A stretch of DNA of 64,000 nucleotides from Hydrolagus colliei (Eukaryota): contig CM068745.1 of assembly GCA_035084275.1 (NCBI GenBank), forward strand, positions 84,506,001 through 84,570,000. Direction: 5' to 3'. The translations under genes and the position numbers were made by a program. Numbering within the stretch: the first letter of the stretch is position 1; every line of letters starts with the position of its first letter. This document shows positions 1 to 64,000 of the stretch, piece after piece. The notes beneath the pieces are model-generated. The model was not told where the DNA came from, did not search any database, and saw nothing but the letters and a program-made list of their open reading frames with translations.

Positions 1-1281
1 TTGAACACATGGCCTCGCTGAGATGCTGAAACGAACATTTCAAACCTACATTTCTGGCTTTGCTGCTGGACTTGTTGAAATAAAAGACCACAGGTTAAAG
101 AGGCTTATAGTTCAGGAACCAGATCGAGACAAAACAGCATTAACTTCTAAAAGGATGTGGTTGGTGAGACTTAATGTATTCAGCTTTGTTATAGAGAGCT
201 TTGAAATGTACTTGTGTTCTCTTTATAAAGCAACCACTGCTTTATTCTTCATATGAAGAATCGGTTCTCATTTTAAGTCTGGAAAACCAAGCCAATACTT
301 TGGTTACTTTGCTCACAAAACATCCACTACAGTCACTACACTTTACAGTAAATCCTGTGAAGTGTATTTGAGAAATCCTCCTGAAAAGCACTCAAATGCA
401 AGGATTATTACCACAGAATAATAAAACCTGCAACACAAATATATAATTTAAAGATTAATTACATTTCATGCATTTAAGTTCTGGTAACATTAATGGAAGG
501 ACCAAGTAGACCTGAATTGTGTGATCCTTGCAGTTTCTTATTCAGGGCAAAATGGCATATCTTATCAAAGGTTCAGTAATTTAAAAATATATTTGTAAGG
601 AAATCACTCCATTGTAGGACATGGGATTAAAAGGACCCTTAGTTAATTGCTTTCCTTGTTAATTAGATGTGAAAAGTGCTTTATCAAATGCCAGGATTAT
701 TAATTAGTTTTGCTAATTAACTGGTTGCCCAAGCTTCAAACAGTCAAATTTACTTCTGATGAAGAATTTCTCAAAAGGTTATTTGCAGGAGCAGCTACAA
801 AATACAAGGTCAGCACATTTTGCTGTAATATAATAATAATTCTTGTATTTGATTTAACACCTTTTCATGTTGTTGATAGATTTCAAAGCGCTTCACTGAA
901 TATTGTAGGAAGTGTAATGACTGTGTGTTTTCTGGGCTGTACATCCTGTGCTTTGACAGATCTCCCTGATGCAAAAGGTCCTGTACCAAATGTAAAGATT
1001 GTTATTAGTACAAGATGTTAATGTTAGTTAAATGGGATTGAAAAGTAAACTTGCTCTGAGAAAGTAAACCCAGAACAATACTTTAGGTTGCGCCAAGACA
1101 ATAGGTTTAGAGCTGGAAAGGCAATACCAGGAAGTCCTGTATCTTAGTGGTTACAGCACTCATAATAATAATAATAATCCTTATATTTAAGGATTGTAAG
1201 GATTCAATCCTTACAATTGAATTGTAAAGATTCAATTCAATCCTCCTCTTGCTTGTGAGAGGAGAGGAGGCGAGTGCTGTA

Positions 1282-1611
1282 CCCAGGAGGGCAAAACATT
1301 GGGCAAGTTTCCTTACTCCACACGACTCTATTTACCTAGCAGTAAGTAGGACGAATACTTATACGGGAACCTGGTTGTTAGTCGATTGACAGATCGCTTT
1401 TCTGGGGGGAATAATTTCTTCATAAATAGTCGGTCACTCAACCCACCACTGTTCGTGGGATGCTGCTGTGTGGAATTGGCTGCTGCGTTTCGCCCACAAA
1501 ATATATAAGTCAATTCACTTTACAGGTTATTTTGTGAAACGTTTTGAAACGTCTCAAAGACATGACAATGCGCTATATCAAACGCAAGGACTATTATTAT
1601 TTTTATTATTA
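1282..1611 (+). mobile_element. tRNA-derived SINE, long variant, head damaged
   Basis: ttgggcaagtttccttactcca, Deu-like body tgctgtg..aattggctgc..tttcgcccacaaa, tail gcgctatatcaaacgcaagg(att)n. Confidence 0.85.
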
Positions 1612-2340
1612 TTCATTTTTCTTAATCCATGAAAGTGATTAACGAATGGTACAGGTTGCAGGAAGGGTGGTAAACCAGGACACTGATCTCATTACAAACT
1701 ATATTGATATTGTGATGAGGAGACAGTAGGGTGGGTACTGTGGAGGAATAAGATAGGCCAAAGGAATTTCTTCATCCAGACTTATCTTGTGATTTTATCA
1801 AACAAAATACAGTAGTTATCTTGTGATATAACGAGTTAAGTGTCTGAGTTAACCAACTGTATTCAGTAAATACCGTAAACAGCTTCTAATGTACCTACCC
1901 CACTCTATTTTCCATTGTTTTCTACAGGACTTTAAAATCACATTTTATTTGATACAGTACCTTATCAAAAACATTAGATTTTTAATGTGTACTGCTAATC
2001 AGAAAATGTAATCGGTGGAGCAAAGGTGGGGGAGGAGGGGGGGAAAGGCAGAGAAACAGACGTCAACACTACCAATTTGTTTTAAGACTTTTCTTCAAAC
2101 ACCGTGAAAAAGACCCAAGTTATAGGGATGGAAGATCAAAGTGCTTCACAGGATTTACTGTAAAAAGCAGTGAGAGTCCCAGGGGCAATGCGGGCAGCAT
2201 GAAACTCCAGTTCCGTTGGATTTAGCTCTGAGGTTTTCCCTTATTTCTGTCCATGTGGCATTCTCAAAAGTATGATCGGCGTAGGTTGGTGCACATGTAA
2301 AGGGATGATCTCCAGAAGTTGGTGTTAAGCTATATATGGA

Positions 2341-2728
2341 GTCCTGTGGCTCAGTGGTTAGAGCACTCGCCTTACAAGCGTGAGACCTGTGTTTGAATCC
2401 AGGCAGATCAGGGAGATACCTTGGGTTGGTTTCCTTACTCCACACACCTAATAATAATAATAATTATAATTATAATTATTAATAATAATAATAATAATAA
2501 TCCGTCTAATAATAATCCGTCCCCAAAAAACACAATACTGTAATAAAATTGGTCATTTCAATCCATGACTGTTTGTGGGACGTTGCTGTGCGCAATTTCG
2601 CCTTGTTTCGCCCACAAATATACAGTCAATTCACTTTACAGTACATTCTGTGAGGCGCTTTGAGACGTCTAGAAGACGTGAAAAGCATATAGCAATTGGA
2701 AGGATTATCATATTACTGTATTATTATA
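2341..2728 (+). mobile_element. Full-length tRNA-derived SINE with internal (TAA)n expansion
   Basis: A box tggctcagtgg, B box gtttgaatcc, cTTACaa anticodon-like loop, body and L2-like tail. Confidence 0.92.
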
Positions 2729-3198
2729 ATGGTTAAAACAAAAGAACAATGTGTTAAACTAAAGCACGTGACTGTGGAAGCACTCACGTCTAGAGGGAGA
2801 TTAATTATCCTGAATTTGAGTCAAACCTATGGTTTGAAGTGAACGGTCAATATGATCCGATTCTGCGCCACATCTAAACAGCTAAAAAAAAACACAGGGG
2901 GATGTCATACCACCTGCGGAGTGTGCACTGGCTCTCAGAGTAAGCTGTATCTTCCACCGCACTGCCCTGCGCTATCTCCGTACTCCTTCCAACCTCTAGG
3001 CTTTCATAATTGAAAGTCAGGAGAAGAGCTTTGCAGGATCCAACCTTCAGGAGGAGTGATTGCGTACTCTCTAGGGGGTGAAGAAACGGCAGCCAATGTT
3101 GAGACGTTTCGATGTGTTGAGTTGCTCTATCAAATGAGAGTAAGATTGTTATCCAATCACAGCAAATCGTTGACGAGATTATTTCCCTATCCTGACAG

Positions 3199-3302
3199 AT
3201 GCTGTCGAAATGTCCCTGACTGACCCCAAACTCTGCTACATTTTGGATGGAATTCTTTTTGTCTATGGGATTGTAGTCACTGCATTCTACCTTAGATTGA
3301 GG
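3199..3302 (+). CDS. CD247: CD3-zeta exon 2 (short ectodomain + TM): (x)DAVEMSLTDPKLCYILDGILFVYGIVVTAFYLRLR
   Basis: Flanked by ctgacAG / GTaagt; 104 nt, phase 1 to 0; DPKLCYILDG motif with the dimer Cys and TM Asp of zeta chains. Confidence 0.97.
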
Positions 3303-3394
3303 GTAAGTTGCTTAACATTGGCATGTTTCTATTCAGCTATAAAGATGTTCAAGGGTGAATCTCTGCGGGGAGGGGAGTGGGGGGGGGGGATTAG

Positions 3395-3605
3395 GAGTTG
3401 CCGATGAGGAGAGTCTTGAGGCGAGACTTGAAGGAGGCCAGGGAGGGGGCGAGGCAGAGGGACTGCGGGAAGGAGTTCCAGAGGTTGGGAGGGCAGAGTT
3501 TCTCAAGCCTTGCCCGCCAATGGTTGGGGGGGGAGGTGGGTTGTGGGTCGGGGGAAGTGGAGCGGAGGGGGCGAGCAGGTTGGTGAGGGGATAGGAGGAC
3601 ATGGG
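3395..3605 (-). mobile_element. L2 ORF2 C-terminal fragment
   Basis: Similar to L2 copies at 9.1-9.3 kb and 48.3 kb (LWNSLP..SL..FK..LKT region). Confidence 0.7.
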
Positions 3606-3936
3606 GGTCCCAGATTCAAAAGGACCCTGGTATTGCCTCACAAAAACAGCGAACCTCTCACCAGGTCGCTGGTTGTCATCCTTCAGCTCTCAACTTAGAG
3701 ACTGAATTTAGGAATTCTTCCCAACTCTGCACCATTTACAATTAAGGCAAAATACAGACTGGGGCTCGGGTGGAACGTCATGTCTCTTCAAACTAAATAA
3801 CACACTTTGTGACCATAGTTCCAGGTCACATCCTCAAGAGATGGACACAGCAGGTGGACTTAAACTGGCCCAAGAGATAGAAAACCGCCAGGACTGAAAA
3901 CACCAAATTTATGCTTTTACTGTTTTGTTCTCGCAG

Positions 3937-4005
3937 TTTAGCAAAGCAAAGAGCAAACCTGGAGATGCCGCTGGGAATGCACCAGACACAGAGGACCCGT
4001 ATCAG
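3937..4005 (+). CDS. CD247: CD3-zeta exon 3: FSKAKSKPGDAAGNAPDTEDPYQ
   Basis: ttgttctcgcAG / GTgagt; 69 nt, phase 0-0; ends in first Tyr of ITAM1. Confidence 0.93.
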
Positions 4006-4413
4006 GTGAGTATTGTTGTAAATCTCTAAGTTAGGAAGATTTGCGTTGCAAAGTGGCTGCTGTTCCTCCCTTGGCAAAGGGTTTAGACTCTGAATCAGAA
4101 AGCAAGGCCCAATACAGGACCATAGTCAACCCCAAAGGAGATTGCGTCAGAGCGCAGTTTACTGCACACACTATCAAATATTGGTAGGGTTCAATATTGA
4201 CTGATCATTTATAAACCACCCTGCTGGGATTTTGACCCCAGTTTGACTTTTATTCCCCCCCCCCAGTGAAGAAGTGTTGTTGTTGTTGTTCAGGGGAATG
4301 GTCAAATCGCTTTGACTCTGAGCCCAGTTCTCAAAACAACAGGAAACAAATCCATTTATTATTATGCAGTATGAATTGTGTTTGTACTGTAACCGAGTTC
4401 AACCAAGAACATT

Positions 4414-4788
4414 TAATAATAATAATAATAATCCTTGCATTGGATATAGTGCTTTCCATATCTTCTAGACAACAACAAAATTACACTTGTATATTTCACG
4501 TCAGGAGGACGTCACAAAGCGCTTCACAGAACATACTGTAAACTGAATTGACTGTATATTCATGGGCGAATCGCGGCAGCCAATTGCGCACAGCAGCGTC
4601 CCCCCCACAAACATGTCTGTGGATTGAAATGACCGATTTATTATGTTTTTCTCTTGGCTTTGCGGCCAGAAGCAATATTATTAGGCGCGTGTAGCAAGGA
4701 AACTTGCCAAAGCTGTTGCCCTGCTGGGAATTGAATTGGATTGCCCTGCTTGTAAGGCGAGCGCTCTAACTACTGAGCTACAGGGCTC
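4414..4788 (-). mobile_element. Full-length SINE with an L2 tail inside its own tail
   Basis: Reverse complement of the SINE consensus; L2-type tail at about 4470-4512. Confidence 0.9.
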
Positions 4789-4942
4789 TGGTAAAGGATC
4801 GAGGAGGACAAGGAGGCAGAGGGATACTCGGTCAGACGCACAAAATTCCGAAGAATGGGACGAAGGGCCTTCGTCATCCAACCGGTCTTTTGATCTTTGT
4901 CTAAATTAACTTTTGTGGAGCGCTGCAACGCTCCACAAAGGG

Positions 4943-5277
4943 CAAGTGAGAGACCCGAGTTCAATCCCCGGCAGGTCAGGGCGAAGTTTCCTTACTCCAC
5001 AGGCTAATAATGATCCCTCAAATAAATAACAAAAATTTCAATCCATGACTGTTTCAACAACAACAACTTTGATTCATATAGCGCCCTCCACGCCGGACAG
5101 TGACTCAGAGCGCTTTAACAGGGGTCACTGGGGTCACTGCTGTACGCAACTGGCTGCCTCGTTTGGCCCACAAATACACAGTCAATTCAATCGGCGGTAT
5201 TTTCTGTGAAGCGCTTTGAGACGTCTGGAGTAGATGTGAAAAGCTGCTGTATCAAATGCCGAGGGCTATTATCATCA
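4943..5277 (+). mobile_element. SINE interrupted by an antisense L2 (family B) tail at about 5056-5114
   Basis: B box gttcaatcc, ccttactcca, body and tail; insert matches 8948-9010. Confidence 0.85.
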
Positions 5278-5466
5278 ACAAAATCAGTTAGTGCAGAACG
5301 GACTCTGCTTCCCAGGGGAATGCTGCGGTTTGCGGAGTGGCTTCACATGGCTTCGCTGCCGGGAGCCAGGAGGGGAATCACTTTGGCAACGTGTTTGCGG
5401 CGTGGGGTTTCCTTCCTCCCCAGGTGTGGTGGCGGTCACGGTGACTGACCTCTGTGTGCTCTACAG

Positions 5467-5553
5467 GCCCTGCAGAATCAGGATAAGGATCAGTATTCAA
5501 GTCTTGCCTTTGACCAGGGAGGCCGAGACGCGGAGGCTGGAACTGGAAAGCGG
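5467..5553 (+). CDS. CD247: CD3-zeta exon 4: ALQNQDKDQYSSLAFDQGGRDAEAGTGKR
   Basis: ctctacAG / GTaatt; 87 nt; completes ITAM1 YQAL-x7-YSSL. Confidence 0.93.
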
Positions 5554-5884
5554 GTAATTTATTTTCACCTTCTCTACCGCAGTTTTGCGAAACAGCGCCC
5601 GTCACCACAAGCATCAGAGCGGTAACTTTAGCAATGCAGATGCTGAATGGAGGAAATGTGTCTTCTGCTCCCCTCCTAACTCTCCCCCCCCACCCCCCAC
5701 CCCCCCTCCTACTCTCCTCCCACCTACCCCGACCCTTCCCCCCCACCCCCCACTCGGGTCCCGACCTAACTGTTCAGCGCCTTGGGAAATGTAATGTAAA
5801 TGTAATGTTATTGTGGTCACACATCTATCTTACACGTCAAGTTCACAACAGTACAGAGACTGCACCAATATGGACGGTGTGCAG

Positions 5885-6395
5885 TTGGGAGGGAGTGTGG
5901 CTGGGAGGGAGTGTGGTTGGGAGGGAGTGTGGTTGGGAGGGAGTGTGGTTGGGAGGCGTGTGGCTGGGAGGGAGTGTGGTTGGGAGGGAGTGTGGCTGGG
6001 AGGGAGTGTGGCTGGGAGGGAGTGCGGTTGGGAGGGAGTGCGGCTGGGAGGGAGTGCGGTTGGGAGGGAGTGTGGTTGGGAGGGAGTGTGGCTGGGAAGG
6101 AGTGTGGTTGGGAGGCAGTGTGGCTGGGAGGGAGTGTGGCTGGGAAGGAGTGTGGTTGGGAGGGAGTGCGGCTGGGAGGGAGTGCGGTTGGGAGGGAGTG
6201 CGGCTGGGAGGGAGTGCGGCTGGGAGGGAGTGCGGCTGGGAGGGAGTGTGGTTGGGAGGGAGTGCGACTGGGAGGGAGTGCGGCTGGGAGGGAGTGCGGT
6301 TGGGAGGGATTGTGGCTGGGAGGGAGTGTGGTTGGGAGGGAGTGTGGCTGGGAGGGAGTGTGGTTGGGAGGGAGTGTGGCTGGGAGGGAGTGTGG
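5885..6395 (+). repeat. 16-bp G-rich minisatellite, about 32 copies of TGGGAGGGAGTGYGGY
   Basis: Directly visible tandem array in CD247 intron 4. Confidence 0.97.
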
Positions 6396-7197
6396 AGAGA
6401 GGAGACTCGCAGGTTTAAAAACAAAGGAAAAATTGCACTTTTGTCATCCGCATGCAAAGTGAATGTGGAATCACTGACTGGCCATCACACCCAGACACAG
6501 GCAATATGAATCCCGTGATATAACAAGGCTTTACTGTGAGATCTCATACGGTTATCCCATTGTAGAAATGGTATTAAAAGGTCTGTTATCAACTGATAAA
6601 TTGGAGCAAGCTGGATGGTTCGAATGGGTTGCTTCTGTTCCTGTATTTGGGTATAGAAATTGAACCGCTTCCAAGGAATACTGGATCCTACAACCACAAT
6701 ATGTCATCTGTTTTTCATCAATTGAAAGTACGATAGCACATCTGGGCGGGTAGGCAGGTTTGAAGCATTAAATTGAGACATTCACACAAGGGTCCCACAA
6801 AATCGACCTCCGCTCTGTGTTCGTATCGACCACAAGATCGCGGCGTTTTGATGAATGAGCAGAATGGAGCAAATGGAGGAAGTTCATTTCTTTCCGGGCG
6901 GTCCAATTAACTGCCCCGATGGTTCGCGCAAACCAACTGGGAAACCTTACAACAGGCGGTTGTCACCTCTTCATGGTTACCTGCCAAAGTCAAACCTTTT
7001 GTTGTCTCTCTCTCTGCCCTCGAGGGGAGGGGGTAAATGCATTTTGTAGTTTCAGCCATCTGTTCATCTGCAGTTCCTTCCTTTGATAAGGTTTTGTGCC
7101 GCACACAGTTCTTTTTGGTAGGTACGTCAGAGTGGAAAATTTGATCAAAAAAAAATCCAACATGAAAACGACACCATTGACTGCCTCCCTCCACCCC

Positions 7198-7228
<31 letters not shown>

Positions 7229-7449
7229 ACTTAACCACAGGGAGTAGGAGTATGCCACATACATCTGGGCCCTGCAAAGAACCTCTTTGGTAATGAACGC
7301 ACGTGAATATCTTTTGTTTCTTCAGAGCGATAAATCAGTGTGTACTTTACTGTATGTTTGTGAAAAAAAAACACTGAAGCACTTAGCATGGCTAACAAAT
7401 TTCCAGGGGTGGTGGGTTGGGAGAGAGGGGGGCGGGGGGGAGGGAGTCG

Positions 7450-7570
7450 TGGACTAGAGTTCGGGAGATATTTACTTGAAAGGGAAAGAGCCGGGGGAGT
7501 GAGGCTGATTAAGTGGCTCTTTCAAAGAGCCGGCAGAGGCACGATGGGCCGAATGGCCTCTTTCTGCACT
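7450..7570 (+). mobile_element. CR1 3' tail fragment
   Basis: gctctttcaaagagccggc..gatgggccgaatggcct, shared with 8.7 kb and 16.95 kb copies. Confidence 0.75.
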
Positions 7571-8334
7571 ATTGGATTGCATGATTTACAAACTGGGATG
7601 GTAAATGGACAGTTTAATTGGATGGTGAATTCTAGTATCACAAGGACTAACTCCCAAGACAAACAAAAACAGTTAGAACAGTCCTGGCGAGGACACGTGA
7701 GGCGAGGTGGAAATTGCGCTCTGCTAGGGAGTCAAATGTCAATGCGAGAAAACAAACGTAATCTCAAATACAAACGGAAATGAACACGAAGGCTTTCTGA
7801 ATAACTCGGGTTTAAAAATGAACACCGACTGAACAGAAATTCCGAAGCTCTGAGACGCCAAGAATCTTCAAGGGCCTTAAATTAAATTATTGAGGTTCAT
7901 GCCTTAATATCGTCTGTGAAAGACCTTCTGTGGTGGAGCAGGCTCAACAGATCAACTGGCCGTGCGTCTATGTCCCTGCTAGGCAAGGCTTCCAACATTC
8001 CCCCAGCTAGTTTGTTGCATCAAGTCTTTCTCCTGCCAGCCTCTCCTCCTACTCCTCCTCCTCCTCAACCTCACTTGCTTGAGGTTTCCTTCAGTCTTAC
8101 TGTGTGTGCTGCTTACTCTATGTTTCCATCCACCGATAGTGAGAGTGAAAAAGTATCACCGTTTGTTTCTCACTCTCAGTATCAATCTCGCAATATTGAT
8201 TGCTTAGCTTTTCTGCATCGTTGCATTGTCAAACACGACAACAACAAAATTACACTTGTATAACATCTTTCACGTCAAGGGGACATCGCACAGGTATAGC
8301 ATTTCAACATTTCATGTTGAAATGGAGGTAGAAA

Positions 8335-8765
8335 TTCTTCAGCTATGAGGAAAGGCTAGAGAGGCTGTGTTTATTCTCATTGGAACAGAGAAGGTTACGA
8401 GGAGACCTAACAGAGGTGTTTCAGGTCATGAGGGGATTCGACAGAGTAAACAAGGAAAAAACTGTTTCCACTGGTGGGTGTATCAGTGACTCGTGGTCAC
8501 AGATTTAAAATAGTTTCAAAACGAAGCAGAGGGGAGCTGAGGAGAAATGTTTTTCACTCAGTGGGTTGTTCGAATCTGGAATGCATTGCCTGAAAAGGTG
8601 GTGGAGGCCGATTCCATAACAGCTTTTAAAAGAGAGGTAGACATTTATTTGGGGAGGAAGGGTTTGCGCGGTTATAGGGAGAGAGAGAGCTGGGGAGTGG
8701 GATTGAATTGCTCTTGTTGAAGAGCCGAATGCTCTTTAACAAACGAAAGCCGATGGGCCGAATGG
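8335..8765 (+). mobile_element. CR1 LINE 3' end (ORF2 C-terminus + tail)
   Basis: Translates to YEERLERL.LFSLEQRRLRGDL.EVF..M.GFDRV; tail gatgggccgaatgg. Confidence 0.9.
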
Positions 8766-8947
8766 TAATACAATTTTTATTCTATTATTTTAGTGTTTTT
8801 TTTCCTGAAAGGGACAGGGCAAACCCAACAGGTTTATAATCGAGAGGTCTTTACAGTATGTGTAAATTATAGACTTCCATCACACATTTGATCATAGTTG
8901 GGTATCGCATCGTTTGACATTGGCCCTATTTTAAATTGACTATTTAC

Positions 8948-9400
8948 ACGACGACAACAACTTTGATGTATACAGCGCCCTCCACGCCGGACGGCGTCTC
9001 AGAGCGCTTCACAGTAGCGGATCCTGGAACCCAGCCAGGGTCAGGGGGAGAAAGGTGACCAAAAGCTCGGTCAAAGAGAAAGGTCTTCAGCTGTGACCTG
9101 AAACTGGGAAGAGAGGGAGGGGGCGAGGGGAAGGGAGTGAGGAAGGGAGTTCCAGAGCCTCGAGGTGTAGTGGCTGAAGGTACGGCCGCCGAGGGTGGAG
9201 CGGAGGACTCGAGGGGCATGGAGGAGGCCAGACCCAGAGGAGTGAAGGCAACGGGAGCTGGTTTGAGGAGAGAGGTCAGAGAGATAGGGGTGGGGGGGGG
9301 CAGAGGAGTGGAGGGATTTCAAAACAAGGGTGAGGATCTTGAAATTGATCCTCTCCAGGACTGGGACAGTGAAGAGCGGCAAGGACTGGGGTGATGGGGG
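8948..9400 (-). mobile_element. L2 LINE (family B) 3' fragment
   Basis: ERINFKILTLV..L / LWNSLP / F.SQLKTFLFDRAF, then tail gtgaagcgctctgagacgccgtccggcgtggagggcgct..(gtt)n. Confidence 0.9.
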
Positions 9401-10144
9401 AGCAAAATTTGGTACACGTCACTGATATCAGAATTTGTAGTTTCTTACTGACCTCTTGAAATGGAAAGTAGGACAGGAAGGAGGAGGGTGTTTTCCTGTC
9501 TGTGGTTTCTCACAGGCCTGACTTCAACGCAAAAAGTCAATCTGGAGCCTCAATATTCGCGCTGAATTGAGCGGGTTTAATTCCATTTGTTTTCGCTCGG
9601 TGCAAACCCCAGAGTATTCTCACACCCGAGGGTTATCCGACCAGCGGTTTACACTTTGAGAGGCAACGCTTTCTTTGTCGTGTGTGTTGTGTTTCTCCCA
9701 CCTGCTGCCGGCTCGGTTTGAAAGGAGAAGGGAGTTTATCCTGAATCATAATCCTCCAGATTTAATTGATGAACTAATTAATCCGGACCCACTAGATTGT
9801 CTGTGTGATTTTTATGGTGCAAATTTTATGCCTCAAAAATAGTCCCTGGACTTGATAACAATAAAGCTGCTGTCTGTATTATTATTATTATTGTTATTAT
9901 TTATAGTAATACAGGAAGACCGTCTCTTGCTGGCTTCATAATGCCCTGTGTGTCCCACCACTCTGCTCACTCCTGTGTTACCAGGGAGCCGCGAGGGCTC
10001 AACTGACTGGTTGAATAAACCGTTTTGATATTTTTGCGCTGCATCAATTTGTGATTCTATATTTCCTTTTTGCAAAAATTTTTTTTTGTTGTTGTTGTAA
10101 AATCAGAATCTAAAACAGCCCGTTTTTTTCTTTCTTTTGATCAG

Positions 10145-10192
10145 AACCGAAGGAGGAGAGATGATGCTGCCAATGCGGATCCCACTTATACT
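10145..10192 (+). CDS. CD247: CD3-zeta exon 5: NRRRRDDAANADPTYT
   Basis: Long pyrimidine tract ..gatcAG / GTaagt; 48 nt; basic stretch then first Tyr of ITAM2. Confidence 0.9.
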
Positions 10193-11252
10193 GTAAGTAC
10201 CGTTTGTAATTTCAAAGTACTGTAACTTTGCCATCGCATGTTAGCAGTAAGGTAGACCTGCTCCCAACCAATTGTGGAAGAGTTCAAGCCTTGAACCAAA
10301 AGCCATTTGGTTTCGAGGCCACAGATCCCCCTCTCTGTTCTCCAGGCTCTTTTATTCTGACCTAATTCTTCTATGGAAACCATTCATTCGCGCACAAAGT
10401 GTGACACCCTACACATTATACCTCCCCGATTTCCGGGGACAGATACCTCTATCTCGCCAAATTTGCCCTGTCTTGAGTTCAGTCATAAGCAATAAAATTT
10501 GAAAATGGATTTTACCCATACGAGAAACACAGCCAATCATGTATCTAAATCATGTTTCTCCATTACTGCCAGTATCAGGAATTGTGGTTGAATCCAATTT
10601 TTTTTAAAAAAATACATGCCCCCCTATTTGGTTTCCAAACCAGCCCAGATAAAAATATCCTGAGTATAGACAGTACTGTATCTGTACAGTTGTCATCAGA
10701 GCTATTAAAGGATTAGTTAACAACAAACTTGATAAACAGAAGTAAATCTGTATTACTTTTTCAGCAGCACAATCTGATTAAATTACATTTTACCACCCCA
10801 GCTTTCACAACTGTAAGTTTTTAGGGACACCCTTTTTGTAACATTGATACTCAAAAGTTACTCGACATTGGGACTGGCAATGTTGGTAATCCTAACCCTT
10901 TGGATCTGGACTATTCCAGGGAGACACTGATCATAGAGAGTGGTAGAAATTGGGAAACAAGTTAAAACATTGCACCTAAGACACGGCCTAGAACCTGTTG
11001 ATAAAATAGCAGGGCTATCGAGAAGAATGTTGGGAGAAAGCATGCAAAAGTCTTGATTAACAGTCATGTGTGGAGTGGAAGGAGAAATAAATGAATAAGG
11101 AATTTTTTTAAATTAAAAAACGGTACAAAAAAGAGATGTTTTGGAGTTATAATTTAAAATAAACAATTCTGATTTAGCTTCGATCATGAGTGAACATAAC
11201 AGATGTGAGACTTTCGCCTGAAAAATATCTAAATGTACATTTTATTTTGTAG

Positions 11253-11309
11253 AAACTGAATCCCAAGAACAAGAGTGAAGCATATGGTGAACTGAGACAG
11301 AATCAGAAG
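11253..11309 (+). CDS. CD247: CD3-zeta exon 6: KLNPKNKSEAYGELRQNQK
   Basis: ttttgtAG / GTatga; 57 nt; completes ITAM2 YTKL-x8-YGEL. Confidence 0.93.
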
Positions 11310-11645
11310 GTATGAGAAATATTCTTGGATCTATTGACAGCAGCAACTTCATCCACATGTCCACACAGCCTTATCCAACTGTAGCTTTCAATACCACTTG
11401 TTTTATTCATAACGTATAAATGATAATAATAATAATATTTGATATAGCAGCTTTCACATTGGGAGCACGGACACACTGTAAAGTGGAGTAGCTTTTTTCT
11501 GTGTGGGCATCCGGAGTGGGAATCAAAGTTCTACTTAAAACAGTTTTGTTTTGCTGTAGTCCTGGGGCCATTGAGGAACTATTTGTGTATCCGTGTATTT
11601 CAACAAGAACCAAACGATCCTAACCTGTGCCGTTCTCTACCTCAG

Positions 11646-11684
11646 CAGCCACGAAGAGGCAAAGGAGGGAGTGACATTTACCAG
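11646..11684 (+). CDS. CD247: CD3-zeta exon 7: (Q)PRRGKGGSDIYQ
   Basis: ctacctcAG(cAG) / GTagga; 39 or 36 nt; RRGKG motif typical of zeta. Confidence 0.93.
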
Positions 11685-12957
11685 GTAGGAAATGAGCTGT
11701 TTAGATACATGATTGGATCTGCTGGGTGCAAGGAAAGGACACCGGGACTACGCTACTCAAATAAGCAAGGTTCCTTTGCCTGTTGAAGGGCGGTGATGGA
11801 TGTTTTGTGGACCAGTGGTTCAGCGACTTTCCAGCAAGCAGCAGAAAGCAAATTCCCTTTAGAAAGGTTTAGAAAGGCAAGAGTTTCTGTTCCCAAAACC
11901 CACCCCTGAAACAACTACTTTTCCCCTGAATGGACAGCAAAGGTCTGGTCTACAGTAATTTGGTTCCCATGGTTACTAAAAGCCAAAGCTGGAAAGTAAC
12001 AAAACCCTTAATGCTGACCATAAATTATTGCACAGGCCAAATTAAAGCCATCTCTGCAATTGTTCTTCCATTTGCTCGAATGATCAAAGGAGAATTCTTT
12101 TCTAGCGTGTACTGAAGCCGCACAGACCTGCATAATAGATGATATTCTCCACTTTCCAAGCACGGTGAATTCCCATTCAGGAACCACTTTACTCAAACAG
12201 TCAGATTGTGACAATTATTTAGCGCAAATTATTCCAGGTTCGTTTCAATAATTCATAGACCGACCGGGTGTTGTGATTCGCCTCTAACCATAGACCTCAA
12301 CCAGAAATGACACTCGGCTCCGTCTCATTCCTGAGCAGCACTGAGCCCACCGTGTCTCGTGTGCGAGGAAAATGTCAGAAAGTGTACAATGTCTAATGCA
12401 GATTACGCCACGGCAACTCACTGGATGATCGCTGTCTAAAACTGCCCTGACCCCGGGGTACCTCTTAGTCAAAAGAAATGGCATCGTCACTGAAGCTTTT
12501 CATCATTGCTTCCTACCTCTTCTCCGTGTGGGAGAGAGTGCGAAATGCAATCAGCATTGAAGCAATAATATGAGAGACTATATTACGTGCAGGGGAGAGG
12601 GGTGGGGTGGGGGGGAAGGTGAGGTGGGGGGGTGGGATGGGGCGGGGAGTGGAGGGGGAATTGATATTGATCACTGATGACAATCCTTGCATACGAGATA
12701 GTGCCTTAAGAGGTCGTCAAAATGTCTCAATGAGATCTGTTAGGATACTGCTGTAAAACGTGGTGACGGTTTATTTTGAAGGCGAGTGCAGAAGTGAGTT
12801 TGCGCACAGCAGTGTCACACAATCAGCAACGACACGAATCAGCAGTTTTCTGTATTGGTTTGTCGGCCCGGACACCGGGAGAAACACCTTTCTAAATAAT
12901 ATATAATAATCTTTCCATGGGGGTGTTTAATGTCCACCTGAATACAGTACATAACAA

Positions 12958-13168
12958 ATGATCCTTGCCTTTGATATAGCGCCTTATCAGGTCTTCTAGA
13001 CATCTCAAAAGCGCTTCACAGAATATACTGCAAAGTGAACAGGCTGTACATTTGTGGGTAAAACACGGCAGCCAATGGCGCTCAGCGGTAACCCACAAAC
13101 AGTTGTGGATTGAATGACCAAATTATTATTGCTTTGTTTTTTGTCAGGGATTATTGTTAGGCATATGG
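12958..13168 (-). mobile_element. SINE 3' two-thirds, ending about 38 nt before CD247 exon 8 (a more decayed piece lies at about 12681-12840)
   Basis: atccttgc.tttgatatagcgc..gcgcttcacagaatatactg..tggattgaatgacc. Confidence 0.85.
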
Positions 13169-13206
13169 TATATACGCTTAATCCCGTATGTTTGTAATTT
13201 TTGCAG

Positions 13207-13284
13207 GGACTGAGCTCCGCTACACAAGATACCTATGACCGCCTGCAAATGCAGCCACTGCCGCCCCCTCCTCCTCGTCACTGA
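13207..13284 (+). CDS. CD247: CD3-zeta exon 8 (last coding): GLSSATQDTYDRLQMQPLPPPPPRH*
   Basis: tttttgcAG acceptor; completes ITAM3 YQGL-x7-YDRL; TGA at 13282-13284. Confidence 0.96.
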   Translation, partial: GLSSATQDTYDRLQMQPLPPPPPRH

Positions 13285-14742
13285 GATTCTGAGAACATTG
13301 TGGAAATATCGAGATGACCAACAATGGAAAAAGCTTTCATCGACTCAATTTCACCGGGACGAGAAGTCAATACTACTCGAGAAAAACATCCATACCAATG
13401 TCACCAGTGTTTGCATTCGCTAGGAAATCAGTTGTGTCCAGTTGTAGAAGGGTTTGTTTTCCAACTCGCAGTATCGTTCTGTGCCAAATTCTGTGGGCGT
13501 CCTTGCCCCCCGCTGTATCATAATATCGCTGATTTTGATGTGACTTGATCAAGATGAGGCAGGGGTTGCCTTGAATGTTTAAAATCTATTTCAAATATTG
13601 CTTTAGCATTTTTTGTATAAAGTCGTGATATAATGCAATGCTACTTCAGGCCCCCAAAATGGATGTAACTTTTAAAAGTAATAATAACAAAAATACAAAA
13701 ACCTGTAGATATACTTACAGTACATACTTTCAAACAGCCTCTGACAGAGCAACCTGGAATCAGAAAACAGTATTGGTTACAATCGTACCAATATGGCTAT
13801 TCATTGAAAGCAAAATGAGATGCGGTGTGAAAAGGTAAATTTGGATAGCGAATTACGGCAATAACAATAGAGGCAAGGAACACATTAAAATGTTGCAGAT
13901 AAGATCTTTTATAGTTGTACAAAATATAACCAACAAATAGTTTACCTCAGCTGTACATAATTTATTGCTACGCCCGAAGACTGGTTTTGAGAAAACCTCT
14001 GTGCAAAAAGTTGAGACTTCAGTACTGCGTGATGCTACTTATCAAAACTCCTATGCCTTCTGTGTGTATGTCTTTTTTATTATTCCACTAAAGAAACAAA
14101 TTACTTGGGAGTGAACATGATCAATCCCGGAAAGCTCTCCGCATCATACATAATAGAAGTGAATACAAGAACGCAGATAAACTAGAATCATTATATATAC
14201 GCTCTTGAGCAAAAAGGCTCCTGAAAGCATTACCAGAAAGCTTTTAAACGTGGGAAGCTTTTAAACGTGGGAAGTATTTATTTTACTCGACGGCCGGTGG
14301 CACTAAAAGCACCAAATTCCTCGGATTCAAATCCTCAGCGATAATTTTTAAATTCACACAATAGAGCTCACTGGTTACATGCTCGGCTTTACAATGAACT
14401 TGCAAAATAGTAATATTCTACCCATTATTTCTCACTTCGCAATTCATACGAAATTGACAAGTAGTTTTTTTTAAAAAATAAATCTTATTTTAATAATACA
14501 ACCCAGCCAGTGTTTTGAAGGTGCACTTATTCTTAAGTGTTGTTTCTGCATTATATGCCAATTTATACCACTGTCTCCTACACATTCAATGTGTCTCCCT
14601 GCATAACTTGAACAAACGTAACGGTTATTTGGCTTATCTGAAACAGTCATTCATTTCATCCGTGTTACACTACGGATAAACAATGATTGAATTAATCCAT
14701 CACATGTTCATCCAGCTTTTGTTTCTCCTTGTGGGAATTCTT

Positions 14743-14800
14743 GTTGGGACGTCCTCCCAATGTAAAAGGCGCTATATTGTTACTAATGTAATTTTGTTGT
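14743..14800 (+). mobile_element. L2 (family A) 3' tail
   Basis: ttgggacgtcctccc..tgtaaaaggcgctata..taattttgttgtt. Confidence 0.75.
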
Positions 14801-15997
14801 TCTTTTTTCAATGCTGTTCAAGTAATTAACTATAAACTACATTAGTGCCACTGTTGTCTTCAAGAATTATGAAATTGCCATTGGCATTCTAGCTACTTGG
14901 GAGGAAACGCCTTTCTTTTCTAATTGTAATGTGGACAGTGAACAGACAGTCTATCACTGTTTATATTGTAAATCTTTTATTTGGTGTCTGTTTCTCTCCA
15001 CATAAACCAGCTCGAATCTTGCTTTACAGCCCAATATATGGGGTGAAGATTCAATACCTCAAATCTGTCAAGAAACATCACAAATTTTTTTTACAACTGT
15101 GCCCGAAACAGTCGAGATCCATTCACGTGTCTTGGCTGCTTTCCTTTGCATTACATCCTTTTATTCCCCTTCTATTTACTCCGTTTTTATGTTTTACATT
15201 CTATCACGTCTGTTGGCGGTTTACCCAAAACGACTGTACTGTATATACAACCCAACTTGGGGGGGAGAACGATGTTTTGACGATGCCGTGTATTAGCGAT
15301 TTTGCTTTTTCTCCAACAAAAAAAGTTGCATTAGAATATTACTGTGATGCCATTCACTGCCACCAATTGTAGATGTCAGTGATTCAAATATTTCAGTACC
15401 ATACAGCGCTGGATATATCTTGCTGGAATATGGTATTCTTCTGCCCTTTAACTTTCTTCCAATTGTAGATCTCAGCGAGTCACTGATCTGGGCACTATTG
15501 GGTCCTGACCCGTTTGGATTGGTTGCATTGATCCGTGGATCCCGGTGGATCCTTTCCCGTTGAGACGCAGCGTGCAGAATTAGTAGCGTGGCAGCGATCG
15601 TTCGGTTTTTCGGTGTATACTCATCCACATTTCAAAGGCAAAAAAAAAAACGCAAAACGAGTGAGAAACATATTGGCTTTCGAGGGAAGTGGGAGTCCAC
15701 AGGGATCTCCGCAAATGGATAGCGAGTTCACTATCAGGAAAGCTGTGCGGAGTGAGCATGCAATGGCTTTGTAATGACAAGGCAATGCAGTGGAGGAAAA
15801 CAGAATGGGATAAGCATCAAGAGATCAATAAAATGAATACTGCCATAAACTGGCAGTAAACCAGAATTCAACTTACAGTGAATTCTGTAAGTTTATTTTA
15901 TGGAGGAATTTGTGGACCAAAAGTTGAGCAGCTTATTGGTTAAACATTGCTGTAAAAGTGCACTTCAATCTGTACCCTTACGCATTCTTGTTTGTCT

Positions 15998-16003
15998 AAT
16001 AAA
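15998..16003 (+). terminator. Candidate distal poly(A) signal of CD247 (other hexamers at 13884, 14477, 15827)
   Basis: AATAAA followed by GT/T-rich sequence, just before a repeat-filled block. Confidence 0.4.
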
Positions 16004-16369
16004 AGTGGTTTAGTATCGTTTGAATCATCATTGCTAAAGAATGTTTCTATGTCTTTGACAATGTTTTCCATTAACTGCTTTTTAATGTGTATTCAACAGC
16101 AACAACAAAATGACACCTGTATAGCGCCAGACTAAGTATGATACAATCCGTGTGACCCCCTCCCTTGTACTTCGTCACATTAAGCTAGGTTTTAGAAGGC
16201 GAATCCCCAACTAAGATTATTAATGGCAAATATTTTAAATGTTGACTATAAAAGTCATTAATTATAAAACGTTACCAGCTTCAGGCCATCAAAATTGTAG
16301 TGATCCCTACTTCAGGCCTGCTCGTTTACAATAGCCTTTAATATTTCTCAAGAATAACTTTTAATAGTT

Positions 16370-16994
16370 AGTTTGCAGGTATAGCAAACAACTAGGAAGG
16401 CTAATGGCACGTTGGCGTTCATCGCAAAAGGGTTGGAGTACAAAAGTAGGGAAGTCTTGGTGCAACTGTATAGTCTTGGTGAGACCGCACCTAGAATATT
16501 GTGTGCAGTTTTGGTCTCCTAATCTAAGAAAGGACATACTCGCCTTAGAGGGGATGCATTGACCTTTGAGGACATGTTAAGTAAACTAGGCTAATATTCT
16601 CTAGAATATAGATTCAGAGGTGATCTTACAGAAATCTATAAGATTTTTCTATGGCAAGAATAGACAGTGTGAGACTGTTTCCCCTGGTTGGAGAATCTAA
16701 AATCAGGGGTCAGTCTCAAGATTAAGGGTCAGCCTTTTCAAACTGAGTTAAGGAAACATTTCTTCACTGAGAGGGCAGTGAATTTATGGAATTCTCTACC
16801 CCAGAAGGCTGTCGATGCTCAATCCTTGAACATATTCAAGACTGAGATTGATAGTATTCTAAAGGAGGGATTAAGGGAGATAGGGATAGGGCGGGTAAAT
16901 GAAATTAGGTTAGAAGATCAGCCGTGATCTTATTAAATGGCGGGGCAGGCAGGAGGCCGAATGGCCTACTCCTGCTCCTATTTCCTGTGTTCTT
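16370..16994 (+). mobile_element. CR1 LINE 3' fragment
   Basis: [15 protein letters not shown]-like segment, RKHFFTERAVNLWNSLPQKAV, tail ccgaatggcctactcctgctcct. Confidence 0.92.
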
Positions 16995-17010
16995 AATAGA
17001 TTTTACTCAA

Positions 17011-17112
17011 ATTAATAATTCTTGCACTTGATATAGCACTGTATCAAGTCATTGAGACGTCTCAAAGTGATTCACGGAATATACCGCAAAGTGAATCGAC
17101 TGTACATTTTGT
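17011..17112 (-). mobile_element. SINE tail fragment
   Basis: ttcttgcacttgatatagcac..gagacgtctcaaag..aaagtgaatcgactgtac. Confidence 0.8.
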
Positions 17113-17734
17113 AATTTAAATTATTGTGTTCAGGCATTCAAACCGTTAAATTATACCTTCAATTTGAATGTGTTTCTCCCTTTCAGAAGGAAAGAAAGCT
17201 CCCTTCATGCTTGATCGGTTGAATCTTGGCTGTGCATTCATGGTTCAACCTTTAACACACAGTGGATTTGGTAATACAAAATGAGTAGAATTTAAGACAA
17301 GACGTATAACTTATCATTTCTGTGGAGGACACTATTGTATTTTATCCCCAGCCAGTCAGCTAACAGCCACATTTCAGCAATTGAAGTAGAAATCCCCGCA
17401 ATCCTCACGACCCAAGTTGAAAATAAGAAACATACTCACTGATCAGTTCTTTCCAAATTTGCTCAAATGGGGTCTACGTTGCTACCGGTTTCTGGATTGT
17501 GAAAAACGATTTTTTGTCGACAATAAACCACCACCGTCATTTACATTATAATCAAATACAACAGAATAGTGACACGAGGTAGCTGTACACAATACGATTA
17601 TTTTAAAGTCATTTTTATGTGAAATGAACTGAAAGGTCAACTAATCGCTATGTGATAAGTCTGTAGAAACTAAATTGACTGCAGAGAGGGGGAGAGAGAG
17701 AGAGAGAGAAACAGGAAATAACGGTTTCTCGTCA

Positions 17735-20700
17735 GCATTTGAAGTCAGATTTTTAATGAACAAGACGTCATTACAAAAATGAATACAAAATGATTAGATA
17801 AAATGACCACATTACAATACAAAAAATCTAGCTGCAATGGAATTCTCTCATGGCAGTTCTTCAAGACAGTTTTATCTGCAGTGACTCACTGTACAATGAA
17901 TATGAATTTGAAAAGAACGTTAAAAAGAGTACCTTAATGCAGACAGAAGCAAAATTGTTAAAGTTGCATTTTTAATACAATTGAGTTAGTATTCCATTGA
18001 TTAACAATAACTATCGCTGTGTATCTGGCTTGATAATAAATTAGGAAAATAAGATTTACTTGGGAATAGATTTTTTTTAAATTAAGGGGTTGGGGGGAAT
18101 AAATTAACACTTCTATGCTCAAATATTTATCCAATGTACAGCAGACCAGGCAAGTAGCCATTAGCATGACTTCAAAACCAGACACTATCGTATGTTAGTC
18201 TGAGAAAATGTGCAGTCATTTATTATCCATTTAAAAAAAAAAACATTTTTCTTTAAAAATCACAAGATAACCGTCACATTTTCACAGGAAAGCTTGCTCG
18301 CTTATTTATACTCTTCACCAGCTAGTTTTGGAGCAGTTTGTTTCATTTTCTGTGGTATGTGTATTCAAGCTCCTAGTTCCAATTCTAAATAGCTACTCAT
18401 CGTCTTCCATTGATTACTTTTCTAAGTGAAGCAATATGGGAAGCGCTCCATCCCGTCGAATAACAAACTACATTTATACAGGGCCTTTCACATCTTAAGG
18501 ACATCTCAAGGCTCTGGGTGCTGTTACCTTGACAAGTCAATTTTTTAAAAAAAATTGAGAATTCAATCAAAAGTTAAAAGATGAAATAGTAACTAGAAAG
18601 CACATAAAAGTGTTGTTGAAAAAACGGAAGTTACAATTTGGTAAATGGCTGTAGTATGACCAAAAGATATTTTGTCCATGAAATCTTCCACAAACTCCCA
18701 ACTTTGAGCTCAATAGTGCTGCTATTTACACTCGGATTAGATTAGTGGAAATTTGCATCTCCCCCACTGATTCGAATTATACATCGAAATTGTTCAACCT
18801 CTTTGAACGTTCCATTAATCGTTAACTTTTTTTTTAAAAAGTAAAAAATGTGATAGAATAGCATCGTTAAAATGTCGGTTAGGGATCACCTTGGCTTTCC
18901 TATTTGGTAACACTTAAAAAACTTACAAACTGCTTCAAAGTTGATGCTGTTCCAAAATATAGGGGGGGCAACAATCGTTCAAATGCTCAACCACTAATGA
19001 AGAGCTAAAATGTGCATTTTGATGAGCAATTTCTAGCTTGCGAGCCAGGAATTCTAATCCATTTTTCATGGTTATCAGTAGTATATTACAAGTCTCTTAA
19101 ACCTGCAAAAATTCATTTCAGTGGTTGTGGTTAAAAATTGGGTTTAAGGATTGAGGATGTGCAACTTTTTAAAAAAAAAAATAATAATAATTTTGATTGA
19201 AAAAACTAAAATGTGCAGCCAGGTCATGAAATCAGTAAACTAAGGAAGGGCTAAATATTCAGCAACAGAAATAACAAAAACACCATCAAATGTCTAAATT
19301 TGCCAAAGTGTAAAATTTAATATCCTGAAAGACTAGTTCTTAATTACAACTTTCCAATGGTTATTCGGTTAATCTTTGTACTTGAGCTAGAAACAATACT
19401 GTATATTTAATGTAAGTTTGTATGGTTATACCAGAACACAGCAATATACAAATCAATGCTTAACAATAATGCCTTACTGTTGCAATGTGTCAGTATACAA
19501 ATTCCAATGATGTGTGCATTCACACCGCAGTTTTATCGTTGGAATTTTTTTTTCAAACAACACACAACTTAATGTCACATTCCTGCTCACAACGCAAGGG
19601 TCGGAGCCATTTTAAGGTTTCCATCACCACTCTTTTATATTAAAAAAACATGCCTTTTATTGGTATGAAAAAATTCACAGTAAAACAATGCACAGCTGAA
19701 CACGACTTAAACTGAAATTGCTGTAATGGTGATAAACAAGACAAACTGCCGTGTTGATGTAACAATTCTGAATATTGGTGCTTCAAGAAGACTTCAGCGA
19801 AAGAAATCTGTAAGGTATTTGAAGTAATACAATTTGTTGACGTAAAGAGGTACACAGTAATTACTCGACTTAGCTTACAATGTTCTTTTCACTCCTCTCC
19901 AGTCCTCACTAGTCAGTTAATAGCTATCAAATGGATAAAATCATTGTAGCTTACATTTTTTTAATTAGACATGTTTGTTATGTTGCTTGCAAATCTAGTG
20001 CTGGTATTGATTTAAAACCACAATGACCATAAGCTATTTGGCAAAGGAAATCAATGTTTTTAATTTATGTAGACTTGTGAGACTAAACATTTGAATCATA
20101 TGAACAGTATTATAAAGTACTTTCCCTTAAACTAGTTAATTTCAGCTACAAATTGTATTACTTCCACTGCATGATTCACTGAATATTTCTCACGCCAACA
20201 TTGTTTAAAACTTGAGTGTTGTGTATTTTTTTGGGGGAAAAAATAGCAGAAATGTGTGGTAATGCTATAGGAAAACAGTCAAACTTTCCTTGAGAATTGT
20301 AAAATCACCACCCGAACCCCCAACTCTCCTGTTCAATCATAAGTCATTTGTTTTGTTTTAAATGTTAAGTTTAACATAAATACTCAAGATTCTCTACAAA
20401 CAACATTGCGAAACAAACATGTCCCAATAGTTAGGGGGCAGCAACTAGAAAATAGATCTGTTTATAGATCTGTTGAGAAAACATCCATTTTAGAGGTCAT
20501 TTTGATAAAGACACTGTATGGGAGCAATGGTGAGGTGAGGATCTGAATTACCAAAACACCACAGCTGCCAGAACACCAAAAGGTTTAATAGATGCTCAAG
20601 ATCAAATTAAATAATAAAAATGCAGCACAGTAGAGTGAAATTTGAATCACTTATTAAGGCCATGTGAAAGGACTGTTTGAACCAAATTAAAACTATTCTT

Positions 20701-23700
20701 GTAGCTGCCTTTGCATGCTGAATGAAGATCTATACACTTCCAAATAGAAAGAAAACAATTTAGAATGACAAGACTTTTACCGAAATTCCTCTGCAAAACC
20801 TCTCGTGCATATTAACGGTCTAACTGGAGGAATTGGGATTACGTACCCAGAGAGAGAAACAAGTTTTGTTGTCGAACGACAGGGAGTTTTAGTCTGCTAG
20901 ATCTTCGTGTCAGGTCATTCTTCAGTTACGTGATCCTTTATATCATTCCGTATACAATTATCATCAAGGAATTTGACTGCTTATTTCCCATGCAAAACAT
21001 TAAAGAGAATATCTCTATGATCCCGCTTTTGTGAATTGTGAGAAGCCTGCGAGATGCCTAGTCTCTACCGAAGCGTTATTCAATCACAACGTTTCACTTT
21101 TTGGGTGTGGGAATGTTTAAAGGGGCTATAGGTGTGTTTTATAAAAGGGACGAACGTGACCAATTAATGAAGACCAGTGTGCACAACCTTGAAAAAAATC
21201 CATCAAAGAGCAATCTCAAATTCCATGAGTTTGAAGCCTCAAGGAAGCTACCTTTCTGAGATAAGCTTCAAACCCTTTACGCATCACATAATCACAGGCA
21301 GCTGTCTTTGTTACCAAAAATCAGAATTTGTGTTAAGACTGGTTTAAAAACCTTCGGACCCCTATTCAGTGCAATTATTGTTCTGTAACGTGCTTGATAC
21401 CCAGTGTATACAGTGGAATCAACAAAGCAGGTGTCACATTTATGAAACTGGGAAAGAAAGAATTTGACTGCTCACATAATCCACCCAGTGTGCTGATTTT
21501 TGCAGTATGCTATGACTTTCCCCGAGTTCTGAAAATATTGGAATGAAATTCTTTGTTCTTTCCATTCAATACCGCCATTCAAATAATCGCAACTATCTTT
21601 GCGGATAGCTATGTTGGTGAAAACAGGATAAGTTTCACACCAATCAATTATGAAAGCAATATATCAACGGGTTGAGGTTCAGTGATTCACATCAAAGCTA
21701 GCATTGCAGCCAATTTCAGCTAATAGCTCATGTGTTTTTTTTGGTGCTGCGGGAACTTTAGTTTTTCACATTTACACCTTGCCCTGCAACATCAAGCTTT
21801 CGGTCTGCCGTTCTGAAAGCTGTGCTGGTAACCTTTAACTTTGTTGCAGCTGACTGGTCAGTTTTGGGGGGGGGGCTTTCTGAAACACTGCTTGGGATCC
21901 CAGCTCTACTCAAAAGTAGCAGCATTGATAGTGCAAAATATGCAAGTAGAACAAAGAGCCTCTGTAATGAATCTTTTAAGAAGTAGGGATATACTGTAGT
22001 AATCTTAATGGTAAATTAAACCCAAACTACAAAGTTGCCAGCACACGTCCGCTGATGGTATGAGCACATCTGACACTTGTAGAAGCAACATTTGCACTGG
22101 TAAAGGTCCGTCATCTCCAACCATCTTCCACAAGTTTGATTAAAAACCAGCATGTGTGTGTACACGCTCAATTATGGTGTTGTATTAAGGTGCACTGGAT
22201 ACAGGGGCGTCCGCAGGTTACTGTGATGCAGTCTTATTATATAAGGAATGTACCACCTTGTGTGGGAACAGTTCAATCCAGTTGAGGACTTTTACATTTG
22301 CACCCACTGAGCTGTTGCACATCTTCACTCAGATAGAATGAATGGGTTAATAAATTATGAAATTTACATTGCTTAGTAACAGTATCCCTCTTTTCTTGGT
22401 CCTACACAAAACGCATGTAAATGACCACCAAAAATCATATCTGCACACCATTTTAAATCAACGATAGCCGCAGTTAAAAATTTCAAATCAAAATTAAAAG
22501 TTTACAGAAATCGTTGCATAATGTAGTTACCGGGCTAACGTTTCAGAAGAGAAATGTTTACAGAAGTACGTTGTAGAATGGTCACACGTAGACTCTTGTT
22601 TTGTTGTTCTGGCCATCCACTGAAATGCACTTAAGAAAGTACCAAGTTCTCTTCCGACTTCTACCTTCTCCTTTAAAAGGCAGTTCAGTGGCAGTCTGAT
22701 CAGACAATGAAGAAGAATACCCTGAATCAAATTGACCAATATAAAATGCAGAAGGGGAAATAACCATACAATATTCATTTTGTAGATCTGCTCTAAAAAT
22801 ATGTAATATATGTCACCCGTTCCCAAAAACATTTTATCGTTGGTCTGTTGAAAATTGTAGGATTCATTTCTTCCTACTGAGGATACTCAAAATTATTGTG
22901 CTATGAATGAATGAGCTGGAATTTGCTTTTCATATTTAAAAAAACTCACGTAGATTTTGTTCATGCAGATATACATTTTTCATACATAAAAAGGAATACT
23001 GTATTGAAAAACTGCATTAAAAAAACACCTTCCAATAAATAGGGAGGTCACACACTTAAAGAACGTAAGCCTGCGGACGTCCAAAACTGGATATGTACAC
23101 TTGTAACTATGAACAACTAGGCAGTGAAAAACAGTTATGTTCTCACACACAAAGACACACCCAAAAACATACAAAAATACTATATCTTAAACTACCAAGT
23201 AAGACAATTTAATTTTTTTTTATCTCATGCCATGATTTAAGAGCAATACACTGAAACGAACAAGGATTTGACAACAAAAAAAAACTTTTATCCCAGAAAT
23301 ATACCAAAATATACATCTAAGCTTTGGAATTACTGAGGTTAGACTAATGCCTGCTGGGTAATTGCCTTTAATACACAATTCTAAGGTTGCGAAGAAGAAA
23401 TAAATCTTTGGTATCTGCATTAGGCGAATGTTAACATTTGGATTTTGCTTTGGGATAGAGCTTGTATGATCCTACAACCCCCCATGTAGTACTCAAAAAA
23501 AAATCACTGGACACAAAAAAATCCATCTTTCTCCACACAAAAGTACTCTGGAGTTTCTATCTAGCACAAGGTTGAGGAATATAATGCATAGTCGCACAGT
23601 GGTATTATGAAAAGAAGATGAAACCTTTGTAAGCAAGCTGCAACCTTTATAGTCCATTTTTCTTTTGCAAAATGAAACGGCAGCTTCCAGCCACTTCCAG

Positions 23701-26700
23701 CCAGTTTTGAAGAGCACCTCAGTGTGTATTAATCCATATCACCCAGCCCACAAAGTGATGCCCCAAAGAGGAGCCAATCCTACCACTGCGATGGTCCCCA
23801 GTCGTTTGACCAATCAAATAACACATTGGGCTCCACTTTCAGTTGCTCCTCTGAGTCTTCAGAGGACAGTGCAAAGCACAATTCTTTTACTTTCCAACTC
23901 TCGTCACGGTAAGCAATTCACACTTTTGAAATAAGATTAGTGTAGGACTGAAGACTTTTCTTTAAAAAAAATTATTTTTAGCTCATACAATCATTAGTAA
24001 GTCTTTGGTTTTATCAGCACAATGTAAGGTTGCTGGCATGTAGCAAAAGCACTGAGCATGGCAGGAACAGCCATCACTAACATTTACATTCAGAGAATGA
24101 GTGCTATTCTCAGGGTATTCTTAATGATGGGCATAATACCCGACCCGATCTGATACAAGATTGTCAAAGTTGAACAGCATTTTGTTAGTAACAATCACTA
24201 TTTGGCTACTGATACGAATGTGCAATAGTCTGGACTTGGAATCAAATACATCTGAGGGAGGTGAAGCCCATGGAGAATTCCTCCACTAAGATGACTGTAA
24301 ATGGGCACATTAGGAGAGTTTAAATGTGTTTCCCAGAGGACACAAAAAAGCACATTTAATTTGCAACATTTTTTTGCATTCAAGTGTGGCCTGTGGAGTT
24401 GCCAGCGAAACGGTGAAATTCCGATTGGAAATAGAAACAATAACTCGAGTGTTGGGCTGAGGGCCCGAGAATTTAGTTATTCAGCTGCTTTTTCGAACAA
24501 GTCGGTAAAAACTCAGCGAGTCAAATAATCAGCCTGTAATTTCATCTCTCATCTAAACAGGATTAGCAGTTTGGCTAACTTTAGAAGAGGGGTGTGGGGG
24601 GGTAATGATGCGAATGACGAAGGGAAAGGAAATTAAAAGAGTTAAGGAATTGCAATATGCCCATTGTTTAAGAGTTTAGTTGTCAAATTTGACTGTTGTT
24701 ATTCTCCTGCTATGCCAGTGATGATACATGCCAGATTTTTTTTCAAAAAGTACAGTCAGTGGGCAGGTTCAGCCACTCTGAGGGGGAGAAGATTAAAGTG
24801 AGTTACTCAGTCACGAGTTAAGAAATGAGGTATACAACAGCTCCTGTACCCACAGCAAATGGTAATGACCACCCATTTTAAGCAAGAGGAAGAAAATGAA
24901 ATAGTCATGCCTAGTGACTGACTCGGGACAGTACCAAGTTCATTCCAATTAGAAGTTTGGCAAGATCCTCGAATAAGGGAACAAAAAAAATCGGCACGCG
25001 AGGATCATTTCCCCCTTTTCCCCAGAATTTTTCATCCACCAAAGTTCCGTGAAATTTTGCTGCACTGATTAGCGAAATCCAACTTCAGATAAACACCATG
25101 GCAGAGGGCACAATCAACTCTCACGGCAGCTTGCAAGGCTACCCCACACCCCCTTTTTCTCTCCTTGGTGACAACTGGAGTCGGACTCCAACACTGTATC
25201 ACAATATAGTTGTTAAGATAGTATGTACACCATGATTCGGGGTATCCCAATCTACTGATAAAGGGGGACACTGGTTAACTAGCCACTTATACTGCAGGCT
25301 TGGCATTTCTTTACTTGAGTGACAAGTCTCTTCCAAACTCAGTTGAAATAATTTGTCACTCTCAATTTCCGTGGGGTATAATTAATCTTTCATTTTTTTT
25401 AAAAAAAACGGTTGAAATTGAAACAGTGATTGTAGTTTTTGCTGAAAAAAATCAGTTCTATAATAAAAAAAAGCAGCGATACTTTGATTGATCTATGCCA
25501 GACATGATACATTTACATCATACGGAGTAAAAAAAAGGCTAACCTGTAACCTGTGTGGGTATTTACAGCAGACATGAGAATAAATTTTGTTATGAGATTT
25601 CATTTTCTTCCTCAGATTTCCTTCAATCATTAATTTACTGTACAACCTGATCTACGCCTTTGTTCCAAGTGCTCTCCTTACACAACTGAAATGGATTCAT
25701 CAAGATTTTTTTTTTTTCTTTTTACATCTTTCTCTCCAAGACAACATAGCTCTTTACAGAAAAGAGTCCCTAAAATGAGAATCAGTTCTACCTCCACAAA
25801 CCACTTGGGCAAAAGTCTTCTGGTTAAATCACCACCTTATTTTCATAATTCTCAATTTAGTCTGTTGCTAATTTACTTACTTCAATTCAATATTTCACAC
25901 ATTCAACGACTGAGCCATCGGATTGATTGATTTATCCCCTCCCCTTAATCCCTTCATTATTGTAGCAGTACATTGGCCCCGAACAGTTTTATGTGATTAT
26001 AATTTTGAGATGAAAGCAGAGGTTGCTTTTGTAGATTTGATGAATTCTTTGGAACAGGTGTGAGGACTAATAGACAAAATATGATTTCAGAACAGAGAAC
26101 ATAGGCCTGCTCAAAAGGGAGCCAAGGAAATACAAAGAGTTAATACTGGTTCATAAGGCTGCACAAACTCAGCAGCTAACCCTAACAATCAGTCAACGGA
26201 AATTTATTTTGCTTTCTTCGACAGCTTCCCTATGAATACAGGATGGAAGCGAAAGCAATAGGAATTTTGAAAATACCCATTGCTGTTTGCATTTACCATT
26301 AAATGACGTGCACGACTGACACCTATGAGCCGCTCATCTACTTTATGTGCTTATTTTACATCTGTATAAAACTTTGACCAGCAGTACAAATTGCTATTCC
26401 ATACCTCAGAGGTTTCCAAGGGAATAAATAGTGAAGTGTTTGAAATTCCCTTTCATTTAACTGAACATGAAAACACAGAAATGTGATTACAGCGCAGTAA
26501 TAGAAATGATATGTTCAGAGTATAATTGTAGTAGTTTTTCAGGCTCCGGCATCGCCACCATTTATATACGTATCCATTTTATAAGAAAACGCTGGGAGTG
26601 TGTCAAAGAAAGCATAATAAGAAAAAAAATGGCTCAGGCGTTCATTGCTTCCTTAAATTGGAGTAAGCTGCAACACTTTCATCGGGCGTTTCACTTAACG

Positions 26701-29700
26701 TATCTAGAGCTGGGCGATGTTTTGCAAAAAAAACGCATAAGGAATGAACAAAAAATGTCAGAACATTTCAAGTTTCTTCGCACGACGTGGCCTTATGGGG
26801 GAGGGCAAAAGAATGAAAATGCTTTATGGCAGACTGGTTACTATAGCAACACAGCTACGATCTATCCTCCAAATCTTTTCGTCCCGTTACCTCATATGGT
26901 ATTCAAACCCGTGGAGCAATTTAGTGGCTGGTAATTTAAAAAAATAAAAAAAAAGTCCAATAGCAATGAATGTCCAGATTCAATCGGGTGTGTGGAATAA
27001 AGGGTATGATGGCATAAAGGGTATGATGGCTGTTCTTTGTTTTTTGTAAATCCTGTTGTCTGAACAAAATGAAAATAGTAACAGGAGTAGTCTAGCCCAA
27101 GAAGAACTAAATCTCCTGATGGCAGCCTGTAAAATTACACAAGCGGTGAAACATTTTATCGTTAGGGCTATCATGCCTTCATAACCGGTTAACTCACTTG
27201 AAATTTGTTGGGAGTAGCCATGGGAGAAGAACGATGAAAAACAAAACAAGATCAAATATGTTGTTTGAAACTGGATTTTTTTTTGTTGAGTGCGCAGATA
27301 TTGGAAATGAACCAAATTAAAGTTGCCTGCCAAAAATAAACATTCACTTAAAAATCCTTAGAAACTCAACTTTTTTTGTTCATCCTTATACAAGTTGCAA
27401 TGTAAAGCAGTTTGGTAGGCATTGCTCCAATATCACCTTCGTGAGAATAAATGGATGGGTATTTTTGTTGTCTAGCTCCATCAGTCTTCAGTGGAGAAGT
27501 TTAGTAAGATATTGTATCGCCCAACCCTAGTAGTATCCTGAATTGACCATACATAGCATTAACACTGACCAACATTATCAGTCAAGCATAAATGCTACAC
27601 TATTATTGATCTATGTACTGGTAATGATTTTACTGCTAATGATAAAGGGCACGGAGGTGTGGGTAGACTGTAACATTGCTGCAGCCTTCAACCAGAAGAT
27701 TTAATTGCCCGCAGCACTGTCCAGTCTTCAAATAACTTTGGCCAATAGCGCTGAACTAATAATGAAAATATATCAAACAGGTGACACTAATTACGGCAGC
27801 CACCTGCCTCGGAAAGCAGCCCTTCGAACTGAGTGAGTGGAAACATTTAAGGTGTGCAATATAATTAAATTCTCGATATTTTACCGATGTGGCGAATAAA
27901 ATTACATTTAAATGGTGAAAACACAACAATATTCCAAAATATAATCAGTTACTTTGAGGGTTGCATTAAATTTTAAATGAGAAGGCAAAACAAATGAAGC
28001 CCAAAACCCCAATTCACAGAAGAAATAGCCAAAGATCTTGCAGGTAAAAAAAACACAGATTAACTGTGCTGGTGGCAATTATATCCAGATGAGGTTACCA
28101 ACACAGTTACTATTTGGCATAAAGCTGCAATCAATTACCAGGACTTTTTGAACTGATTCCCTGTATGACTCTGATGCAACAAGATAAAAACATGAAGAAA
28201 AATATATTGCACACCCTAATATTTACCATTGAAAAGTCAAACCATGCCACCGATGATTCAAAACCACATCTGAACCCAATATGTGGGTCTAAAATGTCTG
28301 CTGAAACCATCTATGGTGCACCCCCTAGTTTGGTGACTTCTGGTCACAACTAAACAAACCGCAGCAAAAATTCTAATTCCGCCAACTGGATGCAAAAGGG
28401 AGAGCTATGATAGTCATATCATTTACTCCCAGACATCAACCAAATGCCCGGGGCCAACCTCAACCACTTATCAATACAACTGTTCTTTGATCAGTCAAGC
28501 AGGTGCAAGGAGCAGGATATATTTTTGGTCTAGATTGAATTATTTAGCATTGCTATCAACAACAATAATAATACGAAGTTAAAAAATTACTCAGCTATTA
28601 GTGTGACAAACACTACATTCAGTTTACAACACAAATAAAACATTTTCACTTTCTCCTTTTAGTTTTAGAAAACATCATTTCTATAGTGGAACCCTCCCCA
28701 TCCCAGATACTGTTGATCTAACCCCTTTCTAACAAATGGCCAGTGAAACAGTACTGTACTGTTCAGAAATGTAGAAGAGCTACAATACAAATCTTGACTA
28801 GGTTAAAACAATGAGATGAGGCATGCTGAAACTCAGGCCACGTTATAAATTGATCGAGTTGCGAAAGAAGGAGTTTCCTTTGGCAAATAGAATCACAAAG
28901 TGATTTGACTTTTTTCTTTCTTTAGGAATCGACATCACCCTTTTTTTTTATTAAAAGAACTAAACCCATAACCAAAAATTTTGTTTCCTAAATTTTTTTT
29001 ATATATATATACAGAATATCACCCAAGAATCAACATCTACATTCTAAATCTACAATCATATCCAACAGGAAAAGTTTTTGCGTTTGCAAAGCAAGCCTGT
29101 AATTGCTAAGCGATGCTGAGGTATTTTTTTTAATATGGAAAGATTGCAATGATGAAAAATTTTGCTCAGGTTCTACTTATAGGGTCCAAGACCTATCTTG
29201 TTACTTCCCAATGAAAATGTTTGCACAGCTAATGTTTCTTAGAAAATTAAAGTTCATAAATGCAGTGGATAATATTGGCAAACAATGCTGCAATGTGATG
29301 AATTAAACAGATGGGCAATGTCGGACTTTGAATCCTTCATTTACATAGGGTTCACTCAGGAACCATTCAATACAACATAGTTGTATTCAGCTGAAAGGCC
29401 AAATAGTGCGACTGCTACATGAAGCTCAATCGAAGTTCAGCGTTGCAATGGGCCAGGTTAAGTTTCACCCTCTCATTTCAAAGGTGGGAGTATTCTGGCA
29501 TGGTGCTCATGAATTTGTTACAGTTGTAATAAAAAGTATTGGTGACAACCAGTAGAATAGAGAAATAAAGATTATTTCTTCATTTTTACTCCTGGGTCAG
29601 ATTAATGAATCAAACCAAAACATGCATAGCACTGTTCTTGCGTGTCAATGGATTTTGATAGAATTTGTTCTCTAAAGCAAGTTTTTAGTTCAACAGTGCT

Positions 29701-32700
29701 TTCTCATATTGTAACGAGTAAAGATGAAAATGGCAGAGGGCTGAATTCTGCAAACAATTGTATAACATCATACAGAGTCAATTTAAATCTGTTGTTTTTG
29801 CAGTGGGTTTAAAGAGAGACTACATACTGCCCCATTAGTTTCAACGTCAATCCAAGGTTGAATGGCCCATTGGCACTCATGGTTTGACATATAAATTCAT
29901 GGTATAACAATGGCACCCAGAATGTTAAGTAGAAAAAAAAATGGCTATGGAGTGAAAAGAGGAGAAAGAATAGAGTAATTACTGTCATTATTTTCAGCAG
30001 CACATCGATTGATCTTAAAATGTAGAAAAGCAGACTAGTCCCAGAGGCAAAAAAATCCCTCATGTGAGTCTGAGGATCGATCGTTTGTTACGACATTGAT
30101 CTTGTCTCCAGATAAGAGGTCAAATTGAAGTTAAAAACAAAAATAACATAGACCAAAATTACCCACTGCATCTGCACTTAATTTATCAGAAACAAATGAA
30201 AGTTTTTGAAAGTTAAATTCGTATTAAAGATGTATGAAAGTGTTAAGTATGTTTTATTGGCAGAATTCTAAATCAAAGTAACTTTTGTCAAATCTCCTGA
30301 TTATTAGCTATCAGCTAGTTATGGTGGCAAAATGTGATAATGCTCTTGAATTAGAACTAGTCAAAAAATAAAATATTATCATCCTGCATCTTAATTCCCC
30401 GTATCTTAAACTGAAATGTAATGTACCTGCATGTTTAATGTACATCAACATTATCTTAGTCTTGGCTTCTGATACTCCAAAATATATAATGCATTCGTAA
30501 CATGAGAAATAGAAACATCACACGATTAGATTTATCTAAATGTGACGAGAGCGTGACAGATCCGAGTTAATGTTAGAATGAAACTCTTTCGCTTTCTGCG
30601 TGTCTTCAAAAAACAGAATTTGCACCAACAAACAGAGGACCAGTTGTGGTTATAGAGACAAAGAACTGTATTGAAATTGCATGGCTTTCAAAGATTTCTG
30701 ACTTAGCTATATTTGAACTCATGTCTTGCAAGTGATTGGATAGCCTTGAACGCAATGATGTGGCTAGACCTTTAAAAAATATAAAAATTTCAAAGTTTGG
30801 GTAAGCGAACTCATGATCATTGTAAAAATCGAGCAAGTTTCATTTCTAAAAATTCTCTCCTGGCCCTATTGTGAATAAATACTGCATCAATTTTAAAACA
30901 ATTTTGATGAAGGAAGTTTTACATTTGCTTTAGGAGGTTTCGAAAGATGGGCAAAACAATCCGTGAAGATCAAATTTATGGTTACTTTTTAGTAAATGCA
31001 CTTCCAGAATTTTCAAAACGTACTTTTTCCGACAATCTAACAAATAATCCTAGCATTTGATATAGAGTGGATTATTATACAATATCTTCCCACTCTTCAT
31101 TCCTAGTTTTGTTTTCAAATGTTTCTGAACTACAGGTAGCTAAAGTGAATTCAGTAAGCTGAATAATATGTTAAAAGGTCGATTAAATTAATTACCAAAA
31201 TTTACGTCAAGGAAAGATTCATAAACACGTTTTCTTCTATTAAACGTACGGACAGCGAATGACTCAGTTCAATTGACCAGTGTGAATTCAGGATAAATAA
31301 CTATCAAACTTTGTGTTCACCAGTTACCCAAATAGCATAAAGTGTTGTTAAAAAAAGGATGGAAAATTCATCTAAGCCTATCAATACCTTGTGTCACAAA
31401 ATCCACTGACATCCCCTCATCATTGGTGCAAATAGAATTGGCTAGTTCTAATTTGTACAAGAGCATATGAAATAAAATCACATTTTCTCCCCTCACTCCA
31501 ATGTCCTACCAACTAAACAATACTTTCCTTTGCAACAGATTGGTACGGATTGCCCTTGTAATAATATATTGACCCTCTGAGTACTACAGATTAGAATTTA
31601 TCAACTTTATCTTCGGTCTTAAATAAGGCTGTAATGGAGTATCAACATTTTGTTTGTGTGAACTGGTTTAATCAGGTAAAAGATTCACGTCAGCTATATT
31701 TTTATCAACAAAAATCTATAGCTGAATTTCCAGACCCAATCCAGTTCTCTACCTTGGCTGATGACTTCTTACTTTGTGTTCGAATTGAAACAGTTATATC
31801 TTATAGTACTTTCTTGTGTCACGCTTTATAATATTTGCCATTTATGGAGCAAGTTGTTCTGCTAGAAACACAAGTTGTCCCAGAAATCCTAAATAGGTCC
31901 TCAAAAGGGTTCAAAGATATTAACGAATGCAACTCAAGTTCAAGTCAAATTTACTCACTATTTTGACAGAAGTCCCTTATTCTGTGAAAGCTGCCAGCAA
32001 CCACCATTCTTCCACTCCGTGGGAAAATGGATTGAAGCACCAATACAGTTCAGCATTGGGCAGCCCCTCCTTAAAATCAATTTATTTAGACAAGATGGTC
32101 TCAAACATCTTACTGTTTTAAGTATGCAATGATAATGCCAAAGTCTGGAGTTTAAACTATACCTGGTCTAAAGGCCATTAAACTCTAGTATAGAATTTAG
32201 TCGCTTATTTTTAAAATATATTTGGCGGCATTATAGTAGGTTCCAAACGGAGATATCAGCTGGACAGATATCTCAACCTCATCTGACCTGGGCGGTTGCT
32301 GGAAGCACAGAAAAACGGGAGAAACACTTTCACATTTTCGCCATCAGAGAAATAAGGGACTTCATTTGTAACATCTGATCAATCACACTTCAGAGGAATA
32401 TTCTTAGGTCTAGAATAGTTGGAATATTTTTCCAAAGTGTGCGATCTTACCCCCCAGTGAGAATTCTATATTATTTTACAGTTCTGCGACACAGAACTGG
32501 TTTGCTGTCTCCAGTACACTTGTAACAACAGGTTGAGAAGCCAGCAGACAACTCCTGCATCAGAACACTTCTGGCAATTCCAACACAATGTGTCACAATA
32601 TCCGTTCTGCACAACTTAACACTCGTAGGACCTGTATATCTTGAAATAAAGTCTTCAACCCCCGTAATATCACTGCAACACCAGCCCGTATTAGGTTGGC

Positions 32701-34643
32701 CAGCCAGTTTCAATTGCCCAATGAAAACTGGCTACACCAGACTCTTGGCTACTTTGCAACAACATGAAGTCCAGGTTTGAAGATTCCTTACCTGCAAAAC
32801 TATACTTAAGTAGAAAATAGCAAGTTTTCCTTATATGAACAGTAGCAACTAAATTACTGATGCCTATTAACTGCACTCATGCAAACAATGTCATTGGTAC
32901 AGCAGCTAGGTAAAACTGACTTTGGTTCAAGCTTTAATAGCTGGCCATATTTGGTAGGCAGCCATATTCATTTTGTTTGCAGTTTGGTAGTGTAAGAGTA
33001 CCAGAACTGCAATTTTTATGCCTTGAAAAGGAGATGATTACAGTTTCTGACAATGGGGAAAAAAGGTGTCTGTCTTTTTTTTGAGTTGAATCAATTGATT
33101 TAATTGCACCTGGTTGCTGTTACTTCCACAAAGTACCGCACCGGTTACACAGGTTTCAATGGCAAAATAATTTTAATAGCCAGTTAGCTAAAGCCAATAT
33201 ATGCGTCGTCTAAATATAGCACTAAGGTGGCTCCTATATCCAGCAATAGAGCACAGGGAAATTCAGATAAACAGATAACTGTTTTTAGCATATTATTTGT
33301 TATGTGATCAGTTATGGGTTCATAATGAATCACCGTATGCACAATTTCACCCCAAAATTGTACCCCTCCATGGGCAATCGGGTGTTAAGTCCATTTGTAA
33401 ATGATGATTCAAGCTGTCGTTAATAGCTTGGTTATCAGTACCACCGTGGCTGCCTCTTTCAGAAAAATGACAAACACCATTTTACTCCATATGAACTGCA
33501 AATGCGCTCCTCCAGTCCTTTAATATTTGGTTTCAATACGGTGCACGCTTACAGCAATGGGTCAAGCCATACTGTGCATACTGTAAGCCGCATGTCTCAA
33601 AATAACCCTATTTTCCAATACAGACGAACAAACTCCAAACTGAGCCAACATTAGATATGTTATGAGGCTCTAAGGAAACGTACATTATCCAGTTTCTATA
33701 AGTAAAGCGGTTTCTGGAAACTGGATAATCAATTTTCCTATCAGAAGCCTATATCGCCTTTTTATGATTGGCCTAGTTTGGATTGCGGTTTGCTCATTAC
33801 TACCATCTTCCACAATGATTCCGACTGATTCTCTAGTATTTGAGTCGACAAAAACTTCACAGGGTAACGTATGATCCACATACGATAAAGTCTCCATTTC
33901 CAGTTGTTCTGCCATGTGGATCAGTATTCCTGGCGGCATCAAATCTGTTGTTATTATCCAACCACCACGTTTAGGTAGGACAGACATTCTGATCTTAAAA
34001 ACAAGTATCATTTGAAAAACCACCAGTCTGTGAATTTTTGTCTAGACTTATCTATCCTTGCATCTTTCCTACAAATTAACCGACAGTAAACCACATTATA
34101 CAAACGGTGCATAAATCTACAGTGTACCCGACAAAAAAACCAACCTTTTTCTTTGAAAGGAAGCCATTCCAAGAGACGTTAGCAAGAAAAAAACCCATAA
34201 AAACCTAATTTTCTTAACGGTATACACAAGAAGAAAACAAATGCACAAGTACAGGCCTGCCTAAACTGTACCAGTTAAAGAAACCCATGCTATTTATACA
34301 TGATATAAACACCTTTATGAAACAAAAAGGCCTGTACAACAGACCCAATTAAAATAAACACACAATTAAAAAAAGAACTAATAAAATAGATACTAAGAGG
34401 AGACAGAACCCTTGCCTATGCATTGTTAATGACTCCTATATTGTTACGACCGTCTGAAACGATAAATATTCACGTGTTTTCTTTTTTGGTAGAAGTCTTT
34501 TTTTTGTCATATGTGACACAATCCTGAAAAACAAGCAGGTTAAAAAAAATTAGGCAAAAATATCAAGTTTTGCTTTTTGCTGGAAGCAGCCAAATACACA
34601 TCCCATCGCTGGATCGGACGACCCCCACTCCGGGAATCGCATC
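17735..34643 (-). other. POU2F1: Putative very long POU2F1 3' UTR (distal end uncertain)
   Basis: Directly follows stop; AT-rich; no retroelement seen 18520-34640; candidate signals ATTAAA 23213-23208, AATAAA 18224-18219, ATTAAA 17757-17752. Confidence 0.5.
18462..18515 (-). mobile_element. Decayed L2 3' tail (last recognisable repeat before the repeat-free block)
   Basis: aacaaactacatttatacagggcctttcacatc..ggacatctcaagg resembles 48109-48160. Confidence 0.65.
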
Positions 34644-34942
34644 TCACTGAGCCTTGGTGGTGCTGGTGGCCCCACCTGCCGAGGTCACGGTGAACGAAGG
34701 GTTCTGACTGGAATCAGCCGACATAGAGGTCATCTGGAGACTGGCGGTGTGTCCGGTGGCCCCGGCAGCAGAGACCAGGCTTACGGCTGGGTTGCTGGTG
34801 AGCAGGGATAGGTTCTGCGGGTTCAAAAAAAGTGGGCCGGTCACGATGTTTGGATGGCCCCCCTGGTGAGCTGCGTTGGCAAACAATAGATTTCCACTGG
34901 CATCAAACGAGGTTATAGGAAGGGACCCACTGGATGCAAGTG
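34644..34942 (-). CDS. POU2F1: Oct-1 last coding exon: [23 protein letters not shown]...[12 protein letters not shown]...TTKAQ*
   Basis: ttctcctcAG acceptor; TGA at 34646-34644; C-terminal KAQ as in Oct-1. Confidence 0.97.
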
Positions 34943-35058
34943 CTGAGGAGAAAAGAAAGAAAACAAATGAGAATTTAACAAAAAAATAACAAATGCTCTG
35001 AATTGAAGAATGCATTCTTGTACCTTCAAAGAAATGTTGCTAATGCGATAGTAATCCA

Positions 35059-35275
35059 TGCATTTGATTTAGCACATTATCACGTCTCAAAGCGCTTCAC
35101 AGAACACACAACAAATCACAATTATATTTATAGAGCGCCTTTCACGTCGGGAGGATGTCCCAAGGCGCTGGAATATACTGTAAAGTGAACCGGCAGTATG
35201 TTTTGTGGGCGAAACGCGGCAGCCAACTGTGCACAGCAGTGTCCCACAAACAATCATGGATTGAGTGACCAATAT
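35059..35275 (-). mobile_element. SINE 3' part with nested L2 (family A) tail at about 35108-35170
   Basis: SINE tail, then atttatagagcgcctttcacgtcgggaggatgtcccaaggcgc, then SINE body resumes. Confidence 0.85.
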
Positions 35276-35707
35276 ATGTACTACTTTTTGCTGCAGGTAA
35301 GCTGCAGTGCAATGCATCTTCAGCAAAACATCGATGCAAAATGAATAGTGGATTTGGTGAAAATGATTTAAAATGAGTCTGTCTGAAAGTGATCAAAAAG
35401 TTATGCTATCATCCTCTCGTCTTATACACTGGAATGTGTAAATTCCAGAATAAGATACTATTATCAGTACAGTGTGACATCACAAACCCACTATTTGTAG
35501 CTACAATTCGGTTATAAGATGGTTGTGTCATTCACTGTGCGCACATTAAAATAGAGGTGATTGGGTCTCTGCCATCATCACTTCCTGTACCCTGTTGTAG
35601 CTACAGCACACAGCAAGTTAAATTGGGGGCAACCTCATGGCATGCAACAACAAAATTACATGTGGACTGTGTAGCACTTTTCATACTGTGAGGTTGTTCC
35701 AAGGCGC

Positions 35708-36497
35708 TAGGGTCCGTCGATATGGAAAATTTTCCGATTAGATATATCGATGGGCTCATATTGAGATATACCAAAATATCGATATTTTCCGTTTTTTCGT
35801 ACTGCGCATGCGCGCGTGCATTCGGGGTGCGCGCGCATTCCAGGCCTATCTTCTCAGGAGGTAAATATCTTTCTCTCTCTGTGTCTCTCACTCTCTCCAT
35901 CTCTGTGTTTTTCTGTCTGTGTGTCTCTCTCCCTCTCTCCTCTCTCACATCCCCCCCATCTCTAACTATCTGTATATTATCACATCCAACCCGTCTCTCC
36001 AAACCACCACCCCCGCCGTCCCTCTCTCGTAACCCCCACCCCCGTCGTCTCTCTCCCCCACCACCCCAGCCGTCTCTTATCCCTTCCCCCCCCCCCCCCC
36101 CCCGCCGTCTCTCTCCCCTTCCCCCCAGCTGTCTCTCTCCCCCTCTCCCCCCCAGCCGTCTCTCTCCCCCCCTCCCCCAGCCGGATCTCTGCCCCTCTCA
36201 CACCCCCAGCCGTCTCTCTCCCCCTCACCCCCAGCCGTCTCTCTCACCCCCCAGCCCTTGCATACCTGTTTATTGTATTCGAGGACTGTGAATACAATAT
36301 GGCGGCTTTGCACCTCGGTCTGTGCATTGTGTATAGAGATGAGCATTCTGGGTCTGTTCAGTGTGCTCGCATCCCGATTTTTTACCTCGATATATCGTTT
36401 TTTCATCATATCGATATTTTTAAAATGTCTATATCGGCGTATCGATATGAAAATTATATCGGGTTTTAGTGATATATCGATATATCGCCAGACCCTA
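35708..36497 (+). mobile_element. Non-autonomous hAT-type DNA transposon (MITE), 790 bp
   Basis: TIRs TAGGGTCCGTCGATAT / ATATCGCCAGACCCTA; 8-bp TSD caaggcgc (35700-35707) / caaggtgc (36498-36505); subterminal ATCGAT/ATATCG repeats. Confidence 0.88.
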
Positions 36498-36539
36498 CAA
36501 GGTGCTGGACAATCAGAGCTTCAGACCTGCCAAGACGGT

Positions 36540-36838
36540 CGGGAATGGGTCAGTGGAGAGCGGGGGGGGGGGGGGGGGGGGGAAAGGAAGGTGACTGATG
36601 GCACAGTCAAAGAGGGGGGTCTTGACGGAAGCAAGGGAGGGGGAAAGGCAGAGGAGTGTGGAATGTGGTTCCCGAGGTTGAAGGCGCGGACCAAACGGGG
36701 CGGGGATATGAAGCAGGAAAGCACCGCGGATCCTGGTGCGTAAGAGGACATGGGCTGCAGAGTTCTGGATGATCTGGATGTGACGTGGCTAAGATGCGCC
36801 CGGCGTGAAGGGCGCTATATAAATGCGAGTTGTTGCTG
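36540..36838. mobile_element. L2 C-terminal fragment (-) followed by an L2 tail (+)
   Basis: RAFNLGNHIP..(degenerate LWN.LP) and gcccggcgtgaagggcgctatataaatgcgagttgttg. Confidence 0.65.
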
Positions 36839-37854
36839 ACCAGCAATTAAACCAAATATCACATCCTTGTTAAAGGTTGGTATTTTATAGGTACGAGGTC
36901 TACTGAACAACTTTAGGATACGACACTAAATAAAAATAAAATATTTCTGCTTTTTTAAATATGGTTTAACAAGCCAGTGCACATCCTTGGTGTTTTGTTC
37001 GATGCTGCTTCAAATCCTTGAACATAACAATAATAATATGATTGCTGTTGGAATGTAGCAGTTTTGTGTGTGACTCTGTAACAACAGGCTTGTGCTTTTA
37101 ATTGGCTGTAGGCTGAGATAACATAATGGAAAAATACTAGCACGAGATGGAAGTTACGTGCGGTCCACGCTGACTGGACAAGGCAATTATATCATACACT
37201 GTGCTGTCTTAACTGATTGGGTCCTGTAGGACAAAGAAAGCAAACTGAGTATATAAGTTGGCTGTTTCGTTTGTAAACTCTCTCTCTGGTCGACCTACCA
37301 AGCATTGTGCCTGTACTATAACTGGGATGTAGTACTGAATAAAAATCATAAAACTCCATGGTGACTGAAGAGCATTTCATTGAGGAAACACCACGAACAC
37401 CCATTTCTTCCAAATCTAACAATTGCTTTTCTCCATCTCTCGAATCATCCATTTTCATCCCTAACTCCTGCTCACTGGAACTCCCTTCCAAAATCATCCC
37501 TCTCCCGACTTTCAAAACCTACTAAACTCTTCTCTTCGAATGTGTCTCGGGTCACATTTCTCCCTGCCCCTTCTTCCCAACTTGCTCGGTGTTCACAGAG
37601 CACTTCACAGAATATACTGTAACCTATAGTGATGGCTGCATAGTTCCAATTGAGGTAGGAGTTAGCAAAGTCATAATTCAAAATGACAGGAGTGAAAATA
37701 TAAATTTTCCATAAGAATGGACCACTTTTCAGTTACTTAAATCGCGACTACATTTTATTTTCCTTATATTAGCAAACCAAGCAATATTCTAATCACAGTC
37801 AAGACTCACACATGAATAATCCGTTGAGATAAATAAGACTCCTCCAGTACTGAC

Positions 37855-37943
37855 CTTGAATAGTCGCCAGCGTGCTATTACTCATTAATGCTGGGCTGAG
37901 AGCACCACCAAGACTCCCTGGATTCAGACTTAGTAAGGCACCT
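37855..37943 (-). CDS. POU2F1: Oct-1 penultimate exon: [29 protein letters not shown]
   Basis: tttttcAG / GTcagt; 89 nt, phase 2-1. Confidence 0.96.
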
Positions 37944-38167
37944 CTGAAAAAGTGACAATAAAATAAGTTGACTGTGTGTCGATCCACACAGTACATTTTT
38001 CAGGAGATTGCACAGAACTGAGCACCTTCCTCCTAATCCCAGACACTGCGATGAGGCTTCAAGTATAGTGTGTAACGGGCTGGGCTAATCCAAAACTGCG
38101 GCTGCACTTTTTCCGTGGAATCCACTACAAACATCCTCCTCTGCTACAAACTGTAAATGTAGTTTTA

Positions 38168-38490
38168 AATTTTCCACTTTCCCCCATATCCCTTAATACC
38201 CTGCCCTACCACAAATCTATCAACCTCACTCTTGAAGGTTTGGGTGGATCCAGCATCCTTAGCCTTTTGGGGCAGAAAATTCCAGATTTCTACCACCCTT
38301 TGGAGTGAGAAAATGCTTCCTGATTTCACTCTTAAATGGCCTGGTTCGAGTTTTAAGACTATGCCCCTTAGTTTGGATTCCCCCACCAGAGGAAATAGCT
38401 TCTCTCTATCTACCCTAACGAATCCCCTTTCTCATCTTAAACACCTCAATCAAATCACCCCTAAACCATCTAAACTTGAGAGGATGCAAC
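38168..38490 (-). mobile_element. CR1 LINE 3' fragment
   Basis: FSLQRVVEIWNFLPQKAKDAGS...FKSEVDRF...GIKGYG, a CR1 ORF2 C-terminus. Confidence 0.88.
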
Positions 38491-38654
38491 CCACGTTTAT
38501 GCTGCCTTTCCCGAGGCGTGGCACCAATCAACCCCACCCGGAAATTTTCTGCAAAGTTTGTGATAGGATCGACCTAGCCTTTCTATTCATTCAAAAGCAA
38601 AAGATAACATCAAAGTCACAATCCACCTGAGTGATGGATTGCAATCACACTTAC

Positions 38655-39033
38655 CCAGCTGCAAACTGAGGGGCTGCCATGTGGCCAGGATTGGCTAGAC
38701 CTGCAGCAGCAGCCATGGCGGCTAGGCCTGGATTGTGGGCAAGCCCAGCATTATTGGGTATCTGCGTGGCTATTCCTTGTAGCGCAGTGGCAGCTGTGTG
38801 CAGTCCGGGGGCCGATAGCATGATTTGACCCGGGCCCAGAGGGGCTATAAAGCCAGCTGAGGTTGTCTGCGTGGTATGCGTATCATTGGTGCTGGAAGCC
38901 TCCGTCACGGAGATGGATGCTGATGGCGAAGGGGTCAGGGACGGAGAAGTCACTGCCGATGTGGAAACTGACGAAGATAGGCCGGTGATTACAGAGGCTA
39001 CATTTGTTGGGACTGTCCCTGATGCAGTTGTAC
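38655..39033 (-). CDS. POU2F1: Oct-1 exon: (G)TTASGTVP...[11 protein letters not shown]...[10 protein letters not shown]...QFAA(G)
   Basis: cttttAG / GTaagt; 379 nt, phase 1-2. Confidence 0.95.
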
Positions 39034-39102
39034 CTAAAAGATCAGTGACACGTGAGAATTCTAATGTGAAATTTGATTTGTTTTTTCAAAAAAGAATTCT
39101 GA

Positions 39103-39395
39103 TAATATTTCTTGCATTTGATACAGTTCTTTTCGTGTCTTCTAGACGTCTCAAAGCGCTTCACGGAATATACTGTAAAGTGAATTGACTGTATATATGT
39201 GGGCGAAACGTGGCAGCCAATTGTGCACAGCAGTGTCCCCCACAACCAGTTGTGGATTGAAATGACCAATTTTTTTTGTGTGGGATTATTGTTAGTCATG
39301 TGGAGTAAGAAAACTTGCCCAAGGTTTCACCCTGATTGGAATTGAACCCGGGTCTCTCGCTTGTAAGACGAGTGCTCTAGCCACTGAGCTACCTC
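39103..39395 (-). mobile_element. Full-length tRNA-derived SINE (short variant)
   Basis: Head, body and tail all recognisable. Confidence 0.92.
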
Positions 39396-39747
39396 CACGA
39401 CTGATGATAAGATATAAGAATAATTTACTTGAGATGAAGAAAAAGAAAACAGTTGCTTGATTCAGATTTTTTTCAAGAATTAACAATGCGATATCACCTT
39501 GGCTCCTTCACCGATTTTAAAATCGCAGTCATTTCACACAGACGCAGATCAAAGGCAAATTATGTTAAGACTATGCAAAATGTAGTGAAGAAAAACACAA
39601 TTACTGCTGTCACTTTACTTAATTCTAAAATGGATTAAAACATAATCGTCAATCAATCAAGCAACAACGTAAGAACTTTTGTTCGAACAACGTCACACGA
39701 TTTCTTAAGCTGTCATCTATAGTATGTTTAAGTATCCAACAACGTAC

Positions 39748-39856
39748 CTGAAATGCTGAAGCTGGTTACACCAGCACTGGATACAGGCATCTGCAATGCA
39801 TTTACAGCCAGAGTAGTTGGTGTACTACTTGACACGAGGTTACTAGTGCTGGCCAC
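39748..39856 (-). CDS. POU2F1: Oct-1 exon: VASTSNLVSSSTPTTLAVNALQMPVSSAGVTSFSIS(G)
   Basis: ttttaatAG / GTacgt; 109 nt, phase 0-1; S/T-rich. Confidence 0.9.
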
Positions 39857-40664
39857 CTATTAAAAATAGGTCAAAAATCAAGATACAAAATCTAGCCATT
39901 TAACCAACACACAATATTAATCTGTAGCACACGACATAATATAACTACACACTATCTTAACCCATGATCATTTTTTTAAAAAAAAATTGAGAGGTTAATC
40001 TCAAAGACACGGTAGATTTTGAGACTGGTGCGAGGAAGCAACTGTGTTTTGCTCCTGTGTTTTTTTTACAACACAGCATCGTGTGTACCAGTTTAAAGCG
40101 TCTATAAGTCGTGTGTCGAGGCAATCTGGTGTAGGAATGCGTGACATTCTAAATGAACAAGTCTTGATTAGACCAAATAACACCCTGATTCATAGGCAGA
40201 ATTCTTACTCCGTTGCTGCAAGTGGTCAGAAGATACAAGTCCTTGAAAACAAAAATAATAATCAGTTTCATTTCCACATAATCAAACTAAGTAATGAAGC
40301 GCTTTGATTCCAGTGTACTTTCTACTGAAGCTTGCGACACTGTGTTAATGATGGTGGAATGCACTGGAATATATTGTATGCTTTTTTATCAAATTTTAAA
40401 AAAAGAAACATTTGAGGACCAATTTATTGATTTGAGGTTCTCGATTCCCAGCAGACAATGATGTGATAATGTCAATTCACAGCACCGAGCACTATTGGCT
40501 GAAATCGGGCAATAAAAATGGTTTTCAGCCCAAATATACTGCTCACAGGCGAAACTATAACAAAACTATTTTGTATGGTTACTAAAGTTTAGAATAAGTA
40601 AAGTGTAATAAAGCTAAATTAAAATCAACTGTTTAAAATATTTCAATGTAACCCTCCCTACCTC

Positions 40665-40930
40665 TGTGACCTGCTAGCTCCATACCAGCCTACTCACTCT
40701 GCCCAGCGGGCTCTGGCCAGCTCATTTTCCTTGCCCTGCCCCATCCCACTGTCGGCAGTCTGGCCTTCAGCCTTTCTGCCCCTCTCTCTCTTTGAAACTA
40801 AATCCCACAGTAGACTCACCTCATCCTCTCCCTTGCCCCCTTCAAGACCCGTCTCAAGACACGCATCTTTGACTCTGCCTTCAGACACCTTCCTTCCCCT
40901 GCCCCCTGCCCATTGTCACCTCTCCTGATC
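40665..40930 (+). mobile_element. Decayed L2 ORF2 C-terminal fragment
   Basis: cctacctctgtgacctgct..ccttcaagacccgtctcaagacac..tttgactctgccttc. Confidence 0.7.
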
Positions 40931-41914
40931 CCAACCTACAGCTCAGATGCAAGTTGTTCACTGTGCAGTGCCTTGAGAAGTCCTCCCGACTTGAAAGCTG
41001 CAATTCAAATGAGTTTTGTTGTTGGATAGAATACAGGCTGTCATCTCTTGTGGCGATCCTTCTCACAAGCGTACCTTCACGTTCACAATATTTCTGACTT
41101 TTCCCCATTTAGTTAATAGTAACTTGGTCACTGGTTCCATTATATTTTATTCTCTTATTTATCACAACCTCCGCCCATGTTATCCTGATCACTATTCTCT
41201 ACTCACTGGAAGAAGTGTAGAATTGTCAAACTGTACTACTCCAACTGATTTCCCCCTTAACTGCAAACAAATTATGCACAAACACTGTTGAATACTTGAT
41301 GCTCTAGTTCCATGTGGATCATTTCACAATGAGTAATAACTCTTGCCTTTATATGGAATCAACATCACAGAAACATCTAAAAGCGTGTCATTAGTAAGTG
41401 CTGTCAAATGCAACGACTGTCTAATTATAGCCAAACTCAGAAGCCATTAGCCGCTCTAGTCACCCCTTTTTGCAGCACCAATCAGGGCTGGTCTTGATAT
41501 GGCCTCTTCTACCAATTTTATTCTATGAAGAGCTTTGAGGTGTTTCGAAGACATGAACAGGTGCTATATCAAATGCAAGGATTATTATTATCAAATCATT
41601 TTACACTAACAGCCAAAATATTTTCTTCGTAGTGTGAAAGTTTAGGATCATTGATGTTGGGAGTGTTTGCAACATCTATCTGGCCTATAGTTTAGGCATG
41701 TATCATTCCACGTGGACTGGTAATCTTTTTGGTGGATATGTTTAGCTTGATACAATGAAACTGCAATGATTATTCCTTGCTCTGCTGCATATCTGGTCGT
41801 AACTTTTTTTAACCTTAAGTGTGGATTTCTCATCCTGTGTGTCATGACTTCACAGTTCTTACAAAGTGACAAAGAGGGTTTTATGGCATATTCCAGGAGG
41901 GGCTTTACATAGGC

Positions 41915-42120
41915 CAGTAAACCAAGGTCCTGTCTGCTCGTTCAGGTGGATGTTAAAGAACCCACGATACTTCAATCCTCCAGTTAAAATTAATCATTCA
42001 CTCATTGTGGTGGTTTGTAGGACATGGCTACACACAAATTGGTTGCAGCGTTCACCTATAGTCACTATATTTTACAATAATTACAGTGAAACACTGAGAT
42101 GTTGTGATACGATGAGACAC
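41915..42120 (+). mobile_element. Older DeuSINE (SacSINE1-like) remnant
   Basis: taaaccaaggtcctgtctgctcgttcaggtggatgttaaagaaccc and aaattggttgcagcgttc resemble the Deu domain as recalled. Confidence 0.6.
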
Positions 42121-42408
42121 TAGGGTCCGTCAATATGGAAATTTTCCGATTTAGATATATCGATGGGCTCAAATTGAGATATAACGAAATATCGATATTT
42201 TCGGTTTTTTCATACTGCGCATGCGCGCGCGCATTCGGGGCCTATCTCCTCAGGAGGTAAATATATTTCTCTCTCTGTGTCTCTCACTCTCTCCATCTCT
42301 GTGTTTTTCTGTCTGTGTCTCTCTCACATCCCCCCCATCTCTATCTAGCTATATATTATCACATCCACCCCGTCTCTCCCCCCACCCCCACCCCGCCGTC
42401 TCTCTCTT
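42121..42408 (+). mobile_element. Truncated second copy of the hAT MITE (left end only)
   Basis: Aligns by eye with about 35708-36060, including the TAGGGTCCGTC TIR. Confidence 0.88.
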
Positions 42409-42864
42409 GATATTGAGAGGAGAGACTGAGCATGGAACATTTCGGATTTTCCAAAAAACGTATTTTAACAAGAAAAATCGTACTGCCGTATTTACTTCAA
42501 TACGGCAAAAACGTACTGGTTGGCAGCTCTGTTTAAGCTATAATACATTTTTCAAAATATAATGTGACCAGGTTTAATAATTCTCCAGTAACATAACTGT
42601 TTCATATATTCAGTCTGTTTTCTCAAGACTCTCCTTTAAAGTAACACTTTAAAGCTGTAGAAATATTATGGAAGAGACCGCATACTGTGCTATTCTTGAT
42701 TTGCTGTAGGTAAAAATATAGATGTTTGGCAGAGTGCCATAAAAAAAACCATAGAAAGATCTTTAAAATTCTGCTTGTACACCTAGAGTTTCTTTTTGGT
42801 AATTTGCTTTCACTGAAGATATCCAATCAGGCAAACCTAGTGGACATTCTTGGAATCTTTCCCT

Positions 42865-43127
42865 GCTTTCTCCGCTCCCACCCTGTGGAATTCCATCCCC
42901 CAACCCCTCCGCCTTGTTTCCTCCCTTTCCTCTTTCAAGGCCAATTTGAAGACTTTCCTTTTCGACCGTGCCTTCTGTTCCCTCCCTAATTCTTCGACCG
43001 CCCCTACGTTTCTTACCCCCTCCCGAACACTTCCCTGCCAGCTCGGGTCACACGTCTCCTGTGTAGCGCCTCGGGACGTCCTCCCGACGTAAAAGGCGCT
43101 TTATAAATGCAATTTGTTGTTGTTGAT
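42865..43127 (+). mobile_element. L2 (family A) 3' end
   Basis: AFSAPTLWNSIPQPLRLVSSLSSFKANLKTFLFDRAF, then tail and (gtt)n. Confidence 0.92.
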
Positions 43128-45653
43128 GTTTGCAGCCACAAACCTCAGATATTTTGAACGTACTATTTAGTCAATAGTACATCAAATTACACATATTTAT
43201 TCTGTATTTGGCTAAAAAATATTTTGTTAAAAAAATTAAATATTAACTCTCATCTCGCTTTGATATCTTCTCTTCAATTAGATTCATATGGAACTCATGA
43301 AATTTGACCAGCATCCCAAAGGCCCTAGAGTTAATTAATAATAATCATTTTATTCTATGTAAAATAAATCTTGGTTACTAAATTAATTCTGTGCAAAGAT
43401 CCTGCAGCCTCATTGTGCAAAGAACTCATATTCATCACCTTACCATATTGACTGTGCATTGACTTATTCCTAGGTAAAAACAGCAGCCGTTTACATCAGC
43501 AAGATTCCAACAATGAGCCAGAGGTTGAATGCCAAATTAATCTGGATGTTTGTTAAGCTAACACCACGAGAGAAATAAGTTTCACTTTTGGAGCAGAGTC
43601 ATGAGATCTGCCTTGTGAGATCCTGGTCTGTTCAGGCAAACCGATCCTCAAATATTCTTTGTGAAAAATTGAACAAGTGCGATAGTTTGTCAATCAGGCC
43701 GAACCTTAATTTAAGCAACATGTGAAAATAACTTCCAGTTGTCTCTTGATAATTTTTGATGGTGTAACTTGACAGTGTGGCTTAAGTTCCCCACTCTACA
43801 GTTTAACTTTTTATTCTATTGGATCTTGTTAGCAAATTTTCTTTTAAAATCACCACTACATCAATTCTACTCCTGATGTAGCAGGTCTTGTTGTTGTCTG
43901 CTACGAACAAAAAAACGGAATGTGTGATTTTAATAGAAAAATCCAGTGGAACACCAGAATACAGCATCTGGTCTGATCGAACCTTCACTGGGGTAAAAGT
44001 GTCTGACATGACCATAAATGGAAATTCTACAGAGGAGATTGTATCTCAATAGCCATCACTCTGTCTGGGGCAATGTGCCATAATTCTCCTTTCTTTCACA
44101 GAAAGTCTGTACATAGTAGTAAAACCAAGTGCAAAATCCCCTTTCTGGTGGTCATTATGGTTCAAGACTCTAGCTCTTCATCTTTGATGTCACCATAGGG
44201 GATCAGATGAGGTGAAAAGGAACTTCCTTGGCCTAATGAGTGCCATAGAGTCCTGTGTTCTAGAACAGCATCAGATGAATGTTGGATTAATGTTATGGTG
44301 TTGTACAGACATTCACAATAATGTGCAGAAATAAGAGCGTTGTTGTGCCAATAATAATACTGCCGTTGCCATTGGCTAATTTATCTCTAAACTGTTAGCC
44401 TGTAAAGTGGTATGGCAATTTAATGCAAGGATTATTATGATGATACGGTAATGATGCAGGTTAATTTAGAGATAGCAATGAAAGCACACACAACTAACTT
44501 ACGCGTTTTGGTACTGCAGTCCAAATGGTCTTATACTAGGTGTCAGAAACATACACTACGTGGCCTCGAAGAAGTCAAGAAACACCCACAGAGGACTTGG
44601 CATCCTTATTTAGTTGTAAAGAGGATGAAAGGTGTTAGGGCGGGAGATGTATATGTGCTTCTACTTTCTGGAGTCAATGAGTTACAAGTTGCAATAAAAA
44701 ACTTCCTGTTTTGATTATTTTTGCTTATGGAGGATAAGATAAGGTTTCTTTATCTGTGAGAAATTTGATGAAACTCGGAGGTCGAGTAAACAACCAAAGT
44801 TGAAAAGAGCAGCAGAAAATAAGGTAAGTGTGACCCAAATTTTGTGACCCAAAGAAGTGCTTTGACAATTGTCAATATTGGGTTTCAAATGTCTACAGAT
44901 TGTAGGATAAAATAAAGAATGAGGGAAGCAAAAAAAAGTTGTGGAGGGAGGTCGATAGGTTTTGTACAACAAAGTGAGGGGAGCACATTCAGACTTATTT
45001 GAAATTGCACTATGTGAAGCAATGACTAACAGGAATTCAGCTGAATGCACATTTTGGAAAGCATGTTGTGGGATATGAGTCAGAAGATACCTTACTCAAA
45101 ATTTCAATATCGTGAAGGAAAATTTGCAGGAAGACAGTTAATGTTCTTTATAGGTTCATCAGAATTCAACAATGTGATCTCAAGGTCTCACTTTCGTCTA
45201 GAGAGGGGACTAAATAAAACTTTTAAGGAATTGCATGAAACTAACATAATTTACTCTACTCTCTGTATAGCATGATGATAAAAAAATATCCATTCACAAC
45301 ATTGGATATGTAAGAAAGTGCTTGGATACCTAGAGAAAACAGTCTTCAGCATCAATCTTCACAAATAAAATATTGCCCTGAATCTTTCAGGGTTCCGTTA
45401 GTGTGCAGTATACCCAATGTGAATAATCCATGTTTCCGTGAGCAGGTTTTGTATTCCGTGTCTATATATCACCAATTTGGCCTAAAATCTTGATTTAACT
45501 TTTTGTTGCTGGACGGCTCAAGTTAATAATTTCTACGGATATGTGCAGATGGCACAGCGGAAAGCACTTAGGAAAATCAACTGTTAAAAATGGCCGTAAG
45601 TATATTTGCTAAGCATTGGCTGAGACGAGATTACACGTATATGTTCTCCTTAC

Positions 45654-45833
45654 CATGGCGGTGGGGCTGTGAAACATTGGTTTGGTAGAAGCGGTAGAGC
45701 TGCTGTTGCTGCTGGGCGGATTAATCCGTTTCTCTTTCTGGCGCCTGTTACAGAACCAGACACGGATCACTTCCTTCTCCATCTGCAGCTGGTCGGCAAT
45801 CATCATGATCTCCTCCGAGGTAGGCTTTTGGTT
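45654..45833 (-). CDS. POU2F1: Oct-1 homeodomain exon: [42 protein letters not shown]...PTAM
   Basis: gtttcAG / GTaagg; 180 nt; [11 protein letters not shown] recognition helix. Confidence 0.98.
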
Positions 45834-46948
45834 CTGAAACAATGGACAATGTTGTTTTGCAACTGTTGGAATAACATTTGCTTAGGACTTTGCAGCCCCC
45901 AAGAAGACTGTCAAACTTTGGCTGGTCACCATGCACTTGTCTTAGTGCACAAATTAAGTACCAAATTACATGAAAACTGGATGTGGCCTTGATGAGTTGG
46001 TACCTGGAGTGTTACGGCATAAGGTATTTCTCTCCCCATTTCAAAAGGAGTCAGTTGTTGCAAGGAATGGAGCCTGTTGGTATTTTGTTTATGTTTTTAG
46101 GGGTGGGGGGAGGAGGGGGGGGGAGAGGGGGAAGAGAAAGAGGGAGAAAGGGGGGCAACTAGATAAATTCCAGGAGTTGTAAGCAGAGCTATAAGGTGAG
46201 ATTGGCAATTTTAGACTTTCTCCCTAATAATACAGGTGACTGTTATATTTAAGACAATGAAATGTTTGAAAAGAGGAATGGATTGTGGCTTCCAAGAAAG
46301 GTCGGAATAATTGGTGAACAAACTATACAGTCTCAGGATATTCCACGTAAGTGTAACAAAAGAAAGTAATTCAGTTGTGCAATGGAGGTGCAGGTAGGTG
46401 AACTGTCCCAATGTATAGTTTGGTCCGATGTATTGAGTTGACAAAGCAGAATAAACCAAAATGCCTGGATTCAGATTTCTGATGCCCTGTGCCTCATGCG
46501 TTATTTTAGTCTTTCAGATCGGGACTAGGGCTCACCTTATCGACCTCTTGTCCATTTTCTTCATATTGTGAAAATAAAGTAAAATTAGCAAGACAAAATA
46601 TTAGAAATGGGATAGGACCATTCTAAATGCATAACTGTGGAACAAAGGGATTAGTGATATTCCACAAGATTTTAAACATCATATTTGTTTGCAGCCGATT
46701 TCTCATTTCAGGCCTTGTTTAGAACTCAGAATTATTGATTTCGGGAACAAAGGAAGCTATAAAAAAAATGGCAAAACCACAACCACATTTTGACTTTTGT
46801 TGCTCTAGCTGGATTCAAAGAAATAGCAATAGGTTGATTTAAATGAACTGTACAAACATGAAGTTAATTTGGTGTCATCTCCCAAACAAGACATTTATTC
46901 CAAAGCAGTTTTATTCTGTGTCAGTCTATTTCACAGCCTATGACTGAC

Positions 46949-47094
46949 CTCCAGGAAACTCTTTTCTAAGGCCACTCGAACATTGGTCTCTATGCTGGTG
47001 CGTTTCTTTCTCCTGCGGCTCAGCCCTTCAATTCCCAGACCCGGAGAATTCAGGGAACTAGGACTCGACAGCGCAGAGTCTACTGACAAATTTT
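46949..47094 (-). CDS. POU2F1: Oct-1 linker + homeodomain start: (E)[48 protein letters not shown]
   Basis: ttgcacAG / GTcagt; 146 nt, phase 1-0; linker is Oct-1-type. Confidence 0.97.
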
Positions 47095-47213
47095 CTGTGC
47101 AAACACAAATGTTTGAAAAAGTAAGAACGATGTATTTGAACTATTGATATATGCATACATTTTCACTTAAAGGTACATTAGTAATGCAAATAGTTTTGAA
47201 TGTGACATGACAT

Positions 47214-47563
47214 AATAATACTCCTTGCATTTGATATAGCGCTTTATCACTTTTTCCAAGACGTCTCAAAGCGCTTCAAAGAATATCCTATAAAGTGACT
47301 TGTCGGTATATTTTGTGGGTGAAACATGGCAAACAATTCCGCACAGCAAAGAGTCATGGATTAAGCGACCAAATTATTATTATTATTGGAGGGATTAACA
47401 CCCTCAGAAAACCAATCCGCCAATCGACTAAAAGCCGGGTTCCTCCTTACTGGTAGGTAACAGAGCGCAACAAAACTTGCCCAGTGTTTCACCCTGCTGG
47501 GAATCAAACCCAATTCCTCTAGCTTGCAAGCAAGTGCGCTAAATACTAAGGTGCAAGACTCCA
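47214..47563 (-). mobile_element. SINE long variant (second tail fragment at about 47605-47725)
   Basis: SINE tail/body/head plus internal segment shared with 1282-1611 and 53474-53733. Confidence 0.85.
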
Positions 47564-47816
47564 ATATATAAGCATTCAGATCATTATGCCAATATAATTA
47601 TCACAATAATAATAATCCTTGCATTTGATATAAGGCCGTATCGTGTCATTGAGAGGTTTCAAAGCACTTTACAGGATATACTGTAAAGTGGATTGACTGT
47701 GTGTTTTGTAGGTGAAACGCGCAAATTGTAAAAACTCTTGACTGGAATACAAATATTTAAGCTTATATATTTAAGCCCCAAGAAAGTGAGCATAGGAAGA
47801 AAATACTGATTCAGAC

Positions 47817-47958
47817 CTGCATCGTTCAACCACTTTTCAAGCAATGGTTTGAGCTTGCACATGTTCTTAAAACTGAGGTTCAAGGCTTCAAAACGAGAGA
47901 TCGTAGTTTGGCTGAAGTCATTCCCATAGAGTTTTCCCATGGCAAGCCCTACATCACC
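47817..47958 (-). CDS. POU2F1: Oct-1 POU-specific domain exon: [47 protein letters not shown]
   Basis: ttgccAG / GTctga; 142 nt, phase 0-1; canonical class II POU-S sequence. Confidence 0.98.
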
Positions 47959-48092
47959 CTGGCAAGAAACATGAAGAAAGAAAGAATTTGAACTTTAACA
48001 TTGTGCTTTAGAAGTAGACTTTACATCACTAGAATCAAGTACCTTGGGAGTATCACGACTAAAATCTACCAATCATTGGTGAATTCAGATAC

Positions 48093-50140
48093 TGCAACAA
48101 CAACAACAACAAATTACATTTATAGAGCGCCTTTCACGTCGGGAGGACGTCCCAAGGCGTTGCACAGGAGGTGTGTGACCCGAGCTGGGAGGGGAATGTT
48201 TGGGAAGTGGTGAAACACTAAGGGGAGGTAAAAGAGTTCGGGGTGGAACAGAAGGCACGATCGAAAAGGAAAGTCTTCAAACCGGCCTTGAAAGAGGAAA
48301 GGGAAGAGAGGAAACGGAGGGATTGAGGGATGGCATTCCAAAGGGTGGGAGCGGAGAAACTGAAAGCCCGGCCTCCGATGGTGGGGCGGTTCGGGCGGGG
48401 GGCTTGGAGCAGGCCAAGTCCTGATGAACGGAGGGTCCGGATGGGCGTGTAGGGGGAGAGTAGATTGGTTAAGTAGGGTGGGGCAAGACCGTGTAAGGCC
48501 TTGTAGGTGAGGACGAGGATCTTGAACTCGATCCTCTGGAGGATGGGGAGCCAGTGGAGATGGGCGAGGGTGGGGAGAGAATTTCCGTAGTCCAGCCGTG
48601 AGGTGATGTACGCGTGCACGAGTGTTTCGGCAGCGTGGGGGGTAAGATAGTTGCAGAGCCTGGCAATGTTGCGCAGGTGGAAATAGGCGGTGCCGGTCAA
48701 GGCGCGGATGTGGGGGAGGAAGGAAAGTTTTTGATCGAACATGATGCCGAGGTTCCTGATTGGCTTTGTGAGGTGAGAGTGCAGCCTTGGATGTTGAGGC
48801 TGGCAGCGCCCGATGTGCGGAGGCGCTGGCTTGAGCCAATCAGGAGGGCCTCGGTCTTACTCACGTACAATTGCAAAAAGTTGTCCCTCGTCCACGACTC
48901 GATGTCGGACAGACATGCTGTCAGAACATCGATCGTCTGGGGGTTGAGGGATGAGGCAGAAAGGTACAACTGGGTGTCGTCCGCATACATGTGGAAATTT
49001 ACCCCATGTTTGCGGATAACGTCGCCCAGAGGGAGCGTGTAAAGGGTGAAAAGGAGGGGACCGAGGACAGAGCCCTGGGGGACGCCGTGAGAAACTGTGC
49101 GGGGGTTTGAAGAAAAACCATTGGAGGAAACAAAGTGTAAACGGTGGGTCAAATAAGAATGGAACCAGTCAAGGACTGTGCCTTGAAGGTTGAGGTGGGA
49201 GGAAAGACGTTGGAGGAGGACGGTGTGATCGACTGTGTCGAACGCAGCAGACAGGTCAAGGAGGACGAGGAGGCAGAGGGAGCCCTGGTCACAGGCGGTT
49301 AGGATGTCATTTGTGACCTTGACCAGGGCAGTTTCTGTGCTGTGGATAGTGCGGAAACCTGATTGGAGGGGTTCAAGAAGTGAGTGAGTTGAAAGGAAAG
49401 AGCGGAGCTGGGAGGCAACCACTCTTTCAAGGACCTTGGATAGAAACGGGAGGTTGGAGATGGGTCGATAGCTTGATGGTTGCGACGCATCAAGGGAGGG
49501 TTTCTTCAGGATAGGGGTGATGGTGGCTGTTTTAAGGGAGGTGGGGACGGTACCTGAGGAGAGGGAAAGGTTAATGGTGTCAGAAATGAGCGGGGCTAAC
49601 AAATGGAGCTGGGTGCGGAGGAGGGGGGTGGGGATGGGGTCCAATGAGCTTGTGATGGGTTTCATGGAGGTGATTGTTTTTGTGACTGAAAGCGGGGTGG
49701 TGGGGTTGAAAGTGTGAAATGGGGGGTGAGTAGGGGTTGAGGTAGCTGATGAGGGCGCGGAGGTGGAGGAGTGGTGGGGGGAGGAAACCGCAGAGCGGAT
49801 TTTCTCAATTTTGGACTCGAGGAAGTCCAGCATCTCCTCACAACGAACGTTTGAGGAGAGGATCTGCGAGGTGAGGCGGGGGGGGGCGGAGGAGCTGGTT
49901 GTTGGTGGCGAAGAGGAGGCGGTGGTTGTCCTTCGCTTCCACGATTATCCTGGAGTAGAAGGCTGATTTGGCGGTGGTTAGGGCGGAGCGGTAAAATTTG
50001 ATGCGGTCCAGCCAGATTTGCCGGTGGACCGTGAGGCCAGATTTGAGCCAGGTGCGGTCAGCTGCTCTCACTTGGCTTTTGAGGGAACGGAGGTGAGTTG
50101 TGTACCACGGTGATGATCGGGAATGGGATTGCTGCAGGGT
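48093..50140 (-). mobile_element. 5'-truncated L2 LINE (about 2 kb) with reverse-transcriptase domain; frameshifted, non-functional
   Basis: [51 protein letters not shown]; 3' tail and (gtt)n; frameshifts near 49835 and 48740. Confidence 0.96.
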
Positions 50141-50220
50141 TGCTGTCATGTTCCATGTGAAAAATAAACCTTCTTAGAAAAAAACTTTTCTATCATATAA
50201 ACTGAATTGGTCTTCCCTAC

Positions 50221-50397
50221 CTGAGTGAATCCGAGTTTGATACGTCGCTGTTTAAATGTCTTGGCAAACTGTTCAAGTTCCTCAAGGTCACTAGGCTCCT
50301 CTATGTTAGGAGTGTCTACGCGCTTTGGTGTTGACTGGCTCTGCTGAACCGACTGGATAGGAGTTGTTGCTATCGTTGTGCGTGTCGGTGTTGCTGG
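50221..50397 (-). CDS. POU2F1: Oct-1 exon, start of POU-specific domain: [10 protein letters not shown]...[27 protein letters not shown]
   Basis: ttctttcAG / GTaggg; 177 nt. Confidence 0.98.
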
Positions 50398-51959
50398 CTG
50401 AAAGAAAACAAATCATAATTTTTTATCGATTGGTTGGGTTATGGAGATTTATATCCTACATCAATCCTAGATTATGACAATCTATGCAACACATCCCCCC
50501 AAATTACACAATCTAGTTCAGTGACATTCAAATTCAATAATTTGGGATGTCCTCCTGACATGAAAGGCGCTATACAAGTATAATTTTGTTGTTAGTTCAG
50601 TAACATTAAATTCTGTTCAAAAAACACTCATGTTCAACATAGCCACACCATAAACTGTACTTGAACAGTGGGGTGAAGAGTTGTAGAAATGACCTTTCTT
50701 AAGAGATTTATACAGTTCAGGTTATTTTGAGAATGGAGAGCACAGGTAATATAGGTTTAATGTTTTGTTTGAAAAGAGAAAAATTGTGCATGATTGGTTA
50801 TTGGGAAATATGGCTTTTACATTTTGTGTATTTTCTACTAAACAAATATTCTGTTTTATTTCAAATTTTGTGTGATGTATAGCTGATTTCTTTATTTCCG
50901 CTGATTTCTGTGCACCCAGTAAGTATACCCGTTGAATGTTAATATAGAGGAATACTGTAATAGCTTTAATTGTTGCTCTGTTTCAAACATATCAGTCATT
51001 TCAATGCGGAACTCAGTCTACATTCTGAAATGCATGGCAGACATACCATTTCCCATTTGCACACCTCATAAGGTGTAGTTACTCATTATTTTTACAAAAG
51101 TTAATTTATATATACTGTATTATATATATACACACACACACTTCTGAATTTTACTCTCTTGGGGTCTGATACCTCTTGATTGAATCAGTTGCAAAGGGAT
51201 AGGAAGACCGAATAGGACAACGCATGAACAAACTGGCTTTCTACCTCTGGGGCCAGAGTTGGAAACTAGCCGAGACAGATGGAAAGAAAAGCATCAGACT
51301 GTCGGCTGAAGAATTCATGAATTATTGAAAAGGGTATCAAGGCAACAATGTTTGCATTTAAAAACTGCCATCAACAGGTGGAGGATGGAACAGTGAGACG
51401 GCAGAATAGGACACCTTGGACCAGCAGGGAATACAAGAATAACTGCTTGCATTTATATAATGCCCTTTAATTAGAGTCCCAATTTGAAGCACTTAAAGAC
51501 AGGGGAGGCGACCATACGAAATGTTAAAAAGGTAGGTAAATTAATCATAGTAACATTTTTCATCTCAAAGCCAATGTCAACCTGTACACAAAATAAAACG
51601 GAGAAGCAGGAAGCGCACATGAATCTTTTGTTTCATGTGTGTGAACATAGAATGTTCATTCATTCTGGGAATAGACATAAACTGTGATCAGATAGATTTG
51701 TAGAATTTGAATTTATGAGAAATTAAGAGATAAACCTTAAAAATAAGTCTGTGCAATTTTCCATTCTAAATGCATTGAAGGCATTTTCACTTTGGACAGG
51801 ATGAAAGTTGGCAATACAATTTCAGTACTCTCCATAATCTAAATGTGAAGATCTATCCAGATACACTGTGAGCATAGCTTAGCACAAAACCAAGGAACAT
51901 CAATTAAGCCATCGTAGTGTTCAGGCATTGGTGGTCAGAAGTGCTGGAATCAAGCCCCA

Positions 51960-52168
51960 AATCAGAACCTTGAGCTCAGTCCAGGTGGGTACAGGTGGAC
52001 ACTTCCATGCATTGCTGGGAGAGATGAGATATTAAATCGAGATCCCAACATTGTTGTGTACAAATTAGCTGCCACATTTGCCTACACATTCACTATACCA
52101 TAAATCTCGCGGAGAGCTTGGGAGACATTCTGACAACCTGGTAAGGTGCCAGATCAAGGATTATTATT
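51960..52168 (+). mobile_element. Decayed DeuSINE-like remnant
   Basis: gatgagatattaaatcgagatccc, ttgtgtacaaattagctgccacattt, tail aaggattattatt. Confidence 0.5.
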
Positions 52169-52262
52169 TCAGCGTTTAAATTTTGATAAGGGATAAAAAA
52201 AGCTATGAAAGATTTAGGAGTTTAGGTTAGCCTCGACACAGTTTTGATTCCATTAAACGGAC

Positions 52263-52357
52263 CTGCGTGCTGAAGGTGATGCTTGGCTGAGACTGCAGGA
52301 GGTTGGCTTGGCTTTGCTGAGGTAGTTGTTGTAGAAGGTTCTGGGCTTGTAGGAGAC
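52263..52357 (-). CDS. POU2F1: Oct-1 exon: (G)[31 protein letters not shown]
   Basis: ctattAG / GTccgt; 95 nt, phase 1-0. Confidence 0.94.
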
Positions 52358-53169
52358 CTAATAGAATGGAAACAAATGTTTTTTTTAAAAAAAATTATCA
52401 GAAAAAAATGCTTCTGTTCTAAAGTTCAATTGAAAAACCATCGATTCCCCTGGAATCAATTGTAAAAAAAGATTCGCCCAAAACAAAAGACGTCACAATC
52501 AAAGACAGAAAATAATCTGGAGTATTAAGCTTTTTGTTTTGCGCCTAAACATGGTCAGAAACAAAGGAGAAGAAACTATTCTACAAGATGAAGTTGATCT
52601 GTTCAATGAAGATTTTTTTTTAGCAGCAGCCCAAGAGTACGAAGCATAAAGAATACGATCGGATCAAGAATTGCAATGAATTTGTGCTTGGGTGCTCTCA
52701 GACTCCACCCTGTGGGAAGGGCACTATGTAAATGTTGTTATAGGGAATGTATTCTCCCTGCAATGCTGTTGACGTAGATCAAATTTCTTGTACAGAATTG
52801 TAATGATCTGCCATCTGCCTAAAAAGATCTTAAAATAATATTTCAGATCCATGTATCAATTACATTTTAACAATTTCTATCCATTCCGCTTTCATTTTAC
52901 GGTGAGTGTCTCCCAAATCATAATGAATTACTATGTATTGATAAAATCTTGAAAGGTGACAAAGGATGTGTATATATATATATTTTTTATATATATATAT
53001 TAAAAATAAAATTGATATCCTAGCTCTCAAAGAACGGTGCATTTTTAAGCAATCAAAACACCCTTGTGTCGCATTTCTACCCTAAGAAAGGCTACATTCA
53101 TTGTCCGAGCACACATTTTCTCTCATTCCTTCCTTGACCAATTCGATCATCACATAAAGAAGTTCTAAC

Positions 53170-53308
53170 CTTGTTGCCCCTGTGGTGATTGTGAGATGAT
53201 AAACTGTGTTGGTTGCAGGTTTGTGGTGATCGGGTGACCCGGCTGCACCAGAACGAACTGTTGCAGGTTCAAGTTTTGTTGCTGTAACTGTTGCAACTGT
53301 TGCAGGTC
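53170..53308 (-). CDS. POU2F1: Oct-1 Q-rich exon: [46 protein letters not shown](G)
   Basis: tttgacAG / GTtaga; 139 nt, phase 0-1. Confidence 0.95.
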
Positions 53309-53473
53309 CTGTCAAATGATAGAATAGTCAGTTGAACAACTATAGTAACTTAACACGTTAAAATGACAATCCAGCTAAACCGGCTTTCAGGTTCTGTACA
53401 CCCGCACTAGATTGGAAGTGCAGTACGTCCACCTTTTGTTGCTGACTAGCTGCGCTTAAAATTGATCAGATTT

Positions 53474-53733
53474 GACAGTATATTTTGTGGGCGAAACGCG
53501 GCAGCCAACTGCACACAACAGTGTCCCACAAACAGTCATGGATTGAATGACCACATTATTATTCTTTTAAGGAATTATTATTATTACTACCCCTGGAAAA
53601 GCGATCCACCAATCGAATAACAACCGGGTTCCTAGTTACTGCTGTTAAACAGCGACGTGTGGAGGAAGGAAACATGCCCAAGAATCAAACTCGCTTGTGA
53701 GGTGAGTGCTCTAACCACTAAACTACAGGATTC
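53474..53733 (-). mobile_element. SINE long variant, tail missing
   Basis: Head (gctctaaccactaaactacagg), internal segment and body. Confidence 0.82.
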
Positions 53734-54002
53734 TAGAAATCGGTACTGTTCTCAAATCAACGTACTACTGGACCACAAATTTGGTCTGATTATTAAGTCT
53801 GACAAGTGGTTTGATCTTGAAAGAGGCAATTGGTCTTCAAAGATTTTACAACAGAGAAAAAAAACATACCCCTGTGATCTATTAACTTAACTGGCCACTG
53901 TGGTTCTGGGCCTATGATTTCTATATTAAAAAAAAGTTTTCAGTTTATCAATTTCATAAGTAGGAAGGAAATAAAAGCGGTAAGGAGGACGTGTTTGCTT
54001 AC

Positions 54003-54179
54003 TTGTATTTGGATTGGTTGTGAGATGGGTATTTGGGCCATGGGAGTTGCTGCTGTGGCAGAAATGGTGGTCCCCGTGGCATTATGTTGCTGATTTGCTG
54101 AGTGTTGGACTGCAGCAGCCAGAAGCTGGGCCTGCGCTTGCTGAAGTAGCAACTGCTGCTGTGCTGTTGTCAACGTCAG
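54003..54179 (-). CDS. POU2F1: Oct-1 Q-rich exon: [25 protein letters not shown]...QPIQIQ
   Basis: tttctgtAG / GTaagc; 177 nt, phase 0-0. Confidence 0.95.
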
Positions 54180-54363
54180 CTACAGAAACAAACGCAGAAC
54201 AGAAATAGGCACCACTAACATCAAAGGAACAAAAATCAAGTGCTATTGTAATTATTTGTTGCTCCTAATCTAATATCATTTTTTTTAAACTATCGAAGAA
54301 AATGCATTTTAGTTTCACGGAGGTTAAAAAGTCTTTCATTATTAATAATACACTCATTATATT

Positions 54364-54560
54364 AATAATAATAATCCTTGCATTTGATATAGCGCTTTCC
54401 ACATCTTCTAGGCATCTCAAAGCGCTTCACAGAACATACTGTAACGTGAATTGACTGTATATTTGTGGGTGAAACATGGCAGCCAATTGTGCATAGCAGC
54501 GTCCCACATACAGTCGTAGATTGAAATGACCACTTTATTATTGGGGGTTTTTGAGGGATT
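54364..54560 (-). mobile_element. SINE 3' part
   Basis: (aat)n-ccttgcatttgatatagcgc...tagattgaaatgacc. Confidence 0.88.
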
Positions 54561-54802
54561 ATTTCTATGAAACAGTAAACAGTTTCTATGAAAAGGCAAC
54601 TCCTTGAATAATGTTTGCGTTCTTTGAGGGAAGAATTAATTTAATTCCATCGCATTTTCAAGCAGACCACATTTGATTTTTTTAAAACTATTAACTGGAA
54701 CACTCCGATCTATCCACCATTCCTCACTATGCTAATGCTAAGGTTGAGACATGTGTTAATCTAGGAACAAAACTGAATTGCAGTTAAAAGTCTCTAACTT
54801 AC

Positions 54803-54922
54803 CCCAGTGATTTGACCTCCAAGCATTAGCTGGGTCTGTGGTAGAGTGGTCTGTAAAGATGGTTGCTGTAAAGACTGGATTATCTGTTGGGATGAAGAAT
54901 CTCCTGATTCTTCACTTTTTAC
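54803..54922 (-). CDS. POU2F1: Oct-1 exon: VKSEESGDSSSQQIIQSLQQPSLQTTLPQTQLMLGGQITG
   Basis: cttaAG / GTaagt; 120 nt; EESGDS and PQTQLML.GGQITG motifs. Confidence 0.93.
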
Positions 54923-56735
54923 CTTAAGAACATCATAAGAAACTGATACGTTATTACAACATTTTGAAAACAAAAATTGCACATTAAAGTTCCTAGAGCT
55001 ACGCTTTGTTTTGATTTAAGTTGAACATCACCATTACTTTTAAGTACAGTTGGTAGCCTACTCTTTTCAAGGCTATGTTTCAAACGGAACATGAAACCTT
55101 TTGCGATTCTTTAGTCCTATCTGAAAATCCAAAAGGGAACTGGATACATATTTAAAATGAGTAAACTGCAGGTGTTTGGAGTAAAGGCTGGTAAATTTCT
55201 ATGGTTTTAATATTTCAACAAGTTCATTCAGCCATTAACTGGGCCATACAAATGAGGAAGGTACCAGGTTTGATCCTCACTCTATGCTAAGACAGAAGTA
55301 AGGGATGGTACTATCAGCTTCAGGCTACAGAGGGGAAAGCAGCCAGAACTGTTAGCCCAGACTGGTGGGTAAATGTACATGGTTACAGAGACAGGACAAG
55401 CAATGATGTCCGCCCAAAAAGCACACTTAGAAGGTGGACGTAACTTAAGCGATGGGAATAAAATCAGTCAAGAAGATATTCAAAAATATATTTTTAAAAA
55501 CTTATTAAGTACTCCTATTGTCAGAAGGGTCTGATGTTTGCAGAAGGTTTCAAAAATGACCTCTCAATGAATAAACCGTTTTAGTTGAGGTTGGTTAATC
55601 TTGAATTTTACTTCAAAGAAATAAAAAGATATATGCTTTTATACCAAAATGAAAGTTAGAAATTGAGGGATTGCAATAAAGGAATATTCTTATACTTTTA
55701 CTATTATTTTTTATATATACACATACAAAGACATATATTATATATGCATACTTATATATACACACACACACACACACGTATATATATACACACACACGTT
55801 TATGAAAATACTGAGGGACTATGAGAGCATGCACAGAGGGAGTGGAATTCCTTTTCAGACCACTGAAACTGGAAAAGCATTCAAGGGCAAAACTGTCCAG
55901 GTTTATATTCTGTCACAAAACAGATGCTTTGAGATTCATCAGTGCTGAACTTTGTCTGCTAAAGCGTCACATTGAAAATATTTATAACATTGAAAGCAAT
56001 TTTTTTTCCTTTTTCGGTTGCCATTAAGATACTGTGTATTTCCTCTATCTTTGCTAATTTTCCCCTTCTAAATTTCTTCTATCCTCTTCTCTTCTTGCCA
56101 TGAATACGAAACTTCCACAAGCAAACACTCTTCAGACTGTTGAAATGACTATTTTGCCATGTGAGGCTGGGTGTCAGAAAGCTATTGAACTGTGAGAGAT
56201 ATTGCAGTCAAGGTAGATCCTGTTCAGATATCCACAAATATGCACCACTAACAAGAGGACACTGAATATTGATCAGGAGTGGTAACACCGATGGACTTTT
56301 ACTTTAAGGTAAAATCCTGGGGCACTGCAAAGAAAAAAAAATTATCTTCTTGCCACCTGAGTAGTATTTTTTTAAAATTATTTTCCAGCATTTATGTTTT
56401 CTTCTTTTGGTCCAATACAGTTTTTGTAACTTGACCCACAAAAATATTAATAAATATCCCGAGGTCAGAATAAAACAGATGATTTGTTTTTTTGATTAGT
56501 GTGTGATATGTGCCGAAACCCTTCACCATCTTTAAGAGTATCCAAACCAAACCGAGTGGACAAAGACACTTCCCAGTTTGGCACTTCGCCATATTGATCA
56601 GGCTTCATAGTGAAACCGCAAGTTAGTTAATTTCAGCTGAGGCTGAATTGGGATACAACATTTAATATGAATGATGAAAAACTTAACTGATACTGCCATG
56701 ACTCAAAATAATTACAAAATATATCTTAGTATATA

Positions 56736-57042
56736 AGAATAATCCTTGCATTAGATTATAGCGCTTTTCGCATCTTATCAACATCTCAAAGCGCTTCACA
56801 GAATACACTGTAAAGTGAATTGACTGTATATTTGTGGGTGAAATGGGCAGCCAATTGCGCACAGCAGCGTCCCACAAACACTTGTGGATTGAAATGACCA
56901 ATTTTATTATTGTAGTTTTTTTGGGACGGATTATTATTAGGCGTGTGGAGTAAGGAAATTTGCTCAAGGTTTCGCCCTGACCTGCCTGGATTTGAATACA
57001 GGTCTCACACTTGTAAGGCGAGCGCTCTAACCACTGAGCTAC
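56736..57042 (-). mobile_element. Full-length SINE, same subfamily as 2341-2728
   Basis: Shares gtgagacctgt.tt..aatccaggcag.tcaggg and taataatccgtccc diagnostics. Confidence 0.92.
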
Positions 57043-58734
57043 ATGAATATATATGGAAATGCAGCCTAGAAGTGTGCTTATATCTTCAGGATAGGAGAAG
57101 AGGCAAAATAATCCAGAGGGTAATGTAAATGATGACCATTAGTTTTACATTGATCATTTTATGCAGATTCTGGAGTAGAATTATGCAGTATTTATCTACT
57201 TCTAGCACACCAGAGGTGGTATCAGACACTAAAATACAAAAAATCTCCGCGGTACCAAAAATAAACTTCTGTAAGCTCACCAGCGCCACCATCATGTAAT
57301 TACTGGTGTGGCCGCAGTTACAAATTTGGCTGCATTTTTCCCCACTTCAAAAGCATTAATTTTACTGCCACAAATATCACATTAACTATCCATCACTCAA
57401 GGTTGCAAGTTCAGCTCCCTCTTTTTTGAAAGCTCGCCAGTTTATTAATTACTGCTCCATACATGTTATCTTATTTTTTTTTAATGTTTCCTAACATTAA
57501 TGTCCTCTCTACTACTATTTTCACTAAAAATATGTATTACGCATTTCCTCCAGATCCAATTTTCTGATCTGTGCCACAAAACCCTTGAACAGCTAACTAT
57601 AGCGTGGTTATTTTAGGGTGCACAATTAAATCTACACTAAATTTTTAAAAACTTGCATTTGCACAGCACAAGAAGACATATAAACATCTCAAAAGAATTT
57701 CACAGCATCAAATGTAGATGGCTTGCTTTTTTTAAATAGAAAAACCCAGTAGCATTATCCCACAAACAACCATGACGTGATTGACCAAATAATCCGGAGG
57801 ATTGCTGGCCAGAACACTGCTGGAATCTAATTTCTCTATTTGAATAGTGATCTGTGGGAATGGAACCCGATATGCTGTGTCAACAATACACATTACAAAA
57901 AAACTCAATCTCTAAAACATTTTGACAAAACACAAATCTAAATTAAATGTAAGGATTATTAATAACATACAATAACCCTTGCATTTGATATTGGTCTTAT
58001 CACACCGACAATACTGTCTCAAAGTGCTTCATGGGGTTTTTAATTAAAGTGTAGATTCTGCATTTGTAGGCAAACACAATCTTTAATGCCTTTAACATCC
58101 ACTGAAGCAGGGAAAGGGAATCCTGGTTTAATTTCTTAACCAAAAGAATGCACCTCTGACAATGCAGGCTCATCTAGTAATAAACTGTGGAGTACCAACT
58201 CTTTATTACAGGATCAACTCCAAAAATGTGGCTTTTTTTGTCAGCTAGATGTTTGTCATGTGCAGAAATATTCAAGCTAGACAAATGGCATGTGAATGAT
58301 TTCTACACATGTGCTTGAAATGGAATGTGCACTCATTTCCTTGAGGGAGACATCTGGTTTATCTAATTCTGGAGAATATTAAGCACAGGAGGGGGGATTG
58401 AACCCCAAACCTTCATAACCCAGAGATGAGAGTGCTCCTGACTAAGCCAGAAAACTGGATGTATAATGGTATTCAAGATATCATTGTCTTCCTGCTGTCC
58501 CGTAGGGAGCTCCAATCTTGAATACAAGTCAAACAAAAACTCATGTATATTCTCCAAAGAGACAATTCAACTATTTGACTGCATAGCACTAAAATATACA
58601 AGGTTGAGGAGCAAGTAAAGTTTATTTCCTACAATGTGCCAGTGTACTGCAAGAAAAAAAACATGGATCAAAACAAAGCTTTACATTATACTGTAATTGT
58701 AACTTTTTGACAGTGGTATTGCAAATCCAACTTA

Positions 58735-59545
58735 ACAGGCAGATCTGGCTGGACCTTATCAAATCTTACCTCACCTCCACTAATTTATTCATAATTCAAG
58801 ATAATCTTGGGAGGCCAAGGAGAACCTCAGACTCCTCTTCTCCATCACTAATTAGCTCCTCTGACCACCCTCTCACGCATTGCCCTTTCCTGTCCTCCTC
58901 TTTGCGCCTTGGGACGTCCTCCTGACGTGAAAGGCGCTCTATAAATGTAATTTTGTTTTTGTTTGCCGCCTTAAATACGGTTGACCATTCTATCCTTGTC
59001 CACCCTCCCTTGGCCTCTACTCTCACCTCAATATTCATGTTTCAGTCCATGAATGCTTCAGATCCTACCTCTATTACTGTCTCCACGTTATCTCCACAAA
59101 CGGTTCCTCCTCTAGTCCCCACACCGTTCCTCAGGGCTTTGTCCTCAGTCCCTCCTCTTCAATATCTATATGCTCCCTCTTGGTGACATGTTCCACGGAC
59201 ATGGGAATCAATTTCCACATGTATGCAGATGACACCCAACTGTATCTCTCTGTCTCCAGTCTCGACTCCAGGACTACTGTTGTCTTGACAGAATGTCTGT
59301 CAGACATCAAGTCCTGGATGAGAGCGCACTTTCTACATTTGGTCATCAATCAAGACTGACGCTCTCCTGATCGGCTCCCATCAGCGCCTCCACACCTCCG
59401 GCACTCACAACATCACCGTCCATGGATGCACCTTCACCTTACTGAACCAGTCCGCAAACTTGGCGCCTTGTTTTGACTCACAACTATCCTTTTTACCACA
59501 CATCCATGTCCAGCTCTGCCCCCACCCCAACATCGCCCGGCTCCG
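58735..59545 (+). mobile_element. Decayed L2 ORF2 pieces with an L2 3' tail (about 58865-58950) between them
   Basis: RQIWLD.IK, then tail, then AALNTVDHSIL..and tatgcagatgacacccaactgtat (YADDTQLY). Confidence 0.85.
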
Positions 59546-62123
59546 TCACTATGAATGAGCATATGAGACAATAACATCCACTACCCAAACTCTCTCATGT
59601 CGGCCTCCCCAACTCCTCCCTCCCTCGGCCACATTGGCTGCTGTGGAAATAGTTCTTTGTGACATTGTGCAGCAGATGGCGCTCAACTGACAAAAGTCAA
59701 GCTGCAGTGTAATAAAACTTAAAGCTAACAATATACTGTACACCCTAAGAAATGAAATATTCCTCTTGCTTTACTGACCCACCTCAAATCAGAAATCCCT
59801 CACTGTGATGAGCGCTAAATATAAACCTTTTATCAAAATAGATTTCACAGAAGCACAGTGTTTTACCGCATACAATATGCATAAGGAGTTGTGTGACCTC
59901 AGGCAGCATTTTACTGCTTTTCTGTTATAATAAATAACGCTGGCCACAAATTCTCAATCCATATCTTTACCTATGCCAAAACAGAGGATTTGAAATGTAG
60001 TTTTTGTACAAATATTGTAGTTTTTCCTTTCATTATCTAGATGTTTTAACCAGTGTGCTTGCAAACTCCCAACCTTTATTACGATTGAAAGTGAGCAATC
60101 TACACTGACTTCCAAAGAAACATTACTTGATACTTAATTTCCACATAATCTTTTCTGAGATGATAATTTTCTCTGTTAATATTTGCTTTGAGTACATTAT
60201 TCCATGTGGCATGCATCTCTGGCTATTTTTACTTTTAAAAGTAGGACTAGAAATCTTGTTCAGTGGAGTGAGTACAAACTTTAAACCAGCATCTTAAATT
60301 TGTCAACAGTTTTTTCAGAGTTTCAGAGTCTTTCAGAAGTGCACTTGGAAGCTATTTTAAAGAGGTTAACTATAACACTTATTATTTTGGTCTAGTCTCC
60401 ACATCTTACTCTCAGCATTCAGCAAAAAAATCCAGCTGTGGCACCATTCTAAAGCTTGGCATCAACAAATAAATTTGGATTGAAGGTTCCTTCAATCTTA
60501 TTTGAAAATTCTTATTTGAAGAGTAAGAAGAAAATTCTTACTCTTCAAATAAGAATTTTCTTCAAGAATTTGTCGTATTTAAGACCTCAAGCACTTATGA
60601 GGGTCTAGGTTAGTAGGCTGCTGTGCTGACAATATCAATGATCCTCAACAAAACTGCAATGATGCTTTCCTGCCACTTGAGAGCGCTCTATAATTTAAAT
60701 AGCAAAAGGCATTTCCAAGATAAGAGGGCATAATAGATTTCTATTTATTCTAGGGTAGATTGTGGAGGTTTCGTAGCATCACACGTACCCAAATAAATCT
60801 GCACAAAACACTAAATCCACAAGTTACTTCTGCAATTGTTAGCATCATGACAGGCTTTAATTAAGCTCCTAAATTTGTCCGAGATTAAATAAAACAACCT
60901 AGTACTTTAATGTTTTTGATTGAACAAAACACTGATAAATGTAAAGCAATTACCCAACTAAATTGCTGTATTTCTAACAACATTTAAAAAAAAATCACAG
61001 CAATTACTCTGAATTATTTTGGGGGTGGAAAAGTCCTTAAAATTGAATGCTTAAATGTAAGGTGCCATTAAGCTACTATCTAGTGATTATCTGCTTTGTA
61101 CCCAATACCACTTTCATAATAATGGCCTACCGATGTCACCCATTCAATCCAATCTTCATAATTTAGAGAAATGGGAAGCAATTCGATGTGCTAGTAGCAT
61201 CATCTGAGCACTGTAGCACAATCCGTTTGTACTTTTGGAGGGGTGATTAACATTGTATTTTTTCTGCAAATAAACATTTTTTGTGACAAACAGACACAGA
61301 AGAAACCCCCCAAAAGATTTTTGGTAACAGGTCTTAATTATCTAAACTTGAACATTCAACCTACATGATGTCTTTGATGTTTGGTAATTGTAACACTGAA
61401 ACCATCATCCAATTTCACCCAAAGTCAGTCATTCGCATGACGCATAACCTACTCAGAATTTTTTTTTAACATTAACCACAGCATTGCAGTTAAGTTTTCC
61501 AATTATCACCCAATTCAATGCTTTTCCATCAATTAGCAGTGGACTACAGGGATCTTGTTCATTCTACATTATGGAAACATACATGCAACAGCACAAAATA
61601 AGTCAAATATGAAACACTGCAGACTGATAAAAATGGGAAAGGTAATTAAGAACAACTTAAACAGACCACTTCAATTTCCATTTTTTTCAGCTGAAACAGT
61701 GTTTAAAGTAATGATTAATTCTGTCTATCACACCCGAGATAATTACAGTGCAGAGTTGTAAACAGCCGGTTTCTGGAGATACATTTGTTTGGTATTGTTG
61801 GTCTTGGGGATTCAAATTTGCCATGGCAACCATGGCCATTTTCTTCTGAGAAAGAGCAAAAAAAGTGATGAAAGGTCATTTCCTTGGCAGCAAATAGCTT
61901 TTAAATGTTTTTTTCTGATAGGGAAGCAAGATGTTCTCCTTTCATCAAATATAAGACAGCTAATTTCCTCTCTCACCTCCCCCTTCCCCCCACCAATCCC
62001 TCAGAACCATGCCCGACACAGCACAGCTCCCAGTCTCCGTTTTCTCTTATATTAATACAACAGTTCGGCACAAAAGTCTACACTAAAGTTGCTCTGACTT
62101 TGTGTGGTAACAAAGCAGATTAC

Positions 62124-62180
62124 CTGCAAATTTAATGTTTGAGAAGCAGTTGACTGCAAAGTTGTTCCAGCAAGTTGTAC
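62124..62180 (-). CDS. POU2F1: Oct-1 exon: VQLAGTTLQSTASQTLNLQ
   Basis: ttatttcAG / GTaatc; 57 nt, phase 0-0; matches Oct-1 N-terminal VQLAGT..LN.Q. Confidence 0.9.
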
Positions 62181-62625
62181 CTGAAATAAAATAACAGTTA
62201 AGAATTTCTCCCCACCACAAATGTAATTAGAAAATGCCTCTTCTGGCAAACCTATTGGGACTTGAATAAAGGAGAAACATTAGGATGTCAAATCATTGCA
62301 CACATGCTAAAACAGATTTGAATAATATACGTTCTTTCTACCTTTATATATTGGTTTATTCTATCAAAAAAATCTGTCTGACTTCTCATTTTTCTTCAGT
62401 ATATAAATAAATGCATCATAAAAATGGGAGGGGTGTAGAAAATACAAATTGAAAGTTTTATTTAGCATTAGTAGCTGCTTGGAAGTCATGTCCCACTACC
62501 TCCACTTCGTCTCACTCCGTAATTGAAATTCTGTTCTCTTGAAGGACATAAGAACAAATTAAGATGTTAAGAAGAAAAGAAAGGCTCTGGTTACTCTAAT
62601 TCATTTAGGGAATTGATGGGAAAGC

Positions 62626-62648
62626 AGAGAGAGAGAGAGAGAGAGAGA
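62626..62648. repeat. (GA)n microsatellite
   Basis: Visible dinucleotide run. Confidence 0.9.
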
Positions 62649-62878
62649 AAGAGCTTCATGCACTGAGATTCGATCACAACATTTTAGTATTCTTCTTAGC
62701 TATACTCCAACTCAGAAGTACTTCCTGTAGCCTAAACCTATTTCTGAACAATCTGATTCAAGATACTTTATAATTAATTCAGTCTGCGATCAGAATATAA
62801 TTTGCTAAAAACAAACTACCAGTTTTCCACCAGATGGTTTTAAGGATGAGAAAGAGTTAATCTTCCTGCCCATTGGCA

Positions 62879-63170
62879 CAATAATAATAATCCTTACCTA
62901 TGATATAACGCTTTACATGTTTACTAGACGTCTCAAAGCGCTTCACAGAATATACTGTAAAGTGAATTGACTGTATATTTTGTGGGAGAAACGCGGCAGC
63001 GGACAGCAGTATCCCACAAACCATCTTGGACTGAGATGACCAATTTTTTATTATTGTTTTTTGAGGGATTATTATCAGGCATGTGGAGTAAAGAAACTTG
63101 CCCAAGGTTTGACTCTGCCTGGAATCGAACCCAGGTCTCTCGCTTGCAAGGCAAGTGCTCCAACCTCTGA
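62879..63170 (-). mobile_element. Full-length SINE (further decayed pieces at about 57970-58075 and 63401-63530)
   Basis: Tail, body and head (ggaatcgaacccaggtctctcgcttgcaagg) recognisable. Confidence 0.9.
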
Positions 63171-63870
63171 GATATATGATTCCACATCTAGAACACGTGC
63201 CTGCCAGATTGATAGTTGATTCACATCATACAAACAATATGGGAATTTCTACAACGTCTTGTTGAGAAGATACTCTTATAATCAAACCATACAAATAAAA
63301 ATATTTATGCAACACCAACATAAACTACCCTGGACACTAAAGCCAGTTTTAATGAAACGTACATATTGTCCTTTCTCCAAGAAGAATTTCCTGATACTCT
63401 AACAATAATCCTTGCATTTGATATACCATCTTGTCACATCATCAAAACGAGTTTTCTGTAAAGGGCACTGACTATATTTGTTGGCAAATGTGATGGATAA
63501 TTTGCACACAGCAATGTCCCAGAAATAGAACTCAAAGTGTATTATCAATATTTCGTCTGGGGAATTGTTGGCCAGGACCTTGGAAGACACTCCCTTCTTT
63601 CTTCAAGGGATCTTCAACATCTACCTGAATGGCTAGATGTCATTCAGACGTTGATGACAATATAATATGATGGCGTAATATAAAAAGCAAGGCTTATTAT
63701 TATTATTATTGACTTTCAACTTCTAGATGAAAATGGCACGAACTAAGCCAGCCTGAATTGTGGAACGCATGTTCTCCGTTGTTAAATTCCAAAATACCTC
63801 GTGAATCAACATTCTATCACTCAATTGTTGGTAACAAACAAACAAACACACACCCACCCACCCACCCCCC

Positions 63871-63873
<3 letters not shown>

Positions 63874-63906
<33 letters not shown>

Positions 63907-63950
63907 TTTATAGAGCGCCTTTCATGTCGGGAGTACCTCCCACGGCACTG
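63874..63950. repeat. (CA)n microsatellite fused to an L2 tail (-)
   Basis: (ca)n then atttatagagcgcctttcatgtcgggag. Confidence 0.8.
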
Positions 63951-64000
63951 GTAAATGACCAAATAGTGAGAATAGAGGCATTTCCACAACCATGGAGTAA

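What the first reader, a model, noticed from the sequence alone, without database searches (positions are those of the whole stretch)
17735..34643. About 16-17 kb retroelement-free block: candidate giant POU2F1 3' UTR
Seen: the rest of the window has a recognisable SINE/LINE piece roughly every 1-2 kb (longest gaps about 3-4 kb), but none was found from about 18520 to 34640. The block starts exactly at the Oct-1 stop, is AT-rich with many U-tracts on the - strand, and ends in terminal-looking contexts (AATAAA 18224-18219; ATTAAA 17757-17752 after ttgtattcatttttgtaat). Known: mammalian POU2F1 has a multi-kb 3' UTR. Inference: an even longer, insertion-intolerant UTR with tandem poly(A) sites (also ATTAAA 23213-23208).
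Basis: partly seen in the sequence, partly recalled or inferred. Interest (0 to 1): 0.7.

Follow-up and report, generated by a model that had tools for sequence, protein, structure and literature searches.

The report
Long conserved repeat-free Oct-1 3' UTR

Summary
The window comes from a holocephalan. Its Oct-1 is 97% identical to that of Callorhinchus milii. The 3' half of POU2F1 lies on the - strand, with the stop codon at 34646-34644.

No in-window repeat lies between 17113 and 35046, a gap of 17.9 kb, while the next largest gap is 4.1 kb (P about 1e-5). The only exception is a 38-nt SINE relic at 18475-18512.

From the stop down to 23108 the sequence is collinear with the region downstream of POU2F1 in other vertebrates:
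- Bamboo shark: 43% of bases aligned.
- A second cartilaginous fish, a frog and a non-human tetrapod: shared blocks.

Conservation ends sharply after a 365-nt core (23472-23108) that is 83-84% identical to the tetrapod sequences. Both tetrapods carry AATAAA or ATTAAA exactly at that end. CD247 (CD3 zeta) follows tail-to-tail in the tetrapod and in the window (stop at 13285).

An 11.5-kb UTR that tolerates few insertions is therefore well supported by comparison. No RNA data were available. The distal 23.1-17.7 kb has no conservation evidence, and its lack of repeats is not unusual on its own. It may be an extended isoform (candidate sites near 19.3 and 17.75 kb) or simply spacer. The feature is ordinary in kind.

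The parts
34644..34943 (-). Last coding exon of POU2F1 (Oct-1), ending ...[10 protein letters not shown] with TGA at 34646-34644
   Evidence: Translation. Homologues carry Pfam PF19536 POU2F1_C. The spliced 644-aa product is 97% identical to Callorhinchus milii POU2F1.
23108..34643 (-). Conserved core of the POU2F1 3' UTR (about 11.5 kb), free of repeats
   Evidence: Collinear alignment chain to the 10 kb downstream of the bamboo-shark stop codon: 43% of 25100-34643 aligned, against 12% of the exon-intron part, which is almost all coding exons. Frog blocks at 34391-34231, 32934-32840, 24850-24793 and 23479-23108. L007 blocks. No repeats found.
32585..34643 (-). Proximal UTR segment, conserved without a break from the coding exon
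   Evidence: A single 2,487-nt HSP at 75.7% identity to Chiloscyllium plagiosum spans the exon and 2 kb of UTR. Frog and L007 share 34507-34226 and 32934-32840.
28222..29235 (-). Mid-UTR conserved segment
   Evidence: 73.8% identity over 1,033 nt to the shark. L007 shares 29127-29076.
23108..23781 (-). Terminal conserved block of the UTR. Its core, 23472-23108, is 79% identical in all four species, and conservation stops abruptly after ...CACTGCCTAGTTGTTCATA
   Evidence: Alignments A1-A3. The core is 95% identical to L011, 83.5% to frog and 84% to the tetrapod L015. The adjacent coding exon is only 64% identical to frog. L015 has AATAAA twice and frog has ATTAAA exactly at the block end.
23208..23213 (-). 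ATTAAA, followed at about 23180-23143 by a conserved GU-rich run. This is the candidate chimaera poly(A) signal and would give an 11.45-kb UTR
   Evidence: Context (downstream G+U 80%). The hexamer lies in an A-run found only in the chimaera; L011 has GATAAA and the tetrapods have no equivalent.
19316..19509 (-). Weak candidate homologue of the tetrapod distal poly(A) element (19509-19358), plus ATTAAA at 19321-19316 with a GU-rich downstream sequence. It would give a 15.3-kb UTR
   Evidence: This is the best local alignment of the frog/L015 second conserved element among 510 windows on both strands (score 27 and 25; mean 14.6, SD 2.9; next best 23). Heuristic site ranking. Inconclusive.
17752..18224 (-).
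   Evidence: There is no comparative or transcript evidence for or against their use.
18475..18512 (.). Old SINE core relic inside the distal part of the block
   Evidence: nhmmer match, E 1e-3, alignment shown.
16373..17112 (.). Interspersed repeats that bound the block on the CD247 side
   Evidence: 16373-17027 matches three places in the shark locus. SINE fragment at 17010-17111.
35047..35288 (.). SINE copies in the last POU2F1 intron that bound the block on the gene side
13204..13285 (+). Last coding exon of the convergent neighbour CD247 (CD3 zeta), GLSSATQDTYDRLQMQPLPPPPPRH*. It sets the outer limit of the tail-to-tail spacer
   Evidence: tblastn and translation. The same convergent arrangement occurs in the tetrapod locus L015, 3.2 kb after the conserved block.

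Best explanation
The block is the terminal exon of POU2F1 (Oct-1) on the - strand of a chimaera genome. From the stop codon (34644) to about 23100-23200 it is an 11.5-kb 3' UTR inherited from the common ancestor of jawed vertebrates. It carries many constrained segments. It ends in a 365-700 nt block that lies directly upstream of the ancestral cleavage and polyadenylation site.

Transposon insertions into such a long, densely constrained terminal exon would disrupt regulatory sites or bring in premature poly(A) or splice signals. They are therefore removed by selection, and this leaves a transposon-free region.

The remaining 4.6-6 kb without repeats (23100 down to 18513 or 17113) is the start of the tail-to-tail spacer towards CD247. 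It may be transcribed as a minor or lineage-specific extended isoform through sites near 19.3 kb or 17.75 kb, but this is not shown.

Shown: the lack of repeats, gene identity, collinear conservation, the sharp end of conservation, the hexamers at that end in tetrapods, and the CD247 synteny.
Inferred: that the conserved stretch is transcribed as one exon, that purifying selection against insertions is the cause, and which site the chimaera uses.
For: Gene identity and species:
- POU and homeodomain exons, and the POU2F1_C terminal exon.
- 97% identity to C. milii POU2F1.

Lack of repeats:
- A 17.9-kb gap against a next-largest gap of 4.1 kb, P about 1e-5.

Conservation:
- One HSP runs from the coding exon 2 kb into the UTR at 76% identity to bamboo shark. 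The collinear chain covers 43% of the 9.5 kb that can be compared, against about 12% (almost all coding exons) in the 29 kb of exons and introns.
- Collinear blocks in frog out to 23108.
- 80% identity over 1.2 kb to a second cartilaginous fish.
- 71% over 735 nt to a non-human tetrapod.
- The terminal core is 83-84% identical to the tetrapods, more than the last coding exon.

The 3' end:
- Conservation stops at the same base in four lineages. It is followed by two AATAAA in L015 and by ATTAAA in frog, and a shared TGTACATA lies about 30 nt further on.
- The CD247 last exon lies tail-to-tail 3.2 kb beyond the block in L015 and 9.8 kb beyond it in the window.

Other species and literature:
- The orthologous shark region is also poor in repeats (2.6% against 17.5% self-repeat).
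- Transposon-free regions over 10 kb at transcription-factor loci, kept for more than 450 My, are documented (PMC2241635).
- Human POU2F1 is listed among genes with CFIm25-dependent alternative polyadenylation (PMC8682989).
Against: - No transcript data for this species were available, so 'UTR' rests on comparison alone.
- The chimaera has no canonical hexamer at the ancestral site. Its nearest ATTAAA (23213) is lineage-specific, and conserved sequence continues 100 nt past it.
- Sense-strand AATAAA is depleted in the chimaera block (6 against about 15 expected, P 0.004-0.008), but not in the orthologous shark or frog regions. This signal is therefore not robust.
- The shark tolerates one insertion within its first 10 kb.
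- Repeat detection used only in-window copies and shark copies, not a species library.
Confidence: 0.78

Rival explanations
1. One reading: the whole 16.4-16.9 kb from the stop to AATAAA 18224 or ATTAAA 17757 is the main POU2F1 3' UTR in this species. The 23.2-kb site would be a minor proximal site or unused.
For: - There is no canonical hexamer at the ancestral site in the chimaera.
- ATTAAA 17757 has four UGUA motifs upstream and ranks first under my unvalidated context heuristic.
- U>A skew (+25 per kb, z about 2.5) and excess of U-tracts (32 against 19) continue through 17-23 kb.
- Sense AATAAA occurs 2 times against 5.4 expected there.
- Only one short SINE relic lies in the stretch.
Against: - There is no conservation with frog beyond 23108, and a sharp common end of conservation in four lineages.
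- Nothing in 23.1-13.3 kb aligns with the tetrapod spacer, apart from one weak candidate match at 19.5-19.36 kb.
- A repeat-free stretch of 4.6-6 kb is not unusual here (P 0.10-0.37).
- The skew also persists beyond the poly(A) site in L015, so it is not diagnostic.
- The AATAAA deficit there is not significant.
Confidence: 0.25
2. The block is a transposon-free cluster of DNA-level regulatory elements (enhancers or insulators for POU2F1 or CD247), not mainly a transcribed UTR.
For: Transposon-free regions are described as extended regulatory DNA (PMC2241635). No RNA evidence was available here.
Against: - Conservation is contiguous with the coding exon in one alignment.
- It ends exactly where the tetrapods have poly(A) hexamers on the POU2F1 sense strand.
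- The composition is strand-asymmetric (U>A) in all five species.
- Introns of the same gene carry almost no such conservation.
Confidence: 0.06
3. The distal part of the reader's interval (about 17.7-19.7 kb) belongs to a long CD247 3' UTR on the + strand and not to POU2F1.
For: - CD247 ends at 13285 on the + strand and must terminate somewhere in 13.9-20 kb.
- In L015 an AATAAA on the CD247 strand lies directly beside the second conserved element.
- The weak chimaera match to that element is at 19.5-19.36 kb, with a + strand ATTAAA at 19639.
Against: - That element keeps two ATTAAA and UGUA motifs on the POU2F1 sense strand in both frog and L015, and conservation ends 20 nt after the second hexamer.
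- A 6-kb CD247 UTR would contain several transposons.
- Nearer + strand signals exist at 13884 and 14477.
Confidence: 0.12
4. The gap is an artefact of incomplete repeat detection or chance.
For: Only in-window multi-copy families and repeats shared with the shark could be recognised. Single-copy old LINE or DNA-transposon fragments would be missed.
Against: - P about 1e-5 for the gap.
- 43% of the comparable part aligns collinearly to the shark orthologue, which excludes lineage-specific insertions in those parts.
- No Pfam hits in the ORFs.
- The abundant SINE family is absent even at E = 10, apart from two short matches.
Confidence: 0.03

Closest known systems
The long 3' UTR of mammalian POU2F1 (Oct-1)
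   Same: Same gene, with a terminal exon carrying a multi-kb UTR. CD247 lies tail-to-tail downstream; this arrangement in human is from my memory, and it was shown here for a non-human tetrapod. Human POU2F1 is listed among genes with alternative polyadenylation (PMC8682989).
   Different: I could not check the mammalian UTR length or sequence with these tools; I recall it as roughly 11 kb. The chimaera lacks a canonical hexamer at the site the tetrapods use, and its spacer to CD247 is three times longer (9.8 kb against 3.2 kb).
Transposon-free regions (TFRs) of vertebrate genomes (Simons, Makunin, Pheasant and Mattick, BMC Genomics 2007, PMC2241635)
   Same: More than 10 kb without transposon insertions, at a transcription-factor locus. 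The orthologous shark region is also poor in repeats. Much of the sequence cannot be aligned between distant species.
   Different: Here most of the region coincides with one transcribed feature (a 3' UTR) rather than flanking regulatory DNA. TFRs were defined with full RepeatMasker annotation, which I could not reproduce. The shark orthologue has one insertion.
Deeply conserved 3' UTR elements and ultraconserved elements
   Same: The 365-nt core is 83-84% identical between chimaera and tetrapods, and more conserved than the neighbouring coding exon.
   Different: The longest run identical in all four species is 26 nt, far short of the 200 bp of perfect identity used for classical ultraconserved elements. 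Its function is unknown.
Tandem alternative polyadenylation with extended 3' UTR isoforms
   Same: The tetrapods carry two conserved sites about 0.85 kb apart. The chimaera has several plausible sites at 23.2, 19.3 and 17.75 kb.
   Different: Which site is used was not measured. The match of the chimaera's distal sites to the tetrapod one is weak.

Membership tests
POU2F1 (Oct-1) orthologue | POU-specific domain plus POU homeodomain, encoded in collinear exons | tested here: met
   Exons at 50410-50219, 47985-47812, 47105-46944 and 45836-45647. Full-length homologues carry PF00157 and PF00046.
POU2F1 (Oct-1) orthologue | POU2F1-type C-terminal region, and best matches to POU2F1 rather than POU2F2 or POU2F3 | tested here: met
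   All hits to the terminal exon carry PF19536 POU2F1_C. All of the 120 hits listed for the spliced protein that carry a descriptive name are named POU2F1 or 'POU domain protein', none POU2F2 or POU2F3, and the best is 97% identical to C. milii.
POU2F1 (Oct-1) orthologue | Conserved synteny with CD247 downstream, tail-to-tail | tested here: met
   CD247 exons on the + strand at 3192-3308, 11652-11684 and 13204-13285. Same arrangement in the tetrapod L015.
3' untranslated region of an mRNA | Starts at the stop codon and is contiguous with the last coding exon | tested here: met
   A single alignment to the shark spans the exon and 2 kb downstream. No comparative break occurs at the stop.
3' untranslated region of an mRNA | Ends at a cleavage and polyadenylation site (hexamer plus a downstream U- or GU-rich element) | tested here: inconclusive
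   Met in the tetrapods at the block end. In the chimaera only a lineage-specific ATTAAA lies 105 nt upstream, with a GU-rich run after it. Other candidates are at 19321 and 17757.
3' untranslated region of an mRNA | Present in mature polyadenylated transcripts | not testable with these tools
   No RNA data for this species. The Logan contig L011 covers 2.4 kb of the distal UTR in another cartilaginous fish, but whether it derives from RNA or DNA is unknown.
Transposon-free region (TFR) | At least 10 kb without any transposon-derived sequence | tested here: met
   16.5-17.9 kb without repeats detectable from in-window and shark libraries. A full species library was not available.
Transposon-free region (TFR) | Orthologous region also transposon-free in other vertebrates | tested here: inconclusive
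   The shark downstream 10 kb is 2.6% self-repeat against 17.5% in the gene body, but it has one insertion at L012 109055-109311, and gaps of similar size occur in the shark introns.
Classical ultraconserved element | At least 200 bp of perfect identity between distant species | tested here: not met
   The longest run identical in all four species is 26 nt. The core is 79% identical in all four over 343 columns.

The most novel reading that the evidence does not exclude
In holocephalans the ancestral poly(A) hexamer at the end of the conserved block has decayed. Most POU2F1 mRNA would then read on to sites near 19.3 or 17.75 kb, giving a 15-17 kb UTR, among the longest known in vertebrates. 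In addition, the 365-nt terminal core, kept at over 83% identity for about 450 My and more conserved than the adjacent coding exon, would be a distinct RNA module that controls poly(A) site choice, stability or localisation of Oct-1 mRNA in all jawed vertebrates.
Probability: 0.25. Interest if true: 0.45.

Novelty: new member of a known kind. Interest (0 to 1): 0.3.

Why it matters
The result shows that the very long 3' UTR of Oct-1, its terminal conserved block and its tail-to-tail arrangement with CD3 zeta predate the split of cartilaginous and bony vertebrates. It also gives a concrete explanation for one transposon-free region, namely a constrained terminal exon. This helps genome annotation of chimaeras and sharks, where long UTRs are often cut short. 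It also points to a small, sharply bounded element whose function could be tested. It does not change what is known about how such regions arise.

Tried and rejected
- Searching the terminal-exon ORF against the protein collection found no sequence from the same species or a close relative. No transcript contigs of this species could therefore be retrieved.
- Loci for Stegostoma (not on record), Pristis (gene range 132 kb) and Rissa (110 kb) returned no DNA. Only Chiloscyllium plagiosum did, and its 10-kb flank stops at the equivalent of about 25.1 kb, short of the terminal block.
- The compact loci L003-L006, which I take to be teleost from their small introns, share only coding exons.
- Sense-strand AATAAA depletion looked promising in the chimaera but is absent in shark and frog. 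I do not rely on it.
- The A-T skew domain (16-35 kb) matches the repeat-free block. The same skew continues beyond the poly(A) site in L015, so it cannot delimit the transcript.
- Counts of Pumilio, ARE and CPE motifs are too small to be informative.
- No CD247 exon lies within the 2.6 kb beyond the frog block.
- Rfam and ARAGORN found nothing in the block.
- Literature searches did not return a statement of the POU2F1 UTR length or of its conservation. The two transposon-free-region papers I checked do not mention POU2F1 or UTRs.
- My poly(A)-site context score is an unvalidated heuristic and is used only to rank candidates.
Full report
**What the window is.** The window has no N stretches. 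The 3' half of POU2F1 (Oct-1) lies on the - strand. Its exons are at 54201-54007, 53296-53165, 52371-52240, 50410-50219, 47985-47812, 47105-46944, 45836-45647, 39858-39745, about 39030-38650 and 37948-37853. The last coding exon is 34943-34644 and ends in TGA at 34646-34644. Homologues of the terminal exon carry Pfam POU2F1_C. A 644-residue product spliced from these exons is 97% identical to Callorhinchus milii POU2F1 and 87-90% identical to shark and ray POU2F1. The 19 differences from C. milii are scattered along the protein. The species is therefore a holocephalan other than C. milii.

**The observation.** Self-BLAST found 42 repeated intervals, none of them between 17113 and 35047. Most belong to one ~318-bp SINE whose head is tRNA-like. 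A profile of that SINE found only two matches inside the block: a 38-nt core relic at 18475-18512 (E 1e-3) and a probable chance match at 31041-31067. The gap of 17,935 nt compares with next-largest gaps of 4,074, 3,514 and 3,371 nt. With 32-40 insertion events placed uniformly, P is 5e-6 to 7e-5. The 114-kb bamboo-shark locus, used as a further repeat library, gave multi-copy matches at 38512-38183, 17027-16373 and 8703-8338. Inside the block it gave only collinear orthologous matches. The ten longest ORFs of the block have no significant Pfam match, and there are no notable tandem repeats. The - strand is U-rich with an excess of U-tracts. The block starts at a SINE in the last intron (35047-35288), not at the stop. 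Its far edge is the relic at 18475-18512 or the transposons at 16373-17112.

**Comparative evidence for a UTR.** Five comparators were retrieved:
- A frog locus, Ranitomeya imitator (L002).
- A genomic contig that I take to be from a tetrapod, because its terminal exon is close to the mammalian one (L007).
- The bamboo shark Chiloscyllium plagiosum (L012).
- A 2.4-kb contig of another cartilaginous fish, found through a chance ORF across the conserved core (L011).
- A non-human tetrapod contig, found by scanning metagenome contigs with a 24-mer of the core (L015).

Against the shark, one alignment of 2,487 nt at 76% identity runs from the coding exon 2 kb into the downstream sequence. Further collinear segments follow, including 29235-28222 (74%), 26776-26595 and 25956-25548. 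In total, 43% of the 9.5 kb that can be compared is aligned. In the 29 kb of exons and introns the figure is 12%, almost all of it coding exons. The frog shares collinear blocks at 34391-34231, 32934-32840, 24850-24793, 24011-23972 and 23479-23108. L011 is 80% identical over 24294-23091. L015 is 71% identical over 23781-23108.

**Where the conserved UTR ends.** The four-way alignment shows a core at 23472-23108. It is 79% identical in all four species, and the chimaera is 83.5-84% identical to the tetrapods there. This exceeds the 64% identity of the adjacent coding exon to frog. Conservation stops at the same base in all four, after ...CACTGCCTAGNTGTTCATA. Immediately after that point L015 has AATAAA twice (its only sense-strand AATAAA in 7 kb) and the frog has ATTAAA. 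A shared TGTACATA follows about 30 nt later. This is the pattern expected of an ancestral cleavage and polyadenylation site with a conserved upstream element.

The frog and L015 also share a second element 0.7-0.9 kb further on. It has UGUA motifs and two conserved ATTAAA on the POU2F1 sense strand, and its conservation ends 20 nt after the second hexamer. The tetrapods therefore appear to have tandem sites.

**The neighbour.** CD247 (CD3 zeta) lies on the + strand of the window. The transmembrane exon is at 3192-3308, another exon at 11652-11684, and the last exon at 13204-13285, ending ...DTYDRLQMQPLPPPPPRH*. In L015 the CD247 exons lie on the opposite strand, and the last one is 3.2 kb beyond the conserved block. 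The convergent arrangement is therefore ancient. It caps the POU2F1 tail: the distance between the two stop codons in the window is 21.4 kb.

**What the chimaera does at its 3' end is not settled.** It has no canonical hexamer at the ancestral position (GTTACAAG). L011 has only TTTAAA there. A strongly GU-rich conserved run follows it. Use of this site would give an 11.45-kb UTR.

Further downstream there are three sets of candidates:
- 19509-19358 is the best match in the whole window, on either strand, to the tetrapod distal element, but only narrowly (27 and 25 against a next best of 23).
- Next to it, ATTAAA 19321 has a GU-rich downstream sequence.
ATTAAA 17757 has four UGUA motifs upstream and ranks first in my unvalidated context score.

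**Evidence bearing on the distal 23.1-17.7 kb.**
For inclusion in the transcript:
- U>A skew of +25 per kb, against +39 per kb in the core and about +5 per kb in the flanks.
- U-tracts 32 against A-tracts 19.
- Sense AATAAA 2 against 5.4 expected.

Against, or neutral:
- No similarity to the frog or L015 sequence beyond the block, apart from the weak match above.
- A repeat-free stretch of 4.6-6 kb is not unusual in this window (P 0.10-0.37).
- An old SINE relic lies in it.
- The U>A skew continues past the poly(A) site in L015 and the frog.
- The AATAAA deficit of the chimaera block (6 against about 15, P 0.004-0.008) is not seen in the orthologous shark (14 against 10.5) or frog (12 against 5.9) regions.

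I therefore give about one chance in four that a major isoform reaches 17.7-18.2 kb.

**Mechanism.** Most likely, a long terminal exon packed with constrained segments cannot accept transposon insertions without losing regulatory sites or gaining premature poly(A) or splice signals. Insertions are removed by selection. The orthologous shark region is likewise poor in repeats (2.6% against 17.5%), although it has one insertion in a non-conserved stretch. This matches the published class of transposon-free regions at transcription-factor loci, maintained for over 450 My (PMC2241635). Human POU2F1 is listed among genes whose 3' UTR length responds to CFIm25 (PMC8682989). Transcription of the region, the identity of the regulators that bind it and the selective cause are all inferred.

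**Verdict.** The outer third is unproven. The feature is a new example of known kinds: a long conserved 3' UTR and a transposon-free region. The sharply bounded terminal core, conserved across jawed vertebrates, is its most interesting detail.

Noticed in passing
window 3192-3308, 11652-11684, 13204-13285 (+ strand): Exons of CD247 (CD3 zeta), convergent with POU2F1. The transmembrane exon is 56% identical to human, and the last ITAM exon ends ...QDTYDRLQMQPLPPPPPRH*. The other ITAM exons were not located.
   Followed up: partly
L015 3950-4153 and L002 21153-21357: A second element shared by the frog and the other tetrapod (81% over 208 nt), 0.7-0.9 kb beyond the POU2F1 terminal block. It is UGUA-rich and has two conserved ATTAAA on the POU2F1 sense strand. 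In L015 an AATAAA on the CD247 strand lies right beside it, so it could serve either gene.
   Followed up: partly
window, about 25-30 copies, e.g. 56731-57048, 39096-39394, 62878-63183, 2338-2714: One ~318-bp tRNA-derived SINE family dominates the repeats. From memory, its core resembles the Deu-type core of shark and coelacanth SINEs. Within the POU2F1 introns about 12 copies lie in the gene's orientation and 5 in the opposite one.
   Followed up: partly
window 5872-6395 and 35994-36257: G-rich and C-rich minisatellites. The first gives long spurious ORFs with a repeated GRECGWEGVWLGGS unit. The second lies in the last POU2F1 intron, next to the repeat 35707-36027, which recurs at 42120-42407.
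   Followed up: no
window 62204-61661 and 54990-54787 (- strand): Two further segments in the POU2F1 gene body, conserved with the bamboo shark (66% over 555 nt and 76% over 211 nt). They are not among the exons I defined and could be upstream coding exons or intronic conserved elements.
   Followed up: no
L011 2336-2374: The Logan contig of the second cartilaginous fish ends in a Nextera adapter (CTGTCTCTTATACACATCTGACG) 35 nt after the conserved block, with no poly(A). I could not tell whether the run is RNA or DNA.
   Followed up: no
proteins P0003, P0006, P0017: Several gene calls in the protein collection read through the Oct-1 stop as ...KAQW..., meaning TGA was decoded as tryptophan. 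This is an artefact of the gene caller's genetic code on vertebrate contigs.
   Followed up: no
L012 109055-109311; window 16656-16989: The single repeat inserted in the bamboo-shark POU2F1 downstream region belongs to a family that also occurs at the edge of the chimaera block and twice in the shark introns. It is an interspersed family shared by, or similar in, sharks and chimaeras.
   Followed up: no

Follow-up and report, generated by a model that had tools for sequence, protein, structure and literature searches.

Layout of the CD247/POU2F1 locus

The stretch of Hydrolagus colliei DNA analysed in this work (the window, 64,000 nucleotides) carries a holocephalan locus with two genes arranged tail to tail: CD247 on the plus strand and POU2F1 on the minus strand. 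The nearest relative of this CD247 is that of Callorhinchus milii, and the interval between the two genes is free of genes in the annotation of bat (L001), naked mole-rat (L002) and L005. The interval is framed by the following gene parts:

11646-11684, plus strand: CD247 exon 7 (QPRRGKGGSDIYQ), from tblastn with human and Callorhinchus CD3-zeta and from splice contexts
13207-13284, plus strand: coding part of CD247 exon 8 (GLSSATQDTYDRLQMQPLPPPPPRH), with the stop codon TGA at 13282-13284
34644-34919, minus strand: last coding exon of POU2F1, ending in ..TSTTKAQ, from tblastn, translation and blastn against L001, L002 and L005 at their POU2F1 ends

Exon 7 ends with ..DIYQ in phase 0 and holds the first tyrosine of ITAM3, and the final tyrosine of this motif is encoded in exon 8; on both points tblastn and the splice contexts agree with the initial annotation of the locus. 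The earliest plus-strand poly(A) signals past exon 8 are found at 13884 and 14477. The POU2F1 stop codon occupies 34646-34644, and the 3' UTR extends from there toward lower coordinates.

For the interval 23620-23934, the initial annotation had proposed an exon similar to that of CD3-eta on the CD247 strand. All the features that it listed are present: a T/C-rich tract (23653-23668), three AGs ending at 23683, 23690 and 23700, the sequence tccAGCCACTTCCAGCCAGTT encoding SSHFQPV in the frame of 23686, a frame that is open from 23653 up to the stop at 23932-23934, and the donor-like acg/GTAAGC with its G at 23909. The three tails predicted for splicing from exon 7 are exact as well, i. e. LPATSSQF and PLPASFEEHLSVY, each followed by a stop, and the 77-residue PVLKSTSV.... 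The corresponding features are:

23653-23934, plus strand: open frame of 93 codons and a stop, probably incidental, with a 77-codon tail from 23701; the frame is not conserved
23684-23703, no strand assigned: perfect 10-nt tandem, CTTCCAGCCA twice, the source of the SHFQ reading (alignments)
23699-23700, plus strand: the sole plausible cryptic acceptor AG, phase-compatible with exon 7
23909-23914, plus strand: donor-like hexamer GTAAGC (alignment)

The pyrimidine fractions in front of the real CD247 exons range from 0.65 to 0.88. The AGs at 23682-23683 and 23689-23690 have poor tracts (0.35 and 0.41), and only the acceptor of 23701, with 0.71, resembles the real ones; its AG lies within a conserved motif and is kept in all species. 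The open frame is not unusual in length: the window contains 68 stop-to-stop frames of at least 94 codons, eight of them in the non-coding span from 13.5 to 34.5 kb. GTAAG occurs 15 times in 21 kb on the plus strand.

A conserved block at the distal end of the probable POU2F1 3' UTR

The interval 23620-23934 forms the margin of a conserved block of about 0.6 kb (23080-23610 and the island 23677-23779). We compared this region with bat, naked mole-rat, turtle, bowfin, a sauropsid, Callorhinchus and skate; catshark, coelacanth, kagu and whale shark were left out of the set, and the bamboo-shark flank ends short of the block. The conserved elements, all assigned to the minus strand and very probably parts of the POU2F1 3' UTR, are:

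23080-23610, minus strand: deeply conserved distal block (blastn, conservation profile)
23292-23350, minus strand: invariant 59-nt core (exact-string search)
23677-23779, minus strand: smaller conserved island (alignments, conservation profile)
23940-24027, minus strand: next colinear island, CTGAAGAC..TCATACAATCATTA..TCTTTGGTTTT (blastn, alignment, conservation profile)
24719-24850, minus strand: colinear conserved block (blastn)
28500-29159, 32840-32958 and 34181-34600, minus strand: further colinear conserved blocks, reaching the POU2F1 stop codon (blastn)

The block matches naked mole-rat, bat, turtle, bowfin, skate and Callorhinchus with E values of about 1e-85 to 1e-112 in alignments of 520-700 columns. 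In blastn, the matches were 72% for 23101-23701 against mole-rat L002 21052-21686 (E 2e-95), 74% for 23101-23601 against bat (E 2e-85), 73% for 23101-23754 against bowfin (E 2e-112), 76% for 23101-23616 against turtle (E 9e-99), and 71% for 22054-24294 against skate. In 20-nt bins, the positions of the block match 39-100% of four bony-vertebrate sequences, with a low of 39-50% at 23480-23559. To Callorhinchus, the block 23080-23610 is 94-99% identical, and the identity over this region is 93-99% as opposed to about 75% in the CD247 introns. The 59-nt core is the same exact string in the window, L001, L002, L003, L005, L006 and L007-9, i. e. in seven of the eight species; the exact-string search did not find it in the skate. 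In every species compared (bat, mole-rat, turtle, bowfin, Callorhinchus, skate) the block is located downstream of CD247 exon 8, and in seven species the 59-mer follows this exon at a distance of 2.8-10 kb in unchanged orientation. The initial annotation had named an alignment of no more than about 18 nt, or a non-syntenic position, as evidence against homology. The alignment extends over hundreds of nucleotides, and the position is syntenic in eight species.

The conservation has a non-coding signature. The mismatch fractions of the block by position modulo 3 are 0.264, 0.246 and 0.254, and given this lack of a 3-nt periodicity we rejected a coding exon on the minus strand. The aligned species differ by indels of 10, 3, 2 and 1 nt. 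In bowfin, turtle, a sauropsid, bat and mole-rat, AATAAA or ATTAAA is present on the minus strand within about 30 nt of the low-coordinate end of the block. Neither of the two chimaeras has this hexamer, nor does the skate (CATAGTTACAAG / CATAGTTTTAAAAC). In the cartilaginous fishes, the conservation runs about 5.4 kb beyond the bony-vertebrate poly(A) site, a conserved ATTAAA is found on the minus strand at 17752-17757, and conservation drops at about 17750; for these animals, the assignment to the UTR is based on colinearity and on this more distal ATTAAA. Given the missing periodicity, the blocks that are colinear up to the stop codon, and the minus-strand poly(A) signal of the bony vertebrates, we consider it very probable that a long POU2F1 (Oct-1) 3' UTR is transcribed from the minus strand and that 23620-23934, read on the plus strand, is antisense to its distal part. 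The evidence supports the suspicion, voiced in the initial annotation, that it is the Oct-1 UTR and not a protein for which the sequence is conserved.

The conserved sequence might instead act at the level of the DNA, as an enhancer, an insulator or some other conserved non-coding element in the CD247-POU2F1 interval, without being part of the POU2F1 mRNA. This would fit with the conservation that cartilaginous fishes retain past the bony-vertebrate poly(A) site (22054-23100, 19061-19780 and 17707-18189), and with the fact that neither an RNA structure nor an RNA family was detected: Rfam had no match in 22000-25500 at E <= 1, and RNAalifold, applied to the block's minus strand, found 0 compensatory pairs. 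However, the block of five bony vertebrates stops next to a poly(A) signal, the chondrichthyan extension also ends at one, behind which conservation falls off as usual, and the series of colinear blocks begins at the POU2F1 stop codon. Moreover, mammalian POU2F1 mRNA has a 3' UTR of about 10 kb. We therefore regard a function at the DNA level as unlikely.

The 5' third of the interval (23677-23779) belongs to a group of primary-sequence elements that have been kept since the gnathostome ancestor, and in the remainder of 23620-23934 conservation is limited to the cartilaginous fishes. As there is neither a covariation-supported structure nor an Rfam family, we infer the mode of action: in the POU2F1 mRNA the elements most likely bind trans-acting factors, RNA-binding proteins or microRNAs, and these factors would control its stability, its translation or the choice of its 3' end.

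Register with the mammalian eta exon

Mouse CD3-eta uses Cd247 exon 9, which runs antisense over Oct-1 (Pou2f1) (Clayton et al. 1991 PNAS 88:5202; Lerner et al. 1993 J Immunol 151:3152, as cited in PMC2195880 and PMC2119082). In four MAFFT runs, the mammalian GAC AGC CAC TTC CAA GCA GTT was placed opposite window 23676-23696, which reads NGSFQPL. The 24-nt motif is gap-free inside the long alignments, and its register is 10 nt upstream of SSHFQPV. In mammals, the end of the block coincides with the start of the eta exon (DSHFQAV): in bat and mole-rat it reaches up to the annotated eta-type exon, with SHFQAV at L001 80747 and L002 21664. The island 23677-23779 includes the orthologue of the mammalian eta-exon start (23676-23699), the motif ACCTCAGTGTGTATTAAT..CACCCAGCCCACAAAG, and the AGAGGAGCCAAT motif that mammals translate as ..QQSSQS...

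The peptide SSHFQPV had been taken for the counterpart of DSHFQAV. This equation does not hold: SSHFQPV is one 10-nt repeat unit off positional orthology, and SHFQ is absent in the sister holocephalan Callorhinchus, which has one unit fewer. Skate and bowfin have the two-unit length with diverged units, and from there to the downstream anchor they align with the window without gaps, at an identical spacing (37 nt). We considered a window-specific 10-nt duplication that created SHFQ on a single-unit ancestor, but rejected it because the skate shares the spacing of the window and bowfin, so that a deletion in Callorhinchus is the simpler account. The SSHFQPV of the chimaera results from a 10-nt quasi-repeat and is out of register with the orthologous codons.

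It could be argued that the likeness to the eta-exon start is a chance 18-mer without homology: a 5/7 match to DSHFQAV also arises by chance elsewhere in the window (PSHFQAD at 54647), and the register of SSHFQPV is not orthologous. Yet, the nucleotide likeness is unique in the window and far exceeds chance, and the alignments with seven other species that enclose the motif are long, syntenic and highly significant. Coincidence has a negligible probability and can be regarded as already refuted.

Where amniotes have caG/GAC, the window has tGA/AAC (23674-23678): the acceptor AG is replaced by GA at 23674-23675. The orthologous frame reads NGSFQPLPASFEEHLSVY and ends after 18 codons (TAA at 23730-23732). 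The idea of an ancestral element of the eta exon is supported for the DNA, a syntenic orthologue of the sequence that makes up the 5' end of the mammalian exon, but not for an eta-like exon in this animal: the orthologous acceptor AG is missing, and the long frame is broken in Callorhinchus and skate.

A different route would be a lineage-specific eta-like exon, alternative terminal or penultimate: chimaeras, and perhaps other cartilaginous fishes, would join exon 7 to sequence behind the conserved AG that ends at 23700, skip exon 8, and make a form of zeta with a novel, short and lineage-variable tail and without the second tyrosine of ITAM3. Exon 7 does end in phase 0, the acceptor of 23701 ranks among the top 7% of the AGs in the span by pyrimidine fraction, its AG and the first 18 or so codons (.VLKSTS.CINP..PAH) are kept in Callorhinchus and skate, and GTAAGC is conserved across the chondrichthyans. 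However, the kept 'peptide' is a translated nucleotide island that is conserved also where other frames read it. As compared to Callorhinchus, the changes within the 77 codons from 23701 are 3 synonymous, 8 non-synonymous and 1 nonsense, which matches the random expectation for synonymous changes (0.24), and an indel of 10 nt lies at the 5' edge; in skate and bowfin the frame is out of phase and meets a stop after 39 codons. It evolves neutrally as regards coding. The product of exon 7 plus tail had 0 matches among 5.8 billion proteins, and the tail found just two low-complexity repeat matches, none of them real, among 1.84 billion representative proteins. The cluster of the Callorhinchus zeta protein lists only two Callorhinchus CD247 isoforms, X1 (175 aa), which matches the zeta-type representative, and X2 (152 aa). 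Finally, the CD247 poly(A) signals are located 0.6-2.7 kb past the stop codon and 7-9 kb upstream of the site. We consider such an exon very improbable; if it did exist, mouse CD3-eta would have a functional analogue that arose independently from the same POU2F1 UTR sequence, likewise in antisense.

The preferred reading remains that of a POU2F1 3' UTR, on which GTAAGC, the AGs that resemble acceptors and the 77-codon frame of the chimaera would be incidental. Low-level or cryptic splicing to 23699-23700 may nevertheless occur, since this AG has a respectable tract, is phase-compatible and conserved, and since GTAAGC, part of a chondrichthyan-conserved stretch (GTAAGCAATTCACAC..AAATAAGATTAGT.TAGGACTGAAGAC), is kept in three chondrichthyans; it is absent from bony vertebrates.

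Relation to known systems

The chimaera sequence shares several properties with the mouse CD3-eta exon: it occupies the same place past zeta exon 8, within the distal POU2F1 3' UTR and on the opposite strand, the nucleotides of the exon start are orthologous (ACAGCCACTTCCAAGCAGTTCCAG in mammals, ACGGCAGCTTCCAGCCACTTCCAG in the chimaera), and skipping of exon 8 after the phase-0 exon 7 would drop the last ITAM3 tyrosine. It differs by the GA at the orthologous acceptor and the early end of the orthologous frame; its long frame is a different, non-conserved one, and SHFQ is displaced by one repeat unit.

The block also resembles the conserved, ultraconserved-type 3' UTR blocks of vertebrate genes for developmental transcription factors: it extends over hundreds of nucleotides with 70-100% identity from cartilaginous fish to mammals, contains the 59-nt run invariant in seven of eight species, lacks codon periodicity, and ends at a poly(A) signal in the bony vertebrates. 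Unlike in such blocks, the cartilaginous fishes have no proximal poly(A) hexamer, and their conservation continues further.

The antisense overlap between CD247 and Oct-1 has reportedly been known since 1993; what we add is only the depth of the conservation and the out-of-register peptide match. The main use of the analysis is to avoid a mis-annotation: a tidy acceptor, an open frame, a donor and an isoform-like peptide most probably all stem from a conserved UTR that lies on the opposite strand. In addition, it makes clear how a textbook oddity, CD3-eta, evolved.

The origin of its exon resembles other cases in which antisense or non-coding sequence was exonised and became an alternative terminal exon. 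In amniotes, the same DNA, a pre-existing conserved UTR, has gained a CAG/GAC acceptor, and in the mouse it serves as the alternative eta exon on the CD247 strand. The eta exon needed an AG that, among the sampled species, is found only in amniotes, and the CD3-eta residues common to mammals (DSHFQAV, ..STQQSSQS..) are probably translations of POU2F1 3' UTR islands that are older than the split between cartilaginous and bony vertebrates. In the chimaera, the exon-making step, an AG at the orthologous place, has not happened; the upstream pyrimidine-rich stretch can be aligned between the chimaera (TTTTTCTTTTGC) and the amniotes (TTTTCTCAC).

Gene content of the locus

CD247 (+ strand) and POU2F1 (- strand) are arranged tail to tail, as located by tblastn with the CD3-zeta and Oct-1 proteins. 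When the assembled CD247 exons were used in a protein search, cartilaginous-fish CD3-zeta ranked first with Callorhinchus milii as the top match, and the protein of this species was used to draw the exon map. Exon 7 is in phase 0 and ends in ..DIYQ, as had been proposed in the initial annotation.

Coding features of CD247 (C. milii protein) and POU2F1 (tblastn)
3199-3302, + strand, CD247 exon
3937-4005, + strand, CD247 exon
5467-5553, + strand, CD247 exon
10145-10192, + strand, CD247 exon
11253-11309, + strand, CD247 exon
11646-11684, + strand, CD247 exon 7, ends ..DIYQ, phase 0
13207-13284, + strand, CD247 exon 8 with stop
34646-34644, - strand, POU2F1 stop, last coding exon ending ..TSTTKAQ

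The window contains no N and is colinear with the Callorhinchus locus (L003), with about 75% identity in the CD247 introns, which marks the animal as a further holocephalan. Exon 1 of CD247, encoding the signal peptide, is outside the window: window base 1 corresponds to L003 50747, and the Callorhinchus gene model begins about 40 kb upstream of this position. An interspersed repeat of about 100-300 nt (75-88% identity), probably a SINE-like element common to holocephalans, is present at 4494-4788, 12951-13162, 17013-17112, 35048-35289 and 39089-39416, and in many copies across the Callorhinchus CD247 locus. Between the POU-domain exons of POU2F1, 2 kb (48001-50000) have a GC content of 0.55 and a G skew of +0.42 in surroundings of about 0.38 GC.

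Homology with the mammalian eta exon

The eta exon reportedly overlaps Oct-1 in antisense, according to a publication from 1993. With mouse eta as query, eta-type products were found for mouse (..GLYQDSHFQAVQFGN..), a horseshoe bat (..GLYQDSHFQAVP..) and the naked mole-rat; in the bat and mole-rat loci, POU2F1 lies on the opposite strand, 8.6-9 kb past the point where the eta coding sequence ends.

Blastn alignments of the window
23101-23701, mole-rat (L002 21052-21686), 72%, E 2e-95
23101-23601, bat (L001), 74%, E 2e-85
23101-23754, bowfin, 73%, E 2e-112
23101-23616 and 23703-23779, turtle, 76-77%, E 9e-99 for the first span
22054-24294, little skate, 71%, E 0.0, bit score 1138
16992-24197, Callorhinchus, 84% overall and 93-99% near 23620-23934, E 0.0, bit score 7828

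The bat and mole-rat alignments stop at the position coding for SHFQAV. The conserved block is also found on three JGI metagenome contigs with animal host DNA of one sauropsid-like species (Ga0065710, Ga0065711 and Ga0181612; L007-L009), which span CD247 exon 8 to the POU2F1 3' UTR. A 59-nt core (23292-23350, CCCAGAAATATACCAAAATATACATCTAAGCTTTGGAATTACTGAGGTTAGACTAATGC) is invariant in seven species, i. e. in the window, Callorhinchus, bowfin, turtle, the sauropsid-like host, bat and naked mole-rat. In each of them it follows CD247 exon 8 at a distance of 2.8-10 kb and with unchanged orientation; an exact-string search gave no match in skate. Alignments of hundreds of nucleotides (E to 2e-112 in bony vertebrates), well past the ~18 nt below which the initial annotation would have abandoned homology, together with the constant placement of the core therefore establish both homology with the start of the mammalian eta exon and synteny.

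Register of the peptide match and coding potential

The peptide match at the site, SSHFQPV as the counterpart of mouse DSHFQAV, is out of register by one 10-nt unit. The window carries a perfect tandem of two CTTCCAGCCA units at 23684-23703, and Callorhinchus has a single unit of this type that reads AASS followed by a stop, or NGSFQLV, without SHFQ. The distance from GGCAG/ACAGC to the downstream anchor ACCTCAGTGTGTAT is equal in skate, bowfin and the window, with diverged units in the first two; thus, the two-unit length is ancestral and 10 nt were lost in Callorhinchus. With every MAFFT strategy tried, the mammalian G|GAC AGC CAC TTC CAA GCA GTT CCA falls opposite window 23676-23699 (AAC GGC AGC TTC CAG CCA CTT CCA). 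On this placement, the orthologous codons lie one repeat unit upstream of SSHFQPV (23686-23706), GA at 23674-75 takes the place of the amniote acceptor AG, and the orthologous frame ends after 18 codons at a conserved TATTAAT. The His codon of SSHFQPV rests on ACTT, a state of the window lineage; skate, Callorhinchus and bony vertebrates carry AGTT. The apparent SHFQ of Hydrolagus colliei is a coincidence, produced out of register by a 10-nt quasi-repeat.

All features of the initial annotation were found where it places them: the tract of pyrimidines, the three AGs, SSHFQPV as a reading, the frame open to 23934, the donor-like GTAAGC (23909) and each of the three predicted tails. Most of them are individually unremarkable: among the open frames of the window, 68 reach 94 codons or more, and GTAAG occurs 15 times across the 21-kb intergenic/UTR span. 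PSHFQAD at 54647, in a POU2F1 intron, is another five-of-seven match to DSHFQAV that is clearly due to chance, and provides a yardstick for the weakness of such a peptide match taken alone. The seven real CD247 acceptors have pyrimidine fractions of 0.65-0.88; of the three candidates, only the AG ending at 23700 reaches this level (0.71, as compared to 0.35 and 0.41).

This AG would open the 77-codon tail PVLKSTSV... (23701 frame). Compared to Callorhinchus, the frame has three synonymous, eight non-synonymous and one nonsense difference (CAG to TAG at 23860) as well as one 3-nt indel, and the synonymous share equals the random expectation of 0.24. The equivalent frame in skate and bowfin differs in sequence and stops after 39 codons. 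The first ~18 residues recur (..TS.CIN..PAH.) as a translated nucleotide island, whose reading frame is a different one in the sauropsid host and whose substitutions are mostly at codon positions 1 and 2. For the product of exon 7 plus tail, no word-sharing protein was found in a collection of 5.8 billion sequences, and when 1.84 billion representatives were searched exhaustively with phmmer, the only hits were two repeat proteins of low complexity. The substitution pattern, the broken frame in relatives and the protein searches do not support 23620-23934 as an exon. An eta-like exon in Hydrolagus colliei is not supported: the orthologous AG is absent, the 23701 frame is unconserved and no protein in the databases searched has the tail. 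It is very improbable that the conserved AG at 23700 serves a low-level CD247 variant.

Conservation in the probable POU2F1 3' UTR and age of the eta acceptor

Constraint is strong in the region of 23620-23934, with 93-99% identity to Callorhinchus versus about 75% in introns. The simplest reading is that this segment lies inside the POU2F1 3' UTR and is conserved for the POU2F1 mRNA, because colinear conserved blocks extend from the POU2F1 stop codon to 23080, the block end in bony vertebrates (bowfin, turtle, sauropsid host, bat and mole-rat) lies no more than a few tens of nucleotides from AATAAA or ATTAAA on the minus strand, a distal ATTAAA is conserved in cartilaginous fishes, and poly(A) signals of CD247 itself follow 0.6-2.7 kb past its stop codon. 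Mismatches of the main block against four bony vertebrates are evenly distributed by position modulo 3 (0.264, 0.246 and 0.254). The initial annotation was thus right to caution that the conservation may serve the Oct-1 UTR. Since the conserved region has no match in Rfam and RNAalifold found no compensatory pairs in the block, the constraint looks like primary-sequence recognition, which might involve RNA-binding proteins or microRNAs; the 59-nt core is explained by neither structure nor a known RNA family.

The block-closing minus-strand hexamer of the five bony vertebrates (CATAATAAAAAAG-type) is absent in three cartilaginous fishes: at 23100-23112, both chimaeras have CATAGTTACAAG and the skate CATAGTTTTAAAAC. 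Here, conservation continues through 22054-23100, 19061-19780 and 17707-18189 (up to 96% between the two chimaeras, 65-78% with skate), segments for which no counterpart was found in bony vertebrates, and ends at the minus-strand ATTAAA (17752-17757); past this signal, similarity is lost in the manner of a 3' end. This suggests a POU2F1 3' UTR of about 17 kb in cartilaginous fishes or a separate minus-strand transcript.

The segment 23620-23934 is an ordinary feature of an already known kind. Our analysis adds the out-of-register SHFQ, the distribution of the acceptor among the sampled species and the age of the UTR islands: those under DSHFQAV and ..STQQSSQS.. date from the gnathostome ancestor. 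Mammals, turtle and the sauropsid host share the CAG|GAC acceptor, which bowfin and cartilaginous fishes lack. In turtle (L006 95519) and the sauropsid-like host (L009, reverse strand, 12278), cacaacag|GAC reads DSLFQAV..., in turtle with a frame open for about 85 codons; thus, the capacity to form an eta-type exon may be older than mammals.
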